Positions 1 through 60,976 of a DNA stretch of 60,976 bases are shown piece after piece. Both the position numbers and the translations under genes were made by a program. Source of the stretch: Girardia tigrina (taxonomy: Eukaryota); the NCBI GenBank assembly GCA_001938485.1, contig MQRK01243220.1:8430-69405 (forward strand). Reading direction: 5' to 3'. The notes under the pieces were generated by a model that saw only the letters and a list, made by a program, of their open reading frames with translations, was not told where the DNA came from and made no database searches. Positions within the stretch are counted from its first letter, which is position 1; every line of letters begins with the position of its first letter.

Positions 1-1311
1 TATTTAACTATTTTTAGTTATCATTTAGGAATTCAAATCTTTCGATTGATTTCGAATAACAGAAATGATAATAAAACCAAAATAACAAAGTTTTATTTTA
101 ATAAAAGCAAGTTTGATTTCAAAATAATTTTTGGTACGTAATAATTAATATTATTGATTTTTTTCATAAAGTTAAAATTTTCATAAAGTTAAATTATAGC
201 ATATGCGGTTTATGTAGAGCCGTAAATGTTTTAAAATATTGTATTGTCATCGGAAGCAAGCCTGTATAAAAAAATTCAGCTAAATTGGATGACTGAAAGT
301 GGTCGAAAAATCAATCGCAAGATTTGTTCCAGACAAGAAAGCAAGCTAATAAAAACGTGGTAAAAAATCATTAGCTAAAGAGATTTCAGGCGGCAAGTTA
401 ATGCCCCTAGCTTTTTTGTGCTCGTTTCATTTGGGAATTTCTATTCCTTAGTCTCGTGTTTATTTTTCATTAGATAGAGAGAGAGAGCAGGTTTCGTCAA
501 CTGTCGCCATGTTTTGCAGAAAAATATCTCCAAATTCTTTTAATATCATAAGCTGAGTCAGTTTTCACACATTTCACTTGCTAGAAAAAGCAAAATGAAC
601 CGTTGCTTTTCTCAGACCAATAAACTTTATTAATGAATTTAAACTTCCGTTACTCACATTCAGACTGTCACAGTTCTTAAAAGATGGAAAGTTTTAATCA
701 TTAGAGAAGTTTATGCTATTGAAACTGCAATAAAATCCGTCGACCCAATTTAGATGAGTTTGTAAAGTGGGAAGCTTACATTTTGACCAGACATGTAATT
801 TTTCATCAGCTTTTACGCTAAATAAATCTTTTTTTTAATTTTGTTAATATTTTTTATGACGAACATTCAATTTTCGAATTATAACCCGCGTAAAAGTCCG
901 TGGACAATTCATAAAATTCATTGTTTCGATACAGTAAATGCAAATTAAATTTCAATATTAATTTTATGTATTAATCAAATAAAGTAGTATTTAAGATTAA
1001 CTCAGATTACGAGACGTCTCTCCAATATATGTTGTGTTTTCACCCATTACACGACACTTGATACACCAGATTGGAACATAAACTCAAAGGAGTACGAGAT
1101 TTATTACTGAACATTCTTTGAATTTTGTAGGATGTAGAAATGATTTTTCAATTCAAATTTTTACTATCAATTAATTAGGTTTGCTATTTAGGTGTTGATC
1201 TCTGTCATCAACACATGAAGTTATTTATTTAAAATTCATTGTTAATATAATATAATATTTAATATAATGATTACATAAACATTGTTTTGATATATAAACG
1301 CGAGTATATCA

Positions 1312-1890
1312 TTATTTATTCAGTTTGATGATGACGGTTGACCCGTCGATATTAATAACAAATATTTTGACGAAAAGTTTTTTGATTTTTCTCCTTTTAT
1401 TCACATATTTATCTGTGCTGTAATATTCCGTGTCCGAGAAAGGTTCAGAGTGAATGAAGTCAATTCTTAGTTTGTGTCCAAACAACACCTTGTATGAGGA
1501 ATACTTAGTGGTGTTTTGCTTTGTTGTTCGTATTCCCATTTCTACGAATGATAGTGTTTCATTCCAGTTTTGAATTTTTCTTTCCTATAAATTCCTATTG
1601 AATTGTTCATGAGATTCTTCGTTGATCATTACTCATCGATCTATATGACAATGAAGATTCTCTTCGAATTCTCTACATATAAATGTAATGTTAAACTATA
1701 ATGTCCCAACAATCTTTTCCATTCACAATTATCGACCATCAAAAGCATGTTGGACTGCTAACTATTCTTCTCTCAGATCAACTAAGTTTGTTAATGATGC
1801 TCTTATTCGTTATGAATTTTCCATTGTCTAATGACCAATAACGAAAATAGAAAATATTTTCTTCTCAAAGTTCAACTTGACGCCACAGGG
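1312..1890 (-). mobile_element. Ty3/gypsy integrase C-terminal remnant
   Basis: Translates NWNETLSFVEMGIRTTKQNTTKYSSYKVLFG (gypsy IN C-terminal motif); PBS-like TGGCGTC on the minus strand near 1880-1886. Confidence 0.55.
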
Positions 1891-2859
1891 GGCTTTTTAT
1901 CGCAGCAAGCTCGAGGTGACGTAAAATCTTATCAGTGAGTTGGGAAACTGCTCCGGGGTTTAAGGTGATGAAAATTGGACTAGATTCGTGAAAAGTTTCA
2001 AATAAAAATAGAACGATTTACAAAGTTAAATTTAAAAAAAATCATTGTTTTCTGATGATGAGCTCAATGAAATATTAATTCATGTCAAAAGAGGAGATTC
2101 TGTACTTGACTAACCTGCTTATATTTATCTATAATTATACTTACATTAGATTGATAGCTGAATATATGAACTGTGTAGAACATATTTGAGAACTATCTCA
2201 TTTGATGATTATTTTCTACAGTTTTATCGTATTCCTCCGCGACCCCGGTATAAGCAGCTGAAATCAGTCTCTGTTTCTTCTGCCAATACATTGACATCAA
2301 TAATTTAGTTTATTATGATGTCTATTGGTAATCATCGCTACAAACGTATCTGCAAAATTGTCGCGCTAGTCGCTTACATTTCTACCGAGAGTCCATCAAA
2401 CAGAGGGTATTCACATTTATTTAATGTTATTTGCATAACGCAATTTCAACTTTTAATAAAACTTCGCAATAGAACATTCTTTATATACGTTTCATAATTA
2501 TATAAAGTTAAATAAAAAATTTAAATTGCGGTTTATAACTAACATGAGATAAATGTGAAAACCTCTGTTGTTTGAGCTGCATTTTTAGAGATGGGCGAAA
2601 GTTTTGGCCTTCTTTACATTGTTGAACCATATTAGAGATTCCAATTCGTTGTTCCAGATTTTCTTACATGGTGGAATGATAAAATCTTATAATCTATTAT
2701 TTGATCATGAAAATTACAGTTACAAGTAGGCATAGCTTCCGCAGACTGTGACGGATAACTGTGTATCACAAATAATACTCAGTATTGGCGCATAGGGTAG
2801 TCAGTCATAGGCTCTGTATCGGGTAGAAACCATTTGACAAATACAAAGTTTTCTGATCC

Positions 2860-3960
2860 TCTCACACGGCTTCAGATGCAAGAGTGAGACCTTTCAATGC
2901 ACGGGTGTGCTACAGCTTTGCTCTGAGAATTAACCAGTAATTTCCTTTGTTCCGTGATTCTGAAGATTTTTGGATGTATAAACACACTTACTGCAACCCG
3001 GAAATAGGCAATGAAACATTCCCCTATCCGTTAATATTAATATTATCCGGTCGAAAACTCAACACCACACTAGGGATTTTTCTTGGACAGTCCTCAGTTA
3101 AACCGACAGACACTGGCGTATCATGTTCCGTGTTGTCAGGTTCAAAGGTCCAGTGCATCTCTATGTTTCTGCTCTTTGTACTACCTGGGTATTCGTAGTA
3201 CCATTACCTTGGATTCGATGATCAATTAATTAATTTCATTGTAGCAATCCATCAGTTTTATAACTTTTGTAGTAGTTCTCCATGAGAATGAACCACCATC
3301 TCTCTGTGTCGTCGGCACCATGGCATATTTTTAATATTTCTTGAGAGTTCCTTATGCTCAACAAATTCTTTGAAGCTTGAAGAACTATGAAAATTATTCG
3401 CTTGATACGTGGCTTAAGCATTTTCAGATATTCTTCCTCGAGATCGACTAACTCTTTCAGTCTTTCAGATATGATTCCTTTAATCAGGTGTTTAAATTCC
3501 TCATCGTTGTCGAGAAGTCTTCTTTCGTTTAGTCTCTTCCTGTATTTTTTCAAATCTGCCGGATCGTTGAATATCCAGAGCACATGGCGAGCAATACGCT
3601 CTCTCATTAGTTGTCATTTACGTCCGTTGATTCTGTGATTTTCTGAGGCGATATAATAATTTATAACTCTTCGAACCTCAGTCATAATCTTTCGTGAATC
3701 GTATTCATGGAATCCTATGCACCTTTTGGTCACAATTACTCTTTCCCCAGTCAATCCAATCGTCATGTCCTTATTCGGGATTCTAACAAGTATGGTCTTC
3801 TTGAAAGTCGTCCTCGTGCAGCAATTATGGAAAGCTTGTAACCGTGTAACGTCCTTCTCAGACCTTGTCCAACACTCACTATCATAAAAGTTACTCTTCA
3901 ATACTATTATAATGCGGTGACTCTGAATTGCTAGTTGCAATTCATTAAGCTTACGTATTT
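2860..3960 (-). mobile_element. RTE-like LINE, 3' part of ORF2 (post-RT region plus C2H2 fingers), degenerate
   Basis: YDSECWTRSEKDVTRLQAFHNCCTRT is the typical post-RT LINE motif; FHCLFPGCSKCVYTSKNLQNH near 2950-3015; homologous to 51650-52680. Confidence 0.75.
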
Positions 3961-4074
3961 TTTGTCGTATTCGTTGACTAGTATCCCGGTTGCAACTACC
4001 ACTAGTGGTCAATGTACTGAATTCTGTACTGAAGTTGTAAAGAAGAATGTTTTGAATATCTCTGGAAAAAGATA

Positions 4075-5393
4075 TATGGGCTGTTTAATAAGTTCCCGGA
4101 ATTGTTTAAAAAAACTGACTTCTATGAACAAATTCCAAACAATTCTATATTATATTTAAACTACATAATTTCCATGATTAATTACAAACTAGTTTGCAAT
4201 GTTCATACAATGATAACCATTCTTGACGAAACTTCTCTTCAGGGAGACCGCGGAGCACCTGCACCGCTCTTCCTTTCACCTCATCACCGTCCACGAATTT
4301 CTGCCCTCGAAATGAATGTTTCAGGTGCTTGAACACCCATCGATCACACTGATTCATGTCAGGGCTATATGGACTTTGTTTGATGATTGTCACTCCACGA
4401 TGATGAAAGAATTCCATTGTTTCTTTTGATGTGTGAGGGTGTGCGTTATCGTGTTGCCACAACAATTCCGTGAGCTTTTTGTGATGTCTGCAAACATGGC
4501 GCCATTTTTCCCCAGTTAAAAGAACAAATTCCACATAACGCTCTGCGTTAATAGTCTCTCCAGGAGAGCAAATGTCAGTACTTATCTTTTGATCACCAGT
4601 GAATGCCAGCAAGAGAAGAGTTTTCTTGTTTGTTAGCTTCGGGTGGACAACAGTGAGTTTTGGTTGTGTGGGATGACGCCATGTCTAATTCTGCTGTTTT
4701 GTCAGTGCTGTTTCATACAGAAACCAACTCTCATCCTCTGTTGCCCAATGGTGTAACAGATAATCGATGGAATGGTTTTTAAATAAGGTGATGACGCTTT
4801 GTGCACACAAAATCCTGTCCCGTTTGTTTGCTTCTGAGAGGTGATGTTTAATCCATGTCGAACAAATCTTTCGCAATTCCAGCTGATTTGTGAAAATCTG
4901 TCTAACAGTGTCTTTAGACAGGCCAGTCGATTCACTCACTGCTCTAAGAGATGTCCTTGGTTCTTCATCCACAATCGTTTTGATAATCTGCACATTTTCA
5001 GCAGTTGAAGATATGGTTGGGCGGCCGCATCTTGGATCATCACAAGGGATTGTCTTCCCTCTTTAAATCGTTTGTACCACTCGAATACAGTTGTCTGTGA
5101 AAGAACATCAAGGTTAGTATCTTGCAGCTGCTTATATATTTCACTTGGTTTACGTCACCGTAGCATTTCTAAGTAAATGTATGCACGAAAATGTTCTTTC
5201 TGTAAATCCATAACGTGTCAACGGTGCATCTTACACTGTGTTAGTAGCAATAATGGGCTGTCACAATGAGAAGAGAGTGGATAAGTGTGTGACTATATGA
5301 TTGGTGGCTTCATTTTAATACAATATTTACGTGTATACATGTATACATGTGTGTGTGCATGACATATTCCGGGAACTTATTAGACAGCCTAAG
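4075..5393 (-). mobile_element. Full-length mariner element, transposase pseudogene (D,D34D)
   Basis: TIRs GGCTGT(T/C)TAATAAGTTCCCGGAAT at both ends, flanked by TA; about 1.3 kb; ATG at 5211; motifs WATEDESW, WQHDNAHPH, YSPDMNQCD; internal stop and frameshifts. Confidence 0.92.
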
Positions 5394-5779
5394 TACATTA
5401 ATAATTTGCATCTGTTTATAACTATTTACTATTGCTGAGAAATAATTTACGATTATGAAGATTGAAAACGAAATTCTTGAAGTATAGAAACTTGTCATAA
5501 TTATTATACATGATTAAATATTTTATTAAACTTTGTGAGCAACAGATGAAAAAGCATTAAACATATTTCAAACTCTTGTCACGCTATGAACAAGTTGTGT
5601 TTCTAATGAAGATGTATCGAAACACTCTGGCTATAAAAAAGGAAAATTAATCATTGTCATCAGGAAAAGATAATTTAAATTCTATGGCTACATTGTGAGA
5701 AAAGAAAGATAAGGAAATATAATCACCACTGAAAAGATTGTTGGCAGGAGACAGAGCGGTAGACTAACATATTTGAAAA

Positions 5780-6620
5780 GCTTATTCTTCATAGTAAACG
5801 TTTCCACGGTGCAATTACTTCAAAATATTGTTATCATGCAGAAGAATTGACAGATTTTTATTGAGTAATGCCAGCCGTTGTTATTGTAGTTCTTGGTGCA
5901 TTTTGTCAATTTGCTGATAATAATTTTCCGCTCTAATTGTTTCAGCTTGTTTTAGGAAACTGTAATGAATTAAGCAGTGTACGGACTACCAAACAGTTAC
6001 CATGACTTTTTTGGTGTAATTTTGGCTTCGGGAAAAGCTTTGGAGCCTCATTGAAATCCAACCACTGAGCTGAACGTCACCGGTTGTCGTATAGGATACA
6101 TTTTTCATTGCACGTTACAATTTGATCCAGAAACGGCTCACTTTGATTACGCAAAAGTAGACAACAACACATGTTAAAAAGACGATTTTTTGATTTTCGT
6201 TTAATTCGTGTGGCACCCACTTGTCTAGCTTTGCACTTTCCCGATTTTCTTCAGATGGTGAACAACCGTTGATTGGTGAATGTTGGGTTCTTGAGCGACT
6301 TCCCGTGAATTATTATGCTGGTCGGCATTGATTAACTTCTTCAAATGATTGTCATCAACTTGTGATAGTCGACTACCATGTTCTTCATCTTCAAGGCTCT
6401 CGTTGCCACTACGAAACTTAGAAAACCAACGTTGTACTGTTCGTAAATTACTGGCATGTTGTCCAAATACATTGTTGAAATTTCCATTGAAATCATGGAA
6501 TAAAATTGTTCTCATTTCCTATTTTTCTAACTTTTATAAAATAATATAAATACGCCTTAAATTAATAACAATAACGTCATACTTGGTATCAAAATATAGA
6601 GTAAAGTTTAAGATTTAAAG
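5780..6620 (-). mobile_element. Second mariner family, degenerate fragment
   Basis: RTVQRWFSKFRSGNESLEDEEHGSR HTH region (ORF 6225-6515); degraded downstream coding sequence. Confidence 0.8.
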
Positions 6621-6629
6621 TAAATTTAA

Positions 6630-7502
6630 TGTTGGGGTAATGTAATAATGTAATAATAATGTAAATATGAACTTTTTATTTACTTATTCTTATTTTGAAT
6701 TTGAAATTTTTATTTATTTATTTTTATGTTTTTGTGAAATTTCGTTTGTGATGCATGCTTTGTTTTTATTATTATTTATATATTATTTATCAAAATATAA
6801 ACCTTAATTTATATATTTATTATTTATAATTTTATAAATAAATTAATTTTAATATGATTTATTATTTAAAATTATTATTATTGAACCTTAAAATTATTAT
6901 TTGAACTTTAAAATTATTATTATTATATTTAACGTGTTTTGTCACGCACTGCGCTTGCATTCAAACCATAAGCCACGCATCTCTCACGCGTAACCTTTGA
7001 CCATTTTGTCACGCATCCGTTGCGTCAATTGTTTACCACGAACTATATAAACACCAGTTTAGACTGAGTTAAGACGAACAAGCTTATTCCTTTGACAGGT
7101 AATATTATCCTTTTTTAGGACGAACAAGCTTATTCCTTTGACAGGCACAACTTATTCCTTGTACAGTGACGAAATTATTCAGCGAAGCTCCAGATCATTT
7201 GAAATAAGCCTCGGATTGTTCTACGTGACGAAATTATTTGGCGAAGCTTCCGATCATTTGAGATTAAGCCTCAGTTCCGTGACCAGTTCGATTGTGTGGA
7301 TAATTACTATAATTCTTCGAACAGAGCGTCGTTTAGTAAAAGGTTAAATTAAGTTTTCTTTACTCGAAATAGTTTCTCTTTTAAATTAATATATTTAAAA
7401 TCAATAATCTTCTATAATTATATTAAAGTATTAATTTTTAATTACCACTTAAACTTCTGGTAACTGGAGAACGGTGTTTCCCAGTTCCATAATATCCTCG
7501 CA
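6630..7502. mobile_element. LTR-like segment with TATA box and internal direct repeats
   Basis: Starts TGTTGGGG and ends CCTCGCA; TATATAAA near 7046; 27-bp repeat at 7073/7119; about 47-bp repeat at 7166/7225; no clear TSD. Confidence 0.4.
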
Positions 7503-7820
7503 TCACACACGTAGGATATTTGTTATATTTTCTTGTCATTAACGTGAAAATTGTAAATTGTTGTAAACAGCTTAATAAATATTTTTAAAAAGAAAAAAGT
7601 CTGACGTTATTTATTCATTGATTAAAGTTGTTAATTGATTTAAAGATTTTAAAGAGTCAATTTTCATTTTTAAATTTTAATTTATAGAACTCGGATTGCA
7701 GGAGATTTATTTATTTCTCCTTTGTTACGACGTTTGGGGAATATAAAATTGACCCTTGAGCGTAACATTAAATATGAATTTATTTATTAATGAATTTCTA
7801 AATATTTAAAACAATGAACA

Positions 7821-8040
7821 TTAAATAACTGCTTTCCAATTAAGTTTACCAAGTACCATCGTCATCAGTTTTTGGAATGTTGACGGGACTGCTGCGATCG
7901 CAAAAGGCATTCGAGTAAAAGAAAATTGTTCCGATCTTGTGGAGAATGCTGTCCTTTGCTGAGTTCCACTTGGTAGTATGCATTTCCAAGATATATAGTG
8001 CTGAAATATTTTGCACACAATAGTTATTGTAAAATCCCTA
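7821..8040 (-). mobile_element. Gypsy RT fragment
   Basis: RTAFST..FTRMPFAIAAVPSTFQKLM. Confidence 0.75.
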
Positions 8041-8998
8041 CAATGTTCTGATTATCCAAAGAGAACGTTTGTCATTTATTATTCTCGTGTTAGCCGTAGT
8101 GTTTGATTGGTGGGTTCGGAACGCTACTTATTGATGTACATGTATGGGTAATGATTTGATCCCTTTATGTCTTGTATGAATTGTATTTTGAATTAATGTT
8201 TTTTTTATATATTGTTGATTTTTTCTTGTTGACGTTTAATAAGAAAGTAACAATTTGATCGTCAAGGAACTTTGTGACTGGTCTTATCATCTTTTCGAGG
8301 AGTTCTGCCTACATGATTTAAGACGAAAAACCTACAATATTTTGATAATCAGGAACAACAACCTCCGATTTCTAAAATGACAAACAATGTATTTCAGTCT
8401 TCGTTATCGATTTCGTCTTATAAAATGACTCAAAAAGAAAATTAAAAAGAAGAAAAGAATTCAAATAAAATCACATTCGGAATTGTTTAATCTTGGAGTT
8501 TTTTGCTTATTATCATTATAAAATGATTGTATTGCATTATAAAATTAAAAAAAAATTCAATACAGAAATTGACCAAGATCAAAAATAATAATTACTTACC
8601 GTTATATGTTAAAGGACATTAACTGTTATTTCCTGGACTTTTGTCATTGTGAATAAATTTATTATTTTTCAAGGTGATTTATTTTTTGTTGTTCTTTCAT
8701 TGCTTGGGTTTTTTTGACGGTTTATTAACGGTTCGACGTTATTAGTTTTTATAATTTTTTTGTTAGTAGAAACAAATATTCTTAGGCTCACACGAATATC
8801 TGATTCTACAGTTATAATTTATTATACTTAAATTAACTTAAATTATATATCAATATTTATGTTTCAAATAGGATATCTGGTGATGCAAAATATTGTTCCG
8901 GTGAAATATTGTTCCGCAAAAATTTTCTTAAAAAATCATTATTTGTTAGAAATAAAATTTAGTGCTAATGAATTCTAATCTTGACCAAGAACCCAACA

Positions 8999-9170
8999 CA
9001 CCGATATTAGATAATCATGGTTTTGAAAATGAGTTCATATTGGATACAGACACCAGCTTTGACATCATTGACGCGGTGCTATCACAGAAAGACATATATG
9101 GAAGAAAAAGAATGATTGAATATGGATATCACAAAATGAACAAAGACAAGGTTGGATATTGTATTACAAA
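8999..9170 (+). mobile_element. Gypsy RNase H fragment
   Basis: FILDTDTSFDIIDAVLSQKD, homologous to 33520-33650. Confidence 0.8.
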
Positions 9171-10017
9171 AAACTCACACTATTCTAAATTTCAAATTAA
9201 ATCATAATGCATTTTTTAATGCATTTAATTATTTTTTTTATAATTCATTTAAGAAATTTCTACTTAATTTAGATTTAAAAGCTACATTTAATTATTTAAT
9301 TTTTACTTTATTAAATTATTTATTTAATTAATTATATAAACGTATTTATTTATTCAATTTATTTGCATTATTTTCAAAACTGGCAAAATAAGTTTTAATA
9401 ATTTTAGCTTAAACTTTTTTATTTAAAGAAAATTAATAATTTCCTTTTAATACTTTAACTCTTGAAATATAATTTATTGCAATTTAAAATATAGATCGCA
9501 CTGGAACATTCAAAACACCAATTTCTCATATTCGTGAAAGAAACACATTTCTAAATTCAACATACCAAATTTAAAATATTTCTTACAATGATTTTCGAAA
9601 AACAGTGAAATTCACAAGGTGTTCCCTTTTATCATTTAAAATTCTAATGATTACTAACAATAATGTTTATTATATTAATATTAGTAATATAATTAAATTA
9701 CTTATTTAATAAAATATACACTCATTTGTTTTAGTCTGTCAATTATTTTGTCTTGTTGTTATAATTAAATTTGATATTTAAATTATTTACGGTAATTATA
9801 TTTTTATCAATAACTCAATACTTCTGAGTAAAATACTAATTATTATTATTATTTAATTATAACAATAATAATAAATAATAGTAATAAAGATGATTTTAAT
9901 TATAACAGAATAAATTTTATTCTATTATTATTTAATCATTATTCTAAAATTAACTCACTCTCATTTTTATGTAAGTTAAAGAAAGATTTGTAAGTTTTGA
10001 AAGAGTTGGTGGAAGAC

Positions 10018-13000
10018 ATGGAAGATACAAAAGTTTGTCATTAATATTTTTTGATAAGGTAAAATATAATTTATAAATGATATAATTAAGGATCAGAAAC
10101 TATTGTACAATCTTTGTGTGAATGGAGATTTGAAATCTATAAAGTTGTTGACTGAAGCAGGAAGTCTTTTAGAACATACATATGAAAAGGTTAGTGGAGA
10201 TTGATAAATCTATTTAAATGCCATTCTTATAGGATAAGAAGAAGAGACCTATCCATCTCACAGTTGAGAATAAACAATTTGAATGTGCTGCAGATTTAAT
10301 CAACCAAGGATGTAATATTGAATCTGAAGATGAATGCGTAAATATTTAAAAAATGTGATGTAATTAAATCTAATAATATAAAATCAGGGTATGAGACCAA
10401 TTCATTATGCCTGTTCGAAGGGGGACGAAAAGATTGTTAAATTATTGATTGAGAATAAATGTGAAATTGATTGTAGAACAAAAGACGTAAAAATCAATCG
10501 ATTTTAAGTATGATAAATTTGTGTCAATTCAGATGAATCAACCAATTCATTTTGCTTGCTTGGATGGACATATTAATATTGTTAAAATATTATTGGAAAG
10601 CAATTGCGAAGTTTACGAAAAAAATAACAACGTAATGATAATTTAATTTATTTTTGCTTACCGTAATAATAAATGACAACCTCAGTAACAATCTGGCCAA
10701 GAAGAATATATTTAATGCTAATTCACTTGTAATTCTCCGACTTTACTGAATGTTGGAACTATTGCAAATGTGACATTATATTTATTAGCCCGAGATTCAC
10801 ACAAAGAAAATGAAACATGGTTGTATCTCCACGACTCAAAACATTTTTTTTGTGAATCTCAATACAGATAAAATATTATTAGGTCATCGATCTTGGTCAT
10901 TTTCATCAACTTATACAAGAAATTGTGATATTATTAATCGATTAACCAAATTTTTGAATAAAAATGTTACTCAAAATCAATTGTTGAGAAAATGACCAAA
11001 GAAATAATTTGTAAATTAATTAATAAGCCGATTAAACCTGCTAGTAATATGGAAGAACCACCGATTTAAAAATATGTTTTGAGTATTACATATTCCGAAT
11101 GATTTGGTAAATTTAATAGTTCAATTTTGAAATGTGTAAATAGTACTTTTAATTTAAAAATTATATCACAAACATATAAAATCAAATTTGTATTTTGTAA
11201 TAAATGTCCAACTCTATTTGTTCTGCGTTTGGATCTCGTATATCAATTAACATATAATAAGTCATGTGATAATAAGCATGTTGATTTTTTATGTTGAGTT
11301 TAGTACAGTAGATATTGTCTATATCAGTGGCCTTCAACCTTTTTTAGACTAATGCCCACTTTTGCTTCATTCTCATCTATAATAAAAAACTACCGCCCAC
11401 CAAAACTTGAAAAACTATTAGATCCAAATACCATTTATTGACAAAAGATAATGCAATATCTACAAAACTAGTATAGTAGTTGAAAGAGTTAATGAGATCC
11501 CCGTGCTTGGTGTTTCGATGCCAAGGACTTAATGTCTGCTTTCAGGTGTGTGAGATGCAGTCTCAAATCGCCCCTTTTAGCAATATCTAGATTGTATCTT
11601 TGCTTGGTGAGAAGATTAGTCATAAACTTTATTCATAAACTTGTAAAAAAAAACAACTTTTGTTATATATAATATTGATATATACTATAAAATGTTAACT
11701 ATGCAATAAGTTGAAACAATGAATGCAATACGTTGACATTATGGATGTAATACGTTGACATGATAGATGCAAGACGATATCTCCTTGGATACGACCATGT
11801 TTTGAATGGTTGATACGATATTGGTTGATAACTTAGTATAATATCATAATATAATACATACCTATAATATAATATTAGCAAACATAATGTGCATACGTTT
11901 GAAAAATTACTAGGCGCACTAGGCATCGATTTTTTCAAAAATCTAAGATCATATTCTGACTATTCATATGTGAGTTACTATCCATGTGTTCAAACCGATT
12001 TTTGATATTTTGCCTCCTTGAACTTGCACACCCTTTGAGAGTTCTGTCCCACTTTAAACTATAAAACACAACATCTCAATAAAGCACTATGTATTGATTT
12101 TATCGAGAATCTAAGATCATATTCCACCTATTTATCTATCTATCTATGTTCAGACAGATTTTCGATATTTTGCTTGCTTCGCCCTTAATACCATATGGGC
12201 ATTCTGCCCCACTTTAAACTATATTATATTAAAACATGAATATATTGCACTTTGTGCAATTATGAACTTATTGATTTTGAACACTTAAACATGTGAAGTA
12301 TTGGTTTGCATATGTGCAGATGAGTGACAAGAATGTCCGGAACGGGAAGTTTATTATCTACTTCCAATTCTGGGGTAAATTTAATATTCGGATGAAGACC
12401 ATTCATGAATGTTAGGAATGGTTCTATGAGGGATTGATTTCTGAAAACCAAAAAGACATCATCCACATATCTCTTGTACAACACAGGTTTTTCACCAGGA
12501 TATGCATTCATTTTATCCTCAAGCGACTTCATAAATATTGATGCCAAAGTTGGTGCTAATGGTGCTAATTTTTTCGTTACCTTTTAAAGTAAATTATATT
12601 TATTAAAATTGTGAAAAATTGTATTATTCAAACAATTCAATAGAAAATTGCTGATGATGATGTATATAAACATCGAAACATGTNNNNNNNNNNNNNNNNN
12701 NNNNNNNNNNNNNNNNNNNNNNNNNNNNNNNNNNNNNNNNNNNNNNNNNNNNNNNNNNNNNNNNNNNNNNNNNNNNNNNNNNNNNNNNNNNNNNNNNNNN
12801 NNNNNNNNNNNNNNNNNNNNNNNNNNNNNNNNNNNNNNNNNNNNNNNNNNNNNNNNNNNNNNNNNNNNNNNNNNNNNNNNNNNNNNNNNNNNNNNNNNNN
12901 NNNNNNNNNNNNNNNNNNNNNNNNNNNNNNNNNNNNNNNNNNNNNNNNNNNNNNNNNNNNNNNNNNNNNNNNNNNNNNNNNNNNNNNNNNNNNNNNNNNN

Positions 13001-13630
13001 NNNNNNNNNNNNNNNNNNNNNNNNNNNNNNNNNNNNNNNNNNNNNNNNNNNNNNNNNNNNNNNNNNNNNNNNNNNNNNNNNNNNNNNNNNNNNNNNNNNN
13101 NNNNNNNNNNNNNNNNNNNNNNNNNNNNNNNNNNNNNNNNNNNNNNNNNNNNNNNNNNNNNNNNNNNNNNNNNNNNNNNNNNNNNNNNNNNNNNNNNNNN
13201 NNNNNNNNNNNNNNNNNNNNNNNNNNNNNNNNNNNNNNNNNNNNNNNNNNNNNNNNNNNNNNNNNNNNNNNNNNNNNNNNNNNNNNNNNNNNNNNNNNNN
13301 NNNNNNNNNNNNNNNNNNNNNNNNNNNNNNNNNNNNNNNNNNNNNNNNNNNNNNNNNNNNNNNNNNNNNNNNNNNNNNNNNNNNNNNNNNNNNNNNNNNN
13401 NNNNNNNNNNNNNNNNNNNNNNNNNNNNNNNNNNNNNNNNNNNNNNNNNNNNNNNNNNNNNATATATATATATATATATATATATAATTCAACGTAATAA
13501 ATATATACAGTATGGGCGCCTTGCACAAACAGTCTATTATTGAAGGAATAAATTATGTAATTTAGATTTTCAAACATTAATTAAATGAAAAAAATTGTTC
13601 AACGGGCTACTTTCAAAACCTTGTCGGTCG

Positions 13631-13670
<40 letters not shown>

Positions 13671-16600
13671 AAAATATTTATTCAAAACTTATTGGATAAT
13701 AATTAAAATGATAATTAATTATTTAAAAATATTAATTTGATTTATTTATTAAATATTATAAAACTGAATTAACATATGTAAAATTTTAAAATTATATGAA
13801 ATTAAAAATAAATTTAAACATTACATATTTTTAGATAATAAGAATTAAAACATTAATCATCCATCTGGGTAGGAGAGACACATTTCCAAATCAACATACA
13901 CATTCAAACACAAAACATCAAACATTCAAATATTCCTCACAATATGATTTATGAATAATGTGTTTCGCGATCTCTTCAGTACAAAACTGGTGGTACATAC
14001 TATGTCTTATTTTTTTATGGAGGTCCTTCATTAATCAGTCAAAATTGATTAGAATAACATCTTTGGTCGTAATTATTTGTCATAAAAATATTTTTTTCAT
14101 GTAGATCGCGAATAAAAACTTTTAAGATGCTGTTTAGATAAAGTATAACATTTGCTAAATTTAAACTTTTAATTAAATAAAATTTTAAATTTTATATTTA
14201 TAAACTTTTTAAAGAACATTTAATTCCTTGTCTTATTTGTTGAACCAAACCTTCATCATAATATATTACTTACTGTAGAATGACACTCCTCTGAGTCTGG
14301 CCACACAAAATAATCATAACGACTGCGTGATGTACATTGAAGATTTTATCAGGAATGAGGTAATTTTGTTTGAATCATTTCAATATATAAACAATTTTTA
14401 GATTGTCCAATGCATAAGACGCGATGACGAGATCAAATTTGAAAAATTGTACCTAAAAAGCATTTCTAATACAGACAAAATTCATGTGAATTTTTATGTT
14501 ATTAATTTATTTGATAATTAATGATAATTTTTTATGAAAACATTTTTTTTTGTGTTTCATTATTATAATTACTTGTTAATTAATCAAATATTAATCAAAA
14601 AATGCCCGGATAGCTTGTAACATACGAAAAGTCTATTTTTAAAAACACAGTTGGCAGAATTTTACTTGGCCAACAAAACTTTTTTTAGTTTTTTAAAATA
14701 TTTTTAAAATTAAAATTCCTATAATTAAGTTATGTTTCCCTTTTGAAATTCTCCATATGATTTTCAATGGACCAGTGTATGTGTTAGAGTTTTCATGAAT
14801 AATTTTTTCTCATGTGAAAGTGATAGTTAAGCATTCGAATCATTTCAAGGGAAAGATTTTCAAACTTTTTATGTTTTTTATTGCATTTCTGTTTAATTTA
14901 AAGAAATTTTAATTAAAAAAATATTTACAAAAAAACAAAAAAAATTTTAAAAGTTTTGTTGGCCAAGCATAATTCTGCTCGCATAATGCATGGATATGGA
15001 AAAATGTTGAATAGCGAGAGCGGTTTGAATAATTGTTGTAATGACAATTCTGCTTGTGATGTTAATAAATGTTCAAAAAATCATATTGATGTTGTTATTT
15101 CTTTGTCTCGAGTTTCCTTCATTTGTTCATGTTTCTTTGTATTTGTTGTAATCGTTGCAGTCATGTATTTCTGTAATATGGCATCTTCAATTTTCAGGTC
15201 TCTCTTGAATTTAATTGTATTTCTTATGTGTTTTAATCGTTATCAATTCTATATTAAATTAAACGAATGCGAATTTAGATGAGGTCTGTATACTGATCTC
15301 TAGTAGTCCGTTTTAACAGCGAGTTGCTAGGTTATAATATTTTCTTAACTGAGTTCAAAAAAAGGTTAAACCGTCAATAGGATTTTGTTTAATAAATCTG
15401 ATATAATAAAATTATTAACGTTTGTATACTCAGTAATCAGATTCTAAAGCCAGGAGTGTAAATCTTAAAGTAACATTAGAATAGAATTTCCGACTGAATG
15501 GTTGCGAGACCTTTTGTTCATTTACTATTATTATTTGGATATCCATTGGATAAAGACTGTGAATACATGTTTGTGGCAAACCCAGTGACATTCGAGTATA
15601 CTGTATTCAATCAAATACTGTATAAATATTCTTAAACATATATTTGTATTAAATTGTATGATTGTTGTCATTATATTGCCATTAAATATGAATAAGTATG
15701 CAAAGTTTGAAAAAAATTATTGAATAAAAAGCCTTTAAAAATAGGTTTGTAAATTCACGATAAAAAAAACTATAATAATAAAAATTTTAAATTAAAATGG
15801 CTTTATTGTTTATTCAATCATATTAGAGTATTCTGAATCAGAATACTCGAATATGATTGGACAAACAATAAAGCCTCATGTAGGGGCTCCAATGCCGGGA
15901 TCTCAAATCTCTGGATGACATGATTGAAATCCTAGGAAATGCGGTCGGAATTCCGGGATTCAAAATTTATATAACTTTTTTCAAAAATTTAAATTATTCG
16001 ATTTTAAAGTGAATTAAAATAAAATCAACAATATTTCAAAAATAAGAACAAAGGAAGGAAGAGGAAAAACAGCATCAACCTTGTCCCCAACTTTGTATAT
16101 TATTTAGGTATCATTTTCTTCTAGTTTGTTTTTTTCTTTTATTCTTTGTCTTGTATCCTCTCGGTTTATTTTACTGGGGTCATACAACTGTAAAACGTCT
16201 ATTTTCTTGATAAATATAACTTCTACTAGATCACAACCGATCATCTTTTGCTTTTTTTTTGCATTTATTGCGAATTCCACTTCCGGTAGAATATCTGCCC
16301 AACTCGTGGAATTTCTTTCTTTCAAGGTTGCTTGGATGAATTCTCATATTGTCCTAAATTGTCTCTCAATTGACCCATTGTTGTTATGGTGTTAAAGATT
16401 TGAGCACATTAGTTTAATTTCTTTTGTTTCTAACATGTCTTTAACTTTTTTCGCTTCAAAGCATTTTCTCCAATATACGTGAATTTCTTTTGGTGCTCCA
16501 AACTTTAAAATCAATTTTGTAAAATTGTTTGTACTATCCTTTCTTCGTCTCTCATTTTAATTGTTTCAAACATACATATTTACTAAAGTGATCTATTATT

Positions 16601-19600
16601 CTCATGATACATCTTTCTGTTTTTACTGTCTCCTTCCATGGCCTACGGATATCTATGTAAACTTTTTCTAATATTTCTGATGCTGTTATTTCTTTGTTTT
16701 CTTCTTTTGTCTATATGGTTATTGACTTTGTAAGTTGGCACTCTGTATATATTCTTCTTACCTCCTTTACCGTTTCCTTTTCTCCATCCTTGTTAAATTT
16801 GTCCCTCAGGTACTCATATACATTTTCTGCTCCTGCGTGGAACAATAAACTATGTTTTTTTATGATGAGATCGTTCCTTTTTTCTTTCGGTATCCATTCT
16901 TTCCCACCTGCTCTGAGTTGACTACTCGAAGTCACTGATAATAATCTATTCTTGTTTTTACCTTTTTTCGCATCCTCATGTACCATTAAGTATTTCGTAT
17001 AGTGTCGCACTTCCATCTTGATACCATTTCCGCATTGCAGTGTAGTTCTCTCTTCCTATATTCTATTTAGATATCCAAACTACTTAAGTAATTCATCCAC
17101 GTTCAAAATTGTGCCGTTAATGGTTTCTTTGTTTGAAACATTAATGTTATTACTTTATGATCTGTTCTCAATTTGATTTTTTTTCTCGTACAGATAATGG
17201 TTGAAATTTTGGCAAAAATAAAAATTGCTTTTGTCTTCCTTTCTTTTTGACATTAGCGGTTGGCCAGTGAGTGCACCGAATTATGCAAAAGCGTTCTCCA
17301 TATCTCTATATTTGTAGCCTCTTTCTCAGGCATTCCATCTTCAATCCTCTCCATTCTTTTAAATCATCTGTCCGTTGTCTCGTGGTTTTCCTCTTGGTCT
17401 TTCTCCTTCCACTCTTCCCTCAATCTTAACCTTTGATAGTGCTTGGTTTCTTATTTGAGGCCCGTAGAATTTCAGCTTCCTTCTCTTAATGGTCTCTTCT
17501 ATTGACTCCGGTCTTTTACCTAGTATTTCTGTCATTCTCCACCAGAAAAAGTCATTTGTCTTCTTCTCTTTCCACGTGATCTTAAGCATTCTCCTGTAAC
17601 ACTTCATTTCAAACGCTTTAAGTCTATCCATGCTCTTCTGATTTATTGTCCAACTCTCGCATCCATAGAGGAGTGCTTCCAAGACAATAACCTTAGTGAT
17701 CTTCATTCTGCTCTTGAGATGGATTCATTTGAGGTTAAAAACTGTACTAAGCTTAATCATTGAGCTTGTTGCAATACCAATCCGGGGTTTGATTTATTCT
17801 TCACTTCCCTTATTTTCTGTGATAGTAGAGCCTAAATATTTGAAACTCTTAACTTGTTCTAGCTTCTTTTCTTCAATGTCAATCTCCAGTTTAACCACTT
17901 TGTTGTAGTTTCCTGAAACCATTATTTCTTTTTTGTCTTTTAATTTCCATTCCAAATTTCTTTTACGCTTTATGTAATCTATTCGTAATTTCCTGAATCT
18001 CTGCCTCATACTTACCTATTAGATCTATGTTGTCAGCAAATTGTAGGTTGGTTATTCTTGTTCCTCCGCAACTTATTCCACCACCGTCTAGATAGTTTAT
18101 TGCTTCAATAACAATTCTCTCTAGAAAAAGGTTGAACAGTGTTGGTGAAATAATGCCACATTGTCTTACTCCTACTGATGATTTAAACCAGTCGCTAAAT
18201 TGTTCACTTGTCAACACTTTTGTCTTTGCGTTTTCCTAAATGCTCTTAATAATTTTCTTAATATGTTTTCCTATTTAGTGCTTCGTGCCACACTCTGTCA
18301 AAAGTTTTTTTTTAATCTATAAAGTTATGACAAATAATTCTTTTGGGGTATCTGGTTTTCTCCAAAATCAATCTTAGGTTGGTTATCTGCTTCGTAGGGC
18401 TGCGTTCCTTTCTAAAACCTATCTGCATCTCGTCTACTTTCGGTGTAATTCTTCTTTGTAACACTTTAAATATAACATTTGATGAGTGACTGATCAAACT
18501 AATTGTTGTAAAGTTGCTGCACCTTCTTTTATTTGCTTTCTTCAGTATAGGAATGAGGATAGATTCAGTCAATTGTGAGGACAAAACCCCACTATTTAAA
18601 ATTTTGTAGCATATTGCATACAGAATGATCACTATATTTTTGCCTCCATTCTGAATTTGTTCAGCGCTCATGTTGTCCATTCCTGGGCTTTTATTCCTCT
18701 TCAAACCTTTTATGGCAGCCTCTACTTCTAATCTTAAGACTTCACATTCGTGATCTTCGACAACTGATTTGAAGTTGTATAGTTCGCTGCAGTATTCTTT
18801 CCAGCTTTGAGCAATTTCTGTACATTTTTTAAGTGCATTTCCATCTTTATCTTTAATTACATTTATTTGTCTTTTTCCTGCTTGGTCAGTTTCTTAATTT
18901 CCTTGAAAGCTTCTCTAGAATTGTTTATTTCAAAACTACTTTCTATCAATTTTGCTTGCTCTTCCGCCCAATTTTATTTCGCCTTCATCAGCAACCTCCA
19001 AACTTTTTTTCGTCTTCCTGTAATCTTGCATGTGCTCTTCACCGTTATTTTTCTTACTTTGTAATTGACGTCGTCTGACACAGCATTTCAAAACCTTTCC
19101 ATTAATCCAGGGTTTCTTCGACTTTCGTCTTTTTCCCAGAACCTCTTTGCCAGTATCTGTGATAATGTTTGTGAACTCGTTACATAGCTATTGTGGTTAT
19201 TGCTTTCTTAGTTCACTCTGAAATTAGTACCTGATTCTAATATCCATCAGTTTCTCTAGGTTGAAAAGCGCTCTTTGATGTTTTGTTTTGGATTTTGTGG
19301 AGAGCTTATGTTTAAAAGTTGTCATGACAAGATCATGATCGCTTCCTATGTCTAGTTTCTTCAGAGTTTTCGTTTTGACTTTTTTGACACTGGATTTGAA
19401 TTTCTTAGATTCCAAAATGTAGTCTAGCTGTTTCTTAGTCATGTCATCAGGAGCATACCATGTTATCCTTCTTGGCGCTTTGTGTCTATGTAAGGTATTC
19501 ACAATAATCTTCTTCTGTCTCTCTGCAAAGTATAGAAGTGCAATACTCCTCTTAGTTGTGACGCCATGTCAGAATTTTCCGGCTAAATAGTGATTAACGC

Positions 19601-22600
19601 CTTCCCAAATCTGCGCATTCAAATCGTCTAAAACAAGGATAATATCTTTCTTTAGAGTCTTGTCAATGAGAATCTCCAGAGTCTCATAAAAGTCTTCAAA
19701 GACTTCCTCATCGTAATCAGTTGTTGGTGATTAGACAGGGATGATAAGAGTGTTAAATGGTTTACTGGAAATTCTGATTGAAATAATTCTTTCGGAGACT
19801 GGTATACATTCCATCACATTGATTGAAGTAGGCTTACCCACTATGAATCCCGAGACGTAATGTTTCTTATTTTCATGACCGCAGTACCACACCTTGTGTC
19901 CATCTTCTGTCGTGTATTCTTCCGTGCCAGTTTATCTCATTTCTGATATGCCAACCACATTCCATCTGATGGTATCTAGTTCTCTAGCCCATAGTTTTTT
20001 CCACTTTTAGACCAGGATCTCACATTCCAAGTGCGTAGAGCAAATAAATTTCTCAATGACATTTTGTCGCCATTAGCAAACTTTCCGTTGCCCCCTGTCG
20101 GCATCAAAAGGCAACACGGCCGTTGTTGACCTGGGCTACGAATAATCCGTAATAAAGTGATTTGTGGCTTTGCTTTGCATATTTTTGAGTGTATCAATAG
20201 GCAGGTAACCTGGTGGCGCCTATCTCCTCTCCAGGTATGGATGACTCGGATGAGCTCATCCGCCCTTTGTCAGGTTTATTTTTAATACTGTTGGGTATCC
20301 AAAATCCACTTCACCCATATTGTTCTGGGTGAGCGAGCCGGTTTATTCACCAGCCATCCGACCAGGTAGCCATCTGCCAGCCATCCGACAAGTAGTACTG
20401 ATTTACATGGTACCTGTAGTAAGCATGATTGCCTAACGTGAAACAAATAGAAGGCAAATTTGATATTAAAATAAAGACAATTTACAAAATCTAAAAAGGA
20501 GGAAATATTCTCTCCATCAATATATATTTATAAGAAGTGTCATCATTAAATTACAGTTATAAATTTAGATACAGTAGATTCTGTTTTATGCTGTTTCGAA
20601 ACAATGCGGTTTTGAAAAAAAAATTTTTTCAATGTTTCAAAAATAATATTCTTGTTTTATTTATATTCATGAGCTTTGCTAATTAACTATGGCTTAGCAA
20701 ATTTGGTTTTTCAAATTGGTGGTTTTCATGTAGTAAGCTTTGCGTTTTTAATGTCTTTTTAATATGTATTTTATTTATTAGCAAATTGATAATTATCGAT
20801 TGAGTTAGGGATACTTATTTAAAATTTACTTAATTACTTAAATATTAATAAATAAAAATAAATTGTTCTTGAAAGTAACTTTTTCAAATTAATAAGAGAT
20901 ATTTTTAATTATAATTCTTTACAAAAACTTTTGATTTTAGAATATTTTTTTATTTTAATGCTTACAGGCCTTACTCGCTCTTCTTGTGTGTACTCACTAA
21001 CATTAGTATGTTTCTGCAATGTACGAATTTTGGCATCTTTGACATAAATTTTTTTTGGTACCGTAGCCTTTGGGCCGTGCGTGCACTCAATTATGCACAA
21101 GCATTGGCTTGGGTTTACATATTTTTTGAGTGTCTCAGTAGGCAAAGAACCTGGTGACGCCTATCTCCTCTCCAGGTATAGATGGCCGTGGGCTCCAAGG
21201 AGCTCATCCGCACTTTGCTAGGTTTTGTTTTTCATCCACACACCTCTTCACCTAGGTTACTCTGGGCGAGGGAGCCGGTTCAGTCGCCAACTATTCGACC
21301 ATGAGACAAGTAATACAGGTTTACATGGTACCTGTAGCAGACAGATTTCCTGACCTGACCTGTGACACAAATATTTATATAAAATATGAGCTCGCACACA
21401 CAAATCAGTGTGTCGCAGATTTCTAAATTCTGTACATTCCAGAATTAGTACATCATCAACATGTCATGAATTATAGTGAAGTAATCAATTGTAATTTCTT
21501 AAGGGAAATTCAATCATTTTATTGAAATTAATACTCTAAAGTATTCATTCAAATATTTAGAGAGAATTATCCGTGCTGGACATAGCTCATTGGAATGATT
21601 CTGAGAAAATTATTAAATATTTGATGGAAAAGACACTTGATGATGAGGTTAATGATTGATTGTCATGCTAATTAATCAAGTTTTATCTCATAAATGAAAC
21701 AGGAAATGACATATCTGACGGAAGTATATAAAAATATAATGAATATAGAACATGGCACATTGTTGGGAGAGGTTTGTTAGAAATATGTCTATTCAAGCCA
21801 TAATTAACGTTCTTAGATGATATTGTATCGTTGTATCCGAGATCGTCACACCGACGGTTTCCATAAGTTCTGTCTATCTGAAATCGTCAATAATCAACAA
21901 AAGCTGGTAAATGAATCTGTTGAATGGAAATTTAACTTTGTGTCATTAGATCAAGTTTTCCTTTCTGTCAATTGTTTCCAAAGAAGGTTGCAGCATTTTT
22001 GTGAAAGAGCTTCTCAAGAAAACCATTTACAATAAAGAGGTTAAAAATAACAATAATATATATCTGTTAAATATCTTTTTTATGAAATCTATATTATTGA
22101 TTTTATGACGGTTTATATTAAGACTTGGGATTCGGCGATGAACGAAGCTAAAGAGCATAATCATAATGATATTACAGAAGATATAAAAGATAGAGGGAGT
22201 ATGATTGAGTCGAGATTAAAGGTAAGGATGATTATATATGAAGAAATGCTCATTGATTGAGATTGTAGAGCAATTTCTCATTATTGCATACAGCGGTGTG
22301 CGACAATGACGACGATATGGTCAGATATATATTAGAGAAGAATATTTTCGATCCTAACATCAATCATGAGGTGAGAAATATTTTCCAACTGATTATCCTT
22401 TGAAGAGAATATGACAGACTTTTGGAACTGCATTGGCCCTTGCTCATTCACTGTGTAATAAGAAATGTATCAAAGTTCTAGAACACTTCAATGTTCAGAC
22501 AAATACACAAAACAAAGTTAATTATTAAAAGATATTAATAATTGATAATCAGTTCCTTGATTTAGTTTATGCAAACGCCGTTACACGAAGCAATTGCTAG

Positions 22601-22807
22601 TGGCACATTTGATTGGAGTGATTATTTGATAGAAAAATGTGATAATATTGACAGAGCTGGATTTGTGAGTTGAGAGAATCACTAAATAAAGAGAAACTAA
22701 TGCAAGAATTGTAGAATAATTTGACTGCCTTGCACTGTGCTGTGATGGAAGAGAAGATGAATTGGTGTGAAAAACTAGTGCAAAATGGAGCAGACAGCAC
22801 TCGTAAA
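10018..22807 (+). CDS. Multi-exon ankyrin-repeat protein (5' and 3' ends uncertain)
   Basis: GT-AG exons, all phase 0, open when joined: 10018-10032, 10091-10189, 10239-10337 (KKRPIHLTVENKQFECAADLINQGCNIESEDEC), 10388-10486 (GMRPIHYACSKGDEKIVKLLIENKCEIDCRTKD), 10533-10631 (MNQPIHFACLDGHINIVKILLESNCEV), 14279-14359 (NDTPLSLA), 14402-14485, 21561-21647, 21703-21771, 21817-21906, 21950-22039, 22123-22221, 22269-22370, 22418-22516, 22566-22664 (FMQTPLHEAIASG), 22715-22807 (NNLTALHCAVMEE..LVQNGAD). Seven exons are exactly 99 nt, the length of one 33-aa ankyrin repeat. Confidence 0.9.
11325..11630 (-). mobile_element. hAT (Charlie/Buster-type) 3' end fragment
   Basis: CAGTGGCCTTCAACCTTTTT terminus; minus strand encodes LLTKQRYNLDIAKRGDLRLHLTHLKADIKSLASKHQA..SH*, the Buster-type C-terminus. 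Confidence 0.75.
11900..12230. repeat. Two about 170-bp related subunits, possibly a non-autonomous Helitron/DINE-like element
   Basis: AATCTAAGATCATATTC...GATATTTTGC...TTCTG(T/C)CCCACTTTAAACTATA occurs twice (near 11940 and 12108). Confidence 0.4.
12260..12560 (-). mobile_element. Penelope-like RT fragment
   Basis: LASIFMKSLE..KPVLYKRYVDDVFLVF..MNGLHPNIKFT.ELEVDNKLP. Confidence 0.8.
12684..13460. other. Assembly gap (N run) bordered by (TA)n
   Basis: N run; further gaps near 41604, 47270, 49937 and 56462. Confidence 0.99.
14648..14983. mobile_element. MITE with about 33-bp TIRs (Tc1-like)
   Basis: GCAGAATTTTACTTGGCCAACAAAACTTTT at left; inverted AAAAGTTTTGTTGGCCAAGCATAATTCTGC at right. 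Confidence 0.6.
15799..15875. repeat. 77-bp near-perfect inverted repeat
   Basis: 38-bp arms with 3 mismatches and a 1-nt loop. Confidence 0.9.
16080..17225 (-). mobile_element. Gypsy RNase H/integrase remnant
   Basis: WIPKEKRNDLIIKKHSLLFHAG; WADILPEVEFAINA. Confidence 0.85.
17240..20445 (-). mobile_element. Near full-length degenerate RTE-clade LINE (APE endonuclease + RT)
   Basis: TWNVRSW, DYILES, GSDHDLV (EN); KSPGMDN, GVRQCGIISPTLFNLFLE, LQFADNIDL (RT); LLYGCESWT; GC-richer 5' UTR at 20060-20445. Confidence 0.92.
21030..21370 (-). mobile_element. Isolated RTE 5' UTR of a related family
   Basis: Shares CCTGGTG.CGCCTATCTCCTCTCCAGGTAT, GAGCTCATCCGC and TTTACATGGTACCTGTAG with 20200-20420. 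Confidence 0.75.
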
Positions 22808-24819
22808 GTAATTTTATTAAATTATAATGCTCACCTAAATGTTTTTGTGAGGAATATTGTGAATGATAAAGTGTATTGTATTTTTTATGCTGTCGTTAGG
22901 GGCGTAGCCAGGATTTCATTTCGAGGGGGGAATATTGATGAACATTACACAATTTCGACCACATTCACACACACTGACATCGTTAGAGATTTTTTGGTCC
23001 TGTTAAATAGCGTTTCCATATTGTTTATTGTTTAGTAAGAATGAAAAGAGGCTGGATATAGAAATTATAGCGTCTTCTACCGAAATTGTAAGGAGTAAAG
23101 AATATAATAAAGACAAGAAGTACATTATTTCAAATTTATATAAAAAGCCCAATCGTCGTTGATATTGATCAAATTCCTCCAGTACTTCGTAGACGTTTTT
23201 TAATATCTGGAAAATATGGAATATTACATTGATAAAATGTTTCCAACGCTGTCACTGACTGGTCTTTGGGGAGACACTAAATGTACTTTGCAGAGTAAAG
23301 GCAAAACTCCAACGGCAATTACCGCTTATCGATAGGGGTCTCATATAATTGGTCAAGCTTTTCAAAGTTATTATCGATAGCCTTATGGTAGTTGAAAGGA
23401 ATAAGAGCTTCAAAAATTGAAAATATCTTCTCGTGATTAAGATTCAAATTATCATTAAGATTGCTCTGTGAAAGCACAATTCTTTCTAGAAATCTCTACT
23501 TAAGGTAAACTGAATATTATATTAGCGAAGATGTTTTCTAACGTTGTCAAGAAATACGTTGTAAACAGTTGTCCTATAATAATCTTCTGCCGATAAGAAC
23601 TGCTAAGAAATTCCAACGTGATCTGAAAATATACGTCTTAAAATTCCATCAGGTCCTGAGAAGATTTTATGAAAAGTTTCTTGACTATGCTCACAAGATT
23701 GATTAAGTATACTCAAAGCAGATTTTGTGTGAACAACGCATGCTGCTACTGTGTTACCCCAAATATTTTGCGCGCGCAAACTAAACGAATAGTTTGCGCA
23801 TGCGCAAATTATCCGAATAAATTGTGCGCGCAAATTATTTAGCTATTTTCACACAAGTTTTTGATTTTCTCACGTGGAAAATAAAATGGAAAAAAATTTT
23901 TAAATAATTAATCAAGGGCTTGTTCGCATAATAAGTGGAAGATTTTTATATAAGTATCATATTTAGCATGGCTACACTTAAAATTTTTCTGTCAATTCAA
24001 TACCAAATAAAAAGTCACCTAATTTAAAGCTATTTGAAAATCTTTTGAAATTAATTTTCCAACTATATATAAAATATTTATTTCTTTAATATTGTTTCGT
24101 CTTTTCAATATTTTAATGAATGGATTAAAGAATGGTCAAAATAAAAATCTGCTTCTGATATTAGAAATGCACTTTGTGTTTGTGGATTAAATGAATATTT
24201 TGATATTAATGATCTTAGTATTTTGCATGAACCATTAAGAGAATGCTGGAATACAGATTTTGATATATTAGCATGGAAAGAAAAATATAAAAATTGTATA
24301 AATAAAATAGAACAACAAAATTTCTTCAATGAAAATAACGATGAATGGATAGTTACAACAAAATCTCTTTGGATGACTATGTAAAAAAGTCTTCCTATTG
24401 ATGAACAAATATTTAATAATTTGAAAGAAGAAATTAAACATCACTTTATTTCTTTTGTTAAAAATTCAGATGAATTATCTGAATTGTTTGATTAATGTGA
24501 ACAATCATTAGTAGAAAAATAAACTGTTACTGAAAATAGATTAAACTTAGTTGTACTTAGTAATATTTTAAAAAAAAATATTCAAGTAACATTTTTGGAT
24601 GAAAATTTGCAAGAAATTGAAAATTTTACGTATGAAAAGTTTAAAAATGATATATACATTTGATATACAAATGATATATACATATATAAAATTTGCAGAA
24701 TATTTTGCTTATAAAAACATTGATAATTTATGTTTTTAATCTTCAAATATTTATCGAACTTGTGTATCATTTTACTATAAATTTAAATAAATTTTAGTAC
24801 TGAATACTTTCTTATATAT

Positions 24820-25522
24820 TGTTGGGTTCTTGATCGAGATTACAATTCATTAACACCAAAAATTTATTAATAACACAAATAACAATTATTTAAACATTTT
24901 TTCTTGAGAAACTTTCGTTTTCTTTTTTTTGACCAAATTTCTTATACATAAAAATATGGAGTTATAAATAATGATGAGCTATTTATTAAAACGAGATTTT
25001 AGAAATTATTATTTTTATTATTTACAATTCACAAATTTAAAATGCAAAACCATTATTTTTTATTTTAGAAATACAATTCTCAAATTTAAAATACAAAAAT
25101 ATTATTTTTATTTTAAAAATACAAAAATATTTAGCAATATTTAAATTTATTATTATTTAATAGAGATTCATTAATTATAAAATTTTAATGGCAGTTTTCT
25201 ATATATATTATATATTTTATTAATTATTTATCAAATTTTAATTGGCAGAATTTCTAACTGGTTTTTTAAATCTAAATTATCTTTTTTTATTACATCTCTG
25301 ACAACAAAAATTTCGTAAAGTTATTCTTCGGAATAACTTTTAAAATAAATGCAAAATAATTAAAACTCAATTATTTATGAGAATAACTCTTTTTTTTAAA
25401 TTAATTGGATATTTAGTTATAACTGTTTTAGAAACTTTTGATTTTAAATATTTTTATTATTTTAGAGATTATTTACAAAAATTAATTATTCAAAAATTTA
25501 AAGAATGAGCTTGTCCTTCACA
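24820..25522. mobile_element. Solo LTR
   Basis: TGTTGGG...CCTTCACA with TSD TATAT; related to 27745-28615. Confidence 0.8.
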
Positions 25523-25710
25523 TATATTATTACTTATTATTTTTTTAATGAGAATAGAGAAATATATATATGTCAGAAATTGTTTGTATTTGAAACGTTT
25601 TCACAAACCTTTTTATTTTATTTTTTTGAATCGAAATAATATGCCTGCGCAAACTAAAAGGTGCGCAAATTATTTTAATAATTTTATAAAACTTTTAGAA
25701 AATTGATTAT

Positions 25711-26562
25711 TGTAGTGGGGACGCTGCGCAGTCCCGATGGGGACTCAACGGGTCCAATCACCGGGAGAACCTGTTAGATAATAATAATAATAACCTACCG
25801 GTTTCGGATGGCGTTGGAATACTGTGGGGCCGCCATCTTGCTCTAAAGCTCCAGAACGACGTCGATTCGATTTGAGGGCGTTCGAACTGAGACGCGATGA
25901 TCGCACGGAGAAACCGAATTCCTTGTCGTTGATATGGTGGGTGATGTTGTTACCGTTGTTGTTGCCCGCTGATTGATCCAAATGAGACAGATTGAAGTCG
26001 GTCGAGACCGACTGGTTGAGTAAACTGAAGCTGTTCATACTGGTCGAGTTGGTGTGATTGTTGTTGATATTAGACGATTGGAAAATCGGATCGGATTCGG
26101 GAATCGAATACATTTTCGAGTCGAAGACGTTGAATACAGGCGCTGAAAAATGGGCTTGGTTGTAGAATTGATTGATGTCCGGTTTTTTTGGATATAGTTC
26201 TCGTGGTAGCCGATCGGATTCGACGAGTAATCGTTCATGGGATTGTTTAACGTCTGTCGAGAAATAAAAATCAGATTTTTGTTGAAAAATTAGTAATGAG
26301 AAATTGAAAACGCAAAAGCACAAAAAAAATTATTTCCCACTTATTTAAAAATTACAAATATTAAAACAACATTAATTTAATTAATGCTTTTTTAATTAAT
26401 TTCCGATATTTTTTTCAGTTCTAATGTTATCGATTCACTCCCTTGTTTTTAGAAATTAAATTTTGCATTTTTTACACATTTTTTGTTATTAAGTTTTGAT
26501 TGTTAAAATTAAATTAATAATTAAATTGATAATAAATAAATTAATAAATTGTGGTCACTACA
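25711..26562. mobile_element. Solo-LTR-like element carrying a host-like gene fragment
   Basis: Ends TGTAGTG...CACTACA; 5-bp TSD ATTAT; GC-richer minus-strand exon 26253-25799, 28-nt intron, then exon to the terminus. Confidence 0.75.
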
Positions 26563-27744
26563 ATTATTTTTTAAAATTCGTTTAGTTTGTGCGCGCAAAC
26601 TATTCGGGGTAACACAGTAGATCTTTGGATTCGGAATGTAAGGTTTTGGCAAATCGAATAGTTAACGAGGTGATATCTTTGGCAACAAGTAATAATATGA
26701 CAAAGAAGCTTTTATCTATTGTAAACGGAGAGCTTCTGCATTTGGTGAGGTTTATGTATCGTGGTCTTCTGATATATGTTTCAGAGCATCCATAAATGAC
26801 TAAAAAGTTTATTAAATTGAATTATGGCATAATAATTTTCAATCCATCCAGATTCACATAAGTAATGAGCATCGATTTATTCTTTGGAGATAGAACTCTT
26901 TTGAAAATAATGGATCTTTTTGGAGAGATTGAGAAATAGCTAAACACTTGGGACATGATGTTTTAACAAGAGACAAGTTGAGATTGTGGCTGGCAAATGC
27001 AAGTAAATTGCTTTAGGATTAATATCCTGAATTCGTTTTTGAACACCTAACACACATCTTTTAATAACAGTGGCACCGTCGTAACCTTGTTCATGTACAT
27101 AGCTCATATCAATATAAACTTTTATTAGTTTCGTTATTATAGTGTGAGTTATTCTCTCGGTCGATTGATCATCTAATGGAAAAAATCAAAAACATCTTTT
27201 TGTACATTGTCTTCATCAACGTAACTAAATAAATCATTATTCAGAAATCACACTAAAAATAAGTAGCAATTATGTTTTTATCTTAATGAGAGAGAAAGTT
27301 ATTCAGTGTCATGGCAGTCACATGATTCATCAATCAGATTAGAGAAGCATTGAGATTTGTTGACTCTTTCCCAAATTTTTTCCTAATGGCCTCAATTTTG
27401 AGTTTGAAGACTGATGTATGAGCGGTTTTGGGAGCAGAAATAAATCTTTCATAAAGAGGTGCCAGATGTAGGAAATATTGCGATATATTAGCTAAATCAT
27501 CATAATAATCTTCGTGTCCTCATAAAGGTAATTTATATCGCCCTTATTACAAGATTTTCTCTATGATTGTTTCAAAGCTTGTGTGCTTTTCCTCGGATTG
27601 TTTTTTGGATCCTTTTTTTGGTTTTGTGAATAAAATCTAGTTTACTTTTTGTAGAGATTTCTAGAAAGAATTCTGCGTTCAGAGATTAATCTTGATTCTA
27701 CTTTGTCTTTTAGTGTCATCGAAAATGTTAAATTGCATCCTTCC

Positions 27745-28615
27745 TGTCTGGTTTTTGATCAAAATTATAACTCATTATCACCAAATTTTATTTCTATCAC
27801 AAATAACAATTATTCAAATAATTTTTTGTCGAGGAACTTTTCTTTGTTTTCTTTATGACCCGATTATTATAACAAAACAAAGAATTATAAATACTGATAA
27901 ACTATTTTAAAATTGAAATTTTTTATTCTCTTTATTTTGAAAATTTACATTCCACTATTTTGCAATTTAAGGTAATTTAAAACCAACATAATTTATTGTA
28001 GTCATATTTTTACTAAATTAACAAAATGATTTTTTATTATTTTAGAATTAGTTTAATGTTATTTTCTTTTATTTATGAAAACTTTTTTTTAATAAAAGAT
28101 TTTAACGTCTTATTTATTATCAATATTTCAGTTTAAAATTTTTTATTACCTAAAATTATTTTAAATACCAAAGTATACAATTTTAAAACAATTTGTTTTA
28201 AATATAATTTAAATACAAAAAATAATTTATAGTATTTTACAGTAATTTACAAATTTTTATTATTATTACAATACGTTAATGATAAGTCTTAATTAATTTT
28301 TTTTACAAAACTGTTTAGAATAACTTTTAGAATAACTTTTAAAATTAGTGCAAACATATTTTATCCTTGTATTTATATATTTCTTTTAAATCAATTATTT
28401 AAAAATCCATTATTTCCCAATTGATTTCATTTTAAGTTTTAACTCTACAATTAAAATTCGATTATTTCCAAAAATAACTTTTTAAAATTAATTAAGATAT
28501 ATTTTTACATTATAATTGCTTAGAAAACATTTGATTTTAAATATTCACTTATTTTAGAGATTATTTATAAAAAATTATTTATTCAAAAATTTAAAGAATG
28601 AGCCTGTCCTTCACA
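27745..28615. mobile_element. Solo LTR
   Basis: TGTCTGG...CCTTCACA with TSD CTTCC. Confidence 0.8.
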
Positions 28616-31181
28616 CTTCCATTGCTAAAAGATTTGACAAACAAAGCGTCTTGATGACTGGCAGCCTCATTTCCAAAGCATTCATTGTGAACATGACACA
28701 TAGTTTACAAAATGTACCTTATAACTTGTGGGAAAATGTCAACCACGACCATTTATCAAACCATATTGTTTGAAATTGTAAATTTCTTTTACCGATAGGG
28801 AAAATGTAGGAGGAATCAGGAGTCCACAAAGACAACATTTTTTTCTCACTAAAGCTGATTATTCAGTCCTTTCATTAAGTATAAAAATCAAAGTCTCTGT
28901 AATACTGATATCTGATTGAAATGAACTGGGACGGCAATTGTCATGCATCAAAGGATCTGAAGTATTTTCGACAGGAGAGGAGTTATGTGTATCATTTATA
29001 ATTGGTGGAAGAATAGATTATATAAAAGTTTAAGTCGATACTCAGTTTAAATTTGAATTACTACTGCCTGCAGAAATGAATTTAGATCTCTTTGTTCTCG
29101 GGACAAAGAAATCGGGGATATAATGTTGCCTCTGATGATGAAGTTGCTGAAATCGAGTTTTATTAAACCAGATTAAATTTTTTATTAACAATATTTTAAT
29201 CGGAGAAATAATAGAGTAAATTAATTAAAAATTGATTAAAATTAACAATATTTAAGAAAATTATTTTTTCCAGATAAAATTCATAATTAATAATGTATAT
29301 TTTATTAAATTTTAAACCATTAAGAATTTTATTAATTAGAAATGATTTATTGGAAAATTTTTTTTATATTTAGTATTTGTCAGTAAATTTTTAGTTTGGA
29401 AAATGTTCTGAAAATATTTCGAGGGGGAATCGATCACTATGTCCTCCTTTCGCTACGCCCCTGGCTGTCGTACGTTTTGTGATAAACTCGTGCAAAAATA
29501 AAGCAGAATACACTCTCAATATTTTATTACATCATTTACCAAAGTAAATAGTAATACAAGAGGAAGCTATCTAAATAACAAATAATTTTTATCGAAAATT
29601 AATTTCAATAATTTTACTTTCATTGTCATCGTTGTTATGAAGGGTAAATATTAATTTTAGATCTGTTTGTATTTGTACACAGTAAATATGTAATTAATCA
29701 ATGATTATGTCATCTTAGCACACAAAATAATTATACTGAAAGACCCTTTCACACATTGATATTAGTATCTAAACATTTTATATATAACGCATCACTGACT
29801 AGTCTCTCCCAATAATTATAGGAAAGGGTACACATAATTTTGATATGCCAATAAACATGAAAGAAGCAGCAATAATTATTTCTTTTAATATTTTCACAAA
29901 TTTGAGTATATTCTTATGTTAAATTAATGCTAGCCGACATAATAAAGGTATTGTGTATCAGATGTTTTATCCGTTTGAAAATGATCTAAGATCATTACTG
30001 TGACTTTTTAAGGGGGAATAAAACAATCTACTCAAAGGGGGACCGATATCGAATTCCTAAGGCCTTCCTAATTTTCTTTGCACTTTTTACACTTTCTGTT
30101 TGTAAGTTGTAGGCTGAAATTGGGCTATTTCATCAAATTTTACACATTTCAGATTTTTTTCTTCAGGCGGCATTTTTCTCAAAACAAAGATTCGAAAACA
30201 TTTTTCAATTTCGGTGAAGATTTTGTTCAGAAGATATGTCTCCAAACTCTCCACTTAATATGCACATTTAAGCTATATAGATGAAAATTCTTCATATATT
30301 ACCTCAATAATACAAAATTTACCATCAGAAAAAATGGAATGAGATTAAAATTTAACATACACATTCTTAGATTCGTGATAACTCATACTTGAAAAATCAG
30401 AAGTTGACATTTTTAAAACTTTTATTTAATAACAACAAAATAACAGTTTTAAACAATTTTTTGTAATAAATTTCCGAGAAATACTTTTCCTTTTTTTAAT
30501 TGCAGAAACCATGTTTACACAGTGAGAAATTTTTAGGTATGATGTGTCGTAGTTCAAAAATAACTGCCGAATTTTTATTATAACTTTTAAATAGTTTGTC
30601 GAAATTTAATTAAATTCAACAGAAGTTAAATTTAATTAAAATGTATTAAATAAAATAAAATTAATGGTTGTTTAAATAAACGAATTGGAAATTATTTTAA
30701 AAGCATACAATTTAAGAAATATTCGGAAGAATCAAGAATGATTCCAATATAGAAGAAGATCACAGACTTTTATTTTATAAAATTTATAATATAAATTTTG
30801 TTTATCGAGTGAAATTCCGGCTTCTAACATACATAATATTAATGAATTTTATATATAGATATATAATTTAATATTTTATTTAATAAGTATTTTAATTAAT
30901 AAGTATTTAATTTATAAGTATTAAATTTTATTTGTATAAATGTTTATTTTGAAAATTTTTATTTTAACTGTGTCGGTCTTATTAAAAATGATTTTTACCA
31001 AAACATCTCTAAATTATATATTTATTATAAAATATATTTGAGAATAATTCATTATACACTTCTAAAATAAAATGTACTTTCATCTTACTTTTCTTCTTGG
31101 GTTTCTTTTGCGATCCACCGAAAAAACGAAGTGTTATTTCTCAATTTATAAATAATTTTTTATTTATATATAAATTTACAG

Positions 31182-31235
31182 ATATCAGGGACGAAATACT
31201 TTGACTCCAAGGATATTGAAATCAAATCAGAGAAG
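31182..31235 (+). CDS. Candidate isolated phase-0 host exon (ISGTKYFDSKDIEIKSEK)
   Basis: tttacAG|54 nt open|GTagtc; may belong to the ankyrin gene or to the acidic-exon gene downstream. Confidence 0.35.
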
Positions 31236-31371
31236 GTAGTCATAAATTTTAGTACTTTTTATTGCTTAACTGAAAATTTGAATTCATGTATGTTTGTTAC
31301 AAATTGACTTAAATCTGTTTTATTTCGTGCTTTAGTAAGACGTTTTGTGTTTTTAAATTTATTATCACTTC

Positions 31372-34300
31372 TGTGAGGAATATCGGGTGTGTAATTGTTT
31401 TTTGTAGTGTTTGCATGTTTAAATGTTGTGTTGATTTTTTTGTGTGTTGATTTGGTATTGTGCCTCTCCTAATCAATTCTCCTAATGTTCAATATTTTAA
31501 TTCTTATAATATGAAACTAATTTATTTAAATTTAGATTTAATATTCAAATTTTTAATTTTTATTATTGCAACTTTTAAATAATTTTATTTGTTTTTATTT
31601 TTGTAAATTTTTAAATAATTAAAATCAAATTAATGTTTAAAAATGACTATTAAAATATTTTAGTGTAACAGTATGACAACTCAAGTTGATAAGAAACTAA
31701 ATGGTAAAACGGAGATATTAAAGATATCAAAGTTTAAGATAAATTGTAAAGAACTGAAAGGACGTCCAAGTGTGGATTTTTACGTGAAAGATAGGAAAGT
31801 TTATTGCCTTTTTGACACTGGAGCAAGAGTAAATGTAATGAAAAACATGAAAGATATTAAAATAAGAGAAACGAAAAAAACATATCCATTGCGCAAATGA
31901 TTCAGAACTGATCAATTAAGGAGTCGTCAAATTAAATGTGGCTATTGAGGGAACACAAAAGTTAATAGAGTTTTATGTGGTCAAAGAACTAGACCCGAAA
32001 TGATCGCAGGTATAGATTTCTTGGATAAATTCGGAATAAAACTGAAAAGACAGATACCTCGAGGTGGAGAAATATTGGTGATTAGAGACAACCCATCAGA
32101 TGAGGACAGACTAAGAAGAATAATGGATATATTTGACAAGCAAATTGACGGGCAATTAATGAAGATTCTAGCCAATTATAAATCAGTATTCATGGCTGAT
32201 AAGTGGGATATTGGGAAAACATCATTGACAAAACATAGAATAGAAACACACGGGGATCCAATACTAATAAAACCTTATCGGCAACCAAAACACTTTGAGG
32301 ACAAATTGGATGATGTTATTAAAAATTTCGAAGAAAATAATATAATCGAAAAGTGTAGCTCACCATGGAATTTCCCATTAGTATGCGTATGGAAGAAGGA
32401 AAAACAAGATATTCGAGTGTGTGTAGACTTCCGCTAGCTGAAAAGAATTAACGTCAGGCCAGCGTTTCCTATGCCAAATGTAGATGACATGCTGAACACA
32501 CTGAATGGTGCGCAATATTTTAGTACAATTGATCTTCGAAACGTATACTACCAAGTCGAGTTGGAAAAAGAATCAAAGATTAAAACAGCATTCTCAACAA
32601 AGAACGGACAGTATTGTTTCAAAAGAATGCCATTCGGGATAGCAGAAGAGGCAGCAAATTTCCAAGAGCTAATGGTCAAAGTCCTTGAAGATTTACACTT
32701 GAAAGAGACAGTAGTATATTTGGACGATATTTTGGTTTTTGCAAAAAATAAAGAAGAGCATATGCAACAAATAAAACATGAACTGGAAAAAATTAAGGAA
32801 GCAGGTTTAAGAATTAACCCAGAAAAGTGCCAATTTTTAAGAGAAAGAACAAAATTTTTAGGATATATTGTCAGTAAGAATGGTATAGAAACTGATCAAA
32901 CAAAGATTGGTGCCATTAAAAAATTTCAGAACCCATCATATATCAAACATTTGAGAAGTTTCTTGGGTCTAACAAATTACTACAGAAAATTTTTAAAAGA
33001 TTACGATGTGAGGAATGTTTTGAATTGTGTATTGATATTGTGCATGTAGAATGTTGATTCGGATTGTGCCTCTCCTACACAGATGGATGATTGATATTTT
33101 CTTTGATTCTTACTAATTAAAAATAATTTAATTTAATTTTAAAGTAAAAAGATTTAAAATAATTTTGAATGTATTATTTTTTTTTTAATGTAATTTAATT
33201 TTAACCAATTAGATTCTTTATAATTTAATAATTTTTATTAACAGAGTTTCATTTATTGAAAATAATTAGTTTGAACTCAAAAAAAATTGATCAAGAGAGA
33301 TGTCAGATAGTGAATGCGCTTGTAATATTAATAAATGTTGTAAACCTCATATTGATGTTGTTAATATACGCAAAATACTCAAAAGTATTGAAGAGTTTGT
33401 GTGGTAAGAATAAAGACAAGAAAATAATATGGACTGAAGAATACGAGGAAGCTTTTAGAAAATTGAAAGAAAAAATGATTGACACCCCGATACTGGCGTA
33501 TCCTGATTTTCAGAAGGAGTTTATACTGGATACAGATGCAAGCTTCGATACAATCGGGGCAGTATTATCACAGAAGGACACGTATGGTAGAGAGAGAATG
33601 ATCACGTATGGATCACATAAAATGAACAAACTTGAGCTTGGATATTGTGTTACGAGAATAGAGTTGCTAGAAATTTATTATTTTACGCTAAATTTTAAAC
33701 ACTTCTTATACGGTAAAAGATTTTTACTAAGAACTGATCATAAAGCTATTACCTTCATGTTGAATACGAAAAACCCAATAACACAACAATTTCAAACGTG
33801 GATAGATTTTCTTAGTAGTTTAAATATGAGAATGGAATATCGGAAAGGAGGAAACCACTAGAATGCAGATGCAATGTCGAGAAATTCTTGTGAATTGTGT
33901 AATCAGTGTCAAACAATGCAAACAATGTAAAGAACAAAGAAATGGTTACTGAAGGACAATATTGTGACAACAATAGATAACAAATATTGGATTCCGAGAA
34001 CCGGGCAGAATTCGTTGAAGACGCTCACAAGATGCTGTGCCATGTCGGTAGTAAAAAGGTTTATAAATATTTGAAAGATTATTTTGATATGGTTAATATG
34101 AGAGAGATAATTAAGGAAATTGTAAAATGTTGCATAAACTGTCAAAAAAGAAAGACTTTAACCACAAAAACGAAAGAAAGTTTTATTAAACAATTTGCTG
34201 GTGAACCATTTAAAAAGTTGTATATGGATTTTTGTGGACCATTTAAAAGGACTTTAAATGGATATCAATATATATTAGCTATAATCGATCAATTTAGCAG

Positions 34301-35405
34301 GTATATAAGTCTGAATGCTTTAATTCATCAAGATGAGAAAACTGCTCGGAAGGTACTACTGGACAGATGGATTTGGAAATTCGGACTACCAAAAGAGATC
34401 CATGTGGATAGAAGTAAAGCATTCGAATCGACACTCTTCAAAGACACAATGAAGTTATTTAAAGGATAAATAATTTACTCCGATCCTTATCATCACAATA
34501 TCAATGGCATCATTGAAAGACAATTTAGAACAATTAGAGATGCTATGAACATAAGGATAAAAGACCAAGCCCACAAAGATTGGACGGAAATATTGCCAGA
34601 AGTAGAATTTATGATGAAAAGCACAATTCAAGCTACCACATGAATCTCACCAGCAGAAATGATATTTGGTAGGAAGCTAAGACATTGGTGGAAAGATACT
34701 AAGAAACATAGTTTTAATAAGAAGGAAAAGAGCGAAAATACGATAGAAACAAAAGGAATATTTCATACGGGGGATAAAGTGTTGATAAAAAAAGAAAATG
34801 CTACAAAGGAAGAAGATCGATATATGGCCCCAGCCACAGTAAAAAGTAGTAGACATGAATGAAGTTATGAATTGGAGCTAGAAGATGGTAGATTTTTGAT
34901 TATAAATGTGGAATGGCTAAAGCCATTTAAATCGAGGGGGATGTGAGGAATATTTGATATGTGGAGGTTTTTGTATAGTGTTTGCATGTTTAAATGTTGT
35001 GTGTTGATTTGGGATTGTGCCTCTCCTAATCAGATGGGTGATCATTATTTTAATTCTTATATTCTGAAACTAATTTATTTAAATTTAGATTTAATTTTCA
35101 AATTTTTAATTTTTATTATTGTAACTTTTAAATAATTTTATTGATTTTATTTTTGTAAATTTTTAAATAATTAAAATCAAATTAATGTTTAAAATTGACT
35201 ATAAAAATATTTTATTTCAGCCAATAAAATTTAAATTAACTATTCTTAAATAAAATAATTTTCTCAAGTTTAGTTTAGACTATAATGAGAGATATTGAAA
35301 ATTGAGTGATGGACTTAAAAGAAATCAATAATATTGATTATCATAAAGATGATAGGAAATGTGAATGTAATATATGTTCTGTCAAATGTGTGACTTCTCT
35401 TAACA
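31372..35405 (+). mobile_element. Ty3/gypsy provirus, family A, gag deleted
   Basis: Truncated 5' LTR; PR (LFDTGA), RT (YLDD), RNase H (DTDAS), IN (YMDFCGP); PPT GAGGGGGA; 3' LTR 34942-35405; TSD ACTTC/ACTCC. Confidence 0.92.
33007..33366 (+). mobile_element. Solo LTR inserted in RT
   Basis: TGTGAGG...GTTGTTAATA; TSD TACGA/TACGC; RT reading frame resumes after it. Confidence 0.85.
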
Positions 35406-35559
35406 ACTCCAACTGGTATATGTTCCTGTGACGTATATTTTAAATTTGGTATATTAAAATAAGTATGTTGAATTTTGTATGTTGAGTTTCGTATTTGGAA
35501 ATGTGTTTCTCCCACCCTGATCGCAAATTGGTATTTTAGATGTTCACGAGCATAATTTG

Positions 35560-38065
35560 TGTGAGGAATATTTTGAATGTTTGATGTTTTTTGTCTGAAT
35601 GTTGTATGTTGATTTGGAATTGTGTATCTCCTACCCAGATGGATGATTAATATTTGAATTCTAATTATCTAAAAATATGTAATGTTTAAATTCATTTCTA
35701 ATTTAAAATAATTGTAAAATTTTAAATAAGTGAATTAATTTTTACGATTTTTATATATAAATCGAATTAATATTTTTTTAATTGATCATTTTCTAGTAAT
35801 CATTTTAGTTTTTATCTAATAAGTTTTGAGTAAATATTTAAATAAATTATTTATTTTCTGCATTTGCTAAAAATAATAGGAATTAATTCATTTGATAGAT
35901 GATGATGATGTACAAAAACAAATAGCCATTCAAGGTATCACGAAATCTGATGAGATTAAAGAAATACAAACGAGAATTTTTGAACACGATAAAAAGAAAC
36001 GAAACGCACCAGTGGCAGCATATAACACAAAAAGAGAAAATGAATGGAAAACAGTGAAAAATAAAAGGAGAACAGCAAAACCGCGGAATGGAGAAATGCC
36101 AGAAGATACTAGAAGAAATTTAAAGTCAGGAAAATTACTTGTTGGGCATGTCATGAAGAAGGATATATTAGAAGAGAGTGTCAAAATGTGAAGTGTAGTC
36201 ATTTTAATAAAAAAAGGCATTTAAGAACACAGTGTTATGAAAACCCTAATATGTTTATGGAGCGTGATAAATGGAAAAGGAATAATTGAAGAAATTGATG
36301 GGAAAATGATAGGGAAAACTACTCGAATCAAAGATATGGAAACTGGACGACATACATAAATAGGAAATATCCAGTAGCGGAATTGGACGAACTAGATGAT
36401 GAATTGTATAGAAGAGATGACTCTTCAAGACGGGGCTATACAGACGAAATTGATAGAAAAAAAGATTCTAAAAGACAAAAAAATATCCTAGAGTTTACAG
36501 AAAATTCAGAGATGATCATGGTAACAAGGATGTACGATCACAGGGAGAAGTGATCAGTGTGCTCCATGAGTGTTAGGAATGTTTTGAATTGTGTGTAGAT
36601 ATTGTGCATGTTGTATGTTGATTCGGATTGTGCCTCTCCTGCACAGATGGATGATTGATATTTTCATTGTTTCTTACTAATTAAAAATAATTTTATTTTA
36701 TTTTAAAGTTAAAAGATTTAAAATAATTTTTGAATGTATTATATTATTTTTGAATGTAATTTTTTAATGTAATTTTAATATATTAATTTTTAAGACACTT
36801 TGAAGAAACCGATATTATCGAAACATGTAGTTCTCCTTGGAACTTTTCTTTAGTATGTGTTTGGAAAAAAAGCAAGATATTCGAGTATGTGTAGATTTTC
36901 GTTAGTTAAATAAAATAACCGTCCGACCAGCTTTTCCAATGCAAAATGTAGACGACATTTTGAAAACACTAAATGAACAAAACACTTTAGTACTATCGAT
37001 TTGGAAAACGCTTACCATCAAGTAGAATTAGAAGATGAGTTAAAGATTAAGACGGCATTCTCAACAAAGCACGGTCAATACTGTTTCAAGAGAATGCCTT
37101 TTGGAATTACTGCGGCCCCAGCAACTTTTCAGGAGCTAATGGTGAAAGTTTTTGGAGATCTGAATTAGAAAGAGGTAATCGTATATTTGGATGATATTTG
37201 ATTTTCGCAAAAGATAAGAAAGAACATCTTCAAAGAGTAAATGACGTATTTGAGAAGATTAAACAATCAAGTTTGAGAATAAATCCAGAGAAATGTCAAT
37301 TTTTAGTAGAAAAGACTAAATTCTTAGGATATAACATAAGTCAAGATGGTATCGAAACAGATAAATCAAAGATTGACGCGATAAGCAAGTTTCAAAGCTC
37401 ATCATGCATTAAACATTTACGGAGCTTTTTGGGCTTGACGAATTACTACTGAAAATTTATAAAGGATTACGCAAGATATGAAAAAGTATTGGAAGGTTTA
37501 TGTGGTAAAATAAGGATAAGAAACTGATTTGGACTAAAGAATGCGATGAAACCTTTCAAAAACTAAAGGACAGAATGATTAAAGCTCCAGTTTTGGCATA
37601 TCCTGATTTTGCCAAAGACTTCATATTTCATACAGATGCAAGTTTTGATACGATAGGGGCGATGTTATCACAGAAAGACAAATGTGGAAGAGAAAGGGTG
37701 ATTGCGTATGGATCACATAAAATGAATAAACATGAACTAGGCTTTTACATTACAAGGAAAGAACTACTTGCAATTTATTACTTCACAAAGCATTTTAAAC
37801 ATTTCTTGTATGGAAAAAGATTTTTGTGGCGAACAGATCATAAAGCTATTACGTTTATGATGACTACAAAGAACCCTATCATACCACAGTTCAAAACATG
37901 GATAAATTTTCTGAGTAGTCTTGAGATGAAAATTGAATATCGAAAAGGCGAAAAACATTCAAATGCTGATATAATATCAAGAAATTCATGCTACTTGTGC
38001 AATCAGTGTCAAAAAATACATGAAGAGATAAAGAAGGGAAAGATTAAAACATGAATACTGGCAAT
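35560..38065 (+). mobile_element. Rearranged gypsy fragments (LTR pieces, gag, RT, RNase H) related to family A
   Basis: LTR starts near 35560 and 36571; gag similar to 40600-41050; RT/RH at 36790-38054. Confidence 0.85.
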
Positions 38066-38068
38066 AAG

Positions 38069-38905
38069 TTATTCCGAAGATTATTCCGAAACCGAGAGTG
38101 TCAATGGGGACATTGTTTCCGGGAAATCAAAATTCAATTAATTTTCTTTTAATCAAATCAATCTCTTTTCGACTAATTAATTCGATTCGATTAATTGCTG
38201 TAGCAATTCTTTCAGGACGAGTGCGTTGAAGAAACAGATTATGATGAAGCACAGCGACGATTCCTTGAATAATGTTCCCTTGACCTGTGAGACGGTTGAG
38301 ACCGGTCCTTTTTTGAGAAAGACACTGAGCTTTAATATGAAATCGAATAAACACAAAACGAAGAAATATATCTCATCTTCCTCTGAGATACAACATCTAC
38401 ACTAAAATCGTAATCAATTTGCACACCGGAGCCTGTGGCTGTAACGGTTTTACCAGTCTCATAATACCAAATTTAATGGTTTGTAATTTGCCTGTAACAG
38501 TTTTTTATTCTTGATGTATTTTAGTCTTTTTACCTTTAGTGTCACATGTGTCTAATTTTCAATATGTTGAATACTTTTATTTGTTTCAGAAGGTCGAATC
38601 AGACGAAATGGAATTACATAGTGACTTTTCGGTATCTGATGAATTACATAGTGATGAAACTGGATATATTAATAAATTTCCGTTATCTAAGGAATCGTTG
38701 GAGTTGGTGGACCTGAAGACATTTGAGGAAAAAGAGTTATTGGTTTGTTTTTTTTTGTTTTTAAAGAATATCGCGTGAACAAATAAAATTTACCTCCATA
38801 TCTTTTTTTAATACTATACCATCTTAATAACCTTGGAAATAACCAGAAACACTTCAGAAATAGTCCATAATAACAGAGTTAGTTTTGGAGCAGCGTAGTA
38901 GTTAT
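38069..38905 (+). repeat. Host exon-fragment cassette, copy 1
   Basis: Near-identical to 44950-45630 and 60205-60861; includes AG/GT-bounded 153-nt exon 38590-38742 (KVESDEMELHSD..EKELL). Confidence 0.85.
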
Positions 38906-38959
38906 GCATAGATATAATATAAATATAATGATATACAAAACAAAAAATTACAACATAAA

Positions 38960-39420
38960 AGAGTTTTTCTTAGTACACACATATTTTTCAATATTTTCGT
39001 TATTAAAATATTTTCATTTCTGTAATATAGAATTAAGTATTGAGAAACTGCGTTCAACGCTAGCTGAAGTGGGTTGACATTTCATTAAAAGTTTATAAAT
39101 TGAGGGACTGAGGTTAGGGTTCGACATCGTTTATTGCTAAAATATAATTTTTTTAAAGTCTTGCTTCCACATATTCTTTAATTTTGCATTCATCCTCTTC
39201 AAAATTATGATCTATAAGCATTCTTAATGTTGCTTCGATTGCGTATTGACTTGCTCTCATTTTAATTGAGAAAAATGACAAATTCTTCTATTAAGAGGTG
39301 ATGTTATATAAATGTTTTTCAACAGTATAAGATTCTAATGCTTTTTTAGCTTCAAGTACAAAAATTTCTTTTTTTATTTGATAAAATAATATAATTTAAG
39401 ATTTTTTTATCATTTAACTA
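38960..39420 (-). mobile_element. hAT C-terminal fragment, same family as 58672-59737
   Basis: KCQPTSASVERSFSILNSIL (hAT dimerisation motif); matches 59320-59490. Confidence 0.8.
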
Positions 39421-39745
39421 TGAAGTATTAAATTATATAAAAATGTTTTTTTCTGAGAAACGTCGAAAGAGAAACGATCGGATGAGAATCGACCTGTCCC
39501 TGTCGTAGTGGACCTAATACTACCATGGACCTAATACAATCGAGGGATATTACATCGTATATTTATTCCAACCGCCCTATAAAGCGACAAAATCTACATA
39601 TGAGTAGTGTCTTTTTAAAAATGGAGCAGCAGGACACATGACTGCAAAATATGTTTGTACGGGCTTTAGAAAGGCTAATTACAATCTATTCTAGATAGAA
39701 GTATATATCACCGTCGACTACAGATATAATAAATTACTTCCCCAT

Positions 39746-42700
39746 TGTGAGGAATATTTGGTGTGTGGATGTTTTTGTGTAGTGTTTGCATGTTTAAATG
39801 TTGTATGTTGATTTTGGATTGTGCCTCTCCTAATCAGATGGATTGTCAATATTTAATTTCTTATATTCTGAAACTAATTTATTTAAATTTAGATTTAATT
39901 TTCAAATTTTTGATTTTTATTATTGTAACTTTTAAATAATTTTATTGATTTTATGTTTGTACATTTTTATATAATTAAAATCAAATTAATGTTTAAAAAT
40001 CACTATAAAAATATTTTATTTCTGCCAATAAAAATTAAATCAAATATTTTTAAATAAAATAATCTTCTCAAGTATAGTTCAGGTTATAATGACGGATATT
40101 GAAAATTGATTGATTGATCTTAGTGAAAGCAATAATATTGATCACCATAAAGATGATAAGAATTGTGAATGTAATAAATGTTCTGTCAAATGTGTGAGTT
40201 CTCTTAACATGGCGACTTCACACCACGTGACTCCGAACATCAAAAGTCCAGAAACATTCAATGGATCCGAGCACAAAGTAGAGGAATTCCTGATAAATAT
40301 TAACAGGTATTCAAAGATTATGGATAACAGAAAAAAACAAAGATTATTATAACAGATGAGAGAAAAATCCAACTGGTAACATGACTCCAGATGCGTTTCT
40401 GAGATACGAGAAGGCCCCAGGGAGTACTTGCGAAGAGAAAATGTGAGCAGCATTTTCAAAAGAGAAATCAATTTTTGATTTGATGAAAGATCTCATACAG
40501 TTAAGAGTAGGTTGCGGTGACCCGTCACTTGCGTTCCAAAAAGCAGATGAGATAATCGAAAAATTAATGGAGAAAAAGTTTGGTAAGAAAGAACTATCAA
40601 ACTTGGTCTATGCTGATATGATTGACGATGATAATGTCGATCAAGAGATAGCGATTCGAGGTGTGACAAAGGCAGAGGAGATCGAAAACATACAAATGAG
40701 GATGTATGAATACGGGAAAAAGAAAAGAAATTAACCGATTGCAGCATATTACACAAGAAAAGAAAACGATTGGAAAACTGTGGAGAATAAAAGAATAACA
40801 CCAAAACCACGGAACGACGAAGTAAAGAGAGACGGTACAAGTCGAAATTATAAAGTCAGAAAAATAATTTGTTGGGCATGTCATGAGGAAGGTCATGTTA
40901 GAAGAAAATGTCCGAACGTTAGGTGTAGCCACTGTCAAGGAAGAGGACACCTACGAACACATTGTTATGAAAACCCAAATAGGTTTAAAGATCGTGACCA
41001 ACGGAAATGGGACAATAATAGAAATCGTATGAATGACAGGAGAGATTATTTTAATCAGAGATATAGAGAAATATTCCTCAAGAGATGTGCGAACTTGAAT
41101 GAGTAGATATTGTAAATCGAGAACAGTGTAATAGTATGACAAGTCAAGATGGAAAGAAACTAAATGGTAAAACGGAAATATTGAAGATATCAAAGTTTAA
41201 GATAAATTATAATGAACTGAAAGGACGTCCATGTGTGGATTTTTACGTGAAAGATAGGAAAGTTCATTGCCTTTTGGATACTGGAGCAAGATTAAATGTA
41301 ATTAAAGCGCAGATAATTAAAACATGAAAGATATTAAAATAAGAGAAACGAAAAAAACGTATCCATTTCGCAAATGATTCAGAACTAATCAATTATGGAA
41401 TCGTTCAATTAAATGTGACTATTGAGGGCACACAAAAGTTAATAGAATTTTATGTGATTAAAGAACTAGACCCCGATATGATCGCAGGTATAGATTTCTT
41501 GGATAAATTCGGAATAAAACTGAAAAGACAGATACCTCGAGGTGGAGAAATATTGGTGATTAGAGACAACCCATCAGATGAGGACAGACTAAGAAGAATA
41601 ATGNNNNNNNNNNNNNNNNNNNNNNNNNNNNNNNNNNNNNNNNNNNTAGCAAATTATAAATCAGTATTCATGGCTGATAAGTGGGATATTGGGAAAACAT
41701 CATTGACAAAACACAGAATAGAAACACACGGGGATCCAATACTAGTAAAACCTTATCGGCAACCAAAACATTTTGAGGACAAATTGGATGATGTTATTAA
41801 AAATTTCGAAGAAAATGACATAATCGAAAAGTGTAGTTCATCATGAAATTTCCCATTAGTATGTGTGTGGAAGAAGGAAAAACAAGATATTCGAGTGTGT
41901 GTAGACTTCCGCCAGTTGAATAGAATTACCGTCAGGCCCGCATTCTCTATGTAAAATGTAGATGATATACTGAACACACTGAATGGTGCGCAATATTTTA
42001 GTACAATTGATCTTCGAAACGTGTACTACCAAGTCGAATTGGAAGAAGAATCAAAGATTGAAACAGCATTCTCAACAAAGACCGGGCAGTATTGTTTCTT
42101 CGTTATAGCAGAAGAGCCAGCAAATTGCCAAGAGCTAATGGTCAAAGTCTTTGAAGATTTAAACTGGAATGAAACAGTAGTAAATTTGGACGATATTTTT
42201 GTTTTTACAGAAAATAAAGAAGATCATATGCAACAAATAAAACATGTACTGGAAAAAATTAAGAATGCAGGTTTAAGAATTAACCCAGAAAAGTGCCAAT
42301 TTTTAACAGAAAGAACTAAATTTTTAGGATATATTGTCAGTAAGAATGGTATAGAAACTGATCAAACAAAGATTGATTCCATTAATAAATTTCAGAAGCC
42401 ATCATTTACATTTGAGAAGTTTCTTGGGTCTAACAAATTACTACAGAAAATTCTAAAAGATTACGCAAAATATTCAAAAGTATTAGAGGGTTTATGTGGT
42501 ACGAATAAGGACAAGAAAATAATATAGACTGAAGACTGCGATGAAGCTTTTCGAAAATTGAAAGAAAAAATGATCGACACCCCGATTCTGGCGTATGCAG
42601 ATTTTGAGAAGGAGTTTATACTGGATACAGAAGCAAGCTTCGATACAATCGGGGCAGTATTATCACAGAAGGACACGTATGGTAGAGAGAGAGTGATCGC

Positions 42701-44613
42701 GTATGGATCACATAAAATGAACAAACACGAGCTTGGATATTGTGTTACGAGAAAAGAATTACTGGCAATTTATTATTTTACGCAAAATTTTAAACACTTC
42801 TTATACTGTAAAATATTTTTACTAAGAACTGACCATAAAGCTATTACCTTCATGTTGAATACGAAAAACCCAATCACACCGTTATTTCAAACGTGAATAA
42901 ATTTTCTAAGTAGTTTGGATAGGAGAATGGAATATCGGAAAGGAGGAAAGCACTCAAATTCAGATGCAATGTCGAGAAATTCTTGTGAATTATGTAGTCA
43001 GTGTCAAGCAATGCACGAAGAGGCTAACAAAGAAAAGATCAAAACACGAATCTTGGATTTAGATGAAGAATCAAAAGAGTTCAAATGGCAAAATTATAAT
43101 GACGAAATAAATCAGATCAGAGAAGATATTAGAAAGGGCAGAACGAAGAAATGGATACTGAAAGACAATATTATGACAATAATAGATAACAAATATTGGA
43201 TTCCGAGAACCACAGGGCAGAATTCGTTGAAGACGCTCACAAGATGCTGTGCCATGCTGGTAGTAAAAAGGTTTATAACTATTTGAAAGATGATTTTGAT
43301 ATGGTTAATATGAGAGAGATAATTAAGGAAATTGTAAAATGTTGCATAAACTGTCAAAAAAGAAAGACTTTAACCACAAAAACGAAAGAAAGTTTTATTA
43401 AACAATTTGCTGGTGAACCATTTAAAAAGTTGTATATGGATTTTTGTGGACCATTTAAAAGGACTTTAAATGGATATCAATATATATTAGCTATAATCGA
43501 TCAATTTAGCAGGTATATAAGTCTGAATGCTTTAATTCATCAAGATGAGAAAACTGCTCGGAAGGTACTACTGGACAGATGGATTTGGAAATTCGGACTA
43601 CCAAAAGAGATCCATGTGGATAGAAGTAAAGCATTCGAATCGACACTCTTCAAAGACACAATGAAGTTATTTAAAGGATAAATAATTTACTCCGATCCTT
43701 ATCATCACAATATCAATGGCATCATTGAAAGACTATTTAGAACTATTAGGGATGCTATGAACATAAAGATAAAAGATCAAGCCCACAAAGATTGGACGGA
43801 AATTTTGCCAGAAGTAGAATCTATGATGAAAAGCACAATTCAAGCTACCACAGGTATCTCACCAGCGGAAAGGATATTTGGTAGGAAGCTAAGACATTGG
43901 TGGAAAGATACTAAGAAACAGAGTTGTAATAAGAAAGAAAAGATCGAAAATACGATAAAGACAAAAGGAATATTTCATACGGGTGATAAAGTGTTGATAA
44001 AAAAAATGCTACAAAGGAAGAAGACCGATATATGGGTCCAGCCACAGAAAAAAGCAGTAGACCTGAATGAAGTTATGAATTAGAGCTAGAAGAATGTAGA
44101 ATTTTGATCAGAAATGTGGAATGGCTAAAGCCATTTAAATCGAGGGGGATGTGAGGAATATTTGGTGTGTGGATGTTTTTGTGTAGTTTTTGCATGTTCA
44201 AATGTTGTATGTTGATTTTGGATTGTGCCTCTCCTAATCAGATGGATTGTCAATATTTAATTTCTTATATTCTGAAACTAATTTATTTAAATTTAGATTT
44301 AATTTTCAAATTTTTAATTTTTATTATTGTAACTTTTAAATAATTTTATTGATTTTATTTTTGTAAATTTTTAAATAATTAAAATCAAATTAATGTTTAA
44401 AAATGACTATAAAAATATTTTATTTCAACCAATAAAATTTAAATTAAATATTTTTTAATAAAATAATTTTCTCAAGTATAGTTCAGATTATAATGGGAGA
44501 TATTGAAAATTGATTGATGGATCTTAGTGAAAGCAATAATATAGATCACAATAAATATGATAAAAATTGTGAATGTAATAAATGTTCTGTCAAATGTGTG
44601 AGTTCTCTTCACA
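39746..44613 (+). mobile_element. Complete but degenerate Ty3/gypsy provirus, family A
   Basis: 464-bp LTRs 39746-40209 and 44150-44613; TSD CCCAT/TCCAT; PBS TGGCGAC; PPT; gag with two CCHC knuckles (CWACHEEGHVRRKC, CSHCQGRGHLRTHC); PR-RT-RH-IN order; many stops. Confidence 0.95.
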
Positions 44614-44689
44614 TCCATAAAATTCATTGCGCCAGTGATGGACCCTCGAGTGGAGGAGCTGGAAGTCAAGTCTGACAAAAAAGTTGTGA

Positions 44690-45630
44690 CCTTTTTAAAT
44701 TATTGTGTAATCTGGTTTATTTTAGTAAATGTTTGACAATGCTTTTAAAAAATTGTTTTTCTATTTTAATAAATAAATATTAATTTTTTTTTCAATGTTG
44801 TTATTTCCAATTTTCGTGAAATCCTTTTTATTTTATTCAAATTTGATATTTTAGAAAAACATATTAAAATACTTCTCCATTTTTTCATTATTTACTTGGT
44901 TTCTACACTGAATTCTTAATCGAGTTTCACACCGGAGCCTGTGGCTGTACGAGTGCGTTGAAGAAACAGATTATGATGAAGCACAGCGACGATTCCTTGA
45001 ATAATGTTCCCTTGACCTGTGAGACGGTTGAGACCGGTCCTTTTTTGAGAAAGACACTGAACTTTAATATGAAATCGAATAAACACAAAACGAAGAAATA
45101 TATCTCATCTTCCTCTGAGATACAACATCTACACTAAAATCGTAATCAATTTGCACACCGGAGCCTGTGGCTGTAACGGTTTTACCAGTCTCAATACCAA
45201 ATTTAATGGTTTGTAATTTTGCCTGTAACAGTTTTTTATTCTTGATGTATTTTAGTCTTTTTACCTTTAGTTTCACATGTGTCTAATTTTCAATATGTTG
45301 AATACTTTTATTTGTTTCAGAAGGTCGAATCAGACGAAATGGAATTACATAGTGACTTTTCGGCATCTGATGAATTACATAGTGATGAAACTGGATATAT
45401 TAATAAATTTCCGTTATCTAAGGAATCGTTGGAGTTGGTGGACCTGAAGACATTTGAGGAAAAAGAGTTATTGGTTTGTTTTTTTTGTTTTTAAAGAATA
45501 TCGCGTGAACAAATAAAATTTACCTCCAAATCTTTTTTTAATACTATACCATCTTAATAACCTTGGAAATAATCAGAATCACTTCAGAAACAGTCCTTAA
45601 TAACAGAATGAGTTTCACAGCGGTGTAGTA
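44690..45630 (+). repeat. Host exon-fragment cassette, copy 2
   Basis: Aligns with 59945-60861; acidic exon at 45321-45473. Confidence 0.85.
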
Positions 45631-47039
45631 GCGGTACAGTGGCATTGGTGGAGATTCTACGGTTAGGGTTTAGAAAGTCTTACCGAAGAAAATGATTTGA
45701 CATATCTTTCCAATTTCTGATTGATATCCAAAATTTGCGAAGATTATCTCCATACTCTGTGTTCATTTTAATATCGTCCCAATATAGCATCAATTTTATG
45801 ATGAGTTAGTTAAAATTTTCAATTCGTCAAAAAAATTAATAATTTTTTTAAATTTGAATGTTTTAAAAAATTAAAAATTTACAAAAGGTTTTAAAAGTAA
45901 AAATGATCTCAAAAGGAAAACAAAAAAATAAAATAGTTATATAAAACAAAAAAAATGTTTACATTCGTAAAAATGCATATATTTTCATAAATGTTTTGAA
46001 ATAAGAATTTTAAAATAAATAATCAACGGATTAAAATTTATAATATTTTCGATATAGTTTTTTAAAATAAAATGTTAAATTTTATAATTTTATGATAAAA
46101 TTTTTTTAAAACATTTTTAACTATAATTTAAAAAAACTAAAATGACACTATTTAAAAACATATTTGAAACGATGATATATTTTGACGGTTTTATTGTCAT
46201 ATTCACATTATGACTTTTAGCTTATTTATTGTTTATATATAGGAAATTGATGAGTATGCAATCTAACAATCAAACTCTAAAAATATGGATGACAGTGATG
46301 TTTGAATCATTAATTTTAGGGTAACGAGACCTTATTAACAACGCTTAACACAACACTTGTTCCAAATAATTTTTAAAATGCTTGCACAGAAATCCATACA
46401 CAGACTCGATACCCTGTAGAATGATGTTTTAATGTTGATTCTCCTGACGAGGCTTAAATAAACCTTGCTATATCGCAGCTGATTAATGAGAAAGCACCTG
46501 GGTCGAATGGAGTGATTGCTGAAGTTCTGAGGTGGGGTGGGCAACCAATCACTGACAAACTGAGGCTTGATTTTGAACTGATATGTAACGGTGTTCATGA
46601 ATTTCCACCGGCTTGGAGGAGTTCTAAAGTGGTGACACTATTCAAACAAGATCCGACCCGAACAACTACAGGGGTATCTTTCTCTTAGAAGTTACTGGTA
46701 AGGTTTTTGTGCGAATCATCGTAAATACAATCCTACCGGTGATGTAAGAACGACTGGATCCCTGACAATTTTGTTTTAGACCGAAAAGGGACACGTTTCA
46801 GGCTATTAGTATACTCAGGCGTATTAAGAACACCAATGTGGGTTTTCGAATATTTGAATTTTTTCGAATATTTTCAATACAATTTGAATTGTCCCTTTAA
46901 CAACTCTCAGTTAAGCTTTCTGAATTTGACATCGTTCTAAATTGAAAAAAAAATTTTTATTTTTGTTTTTTAATAAACTAAAATAATAAAATAATATACT
47001 AAAATAATAATAAATAAAATTATTCGAACAAAGAAAGAA

Positions 47040-50000
47040 AATTATATGAACGAACAATTTTATCAAATATGTAACTTAGAAGCCAAATTTGGACGTAAGG
47101 TTACAAACGAGTAAAGATTCAAAAGAGCCATGGAAATTATGAAAATTGCAGATGTGAGGGATAATTGTGAATGTTGTAAGTTTGTTGTTTTTATGCTGTT
47201 TAGATTTGTGACTCTCCTACTCAGATGGGATTGATATGTTATTTGATTAATTATTTTAATCTAATGAAANNNNNNNNNNNNNNNNNNNNNNNNNNNNNNN
47301 NNNNNNNNNNNNNNNNNNNAAATTAAAGTACTAATTAATTAAAGTTTGATAATTGTGAATTTTAATAATATTTTCAGTAAACGATTTTAACTTATTAAAT
47401 TTAATATTTTTAAAAATTAATGTTTATTTTAAAAATTAGATAATATATTTTTATCTAATAAAATTTATGAGAAATTAAAATGTAATATTAATATTTCCCC
47501 ATTCATTATTTTTTTCATATTTAAATATTTAATCAAAAACTATATTAATCAAAGAAAGATGACCACTGAAAATTGTTGTGAAGAATCTGTTTGTGTTGTA
47601 AATAAATGTTTGCATTCAAATTGTGATGTTGTTAATAGCAGATAAGCCAAAGATTGTGGATATTGTTAAAAAAACATCAAGGAGTTTTTATGGCGGATAA
47701 ATTGGATATCTGATGTACGACGATGATTAAACATAGAATAGACACGAAAGGACCTCCAATTAACATTAGACCACATAGGCAACCAGTTAATCTTGAAGAA
47801 AAGATCGATGAGACTATTAAGAATTTGTGGGAAAGCAACATTATTAAGAAATGTAATTCGCTATGGAATACACCGATAATTTGTGTATGGAAGAAAGAAA
47901 AGAATGATGTTAGAATTTGCTTGGATTTTAGACAGCTAAACCTAGTCACGGAGGGACAGGCATTTCCTATGCCAAATATGATAGAAATGATGGACAGACT
48001 GTATGGAGCCAGATATTTCACATCAATTGATTTAGGCAATGCATACTACTAGGTCGAACTAGAGGAAGATTCAAAGCTAAAAACAGCATTTTCCTCAAAG
48101 CTTGGACAATTTTGTTTCAATAGAATGCCGTTTGGTATTGCAGCGGCACCGAGAACGGTATTGGATCAAATCGGAAAAGCAGGCTTAAGAATTAATCCGG
48201 AAAAGTGTCATATCTTAAAAACAGAAGTTAAATTTTTGGGACATGTAATTAATGATAAAGGTATACAGACGAACCCATCTAAAGATGAGCCATAAAGACA
48301 TTTGAAAAACCGAAATATGTAAAGAATCTAAGAAGTTTCCTTGGAATTTGCAATTATTAAAGACGATTTATTAATGACTACGCAACAAAGGCAACATTAG
48401 AACAACTGTGTGGATTGAACAAGAAGAAATTTTTATGGACAGACGCATGTGATGTAGCATTTGCAGAGATGAAAGAGGCTTGAAAAACACCACCGATTCT
48501 AGGATTCCCAGACTTCAAGAAAGAATTTATACTGGACACTGATGCCAGTTCGACACAATTGGAGCAGTATTATTCCAAAGAGACAAGGACGGACGTGAGA
48601 GAGTTATTACATATGGTTCACACTCCATGAATAATCATGAAAAAAGATACTGCATTACGAGGAAGGAGCTGTTGGCAATGTATTACTTCTGTCAACATTT
48701 TAATCCGTATTTATACTGGATGTGATTCACTTTGAGAATGGATCAAAAGACAATTACGTTTATGGTTAAAACAAAAAAACCGATAACGGCGCAATTTCAG
48801 ACATGGATTAATTATTTATCAAGTCTTGACATACACTTAGAATACAGAAAAGGAACAGATCATTCCAACGCAGATATGCTGTCTCGAAATACATATGATA
48901 CATGTATACAATGCTTGATGGCTCATGAAGATGCTAAAATGATGAAGATAAAGACTCGAAGAATCAACATTCTGGACACATCGCAGATATTCAAATATCA
49001 ACAAGAAGAAATAGAAGAAATTGAAAGAGACACAAGTTCAGGTAAAGACAGAAAGCTTACGATTGAAGACGGCATAATAAGAACAAACATGGGGAAGATT
49101 TGGATACCAAAATCAAAACGAGAAGAAATGATCATAAAAATACATATATTATTGTCGCACGCGGGTGTAGAGAAAGTAATGAAATATATCTCTGAAAATT
49201 ATGACATGATCAATCGGAATGAAATAATAAAAGAAGTAATTGGACAATGTGAAGCATGCCAAAAAAGTAAAACATTAACGACCGCTATGAAGGAAAAATG
49301 GGTGACATTGGTCGCAAATGAACCATTTGAGAAAGTGTACATAGACATATGTGGACCACTAAAGGAGACTTGGAGAAGAAAAAAGTATATTGTTGCAATC
49401 ATAGATCAGTTTAGTAGGTACATATCTTTGACAGCCATTAACAAGCAGGATGAAATAGCCATAAAAGACATCATAATGACCAAATGGATATTGAGATTTG
49501 GAGCGCCGATGGAAATACATACAGATTGTGGGAAGACATTCGAATCGAAAGTAATCAAAGACATGGCAGAATCAATGAATATAAAAATGTGTTACTCGAG
49601 TCCGTACCATCATAACACGAATGGAATAGTAGAAAGACAATTTCGGACGATTAGAGAATACTTAAACGCATCGTTACATACAAAGAAAAGATCAGACTGG
49701 GAGGAACTACTACCGGAAATAGAATTCACATTAAACGCAACTTTTCAGAAAACAATAGGGAAAGGCCCAGCAGAAATTATATTCGGTAAGAAAATATACA
49801 GAGAAAGATGACATAGTTAAGACATAAAGGTACAGCAAGAAAAAGAAGACACAACAACCAGAAGAAATTTCGAAATTGGAGATGAAGTACTAGTCAAGGT
49901 GGAAACGGGGATAAAGAGTAAAGATAAATATGAAGGANNNNNNNNNNNNNNNNNNNNNNNNNNNNNNNNNNNNNNNNNNNNNNNNNNNNNNNNNNNNNNN

Positions 50001-50560
50001 NNNNNNNNNNNNNNNAATTTTAGATCGAAACGTGGAAAAATTGAGAAAATTCTTAAAGAAGGGGGATATGAGGGGTTAATTTAAATTTTTATCTCGCCTG
50101 AATAATTTATTATTTTTTAATTTAAAGAGTAAAACATTTTTATGTTAATATGCTTATTCAATATTTTAAAATTAAAAATGATATAATAAAAATAATAAAA
50201 AACTATTAAAAAATCAAAAACGTTTTTAAAAATAAAATATTTTTTAATGTGTTCTTAAATATTTTAAAAAAATTAAAAATGATATAATAAAAGAAAATCA
50301 TAAAAAATAAAATATCTATTTAAAAATAAAAATATCTTTTAATGTATCTATTAAATATCTTAAAATTAAAAATGTCAAGAAAACAAAAATATTCAATATT
50401 TATGTATAAATAAAAATATTTTTAATAAGTAATTTTAAAAAACTTTGAAATAAATTTTGAAAATAAAGTTTAAATAATTTTCGAAATAAATTTTCAGGAT
50501 TTTAAAAATTAAATCGAAAAGAATTTAATAGATTAATTTGGGTCGAGATAATTAAATTAA
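47040..50560 (+). mobile_element. Ty3/gypsy family B, pol and 3' LTR
   Basis: RT, RH and a 359-aa IN ORF (HHCC, YIDICGP, NGIVER); PPT GAAGGGGGA near 50058. Confidence 0.9.
47153..47637 (+). mobile_element. Solo LTR inserted in the family B element
   Basis: TGTGAGGG...GTTGTTAATA; perfect TSD GCAGA; the uninterrupted site is visible near 54305. Confidence 0.9.
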
Positions 50561-52675
50561 ATTAACAGGAAAATTTGTTTTAAAGATGTGAATTGTTATA
50601 TAAATAAATTTTGGTGTTAAAAAAATGAATCCTGATACTGAGGTTGCAACCACTTCTCACAATTTTCAGATTTTATTTTCATTTTATAATTTTAGTAATA
50701 ATTTTATCTACATATTAATTTTATTTTAAAAATGATTTTCTTTAAAGAAAAAACATTTAATTAATCAATTTGAAAATTAGTTAAAAATTATTTACTTATT
50801 TGAATTTTTAATATTAGAATTTGAAAAGATTTAATATTTTTAAAGTTTTTTAAATATCTTATGTTGTAATTTAAAATTCAAATTATGCTCGAATAACTAT
50901 TAATCGTGAACTTCCAAAATATCAATTTTCCATCGGGGTGGGAGAAACACATTTCCAAATACTAAACTCAACATACAAATTCAACATACAAATTTCAACA
51001 TACCAAATTTTAAAATATTCCTCACAAGGTGTATAGAGGAAGAAGGTCGATACAGGAACAAGGAGGTATATGTGATTTTCATTGATTTGAAAAAAGTATT
51101 TGACAGTGTCCCACGCGAAGTTCTGTAGGCATGCCTGAAAAGATTCGGCTTAATCAACAAGATTCTCTCTCTTCTCAAAGAATTTCATGAGAATTTTATT
51201 GCGCCTGTAGGAAACAGTAATTTTCCCATGGAAAGAGAGTTTAGGCAGGGATGTATGATGGGACCTAGTTTATTCAACTTGGTCTTCGATGAAGTTATCA
51301 AAACGGCTATACTGAAATGATTCAGGAGAGTTGTCACTCTGATCGATGAGCAAGGCACTGAATTTCAAGTGAAGTAAATATACTAAGGAGCACATTTCTT
51401 GAGTTTGGACAGATATTAAGTGCGACTAAGGCAAAAGTCATATGCCTTACTGACGAATCAGGCTCTGTAATATCGTAAGTAAAAGTTGGTGAGAAGGTCA
51501 TAGAATGATTGAAAGAATTCTGTTATCTCAGAAGTATATTGGCCACGAAATGGAATGTGGAAGCTTAAATAATTGCAACCTGCAATTCAGAGTAACTGTG
51601 TCCCAATAGTATTGAAGAGAAAACTGATTGAGACTATTATTTTTCCTGTGGTATAATATGGTAGTGAGTGCTGAGTAACATCTGAGAAGTACGTTGCACG
51701 GTTTGCAGGCCGTCCATAATTGCCACACGAGAACAACTCACAAAAATACCAAACTCGACAGGAACCCGAAGAAGAATATGACGATTGGACTGACTGGGAC
51801 AAGAGTGATTCTAACCAAAAGACGCATAATATTCTATGAATACAATTCACAGAAGGGTGCAATTGAGTTTTAAAGAGTTCTGAACTCTGAGATCGCCTCA
51901 GAAAATCACAGAATCAGCGGTTATAAAAAACAAATAATGAGAGAGCGCATTACTCGCGATGTGCTTTGGATATTCAACGATCCGGTAGATTTGGCAAAAT
52001 ACAGGGAAAGTATAAACGAAAGAGGGCTGCATGACAATGATGATGAATTTAAACACTTGATCAAAAAACCATATCTGAGCGACTAAAAAAAGTAATCGAG
52101 CACGAGAAGAAATATCCGAAAATGTTTCAGCCGCACATTAACCTATTAACTTGCTCCTTCCTTTCTTGCTTTAAAAAATTTGTTAAGCAGAAGGAACTCA
52201 TAAGACACATTAAGAATGTTCATCTGGCCACGGCACAGACAGAGAGATGGTGGTTTATTCATATGTCCCATGGAGAACTGCCACAAAAGTTATAAAACTG
52301 ATGGATGGCTACAATGGCATTTATTAATTAATTATTGAATCCAAAGTAATAGTTTTAGGAACATCCAAGTAGTACAAAGAGCAGAAATAGAAAGACGTAC
52401 TGAACATTTGTACTTGGACGCGGAACATGATATGTCAGTGTCTGTCGGTGTAACAGATGAGAACTGTCCAAGAGTAATCCATAGTGTGGTGCTGAATTTC
52501 CCGCTGGATAGTATATCGGATAAGGGAATGTTTCATTGCCCATTTCCCCGTCGATAAAGTGTGTTTATACAGCCAAAAGTCTCCAGAATCACGGAACAAA
52601 GGAACATAAGTGGTCATTTCTCAGAGGGAAGCTGAAGCATACCCATGCATTGAAAGCTAGCACTCTTGTATCTGA

Positions 52676-52920
52676 GATACCAAGTGAACCGGGGCCGTTG
52701 TTAAGGTGATTGCAATTGTTACTAGGGTGATCGAAACCGTTGCTAGGGGGTTACTGACCAATCAGAAGTGTTGTTTGGAAATCGCTACAGTTGCTAAGGT
52801 CCCAGAAACCAGTCAAAAGCGTTTCCAAGTGAACTGGAACCGTTGCTATGGTAACCGGAACCATTGCTAGGGTGATCGTGACCGTTGCTATGGTAACCGG
52901 AACCCTTGCCATGGCAATGG
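52676..52920. promoter_or_regulatory. 21-bp-periodic array of RFX X-box-like motifs with a CCAAT box
   Basis: GTTGCTATGGTAAC at 52842 and 52884; variants at 52697, 52718, 52739, 52790, 52821, 52863, 52905; CCAATCAG at 52758. Confidence 0.55.
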
Positions 52921-52989
52921 GCTACCCCTTCCCCCGGGGGGTAGTGGGTAGAATGCCCATTTTCCCCCTACTGATGAGATAAAAGAAAA

Positions 52990-55900
52990 ATAAAAGCATT
53001 ACATGACGTCAAAAGTGTTACAGAAGGCGAGAATGTAGTAAGAGACCAAGGGATGCAAAGCAGACCCGGAGTTAAAGAAAAGCAGTAACTGGAGACAGTA
53101 AATACAGACAAAATCAGACAGGGGTTGGTAGAAATACTACAGAATACGCTCAAGGCATGAAAGCGGTTAAATGTAGAAATTGTGAAAAAGTAGGTCACAC
53201 AAGTGAAACGTGTAGACAAAGAAAGCCAATCAAGTGTTTCGGATGTGGAAAAAAAGGATACATGATAAGAAATTGTTCGGAAAGGAGTCCAATAAAATGT
53301 TATGGTTGTGGACAACAGGAACACGTAAGAAGAAATTGTCCAAACATCGAATGCAAAAGATGTCAAGATAAAGGGCACAGTGAAAGTGAATGTTATACAA
53401 ACCTTAATGGCAGAAGAAGACAGCAAAATACACGGGACAATAACTATTGAGGATCGGAATACAATCAACAAAGATATAGAGGTAGAGACGACAGAAGACG
53501 AGGAGATAATGGAAGATTCGTGAATAACATTGAAGAAGAATATGAAGAATCGGTTACAGGAAGTGAACACCCAAAAGGCAACGCCTTGACATAAGTGGAG
53601 CCAGTCGGGGCAATAAATTAAAAGATACCAGCGACTCAAAAAGTATTGGTATTTATAGTAAAATTAATATATCAAATATTATAGACGTAGTGATAGACGA
53701 TGAAAGGAATGTTGAGATAAGCAAAGCAAGAGTAAATGATAAAGTACGGAAATTTATAAAGAAACTTTTGAGGACAAGCTTGGACGATGTTTAGTGGGAA
53801 CAATTGAAGAAGAGAACACAGAAGAAAATGCCAGGATTTTGTCATTAGATGAATGGAAAGAAGAAAATATATCGTATGATAGAAAGTTTAAAGTTGATGA
53901 TACAAGGTAACGTGGAGGATTGTTTATTAGACACAGGTGCAAGAGTAAATGTAATCCATAGAAAGATGTTTTGAGAAACTAACGAACGTAAAATTAGAAA
54001 AGTAAGATATTAAATTAAACTGTGTGAACGGTAGTCAACTAGATTGTACAATGTATGGGTAAAATTTCAGTAGACGTAGAAATTAAAGGAAAACGGAGAA
54101 ATATAACGTTCATTGTAGTAAATGACGTAAAATCAGACATAATAGGAAGAATAGAACTGCAGATGGCATTTGGAATCAAGCTACATTGGAAAAAGAAAGA
54201 AAATGGTGTGAACGAACAATTTTATCAAGTATGTAACGTAGAAGCCAAATTTGGACGTAAGGTTACAAACGAGGAAAGATTCAAAAGAGCCATGGAAATT
54301 ATGAAAATTGCACATAAACCAAAGATTGTGGATATTGTTAAAAAACATCAAGCAGTTTTTATGGCGGATAAATTGGATATCTGATGTACGACGATGGTTA
54401 AACATAGAATAGACATGGAATGATGTCCAATTAACCTTAGACCACATAGGCAACCAGTTAATCTTGAAGAAAACATCGATGATACTATTAAGAATTTGTG
54501 GGAAAACAACATTATTAAGAAATATAATTCACCATGGAATACACCGATGATTTGTGTATGGAAGAAAGAAAAGAATGATGTTAGAATTAGCTTGGATTAT
54601 AGGCAGCTAAACCTAGTCACGGAGAGACAGGCATTTCCTATGCCAAATATGATAGAAATGATGGATAGATTATATGGAACCAGATATTTCACATCAATCG
54701 ATCTAGGCAATGCATACTACCAGGTCGAACTAGAGGAAGATTCAAAGCTAAAAACAGCATTTTCCACAAAGCTAGGACAATTTTGTTTCAATAGAATGCC
54801 GTTTGGTATAGCAACGGCACCGGGAACGTTTCAGGAACTCATCACAAAGGTGCTTGGAGGCATAGAACAGGCAGTGGTATATTTAGATGACATTCTTATA
54901 TTTTCAAATCGTTGGAACAACATTACGAAACATTGAATAAAGTATTGGACCAAATCGGGAAAGCAGGCTTAAGAATTAATCCGGAAAAGTGCCATATCTT
55001 AAAAACTGAAGTTAAAATTTTTGGACATGTAATTAATGATAAAGGTATACAGACGAACTCATCTAAATTAGAAGCCATAAAGACAGTTGAAAAACCGAAA
55101 TATGTAAAGAATCTAAGAAGGTTCCTTGGAATTTGCAATTATTAAAGACGATTTTTAAGGACTACGCAACAAAGTCCAAGACATTGGAACAACTGTGTGG
55201 ATTGAACAGGAAGAAATTGTTATGTACAGATGGATGTGATGTAGCATTTGCAGAGATGAGAGGCTTTAACAACACCACCGATTCTAGGGTTCCCAGACTT
55301 CAAGAAAAAATTTATACTGGAAACCGAAGCCAGTTTCGACACGATTGGAGCAGTATTATTCCAAAGAGACAAGGACGGACATGAGAGAGTTATTACATAT
55401 GGTTCACACTCCATGAATAATCATGAAAAGGATACTGCATTACTAGGAAAGAGATGTTGGCAATGCATTACTTCTGTCAGCATTTTAATCCTTATTTATA
55501 CGGGATGTGATTCACTTTGAGAATGGATCAAAAGACAATTACGTTTATGGTTAAAACAAAAAAACCGATAACGGCGCAATTTCAGACATGGATTAATTAT
55601 TTATCAAGTCTTGACATACACTTAGAATACAGAAAAGGAACAGATCATTCCAACGCAGATATGCTGTCTCGAAATACATATGATACATGTATACAATGCT
55701 TGATGGCTCATGAAGATGCTAAAATGATGAAGATAAAGACTCGAAGAATCAACATTCTGGACACATCGCAGATATTCAAATATCAACAAGAAGAAATAGA
55801 AGAAATTAAAAGATACCCAATTTCAGGTAAAGACAGAAAGCTTACGATTGAAGACGGCATGATAAGAACAAACATGGGGAAGATTTGGATACCAAAGTCA

Positions 55901-56910
55901 AAAGGAGAAGAAATGATCATAAAAATACATACATTATTGTCGCACGCGGGTGTAGAGAAAGTAATGAAATATATCTCTGAAAATTATGACATGATCAATC
56001 GGAATGAAATAATAAAAGAAGTAATTGGACAATGTGAAGCATGCCAAAAAAGTAAAACATTAACGACCGCTATGAAGGAAAAATGGGTGACATTGGTCGC
56101 AAATGAACCATTTGAGAAAGTGTACATAGACTTATGCGGACCACTAAAGGAGACTTGGAGAAGAAAAAAGTATATTGTTGCAATCATAGATCAGTTTAGT
56201 AGGTACATATCTTTGACAGACATTAACAAGCAGGATGAAATAGCCATAAAAGACACCATAATGACCAAATGGATCTTGAGATTTGGAGCACTGATGGAAA
56301 TACATACAGATTGTGGCAAAACATTCGATTCGAAGGTAATCGAAGACATGGCAGAATCAATGAATATAAAAATGTGTTACTCGAGTCCGTACCATCATAA
56401 CACGAATGGAATAGTAGAAAGATAATTTCGGACGATTAGAGAATATTTAAACGCATCGTTANNNNNNNNNNNNNNNNNNNNNNNNNNNNNNNNNNNNNNN
56501 NNNNNNNNNNNNNNNNNNNNNNNNNNNNNNNNNNNNNNNNNNNNNNNNNNNNNNNNNNNNNNNNNNNNNNNNNNNNNNNNNNNNNNNNNNNNNNNNNNNN
56601 NNNNNNNNNNNNNNNNNNNNNNNNNNNCACAACAACCAGAAGAAATTTCGAAATTGGAGATGAAGTACTAGTCAAGGTGGAAACGGGGATAAAGAGTAAA
56701 GATAAATATGAAGGACCATATAAAGTGGTAGAGAAAACACACGATAAAAGGTATAAACTAATAAATGAAGATGGAAGAATTTTAGATCGAAACGTGGAAA
56801 ATTGAGAAAATTCTTAAAGAAGGGGGATATGAGGGGTTAATTTAAATTTTTATCTTGCCTGAATAATTTATTATTTTTTATTTAAAAGGTAAAATATTTT
56901 AATGTTAATA
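52990..56910 (+). mobile_element. Ty3/gypsy family B, second copy (gag, PR, RT, RH, IN, LTR start)
   Basis: Four CCHC-type knuckles in ORF 53157-53450 (one with His to Tyr); LDTGA; YLDD; IN ORF 55517-56425 near-identical to 48732-49811. Confidence 0.92.
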
Positions 56911-56914
56911 TGTG

Positions 56915-58430
56915 TACAAAATAGTATAAAAAAGAAAATTCGCACTTTGAATGAAGAGTCAGAGGGTTTCAAATGGCAAAAGAATAATGAAGAAATTAAA
57001 TAAATAATAAAGGAAATCAGAAAAAGGAAAACGAGTTAATGGACACTAAAAATGATATCGCGGCAACTCCGGACAATAAATACTGGATCCCAAAAATAGA
57101 ACGAACAGATTCTATTGAAGAGATGCACAAACTATTATTCCATGCTGGCAGTAAATATGCCTATAACTATCTACGAGAAAATTTCGACATGGAAAATATG
57201 AAAAATTTCATTAAAAAAAGTCCAAAGTTGTTTCAATTGTCAAAAAAGAAAGACATTAACAGCAAAAACGAAAGAAAAGCATGTAAAGTTATCGGCAGAT
57301 GAACCTTTCCAGTAAATATATATGGACATCTGTGAACCATTCAAAAGAAACATAAACGGATATCAATACGTACTTGCAATAGTAGACCGATTCAGTAGAT
57401 ATATTAGCATGAATGTAGTTGCTAATCAAGGTTGAAAAACAGTGCATAGAATAATAGTGGACAGATGGATATAGAAATTTGAACCTGCAAAAGAAATCCA
57501 TGTTGATAGAGGAAAAAATTTTGAATCGGCTTTGTTCAAAGATACAGTTAAAAGGTTCAAAGTCGAGATAATCTATTCAAGTCCATATCATCATAATACA
57601 AATGGGATAGTGGAAAGACAATTTCGAACAATCAGAGATGCTATAAATATTAGAATGAAGGACGGAAACCACAGAGATTGTACAGAAGTTTTGTCGGAAA
57701 TAGAATTTATGTTGAATAGTACAGTTAAAGCTACGATAGGTTTTTCAACGGCTGAAATTATATTTCGGAGATGATTGAGACATTGGTGGAAGAACAATAA
57801 AGAAACTAACGAAAACCAAGTTAATGGCGGACAAATGTAGAGAGAAGAAGAGTTTTTGAAGTTGGAGACAGATTATGGATAAGAAAAGAAAATATATTAA
57901 AAGAAGATGACCGTTACATGGGTCCGGCAATTGTGTTGAAAATAAATCGCGAAAGAAGTTTCGAGTTACAGCTCAAAGATTGTAGAACTTTGATTAGAAA
58001 TGTTTTGAATTGTTTGTTGTTTTATATTTTCCATGTTGTACGTTAATTCGGATTGTGTCTCTCCTACCCAGATGGATGATTGGTATTTTCTCTGATTCCT
58101 AATAATTGAAAATATTTTAATTTAAATTTAAAGTATAATTATTTAAATATTTTTTTAAATGTAATATTTAAATTTTTGAACGTAATGTTTTTATTTTTTT
58201 GTAATTTGAAATTTTAATATATTAATTTAATTGATATTTTTTTTAAATTTGAAAATTTGATTTTAATCAATTAGAAATTTGATAATTAATTAATAATATA
58301 AATATTTTCCATTGTTTTCAAAAATTAGAATGAAACTCAGAAATATAATAATCAACAAAAATGTTAAATAGTTGACGTAGTTTGAATAATTGTTGTAATG
58401 ACAATTCGATTTGGGAAATCAATAAATGTT
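56915..58430 (+). mobile_element. Gypsy integrase fragment plus LTR
   Basis: YSSPYHHNTNGIVERQFRTIRD; LTR motif CTCTCCTACCCAGATGG near 58060. Confidence 0.85.
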
Positions 58431-58647
58431 CGGCTTCCCATACTGCATCTCCATTTCTGTGACCGCCGGCACCGTTCAAGAAGGTGAATGATTCGCTCGA
58501 TTCGTCGACACGCACTTCTGAAGTGTAGTGGGTGCGGTCGAAAGAATCTACCATGCATCGCCAAATTATTTGAGGCGATGGCGCAAGTGATCCTACCGAT
58601 TTAGCCCGCTGTCGAGCAGTGTAGTGCGAGTTATTATATATTCGAAC
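58430..58647 (-). pseudogene. Orphan GC-richer host-like exon fragment
   Basis: ttctcAG|VRIYNNSHYTARQRAKSVGSLAPSPQIIWRCMVDSFDRTHYTSEVRVDESSESFTFLNGAGGHRNGDAVWEAEH; truncated by an LTR. Confidence 0.5.
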
Positions 58648-58671
58648 CTGAGAATTAGGTTTAGTTATTTT

Positions 58672-59737
58672 TAGGGTAACCTAAGTCAAAAAATATCAAA
58701 AACGTTATTTCTATTTAAAAGTATTTAAAATTTAATATTAATAGGAGTGCTTTGAGAAAAAATGGATAAATGAAATTGTTTTAGGTTAATAAAGTCAAAA
58801 AAGCCAAAATTTTCCGATGAAGTTAAATTATAATTGTTTTCGTAGGTTCTTAAATCAAATAATTATTAGATTCATCATAAATTTATTGAATTTTAAATAT
58901 TTTATTTAAAATTGATTTTTAAATTTTGTTTAAAAATTTATTTTAAAGTAGATAAAGTTTTATTTTTTGAGTAATGTATTTTTTCATTGGTAATTTTAAA
59001 ATTAATTGACTTCTGTATATTCTTAGATTGAAAAAAAATTATGCCGAAAGCTAAGGATAGCTAAAATACTATCCGACTGTATTCATCAGAACTTACATTG
59101 GACTCTGGGAATAATCTATTTTGCAAGTTGTGTCAAGTTAATGTATGCCGCGATAAGATGTTCAATGTAGAATCCCATAGAAAGTCAATAAAGCACTCAA
59201 CGGCAATGAATGTACTCATATATCAACCAAAGTTTACGACGGAAAATGAAAATTGAAAGTCATTTTCTTGCCAAGTGAGAAAAGCCTTTGCAATGCTTTT
59301 TTCACTTTCAAAAAATTGATATTTTAGCAATAAAATTGTCCAACCATAACCCTAATCCCTCAATTTATGGACTTTTAATGAAATATCAGCCCACTTCATC
59401 TAGCGTTGAACACAGTTTCTCAATACTTAATTCTATATTACAGAAAGGAAAATATTTTAATAACGAAAATATTGAAAAATATGTGTACTAAGCATAACTC
59501 CTTTATGTTGTAATTGTTTGTTTTGTATATTTTTAAAAATGCTAAAATAGTTTATTATATTTAGTCAATTTTGAACCAAAAATTACAATTTTTTCTTAAA
59601 AACTGAAAAAAGTGACTCTGTTGATATAATAGTTTTTTCTTTTATATTATATAAAAATAAAAAGTTTTTGAGTCAAAAAATGTCAAATATTTAGGACAAA
59701 ATTTGAAAATTTATAGGTCAACATTTAGGTCACCTTA
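58672..59737 (+). mobile_element. Internally deleted hAT element (CGGBP1-like transposase remnants)
   Basis: TIRs TAGGGTAACCTAA / TTAGGTCACCTTA; TSD GTTATTTT/GTTATTTC; LFCKLCQVNV..VESHRKSIKH finger; PTSSSVEHSFS. Confidence 0.85.
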
Positions 59738-59944
59738 GTTATTTCAAAGAAAACAAACATAGTCAAAAAATTGTATTTAATTTTTGAAACTCAAAATTGT
59801 GTACATATCATATTGATTAATAATTCAGTTAAACAACAAACAATCGTTGATGGTTTTTCAACACCACAGTAATAATAATATATTAATGGATCTAAATTAT
59901 TTTTAATAAAATCTCCTGTCTTTGAATATTCAGAAAAGTAGTGG

Positions 59945-60861
59945 CGTTTTTAAATTATTGTATAATCTGGTTTATTTTAGTAAATGTTAGACAATTCTTT
60001 TAAAAAATTGTTTTTCTATTTTAATAAATAAATATTAATTTTTTTTTCAATGTTGTTATTTTCAATTTTTGTGAAATCCTTTTTATTTTATTCAAATTTG
60101 ATATTTTAGAAAAACATATTAAAATACTTCTCCATTTTTTCATTATTTACTTGGTTTCTACACTGAATTCTTAATCGAGTTTCACACCGGAGCCTGTGGC
60201 TGTACGAGTGCGTTGAAGAAACAGATTATGATGAAGCACAGCGACGATTCCTTGAATAATGTTCCCTTGACCTGTGAGACGGTTGAGACCGGTCCTTTTT
60301 TGAGAAAGACACTGAACTTAAATATGAAATCGAATAAGCACAAAACGAAGAAATATATCTCATCTTCCTCTGAGATACAACATCTACACTAAAATCGTAA
60401 TCAATTTGCACACCGGAGCCTGAAGCTGTAATGGTTTTACCAGTCTCATAATACCAAATTTAATGGTTTGTAATTTGCCTGTAACAGTTTTTTATTCTTG
60501 ATGTATTTTAGTCTTTTTACCTTTAGTTTCACATGTGTCTAATTTTCAATATGTTGAATACTTTTATTTGTTTCAGAAGGTCGAATCAGACGAAATGGAA
60601 TTACATAGTGACTTTTCGGCATCTGATGAATTACATAGTGATGAAACTGGATATATTAATAAATTTCCGTTATCTAAGGAATCGTTGGAGTTGGTGGACC
60701 TGAAGACATTTGTGAAAAAAGAGTTATTGGTTTGTTTTTTTTTGTTTTTAAAGAATATCGTGTGAACAAATAAAATTTACCTCCATATCTTTTTTAATAC
60801 TATACCATCTTAATAACATTGAAAATAATCAAATTCACTTCAGAAAGAGTCCATAATAACT
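59945..60861 (+). repeat. Host exon-fragment cassette, copy 3
   Basis: Aligns with 44690-45604; acidic exon at 60577-60729. Confidence 0.85.
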
Positions 60862-60923
60862 GGTAGAAAACTTCGAGACTGTCATAATATTTATTAAAGA
60901 CAATAAAATGAGGAATATCATCA

Positions 60924-60924
<1 letters not shown>

Positions 60925-60976
<52 letters not shown>
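60925..60976. repeat. (TA)n microsatellite
   Basis: Direct; also at 13461-13485 and 13635-13666. Confidence 0.95.

Follow-up and report, generated by a model that had tools for sequence, protein, structure and literature searches.

Within the 60,976-nt stretch of Girardia tigrina DNA analysed here, called the window in the following, an 852-bp unit with short inverted ends carries a GC-richer sequence resembling a piece of a gene, which raises the question whether this piece was taken from a host gene or belongs to the mobile element itself. A preliminary description had read the locus as a solo-LTR-like element with a captured host-type exon and a 28-nt intron. A mobile, solo-LTR-like unit and the coding ancestry of its GC-rich part are upheld by our analysis, the peptide as read there is not, and the coding relic is more probably the start of the element's own gene than a stolen host exon.

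The window consists of AT-rich DNA that is dense with decayed transposons, comprising pieces of gypsy pol and gag, transposases of the mariner type and non-LTR fragments. The decayed transposases (DDE_3, HTH_48) and fragments resembling non-LTR reverse transcriptases, the latter labelled as such by eye from their translations, are found at 4178-5154, 6225-6518, 17359-20270 and 12260-12583, and a dense cluster of decayed gypsy elements occupies 31372-58450. A repeat of about 930 bp (97% identity) has long copies at 44676-45604 and 59931-60860, a partial one at 38217-38901 and an exon-like piece near its end. Two GC-rich patches are present as well. The first (52680-52960) lies upstream of a gag-like ORF and contains exact GTTGCTATGGTAAC near-palindromes at 52842 and 52884 and a variant at 52739, which resemble RFX X-boxes. 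The second (58432-58640) comes after a partial LTR, lies in a minus-strand frame that is free of stops for 120 codons, contains TGTAGTG twice, and has neither a Pfam match nor BLASTN similarity to the unit. The sole host gene recognised in the window is a plus-strand ankyrin-repeat gene, whose introns measure 47, 49 and 50 nt. A further intron-like stretch, of 42 nt, was chosen by eye, and the exon of this gene that follows the GT donor was not located. Five N-run assembly gaps (12684-13461, 41604-41646, 47270-47319, 49938-50015 and 56462-56627) occur in the window, none of which touches the unit.

The 852-bp unit is a true insertion. It is bounded by TGTAGTG and CACTACA with ATTAT on either side, and the letters match the preliminary description exactly (Table 1). 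Its ends are complementary at 7/7 bases and agree with the Ty3/gypsy consensus TGTTRNR..YNYAACA at six of seven positions. A relaxed pattern of a TG-starting 7-bp inverted end plus a 5-bp direct repeat occurs three times in the window, against a mean of 1.5 in shuffled windows (30 shuffles), and a strict one (TGT, at least three G/C in 7 bp) occurs once and is present in 12 of 200 shuffled windows; since the strict filter was chosen after the unit had been seen, the end pattern alone is modest evidence, and the ATTAT duplication is of low complexity. The insertion is concluded from the stronger evidence of its context, because the unit splits the end repeats of a surrounding TIR element: six of the seven GCGCAAA motifs of the window are located at the ends of this element, and two of these six (25647, 25663) are cut off from the right TIR by the unit. 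Around both lies an outer element, which we take to be hAT-like, with copies of its GCTGTCGT duplication at 22889-22896 and 29464-29471, so that outer element, TIR element and unit form a triple nesting across 22275-29471. The coding relic is antisense to the ankyrin-repeat gene, and the splice-like sites of the unit are therefore unusable by the ankyrin transcript; the present copy probably has no effect on the host. Neither an RNA gene (no Rfam match within the unit up to E = 1, no tRNA in the whole window) nor folding of the terminal 120 nt of the unit beyond that of shuffles (z about -1.1) was detected.

Table 1. Features of the 852-bp unit and of the elements around it (positions in the window)
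Feature	Position	Strand	Remark
Outer element with 8-bp duplication GCTGTCGT	22897..29463	.	Encloses TIR element and unit; downstream of the GT donor of the ankyrin-repeat gene
TIR element, TA-flanked	23749..26617 (approx.)	.	Arms 23746-23790 and 26576-26620, 93% complementary; right subterminal region receives the unit
Left target-site duplication ATTAT	25706..25710	+
Inserted unit, solo-LTR-like, 852 bp	25711..26562	.	One copy within the window
Short inverted end TGTAGTG, 7 bp	25711..25717	+	Complementarity to the opposite end lost beyond base 7
Tail	25711..25829	-	In the relatives' frame one stop here (25760-25758), otherwise open to the terminus
Proposed 28-nt intron with (TTA)n microsatellite	25771..25798	-	Unsupported
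C4 run, second frame break	25826..25829	-	3/3 relatives go on in a frame other than that of this copy
Core of coding relic, N/S-rich	25830..26179	-	GC3 70/116; AAC 14/14 in one frame; no fold predicted
A7 run, presumed first frame break	26183..26189	-
Upstream piece of coding relic	26190..26253	-	Frame with ATG at 26238 agrees with core codon bias
Acceptor-like CTCGACAG, putative	26254..26261	-	AT-rich/GC-rich boundary
AT-rich part of unit, 12-26% GC	26261..26555	.	AATAAA on + at 26263, 26531, 26535, 26543
Short inverted end CACTACA, 7 bp	26556..26562	+
Right target-site duplication ATTAT	26563..26567	+

As described before, over half of the unit is GC-richer (550 of 852 bp, with G+C 260/550, the remainder having 12-26% per 50-bp bin). 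By its composition, this GC-rich part is of coding origin. The 14 AAC triplets of the core relic form nine separate clusters over ~280 nt, all in one phase (p=5e-5), and its three-base periodicity (chi2 26.2) is equalled by 3 of 3000 stop-free controls, a signal that is lost once the Asn codons are removed (p=0.20). The stop-free run of 171 codons was matched by 54/2000 dinucleotide and 156/2000 trinucleotide shuffles. The CpG observed/expected ratio is 1.57 compared to 0.92 in the window, and the G-over-C skew resembles that of the 5' part of the neighbouring LTRs but is weaker (0.25 vs 0.57). The attribute "host-type" is not borne out: two-fold codons end in C or G in 32/54 cases vs 21/63 in the ankyrin exons (p=0.006), where this single host gene serves as the reference. 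In a neighbouring integrase the count is 54/157 (p=0.002). The absence of a transposable-element motif from the peptide was confirmed, as no Pfam family matched the 194-aa frame, the 60-aa and 84-aa upstream frames, P0002 or P0003 (the latter two are introduced below). The GC-rich part has no DNA similarity to the other LTR families of the window.

When the 151-residue frame of the unit, designated P0001, was compared with 1.84 billion representative proteins, three matches were obtained (P0002, P0003 and P0004), all of which have the unit's tail. Since three other records share its sequence at the protein level, the unit probably belongs to a multicopy repeat family; sequence comparison within the 60,976-nt window gave no second copy and just AT-rich noise. 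The three relatives are known as proteins only and were recovered because they are open frames. P0002, encoded on a 793-nt contig, has 78% amino acid identity to P0001 over 99 residues, and its frame runs, open and without splicing, from its first residue to roughly the terminus of the unit. It shares the core relic, of which P0003 and P0004 have only the 3' part. Relic and P0002 differ at 18 of 96 residues, and 17 of these 18 differences are reachable by one base. Their mean BLOSUM62 score is -0.67 vs -0.45 +/- 0.36 for simulated neutral change, with 74% of the neutral simulations scoring as high or higher. Purifying selection between the two was not detected, at the low power that 18 differences give, and the relic looks to be drifting neutrally. 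AlphaFold2 predicted no fold for it from a two-row alignment (pLDDT 47.4, pTM 0.12).

P0003 and P0004 have unrelated N-termini that are joined to the 3' part of the unit, so that the unit sequence stands at their 3' end. Residues ~121-227 of P0004 (937-nt contig) align to alpha/beta hydrolases, with 33% to the named P0039, and Pfam gives an Abhydrolase_1 match below cut-off; this N-terminal hydrolase part is probably ABHD13-like. The junction of P0004 consists of three residues common to both partners followed by the unit's tail, and the hydrolase similarity of P0005 and P0006 stops where it lies. This junction is compatible with cryptic splicing, with template switching and with assembly error. 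The first ~76 residues of P0003 have, in our estimation, a ZER1/ZYG11-like look, and for this part the ESM Atlas returned only unnamed clusters (0.89-0.90); the comparison of P0003 with solved structures gave one chance match (E 0.74). From its sequence, the P0004 fusion hints that copies of the unit may enter host transcripts, and the two fusion ORFs lend weak and ambiguous support to the earlier idea that the exon spreads into such transcripts. Solo LTRs of the Echinococcus ta-TRIM elements likewise fuse to host transcripts and have 4-5-bp duplications, but these LTRs are described as giving the 5' start (PMC4558846), whereas in P0003 and P0004 the unit sequence is at the 3' side.

The sequence features on which the captured-exon reading had been built do exist, namely the acceptor-like CTCGACAG at 26261-26254, the 455-nt stretch at 26253-25799, GTAGGT..CTAACAG at 25798-25771 and the quoted peptides. 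The relic contains two frame breaks, and both ends of the proposed peptide are therefore probably misframed. Its N-terminal ~22 codons (DVKQSH..) are likely in the wrong frame, with a GC3 of 5/21 vs 70/116 in the core (Fisher p=0.003), whereas the alternative upstream frame (ATG at 26238) has a GC3 of 16/22 and includes all three upstream AAC triplets. At the other end, the frame of VFQRHPKP and the spliced tail is used by none of the three relatives, and P0003 is open for 45 codons beyond the C-run. The A-run at 26189-26183 reads as what we take to be a slippery heptamer of the retrovirus type; a programmed frameshift at this site was rejected, as there is no structure downstream (z +1.09 and +0.56).

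The proposed intron fares no better. The 28-nt stretch has GT..AG ends, but all three relatives read through it, a finding which would say nothing on splicing if their records are genomic. They have eight codons across this stretch compared to nine in the present copy, so that it would be 25 nt long in them, and the residues at the proposed branch or acceptor are not the same in them either. The four host introns available for comparison, picked by eye, measure 47, 49, 50 and 42 nt, and the branch A is 4 nt from the end in the 28-nt stretch vs 26 and 15 nt in the two of these four with CTRAY. The short-intron pattern occurs in 195/5000 composition-matched controls and at four other places of the window, three of them within transposon sequence. 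The stretch is best explained as a TTA microsatellite flanked by a GT and an AG, cryptic or due to chance, and not as an intron. As the intron is unsupported, the argument that its retention implies antisense orientation or DNA-level capture loses its main support.

A parent gene was not found among the 1.84 billion representatives or among 294 longer candidates, and neither set gave a longer gag-like protein starting with the relic sequence. The ESM Atlas gave no usable match for P0001, a search for a phage origin of the relic gave no match, and of 72 pattern matches examined for a prokaryotic origin none was confirmed in GTDB genomes. Without a parent gene, the antisense or siRNA source that had been suggested has no target. 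None of the three relatives continues into a gag domain, in a protein set that may represent the organism poorly. The peptide had also been considered as a possible gag N-terminus with no host parent, and this has become the somewhat likelier reading, although the gag continuation was not found: an intact expressed gene would be expected in protein sets more than a decayed element, and for this reason the missing parent outweighs the missing gag.

Taking together all explanations that assume one, it is rather likely from the sequence that the unit is a solo LTR, probably of an undescribed LTR-retrotransposon family of the Ty3/gypsy type. LTR inverted ends are described as TG..CA of about 7 bp (PMC3601003). 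The unit shares such ends, a short duplication, a sub-kilobase size and the lack of pol with solo LTRs of Ty3/gypsy elements (Metaviridae), and differs from them in carrying about 520 nt of coding-derived sequence; a paired copy or interior was not seen. The two neighbouring gypsy elements at 39746-44613 and 31372-35405 have 5-bp duplications as well, with four of five bases matching in each. On the plus strand, three AATAAA near the 26562 end are followed by the GT-rich TTGTGGT, an order described for animal Metaviridae LTRs, and poly(A)-type signals of the minus strand in the AT-rich part are ATTAAA only (26396, 26381) with no AATAAA.

The reading we tentatively favour, by analogy, is that the relic is the beginning of the element's first ORF, a gag leader encoded in the LTR and preserved within the solo LTR. 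The 464-bp gypsy LTR family of the window (34942, 39746 and 44150, 90-95% alike) has an N-rich frame of about 32 codons that is open to the LTR end in all three complete copies, and in the LTR at 39746-40209 it continues in phase into a gag-like ORF. In a second LTR family (50068-50661) a shorter frame with an ATG likewise reaches the LTR end without a stop. The order of parts in these LTRs, an AT-rich stretch and then an ORF up to the end, is that of the unit's minus strand. In the unit's case the frame is open to about the LTR end in P0002 and has one stop in the present copy. The LTR of yeast Ty1 is of this kind as well, with an AT-rich stretch followed by an N-rich frame open to the end. 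In Ty1 the primer site lies inside the GAG coding sequence just past the 334-bp LTR (PMC5454406).

An integrase would have put the element into the right end of the older TIR transposon and duplicated 5 bp; of this course of events, the insertion into the TIR element and the 5-bp duplication are observed. Solo LTRs arise by LTR-LTR recombination, which would have deleted the interior and left one LTR. By analogy to the neighbouring gypsy LTRs and Ty1, the sense strand of the element would be the minus strand of the window, and the ~520-nt relic would be the in-LTR part of a disordered, N-rich gag leader running past the LTR end. The present copy is now decaying neutrally: judged against the relatives and by its codon bias, it has lost the frame twice and gained one stop. 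Copies near genes could join host sequence and thereby give fusion ORFs. Several findings speak against a gag leader. The relic has about five times the length of the neighbours' LTR ORFs, its GC3 is 0.60, and its codon bias is unlike that of the neighbouring integrase. All four AATAAA are on the plus strand, the three near the 26562 end forming with the TTGTGGT after them the textbook LTR layout for the opposite orientation, and the coding-like composition begins exactly at a good acceptor in the fashion of an internal exon. Moreover, the relatives do not continue into gag, and there was no sign of a second LTR to pair with, of a primer site or of a polypurine tract.

It is doubtful, if still the most serious competitor, that the LTR took up a host or foreign coding exon with flanking intron and has carried it as a passenger since, in which case the exon would probably be antisense to a plus-sense LTR and copies would sometimes be joined into host transcripts. 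The coding-like periodicity and the single frame of 9/9 AAC clusters agree with an exon, but the periodicity is gone without the Asn codons; the sharp GC step at the acceptor and the GT donor at the far end also agree with it, but in the relatives the frame runs straight through both the supposed donor and the intron. Neutral drift is expected of a passenger, and the AATAAA layout favours a plus-sense LTR. The codon bias differs from that of the neighbours' pol, as an exon of other origin would allow, but it is also unlike that of the window's one host gene, and no parent was found, although the unit's own relatives are in the same protein set. The fusion ORFs P0003 and P0004 would fit a more elaborate version, which we regard as unlikely: an LTR family captured exon and acceptor, spread as solo LTRs, and now provides a portable terminal exon by which host proteins are truncated and re-tailed.

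Capture within LTRs is known for sequence of RNA genes, since Cassandra, Helenus and Ajax are TRIMs with small-RNA-gene sequence inside the LTR, some groups with 5-bp duplications (PMC10886601). They would be a precedent for host sequence within an LTR, but the unit has no tRNA or Rfam match, is protein-coding-like and has no second LTR in the window. LTR-mediated retrocopies are mRNA-derived, element-flanked and of known parent (Tan et al., 2016; PMC5131818); they resemble the unit as host-element chimeras, and the three-residue junction of P0004 resembles the microsimilarity described for them, whereas no parent was found for the unit's relic. In the titles and abstract openings covered by our literature search, which took in few subscription papers, there was no report of protein-exon capture within an LTR.

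Distinctly unlikely is a plus-sense solo LTR whose GC- and CpG-rich U3 overlaps an antisense ORF of the element, or in which in-phase GTT/AAC repeats mimic coding sequence. The AATAAA at 26531-26543 with the following GT-rich stretch, as described for animal Metaviridae LTRs, would suit this orientation, but in the AT-rich LTRs of the neighbours AATAAA is frequent on either strand. The raised CpG ratio and the skew shared with the 5' part of neighbouring LTRs, if weaker, agree with it, and the ORF length is reached by chance in the trinucleotide shuffles given above; the nine AAC clusters in one phase and the upstream phase match are hard to obtain without translation.

A non-autonomous DNA transposon of the Ginger/TDD or Pack-TIR kind with captured genomic DNA, of which a Ginger-like form had been offered as the alternative to an LTR, is improbable. 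As described, Ginger1 has TIRs of 40-270 bp and a 4-bp CCGG or CCGT duplication, Ginger2/TDD has TIRs of about 50-180 bp or longer and TGTNR ends, and Ginger duplications are 4 bp in animals and 5 bp in TDD-4/5 (PMC2836005). The TGTAG start of the unit fits TGTNR, and its 5-bp length agrees only with the duplications of the Dictyostelium TDD; just 7 bp are complementary, the duplication is the AT-rich ATTAT, and there is no transposase, so that the unit differs from Ginger1 in both TIR and duplication and from Ginger2/TDD in the TIR. Pack-TIRs occur in animals and yield host chimeras, but their parents are described as identifiable (PMC8277862), whereas none was found for the unit. Two further classes were rejected. 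IS481EU has duplications of about 4, 15 or 25 bp and is described from parabasalids only (PMC10045372), and neither this source nor PMC5408684 gave anything decisive for the identity of the unit. The window holds a single CACTACA, and the flanks of the unit bear a 5-bp direct repeat. Inside-out ends of a CACTA transposon, which the end layout of these transposons had led us to consider, were rejected on these grounds.

Coincidental ends flanking a duplicated, decayed gene fragment that is no self-contained mobile unit are very improbable: the chance rates of like end patterns and the low complexity of ATTAT would allow them, but the unit makes a clean break in the subterminal repeats of the TIR element around it, the GC-rich sequence terminates exactly at the 25711 end, and the similarity to P0002 extends, by eye, to about the same end.

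With the gag leader as the best reading, the unit would be one more solo LTR, notable just for an unusually long LTR-encoded ORF, and its U5 would then have to exceed 500 nt. Should an exon have been captured instead, in-LTR capture of the Cassandra type would extend to protein-coding exons, beyond the RNA genes for which it is known. One exon would then also have a route of spread that needs no full-length element, since solo LTRs outlast recombination.

Follow-up and report, generated by a model that had tools for sequence, protein, structure and literature searches.

In the Ty1 element of Saccharomyces cerevisiae (Ty1/copia), GAG starts upstream of the primer-binding site (PBS), which lies inside the ORF, and the core PBS is short, 10 nt, with extra tRNA pairing besides (PMC4974528, PMC5454406). 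In animal Metaviridae, models for Mag, CsRN1, Sushi and rGmr1 describe long terminal repeats (LTRs) with TG..YNYAACA ends and an AATAAA followed by a GT-rich stretch; the motif descriptions in that source do not present these motifs as protein-coding (PMC3601003). The elements considered here lie in a window of 60,976 nucleotides from Girardia tigrina. They resemble Ty1 in having the PBS inside the gag ORF, which is confirmed here, and in having a short core PBS with an extension. They differ from it in being of gypsy type, in using tRNA-Arg(ACG) as primer, and in having a zero spacer that creates a second in-frame ATG; moreover, the ORF of the window's clade also takes in the poly(A) signal, and the leader ranges from 3 to 38 residues across the lineage. 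From the sequence, we consider it probable that Gag starts, as in Ty1, at an ATG inside the LTR, that the frame runs through U5 and the PBS, and that the resulting short tail is disordered, as predicted. Our open-access literature search found no description of an ATG at the LTR/PBS junction or of an LTR-encoded, Cys-rich gag leader.

The elements and their junction ATG

The elements are tRNA-Arg-primed gypsy-type (Ty3/gypsy, Metaviridae) retrotransposons, and the order in pol is protease, RT, RNase H and integrase (Table 1); the integrase-before-RT order and tRNA-iMet primer of Ty1 (Pseudoviridae) are absent. Pfam matches follow in the order RVT_1, RT_RNaseH_2, Integrase_H2C2 and rve, and a protease DTG motif near 41275 was read from the sequence, with no Pfam match on the adjacent stretch scanned. 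Family A has paired LTRs, TG..CA ends, a PBS, a polypurine tract (44143-44149) to which integrase extends with no env, and a 5-bp target duplication with one mismatch (CCCAT/TCCAT). Both solo LTRs are likewise bordered by 5-bp target duplications, and the termini are TA rather than CA in families B, C, D and F, so that several flatworm families depart from the ends described for Metaviridae. The Gag model best matched the capsids of dArc1, copia, Ty3, dArc2 and PNMA2 in Foldseek, at weak E-values (0.015-0.14, prob 0.92-1.0, none at E<=0.001). The shared Ty3/dArc/copia capsid fold would here be preceded by some 40 disordered residues encoded in the LTR.

Paired CCHC knuckles are a trait of Mag elements. 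The traits relevant to Mag observed here are the tRNA-Arg primer, the 5-bp duplication and the 2-4 CCHC knuckles; the elements are not filed under Mag, and an RT homologue search for the clade returned only unnamed matches and no named reference RTs. The Mag elements described in Culex have Leu or Ser primers and, in one case, Arg (PMC3286476).

Table 1. Positions of LTRs and element features in the window
Feature	Position	Strand	Remarks
5' LTR of provirus, family A	39746..40209	+	464 bp, TG..CA; 441/464 identical to 3' LTR
Leader frame in 5' LTR	40113..40208	+	32 codons, gag register, without start codon in this LTR
AATAAA, likely poly(A) signal	40173..40178	+	36 nt before junction ATG; encodes NK of the motif; sequence and PMC3601003
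Junction ATG	40209..40211	+	last LTR base plus first two PBS bases
PBS for tRNA-Arg(ACG)	40210..40230	+	exact 7 nt, then degenerate extension; codes A-T-S-H-H-V
gag	40209..41106	+	capsid-like domain with two CCHC knuckles; copy disrupted by frameshifts and stop codons
pol remnants	41250..44083	+	protease, RT, RNase H, integrase
3' LTR of provirus	44150..44613	+	leader ATG 44517; frame continues 20 codons into flank
Further family-A LTR	34942..35405	+	leader ATG 35309; 8 codons into flank
Solo LTR, family B	33007..33366	+	TG..TA; leader 33300-33365, 22 codons; 13 codons into flank
Solo LTR, family C	47153..47637	+	TG..TA; leader 47559-47636, 26 codons; 2 codons into flank
Family-E LTR end	15000..15097	+	5'-truncated; leader ATG at 15004, ~5 nt from the start of the remnant
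Family-E-like LTR	57996..58431	+	leader ATG near 58361; truncated past poly(A) signal

That the last A of the LTR and the TG of the PBS form an ATG which continues in frame as gag can be read directly, and the PBS, sitting within the gag frame of the provirus, is coding; both points had been made in an earlier note on this DNA. The match to a host tRNA proposed there was sought and found in the genome: the primer is tRNA-Arg(ACG), established from copies in which an LTR is joined to the tRNA and from tRNA-Arg(ACG) genes. The junction ATG is unavoidable because the LTR ends in A and is directly followed by the PBS (TGG, the complement of the tRNA CCA); a zero-spacer xA/TGG junction (the slash marks the LTR end) makes the ATG obligate, and a translational explanation is unneeded. 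The recurrent N/MAT(T)P motif is thereby explained as a translated tRNA complement. Residues resembling V-L-N/M-A-T also end the Gag C-terminus, which raises the idea of a protease cut; the inverted terminal repeat accounts for the codons of V-L-N/M-A-T.

The leader frame inside the LTR

The frame 40089-40209, which had been taken to be open through the LTR end, contains a TGA at codon 7. The same TGA occurs in 28 of the 29 junction rows listed, the remaining row being out of register; an alternative genetic code was considered for it and is unneeded, since the leader start lies downstream, two codons past the stop (position 40113). This start codon is absent from the window's 5' LTR, where the in-frame stop (40107-40109) just precedes the leader frame, and is present in the two other family-A LTRs. 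The claims for the remaining LTRs held: both solo LTRs keep the register, with ATG-started open frames that extend to one base short of the LTR end, and the remnant at 15004 translates as proposed.

In each of the 13 related families the seed copy carries, ahead of the junction, an open leader of 22-32 codons that begins with ATG (shuffled leaders are open by chance at 0.03-0.20 per family); these families are mutually related, and counts over them are non-independent. Copy by copy, the leader ATG is present in 28/33 of family A, 20/28 of B, 21/25 of C, 13/15 of D and all 21 family-E LTR ends, so that between 15% and 29% of the copies in A, B and C lack it. The family-A leader ATG is preceded by a short upstream ORF, and its -3 base is T. 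Leader lengths (96, 84, 78, 78, 75 and 66 nt) differ only by multiples of 3, and the distances from AATAAA to the junction (36, 42 and 27 nt) are all multiples of 3. T at third positions reaches 0.62 versus 0.24 and 0.20 at the other two, a bias absent from U3 (0.42/0.41/0.40) and significant in 12 of 13 families (p<0.02) against shuffles forced to be open. In distant families with AATAAA placed before the first ATG, the signal is off-frame in 18 of 24 copies, its phase thus being free, while the first ATG after AATAAA is in frame in seven of the eight distant lineages having one (p=0.003); two more lineages are without an ATG. Among 46 public relatives, for which the starts are gene-caller predictions, 39 have an M-started leader of 3-38 residues before N/MAT (chance at most 0.34) and seven start at the junction M. 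Public assemblies contain unbroken ORFs of 370-388 codons that begin at the LTR ATG and span Gag.

On frame continuity and dN/dS, which the earlier note had asked to be tested, the frame is kept, the Cys residues are unkept beyond five close proteins, and the leader changes at a rate that fits neutrality. Leader omega is 0.68 for shared variants and 0.69 for singletons, compared to 0.26 and 0.68 in gag, and is slightly lower, 0.56, for variants in at least three copies; three stops are shared by leader copies, and gag likewise has three. A Pfam scan of the leader and Gag start gave no match. In the fold of an unbroken public relative, pLDDT is about 50 in the leader versus about 95 in the capsid domain, and the tail of some 40 residues before that domain is predicted to be disordered.

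These patterns suggest that the in-frame leader is most likely translated and that the junction ATG is likely an internal methionine of a longer Gag frame. Gag would open at the LTR ATG and read through R-U5 and the PBS, with RNA signals likely dictating much of the leader: NK from AATAAA, Cys and Val from the TGT/GTT-rich poly(A) context, the last codons from the integrase inverted repeat, and M-A-T-T-P-G from the tRNA complement. What selection appears to preserve is the start, the reading frame and a polar make-up, and not individual residues, as the in-frame indels, the T bias and the dN/dS indicate. With the start upstream of the PBS, it may be an elongating ribosome, and not a scanning one, that meets the tRNA-occupied PBS.

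Start sites, cysteines and solo LTRs

The opposite explanation is that transcription starts downstream of the leader ATG (a short R), that the junction ATG is the sole start, and that the open frame is a T-rich accident. The want of amino-acid-level purifying selection in the window's families agrees with this, yet length changes are in-frame only, the ATG is retained, the third-position bias exceeds stop avoidance, the AATAAA phase is free exactly where it falls outside the ORF, and a PIP-like motif (see below) is conserved as protein across otherwise unrelated leaders; we therefore hold it to be most improbable. Four of 11 listed sequencing runs, available as contigs only and three of them only presumed to be RNA, contain the element, and all depth at the leader start carries the start codon; they show neither transcript starts nor poly(A) ends. 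As for the 5' end of the transcript, the 37 LTR+tRNA copies examined for captured strong-stop DNA comprise 18 full LTRs, 11 ended inside U3, five at edges and three near the leader ATG, two of these at N gaps; over 82 junctions the edges are scattered, with no clear 5' edge. About 12 of 59 non-edge truncations fall within 35 nt before the ATG, a hint only, as at least seven of the 59 are reference artefacts and ascertainment is uneven.

Another possibility, raised by the earlier note, is that both ATGs are used, giving a long and a short Gag; leaky scanning past a cap-near ATG or reinitiation after the short upstream ORF could account for this. In each of the 13 seeds the junction ATG sits in a favourable context, with A at -3 and G at +4; a TCAA-like motif some 10-20 nt before the leader ATG resembles an Inr as described in PMC3601003 and would imply a very short 5' UTR; there is no upstream ATG in 7/46 public relatives and 2/10 distant lineages; and few ATGs separate the two starts in distant lineages. 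Against this, 10 of the 13 seeds, those of all the window's families among them, have two to five out-of-frame ATGs between the starts, which would mostly intercept leaky scanning, and the needs of replication alone fix the junction ATG, so that two isoforms are rather unlikely.

The C..NKC motif that had drawn attention to these LTRs is real, and at the DNA level it is TGT-N6-AATAAA-TGT. The leader has NK because of AATAAA and flanking Cys because of the TGT context of the poly(A) signal; the motifs described for Metaviridae account for NK, C/V and the final codons (PMC3601003), and the cysteines are probably a by-product of this context. A role for them in palmitoylation for membrane targeting, or as a metal or disulfide site, within the window's clade would be in keeping with the 2-6 Cys of each leader there, with a Cys three codons before NK in 10/13 seeds and in all five close public proteins (P0010-P0014), and with the lower omega of the variants in at least three copies. 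This role is nevertheless quite improbable: in three of the five unbroken close proteins the residue after NK is N, S or H; number and spacing vary and nearly every Cys codon is TGT; beyond the five close proteins the Cys are unkept, 31 of the 39 public M-started leaders being Cys-free; leader omega equals neutral; and an untranslated TGT likewise lies 6-12 nt before AATAAA in 13 of the 24 distant copies with the signal upstream of the leader ATG.

The proposal that each solo LTR is a portable promoter plus N-terminal tag, yielding chimeric host proteins, is borne out only insofar as the leader frames do enter the flanks and contigs labelled as RNA pass from LTR ends into a variety of flanks (DNA is possible in those runs). 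The frames soon stop: the four complete LTR ends of the window allow 2-20 codons, 20 other family-E ends 1-51 and the 15004 remnant 60, as in random AT-rich DNA; no fusion to a host ORF was found, and such transcripts could end at the poly(A) signal that the leader contains. Such cassettes thus appear very unlikely.

A PIP-box-like motif in a sister branch

A tail of this kind would be free to acquire short linear motifs, and, unexpectedly, the Gag leader of one sister branch, to which the window's families do not belong, contains a PIP-box-like motif. The consensus Q-x-x-aliphatic-x-x-aromatic-aromatic (PMC6881253), in a disordered region, is exact in the public proteins P0015 and P0017, with one departure each in P0016 (Ile at position 8) and in family H of the planarian's own genome (His at position 7); it has no match in the P0010-P0014 leaders or in the window translations of families A, B, C and E. 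Modelled into the PCNA pocket, the motif scored 0.85 versus 0.04 for a control, a score that likely reflects likeness to known complexes; on this modelling, the motif is predicted to bind PCNA. Both traits of a PIP degron (TD at 5-6 and K/R at +4) occur in family H only, P0015 and P0017 having TD without a basic residue at +4. In family H the motif is encoded by the LTR itself; for P0015-P0017 the N/MAT junction suggests the same location, and a search for their DNA context found 36 metagenome loci, four with junctions and none PIP-bearing, and none in viral contigs.

Transposon proteins are described as binding PCNA through Qxx[ILM]xxF[FY], namely LINE-1 ORF2p and the Pogo/Tigger transposases; the same source, in the parts concerned, names no PIP box for LTR elements (PMC5371812), and our open-access search found no Gag PIP box described. 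In those cases the motif is in an enzyme of a non-LTR or DNA transposon, whereas here the capsid protein of an LTR retrotransposon bears it at its N-terminus. Tentatively, then, the LTR may act as an exon for a swappable N-terminal Gag module, in which one branch evolved a PCNA-binding PIP box, with a full degron in family H. This would be the first LTR-retrotransposon capsid to dock on the replication clamp, which might steer particles or intasomes to the S-phase chromatin of dividing stem cells or time Gag destruction via CRL4-Cdt2, and PIP peptides might be released from the branch's solo LTRs. Should the PIP box prove functional, LTR retrotransposition would have a direct tie to the replication clamp, as is known for LINE-1 and DNA transposons.

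More generally, the PBS-in-gag arrangement, textbook knowledge for Ty1, here spans an animal gypsy lineage, in the whole of which R-U5, the poly(A) signal, the integrase end and the primer site would all be read as protein. An annotation that begins gag downstream of the PBS would leave out the true N-terminus, and the leader may show, as an experiment of nature, how linear motifs are acquired by a disordered tail that RNA signals constrain.

A probable Gag leader encoded in the LTR

The leader is the ATG-started frame in the 3' part of the LTR that runs into the junction ATG (last LTR base A plus TG of the PBS) and on into gag. Among 153 distinct junction copies, 118 were assigned to 13 related families, each seeded by a natural copy, and this frame is open into the junction in all 13 seeds. 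It measures 96 nt in eight families and 84, 78, 78, 75 or 66 nt in the others, and AATAAA lies 36, 42 or 27 nt ahead of the junction, every value being a multiple of three. The control was a set of 24 copies from more distant families, 10 lineages in all, with AATAAA upstream of the first ATG: AATAAA is off-frame there in 18/24 copies, and the first ATG past it is in frame in seven of the eight lineages having one (p=0.003); in one copy, the frame of the first ATG is closed by a stop and another in-frame ATG after it reads on. In the leader, T fills 62% of third codon positions versus 24% and 20% of the other two, which is above shuffles forced to be stop-free in 12/13 families (p<0.02), and T content shows no phase in U3. 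Public assemblies contain ORFs of 370–388 codons that begin at the LTR ATG and stay unbroken through Gag. The junction motif occurs in 46 of 63 public hits (330–460 residues), and 39 of these 46 relatives have an M-started leader of 3–38 residues (chance expectation at most 0.34), a count in which protein starts are predictions and families are related. We consider it probable that a lineage-wide, LTR-encoded Gag N-terminus is real.

The junction ATG that the earlier note placed at the provirus LTR/PBS boundary is present, as are its two solo-LTR frames and the remnant at 15004. Its 40-codon open frame at 40089 is interrupted, since codon 7 is TGA in the window copy and in 28/29 junction rows of the closest copies (obtained from 28/30 loci). 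The family-A leader starts two codons past that TGA and has 32 codons; its start codon is missing from the window's 5' LTR and present in the 3' LTR and in 28/33 family-A copies. The six codons before the TGA form an upstream ORF common in family A (family B is polymorphic for one like it), which could tune initiation, if transcribed.

Selection on the leader peptide sequence appears to be little. The earlier note had proposed judging the U5 ORF by frame continuity and dN/dS; the frame held, but leader omega in families A–D (95/101 copies kept) is 0.68 for variants in two or more copies, as in singletons (0.69), whereas gag (73/96 copies) gives 0.26 and 0.68, respectively (Fisher p=0.037). Between families with alignable gag, uncorrected pN/pS is about 0.7–0.85 for the leader versus 0.4–0.55 for gag, and nine full-length family-A proteins show variation in the leader (20/279) at nine times the rate of the capsid domain (11/1395). 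In the AlphaFold model, residues 1–40 are unstructured and 45–201 fold as a capsid-like domain.

Primer tRNA and genomic setting

Pattern searches found 1313 and 1702 LTR/PBS-type junctions versus 39 and 0 in controls. Some LTR copies run into a tRNA complement in place of gag, which often ends at 18 nt or has base 19 misread, the outcome that plus-strand copying as far as m1A58 of the primer tRNA should give. The genes that match it are tRNA-Arg(ACG), arranged in tandem, and supply the host counterpart sought for the PBS. Because LTR copies carry this complement, the LTR end is fixed and the spacer is zero; therefore, xA|TGG necessarily spells ATG. In the window's clade, gag-linked copies pair exactly with the tRNA over 7–11 nt at the PBS; longer-pairing families read M-A-T-T-P-G in translation.

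Dozens of LTR copies in the same genome (L206-L215, L216-L283, L319-L359) terminate in antisense tRNA-Arg(ACG); they preserve captured strong-stop DNA and traces of tRNA modification in fossil form. In L210, the entire tRNA is copied, including CCA, and the wobble base is G, the reading expected from inosine; a GCG variant is present in the genome as well. Five gag-linked family-A copies (L200, L222, L223, L226, L228) have the PBS swapped for tRNA-type sequence, with the gag frame shifted as a result, a possible reason for the persistence of a degenerate PBS that preserves the frame.

The host genome is 1.43 Gb and AT-rich, and the region consists of nested gypsy-type retrotransposon fragments; both solo LTRs sit within pol of related elements, a case of nesting inside one lineage. 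LTR ends of the TG..TA type with clean 5-bp target duplications occur in families B, C, D and F; exchanging CA for TA leaves the leader's amino acids unchanged.

Features of the window
Feature	Position	Remarks
Provirus (family A)	39746-44613	LTR identity 441/464; pol domains in the order protease, RT, RNase H, integrase
Block 50–100 nt into LTR	39790-39845	Conserved between families (equivalent positions), U3 otherwise unalignable; candidate enhancer
Upstream ORF, family A	40089-40109	Ends two codons ahead of leader start
CACGTG palindrome after PBS core	40224-40229	Across clade; CATGTG in B and C, G-U pairing still possible; candidate dimerisation signal
Solo LTR, family B	33007-33366	TG..TA ends; frame 33300-33366
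Related pol around it	32171-33006 + 33367-33861	
Solo LTR, family C	47153-47637	TG..TA ends; frame 47559-47637
Related pol around it	47154 region	
LTR remnant, family E	15004	Adjoined by the inverted-repeat element
Mariner-like transposase pieces	3236-5062	Presumed, from motifs
RTE/LINE-like RT pieces	17359-19568	Presumed, from motifs
Short inverted-repeat element	14654-14978	Presumed, from motifs

Start codons and cysteines

The earlier note had envisaged a long and a short Gag, from the leader ATG and the junction ATG, respectively. A TCAA-like motif lies 10–20 nt 5' of the leader ATG and resembles an initiator; it would imply a very short 5' UTR, from which leaky use of the junction ATG could follow. 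RNA contigs and strong-stop captures yielded no TSS position. Between the two starts, 2–5 out-of-frame ATGs, one of them AAATGT itself, intervene in 10/13 seeds, the window's families included, so that the junction ATG would be poorly reachable by scanning, and the use of both starts seems rather unlikely.

The same note saw a function in the leader cysteines, which are probably incidental. The leader's NK is translated AATAAA; this hexamer, a GT-rich stretch 3' of it and a YNYAACA end are conserved in LTRs of animal Metaviridae, according to passages of PMC3601003, and in the leader frame these read NK, C/V and L/V-N. Two or more cysteines occur in only five proteins, all of the window's clade, and all five, as well as 10/13 seeds, retain the cysteine three codons ahead of NK, as a role in that clade would have it. 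Yet the cysteine following NK is replaced in 3/5, 31/39 leaders are Cys-free, and TGT stands 6–12 nt 5' of AATAAA in 13/24 distant copies, outside their leader ORF; such a role is improbable. The proposal that solo LTRs tag flanking DNA found no support.

A PIP-box-like motif in the sister branch

The layout itself is already known, since Ty1 likewise has its PBS inside GAG (passages of PMC4974528 and PMC5454406); the open-access literature yielded no description of it for a gypsy lineage. Gag C-termini of P0010-P0017, public proteins of the window's clade and its sister branch, share E-V-I-x-V-L-[HNQ], resembling the leader's end and possibly a protease or frameshift site.

Near the start of otherwise dissimilar leaders, P0015-P0017, the public relatives closest to the window's clade, share Q-x-x-I-T-[DE]-[FYH]-[FI] with family H of the same genome, where it lies within the 337-nt LTR in 4/4 copies; it is absent from the window's own families. 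The pattern, defined after inspection and matched in one branch, occurs three times in 696 leader residues and never in 16,558 others (0/20,000 shuffles reach three). It fits a PIP box, with TD as in PIP degrons, whose +4 lysine family H also has (part of PMC6881253). In a predicted complex with D. japonica PCNA as a stand-in, residues 1–13 occupy the PIP pocket with a score of 0.85, against 0.04 for the best of three controls; contacts agree to at least 56%, and the pLDDT of the partner is 53 or more. The cut-off applied, reached by 51/78 solved and 2/108 mismatched pairs, is uncalibrated for peptides, and a passing score can arise from likeness to solved PIP complexes. The PCNA of the window's genome is closest to those of Dugesia japonica (69%) and other flatworms, which makes a planarian the likely host; of its several loci (C216443, C231292, C173220, C202509), one is clearly diverged and possibly a paralogue. 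Among transposon proteins, LINE-1 ORF2p and Pogo are known to bind PCNA (part of PMC5371812), and no Gag PIP box was found in the open-access literature. The motif's conservation as protein is the best single sign of translation of these leaders, and this PIP-box lead in the sister branch is the most novel part of the findings.
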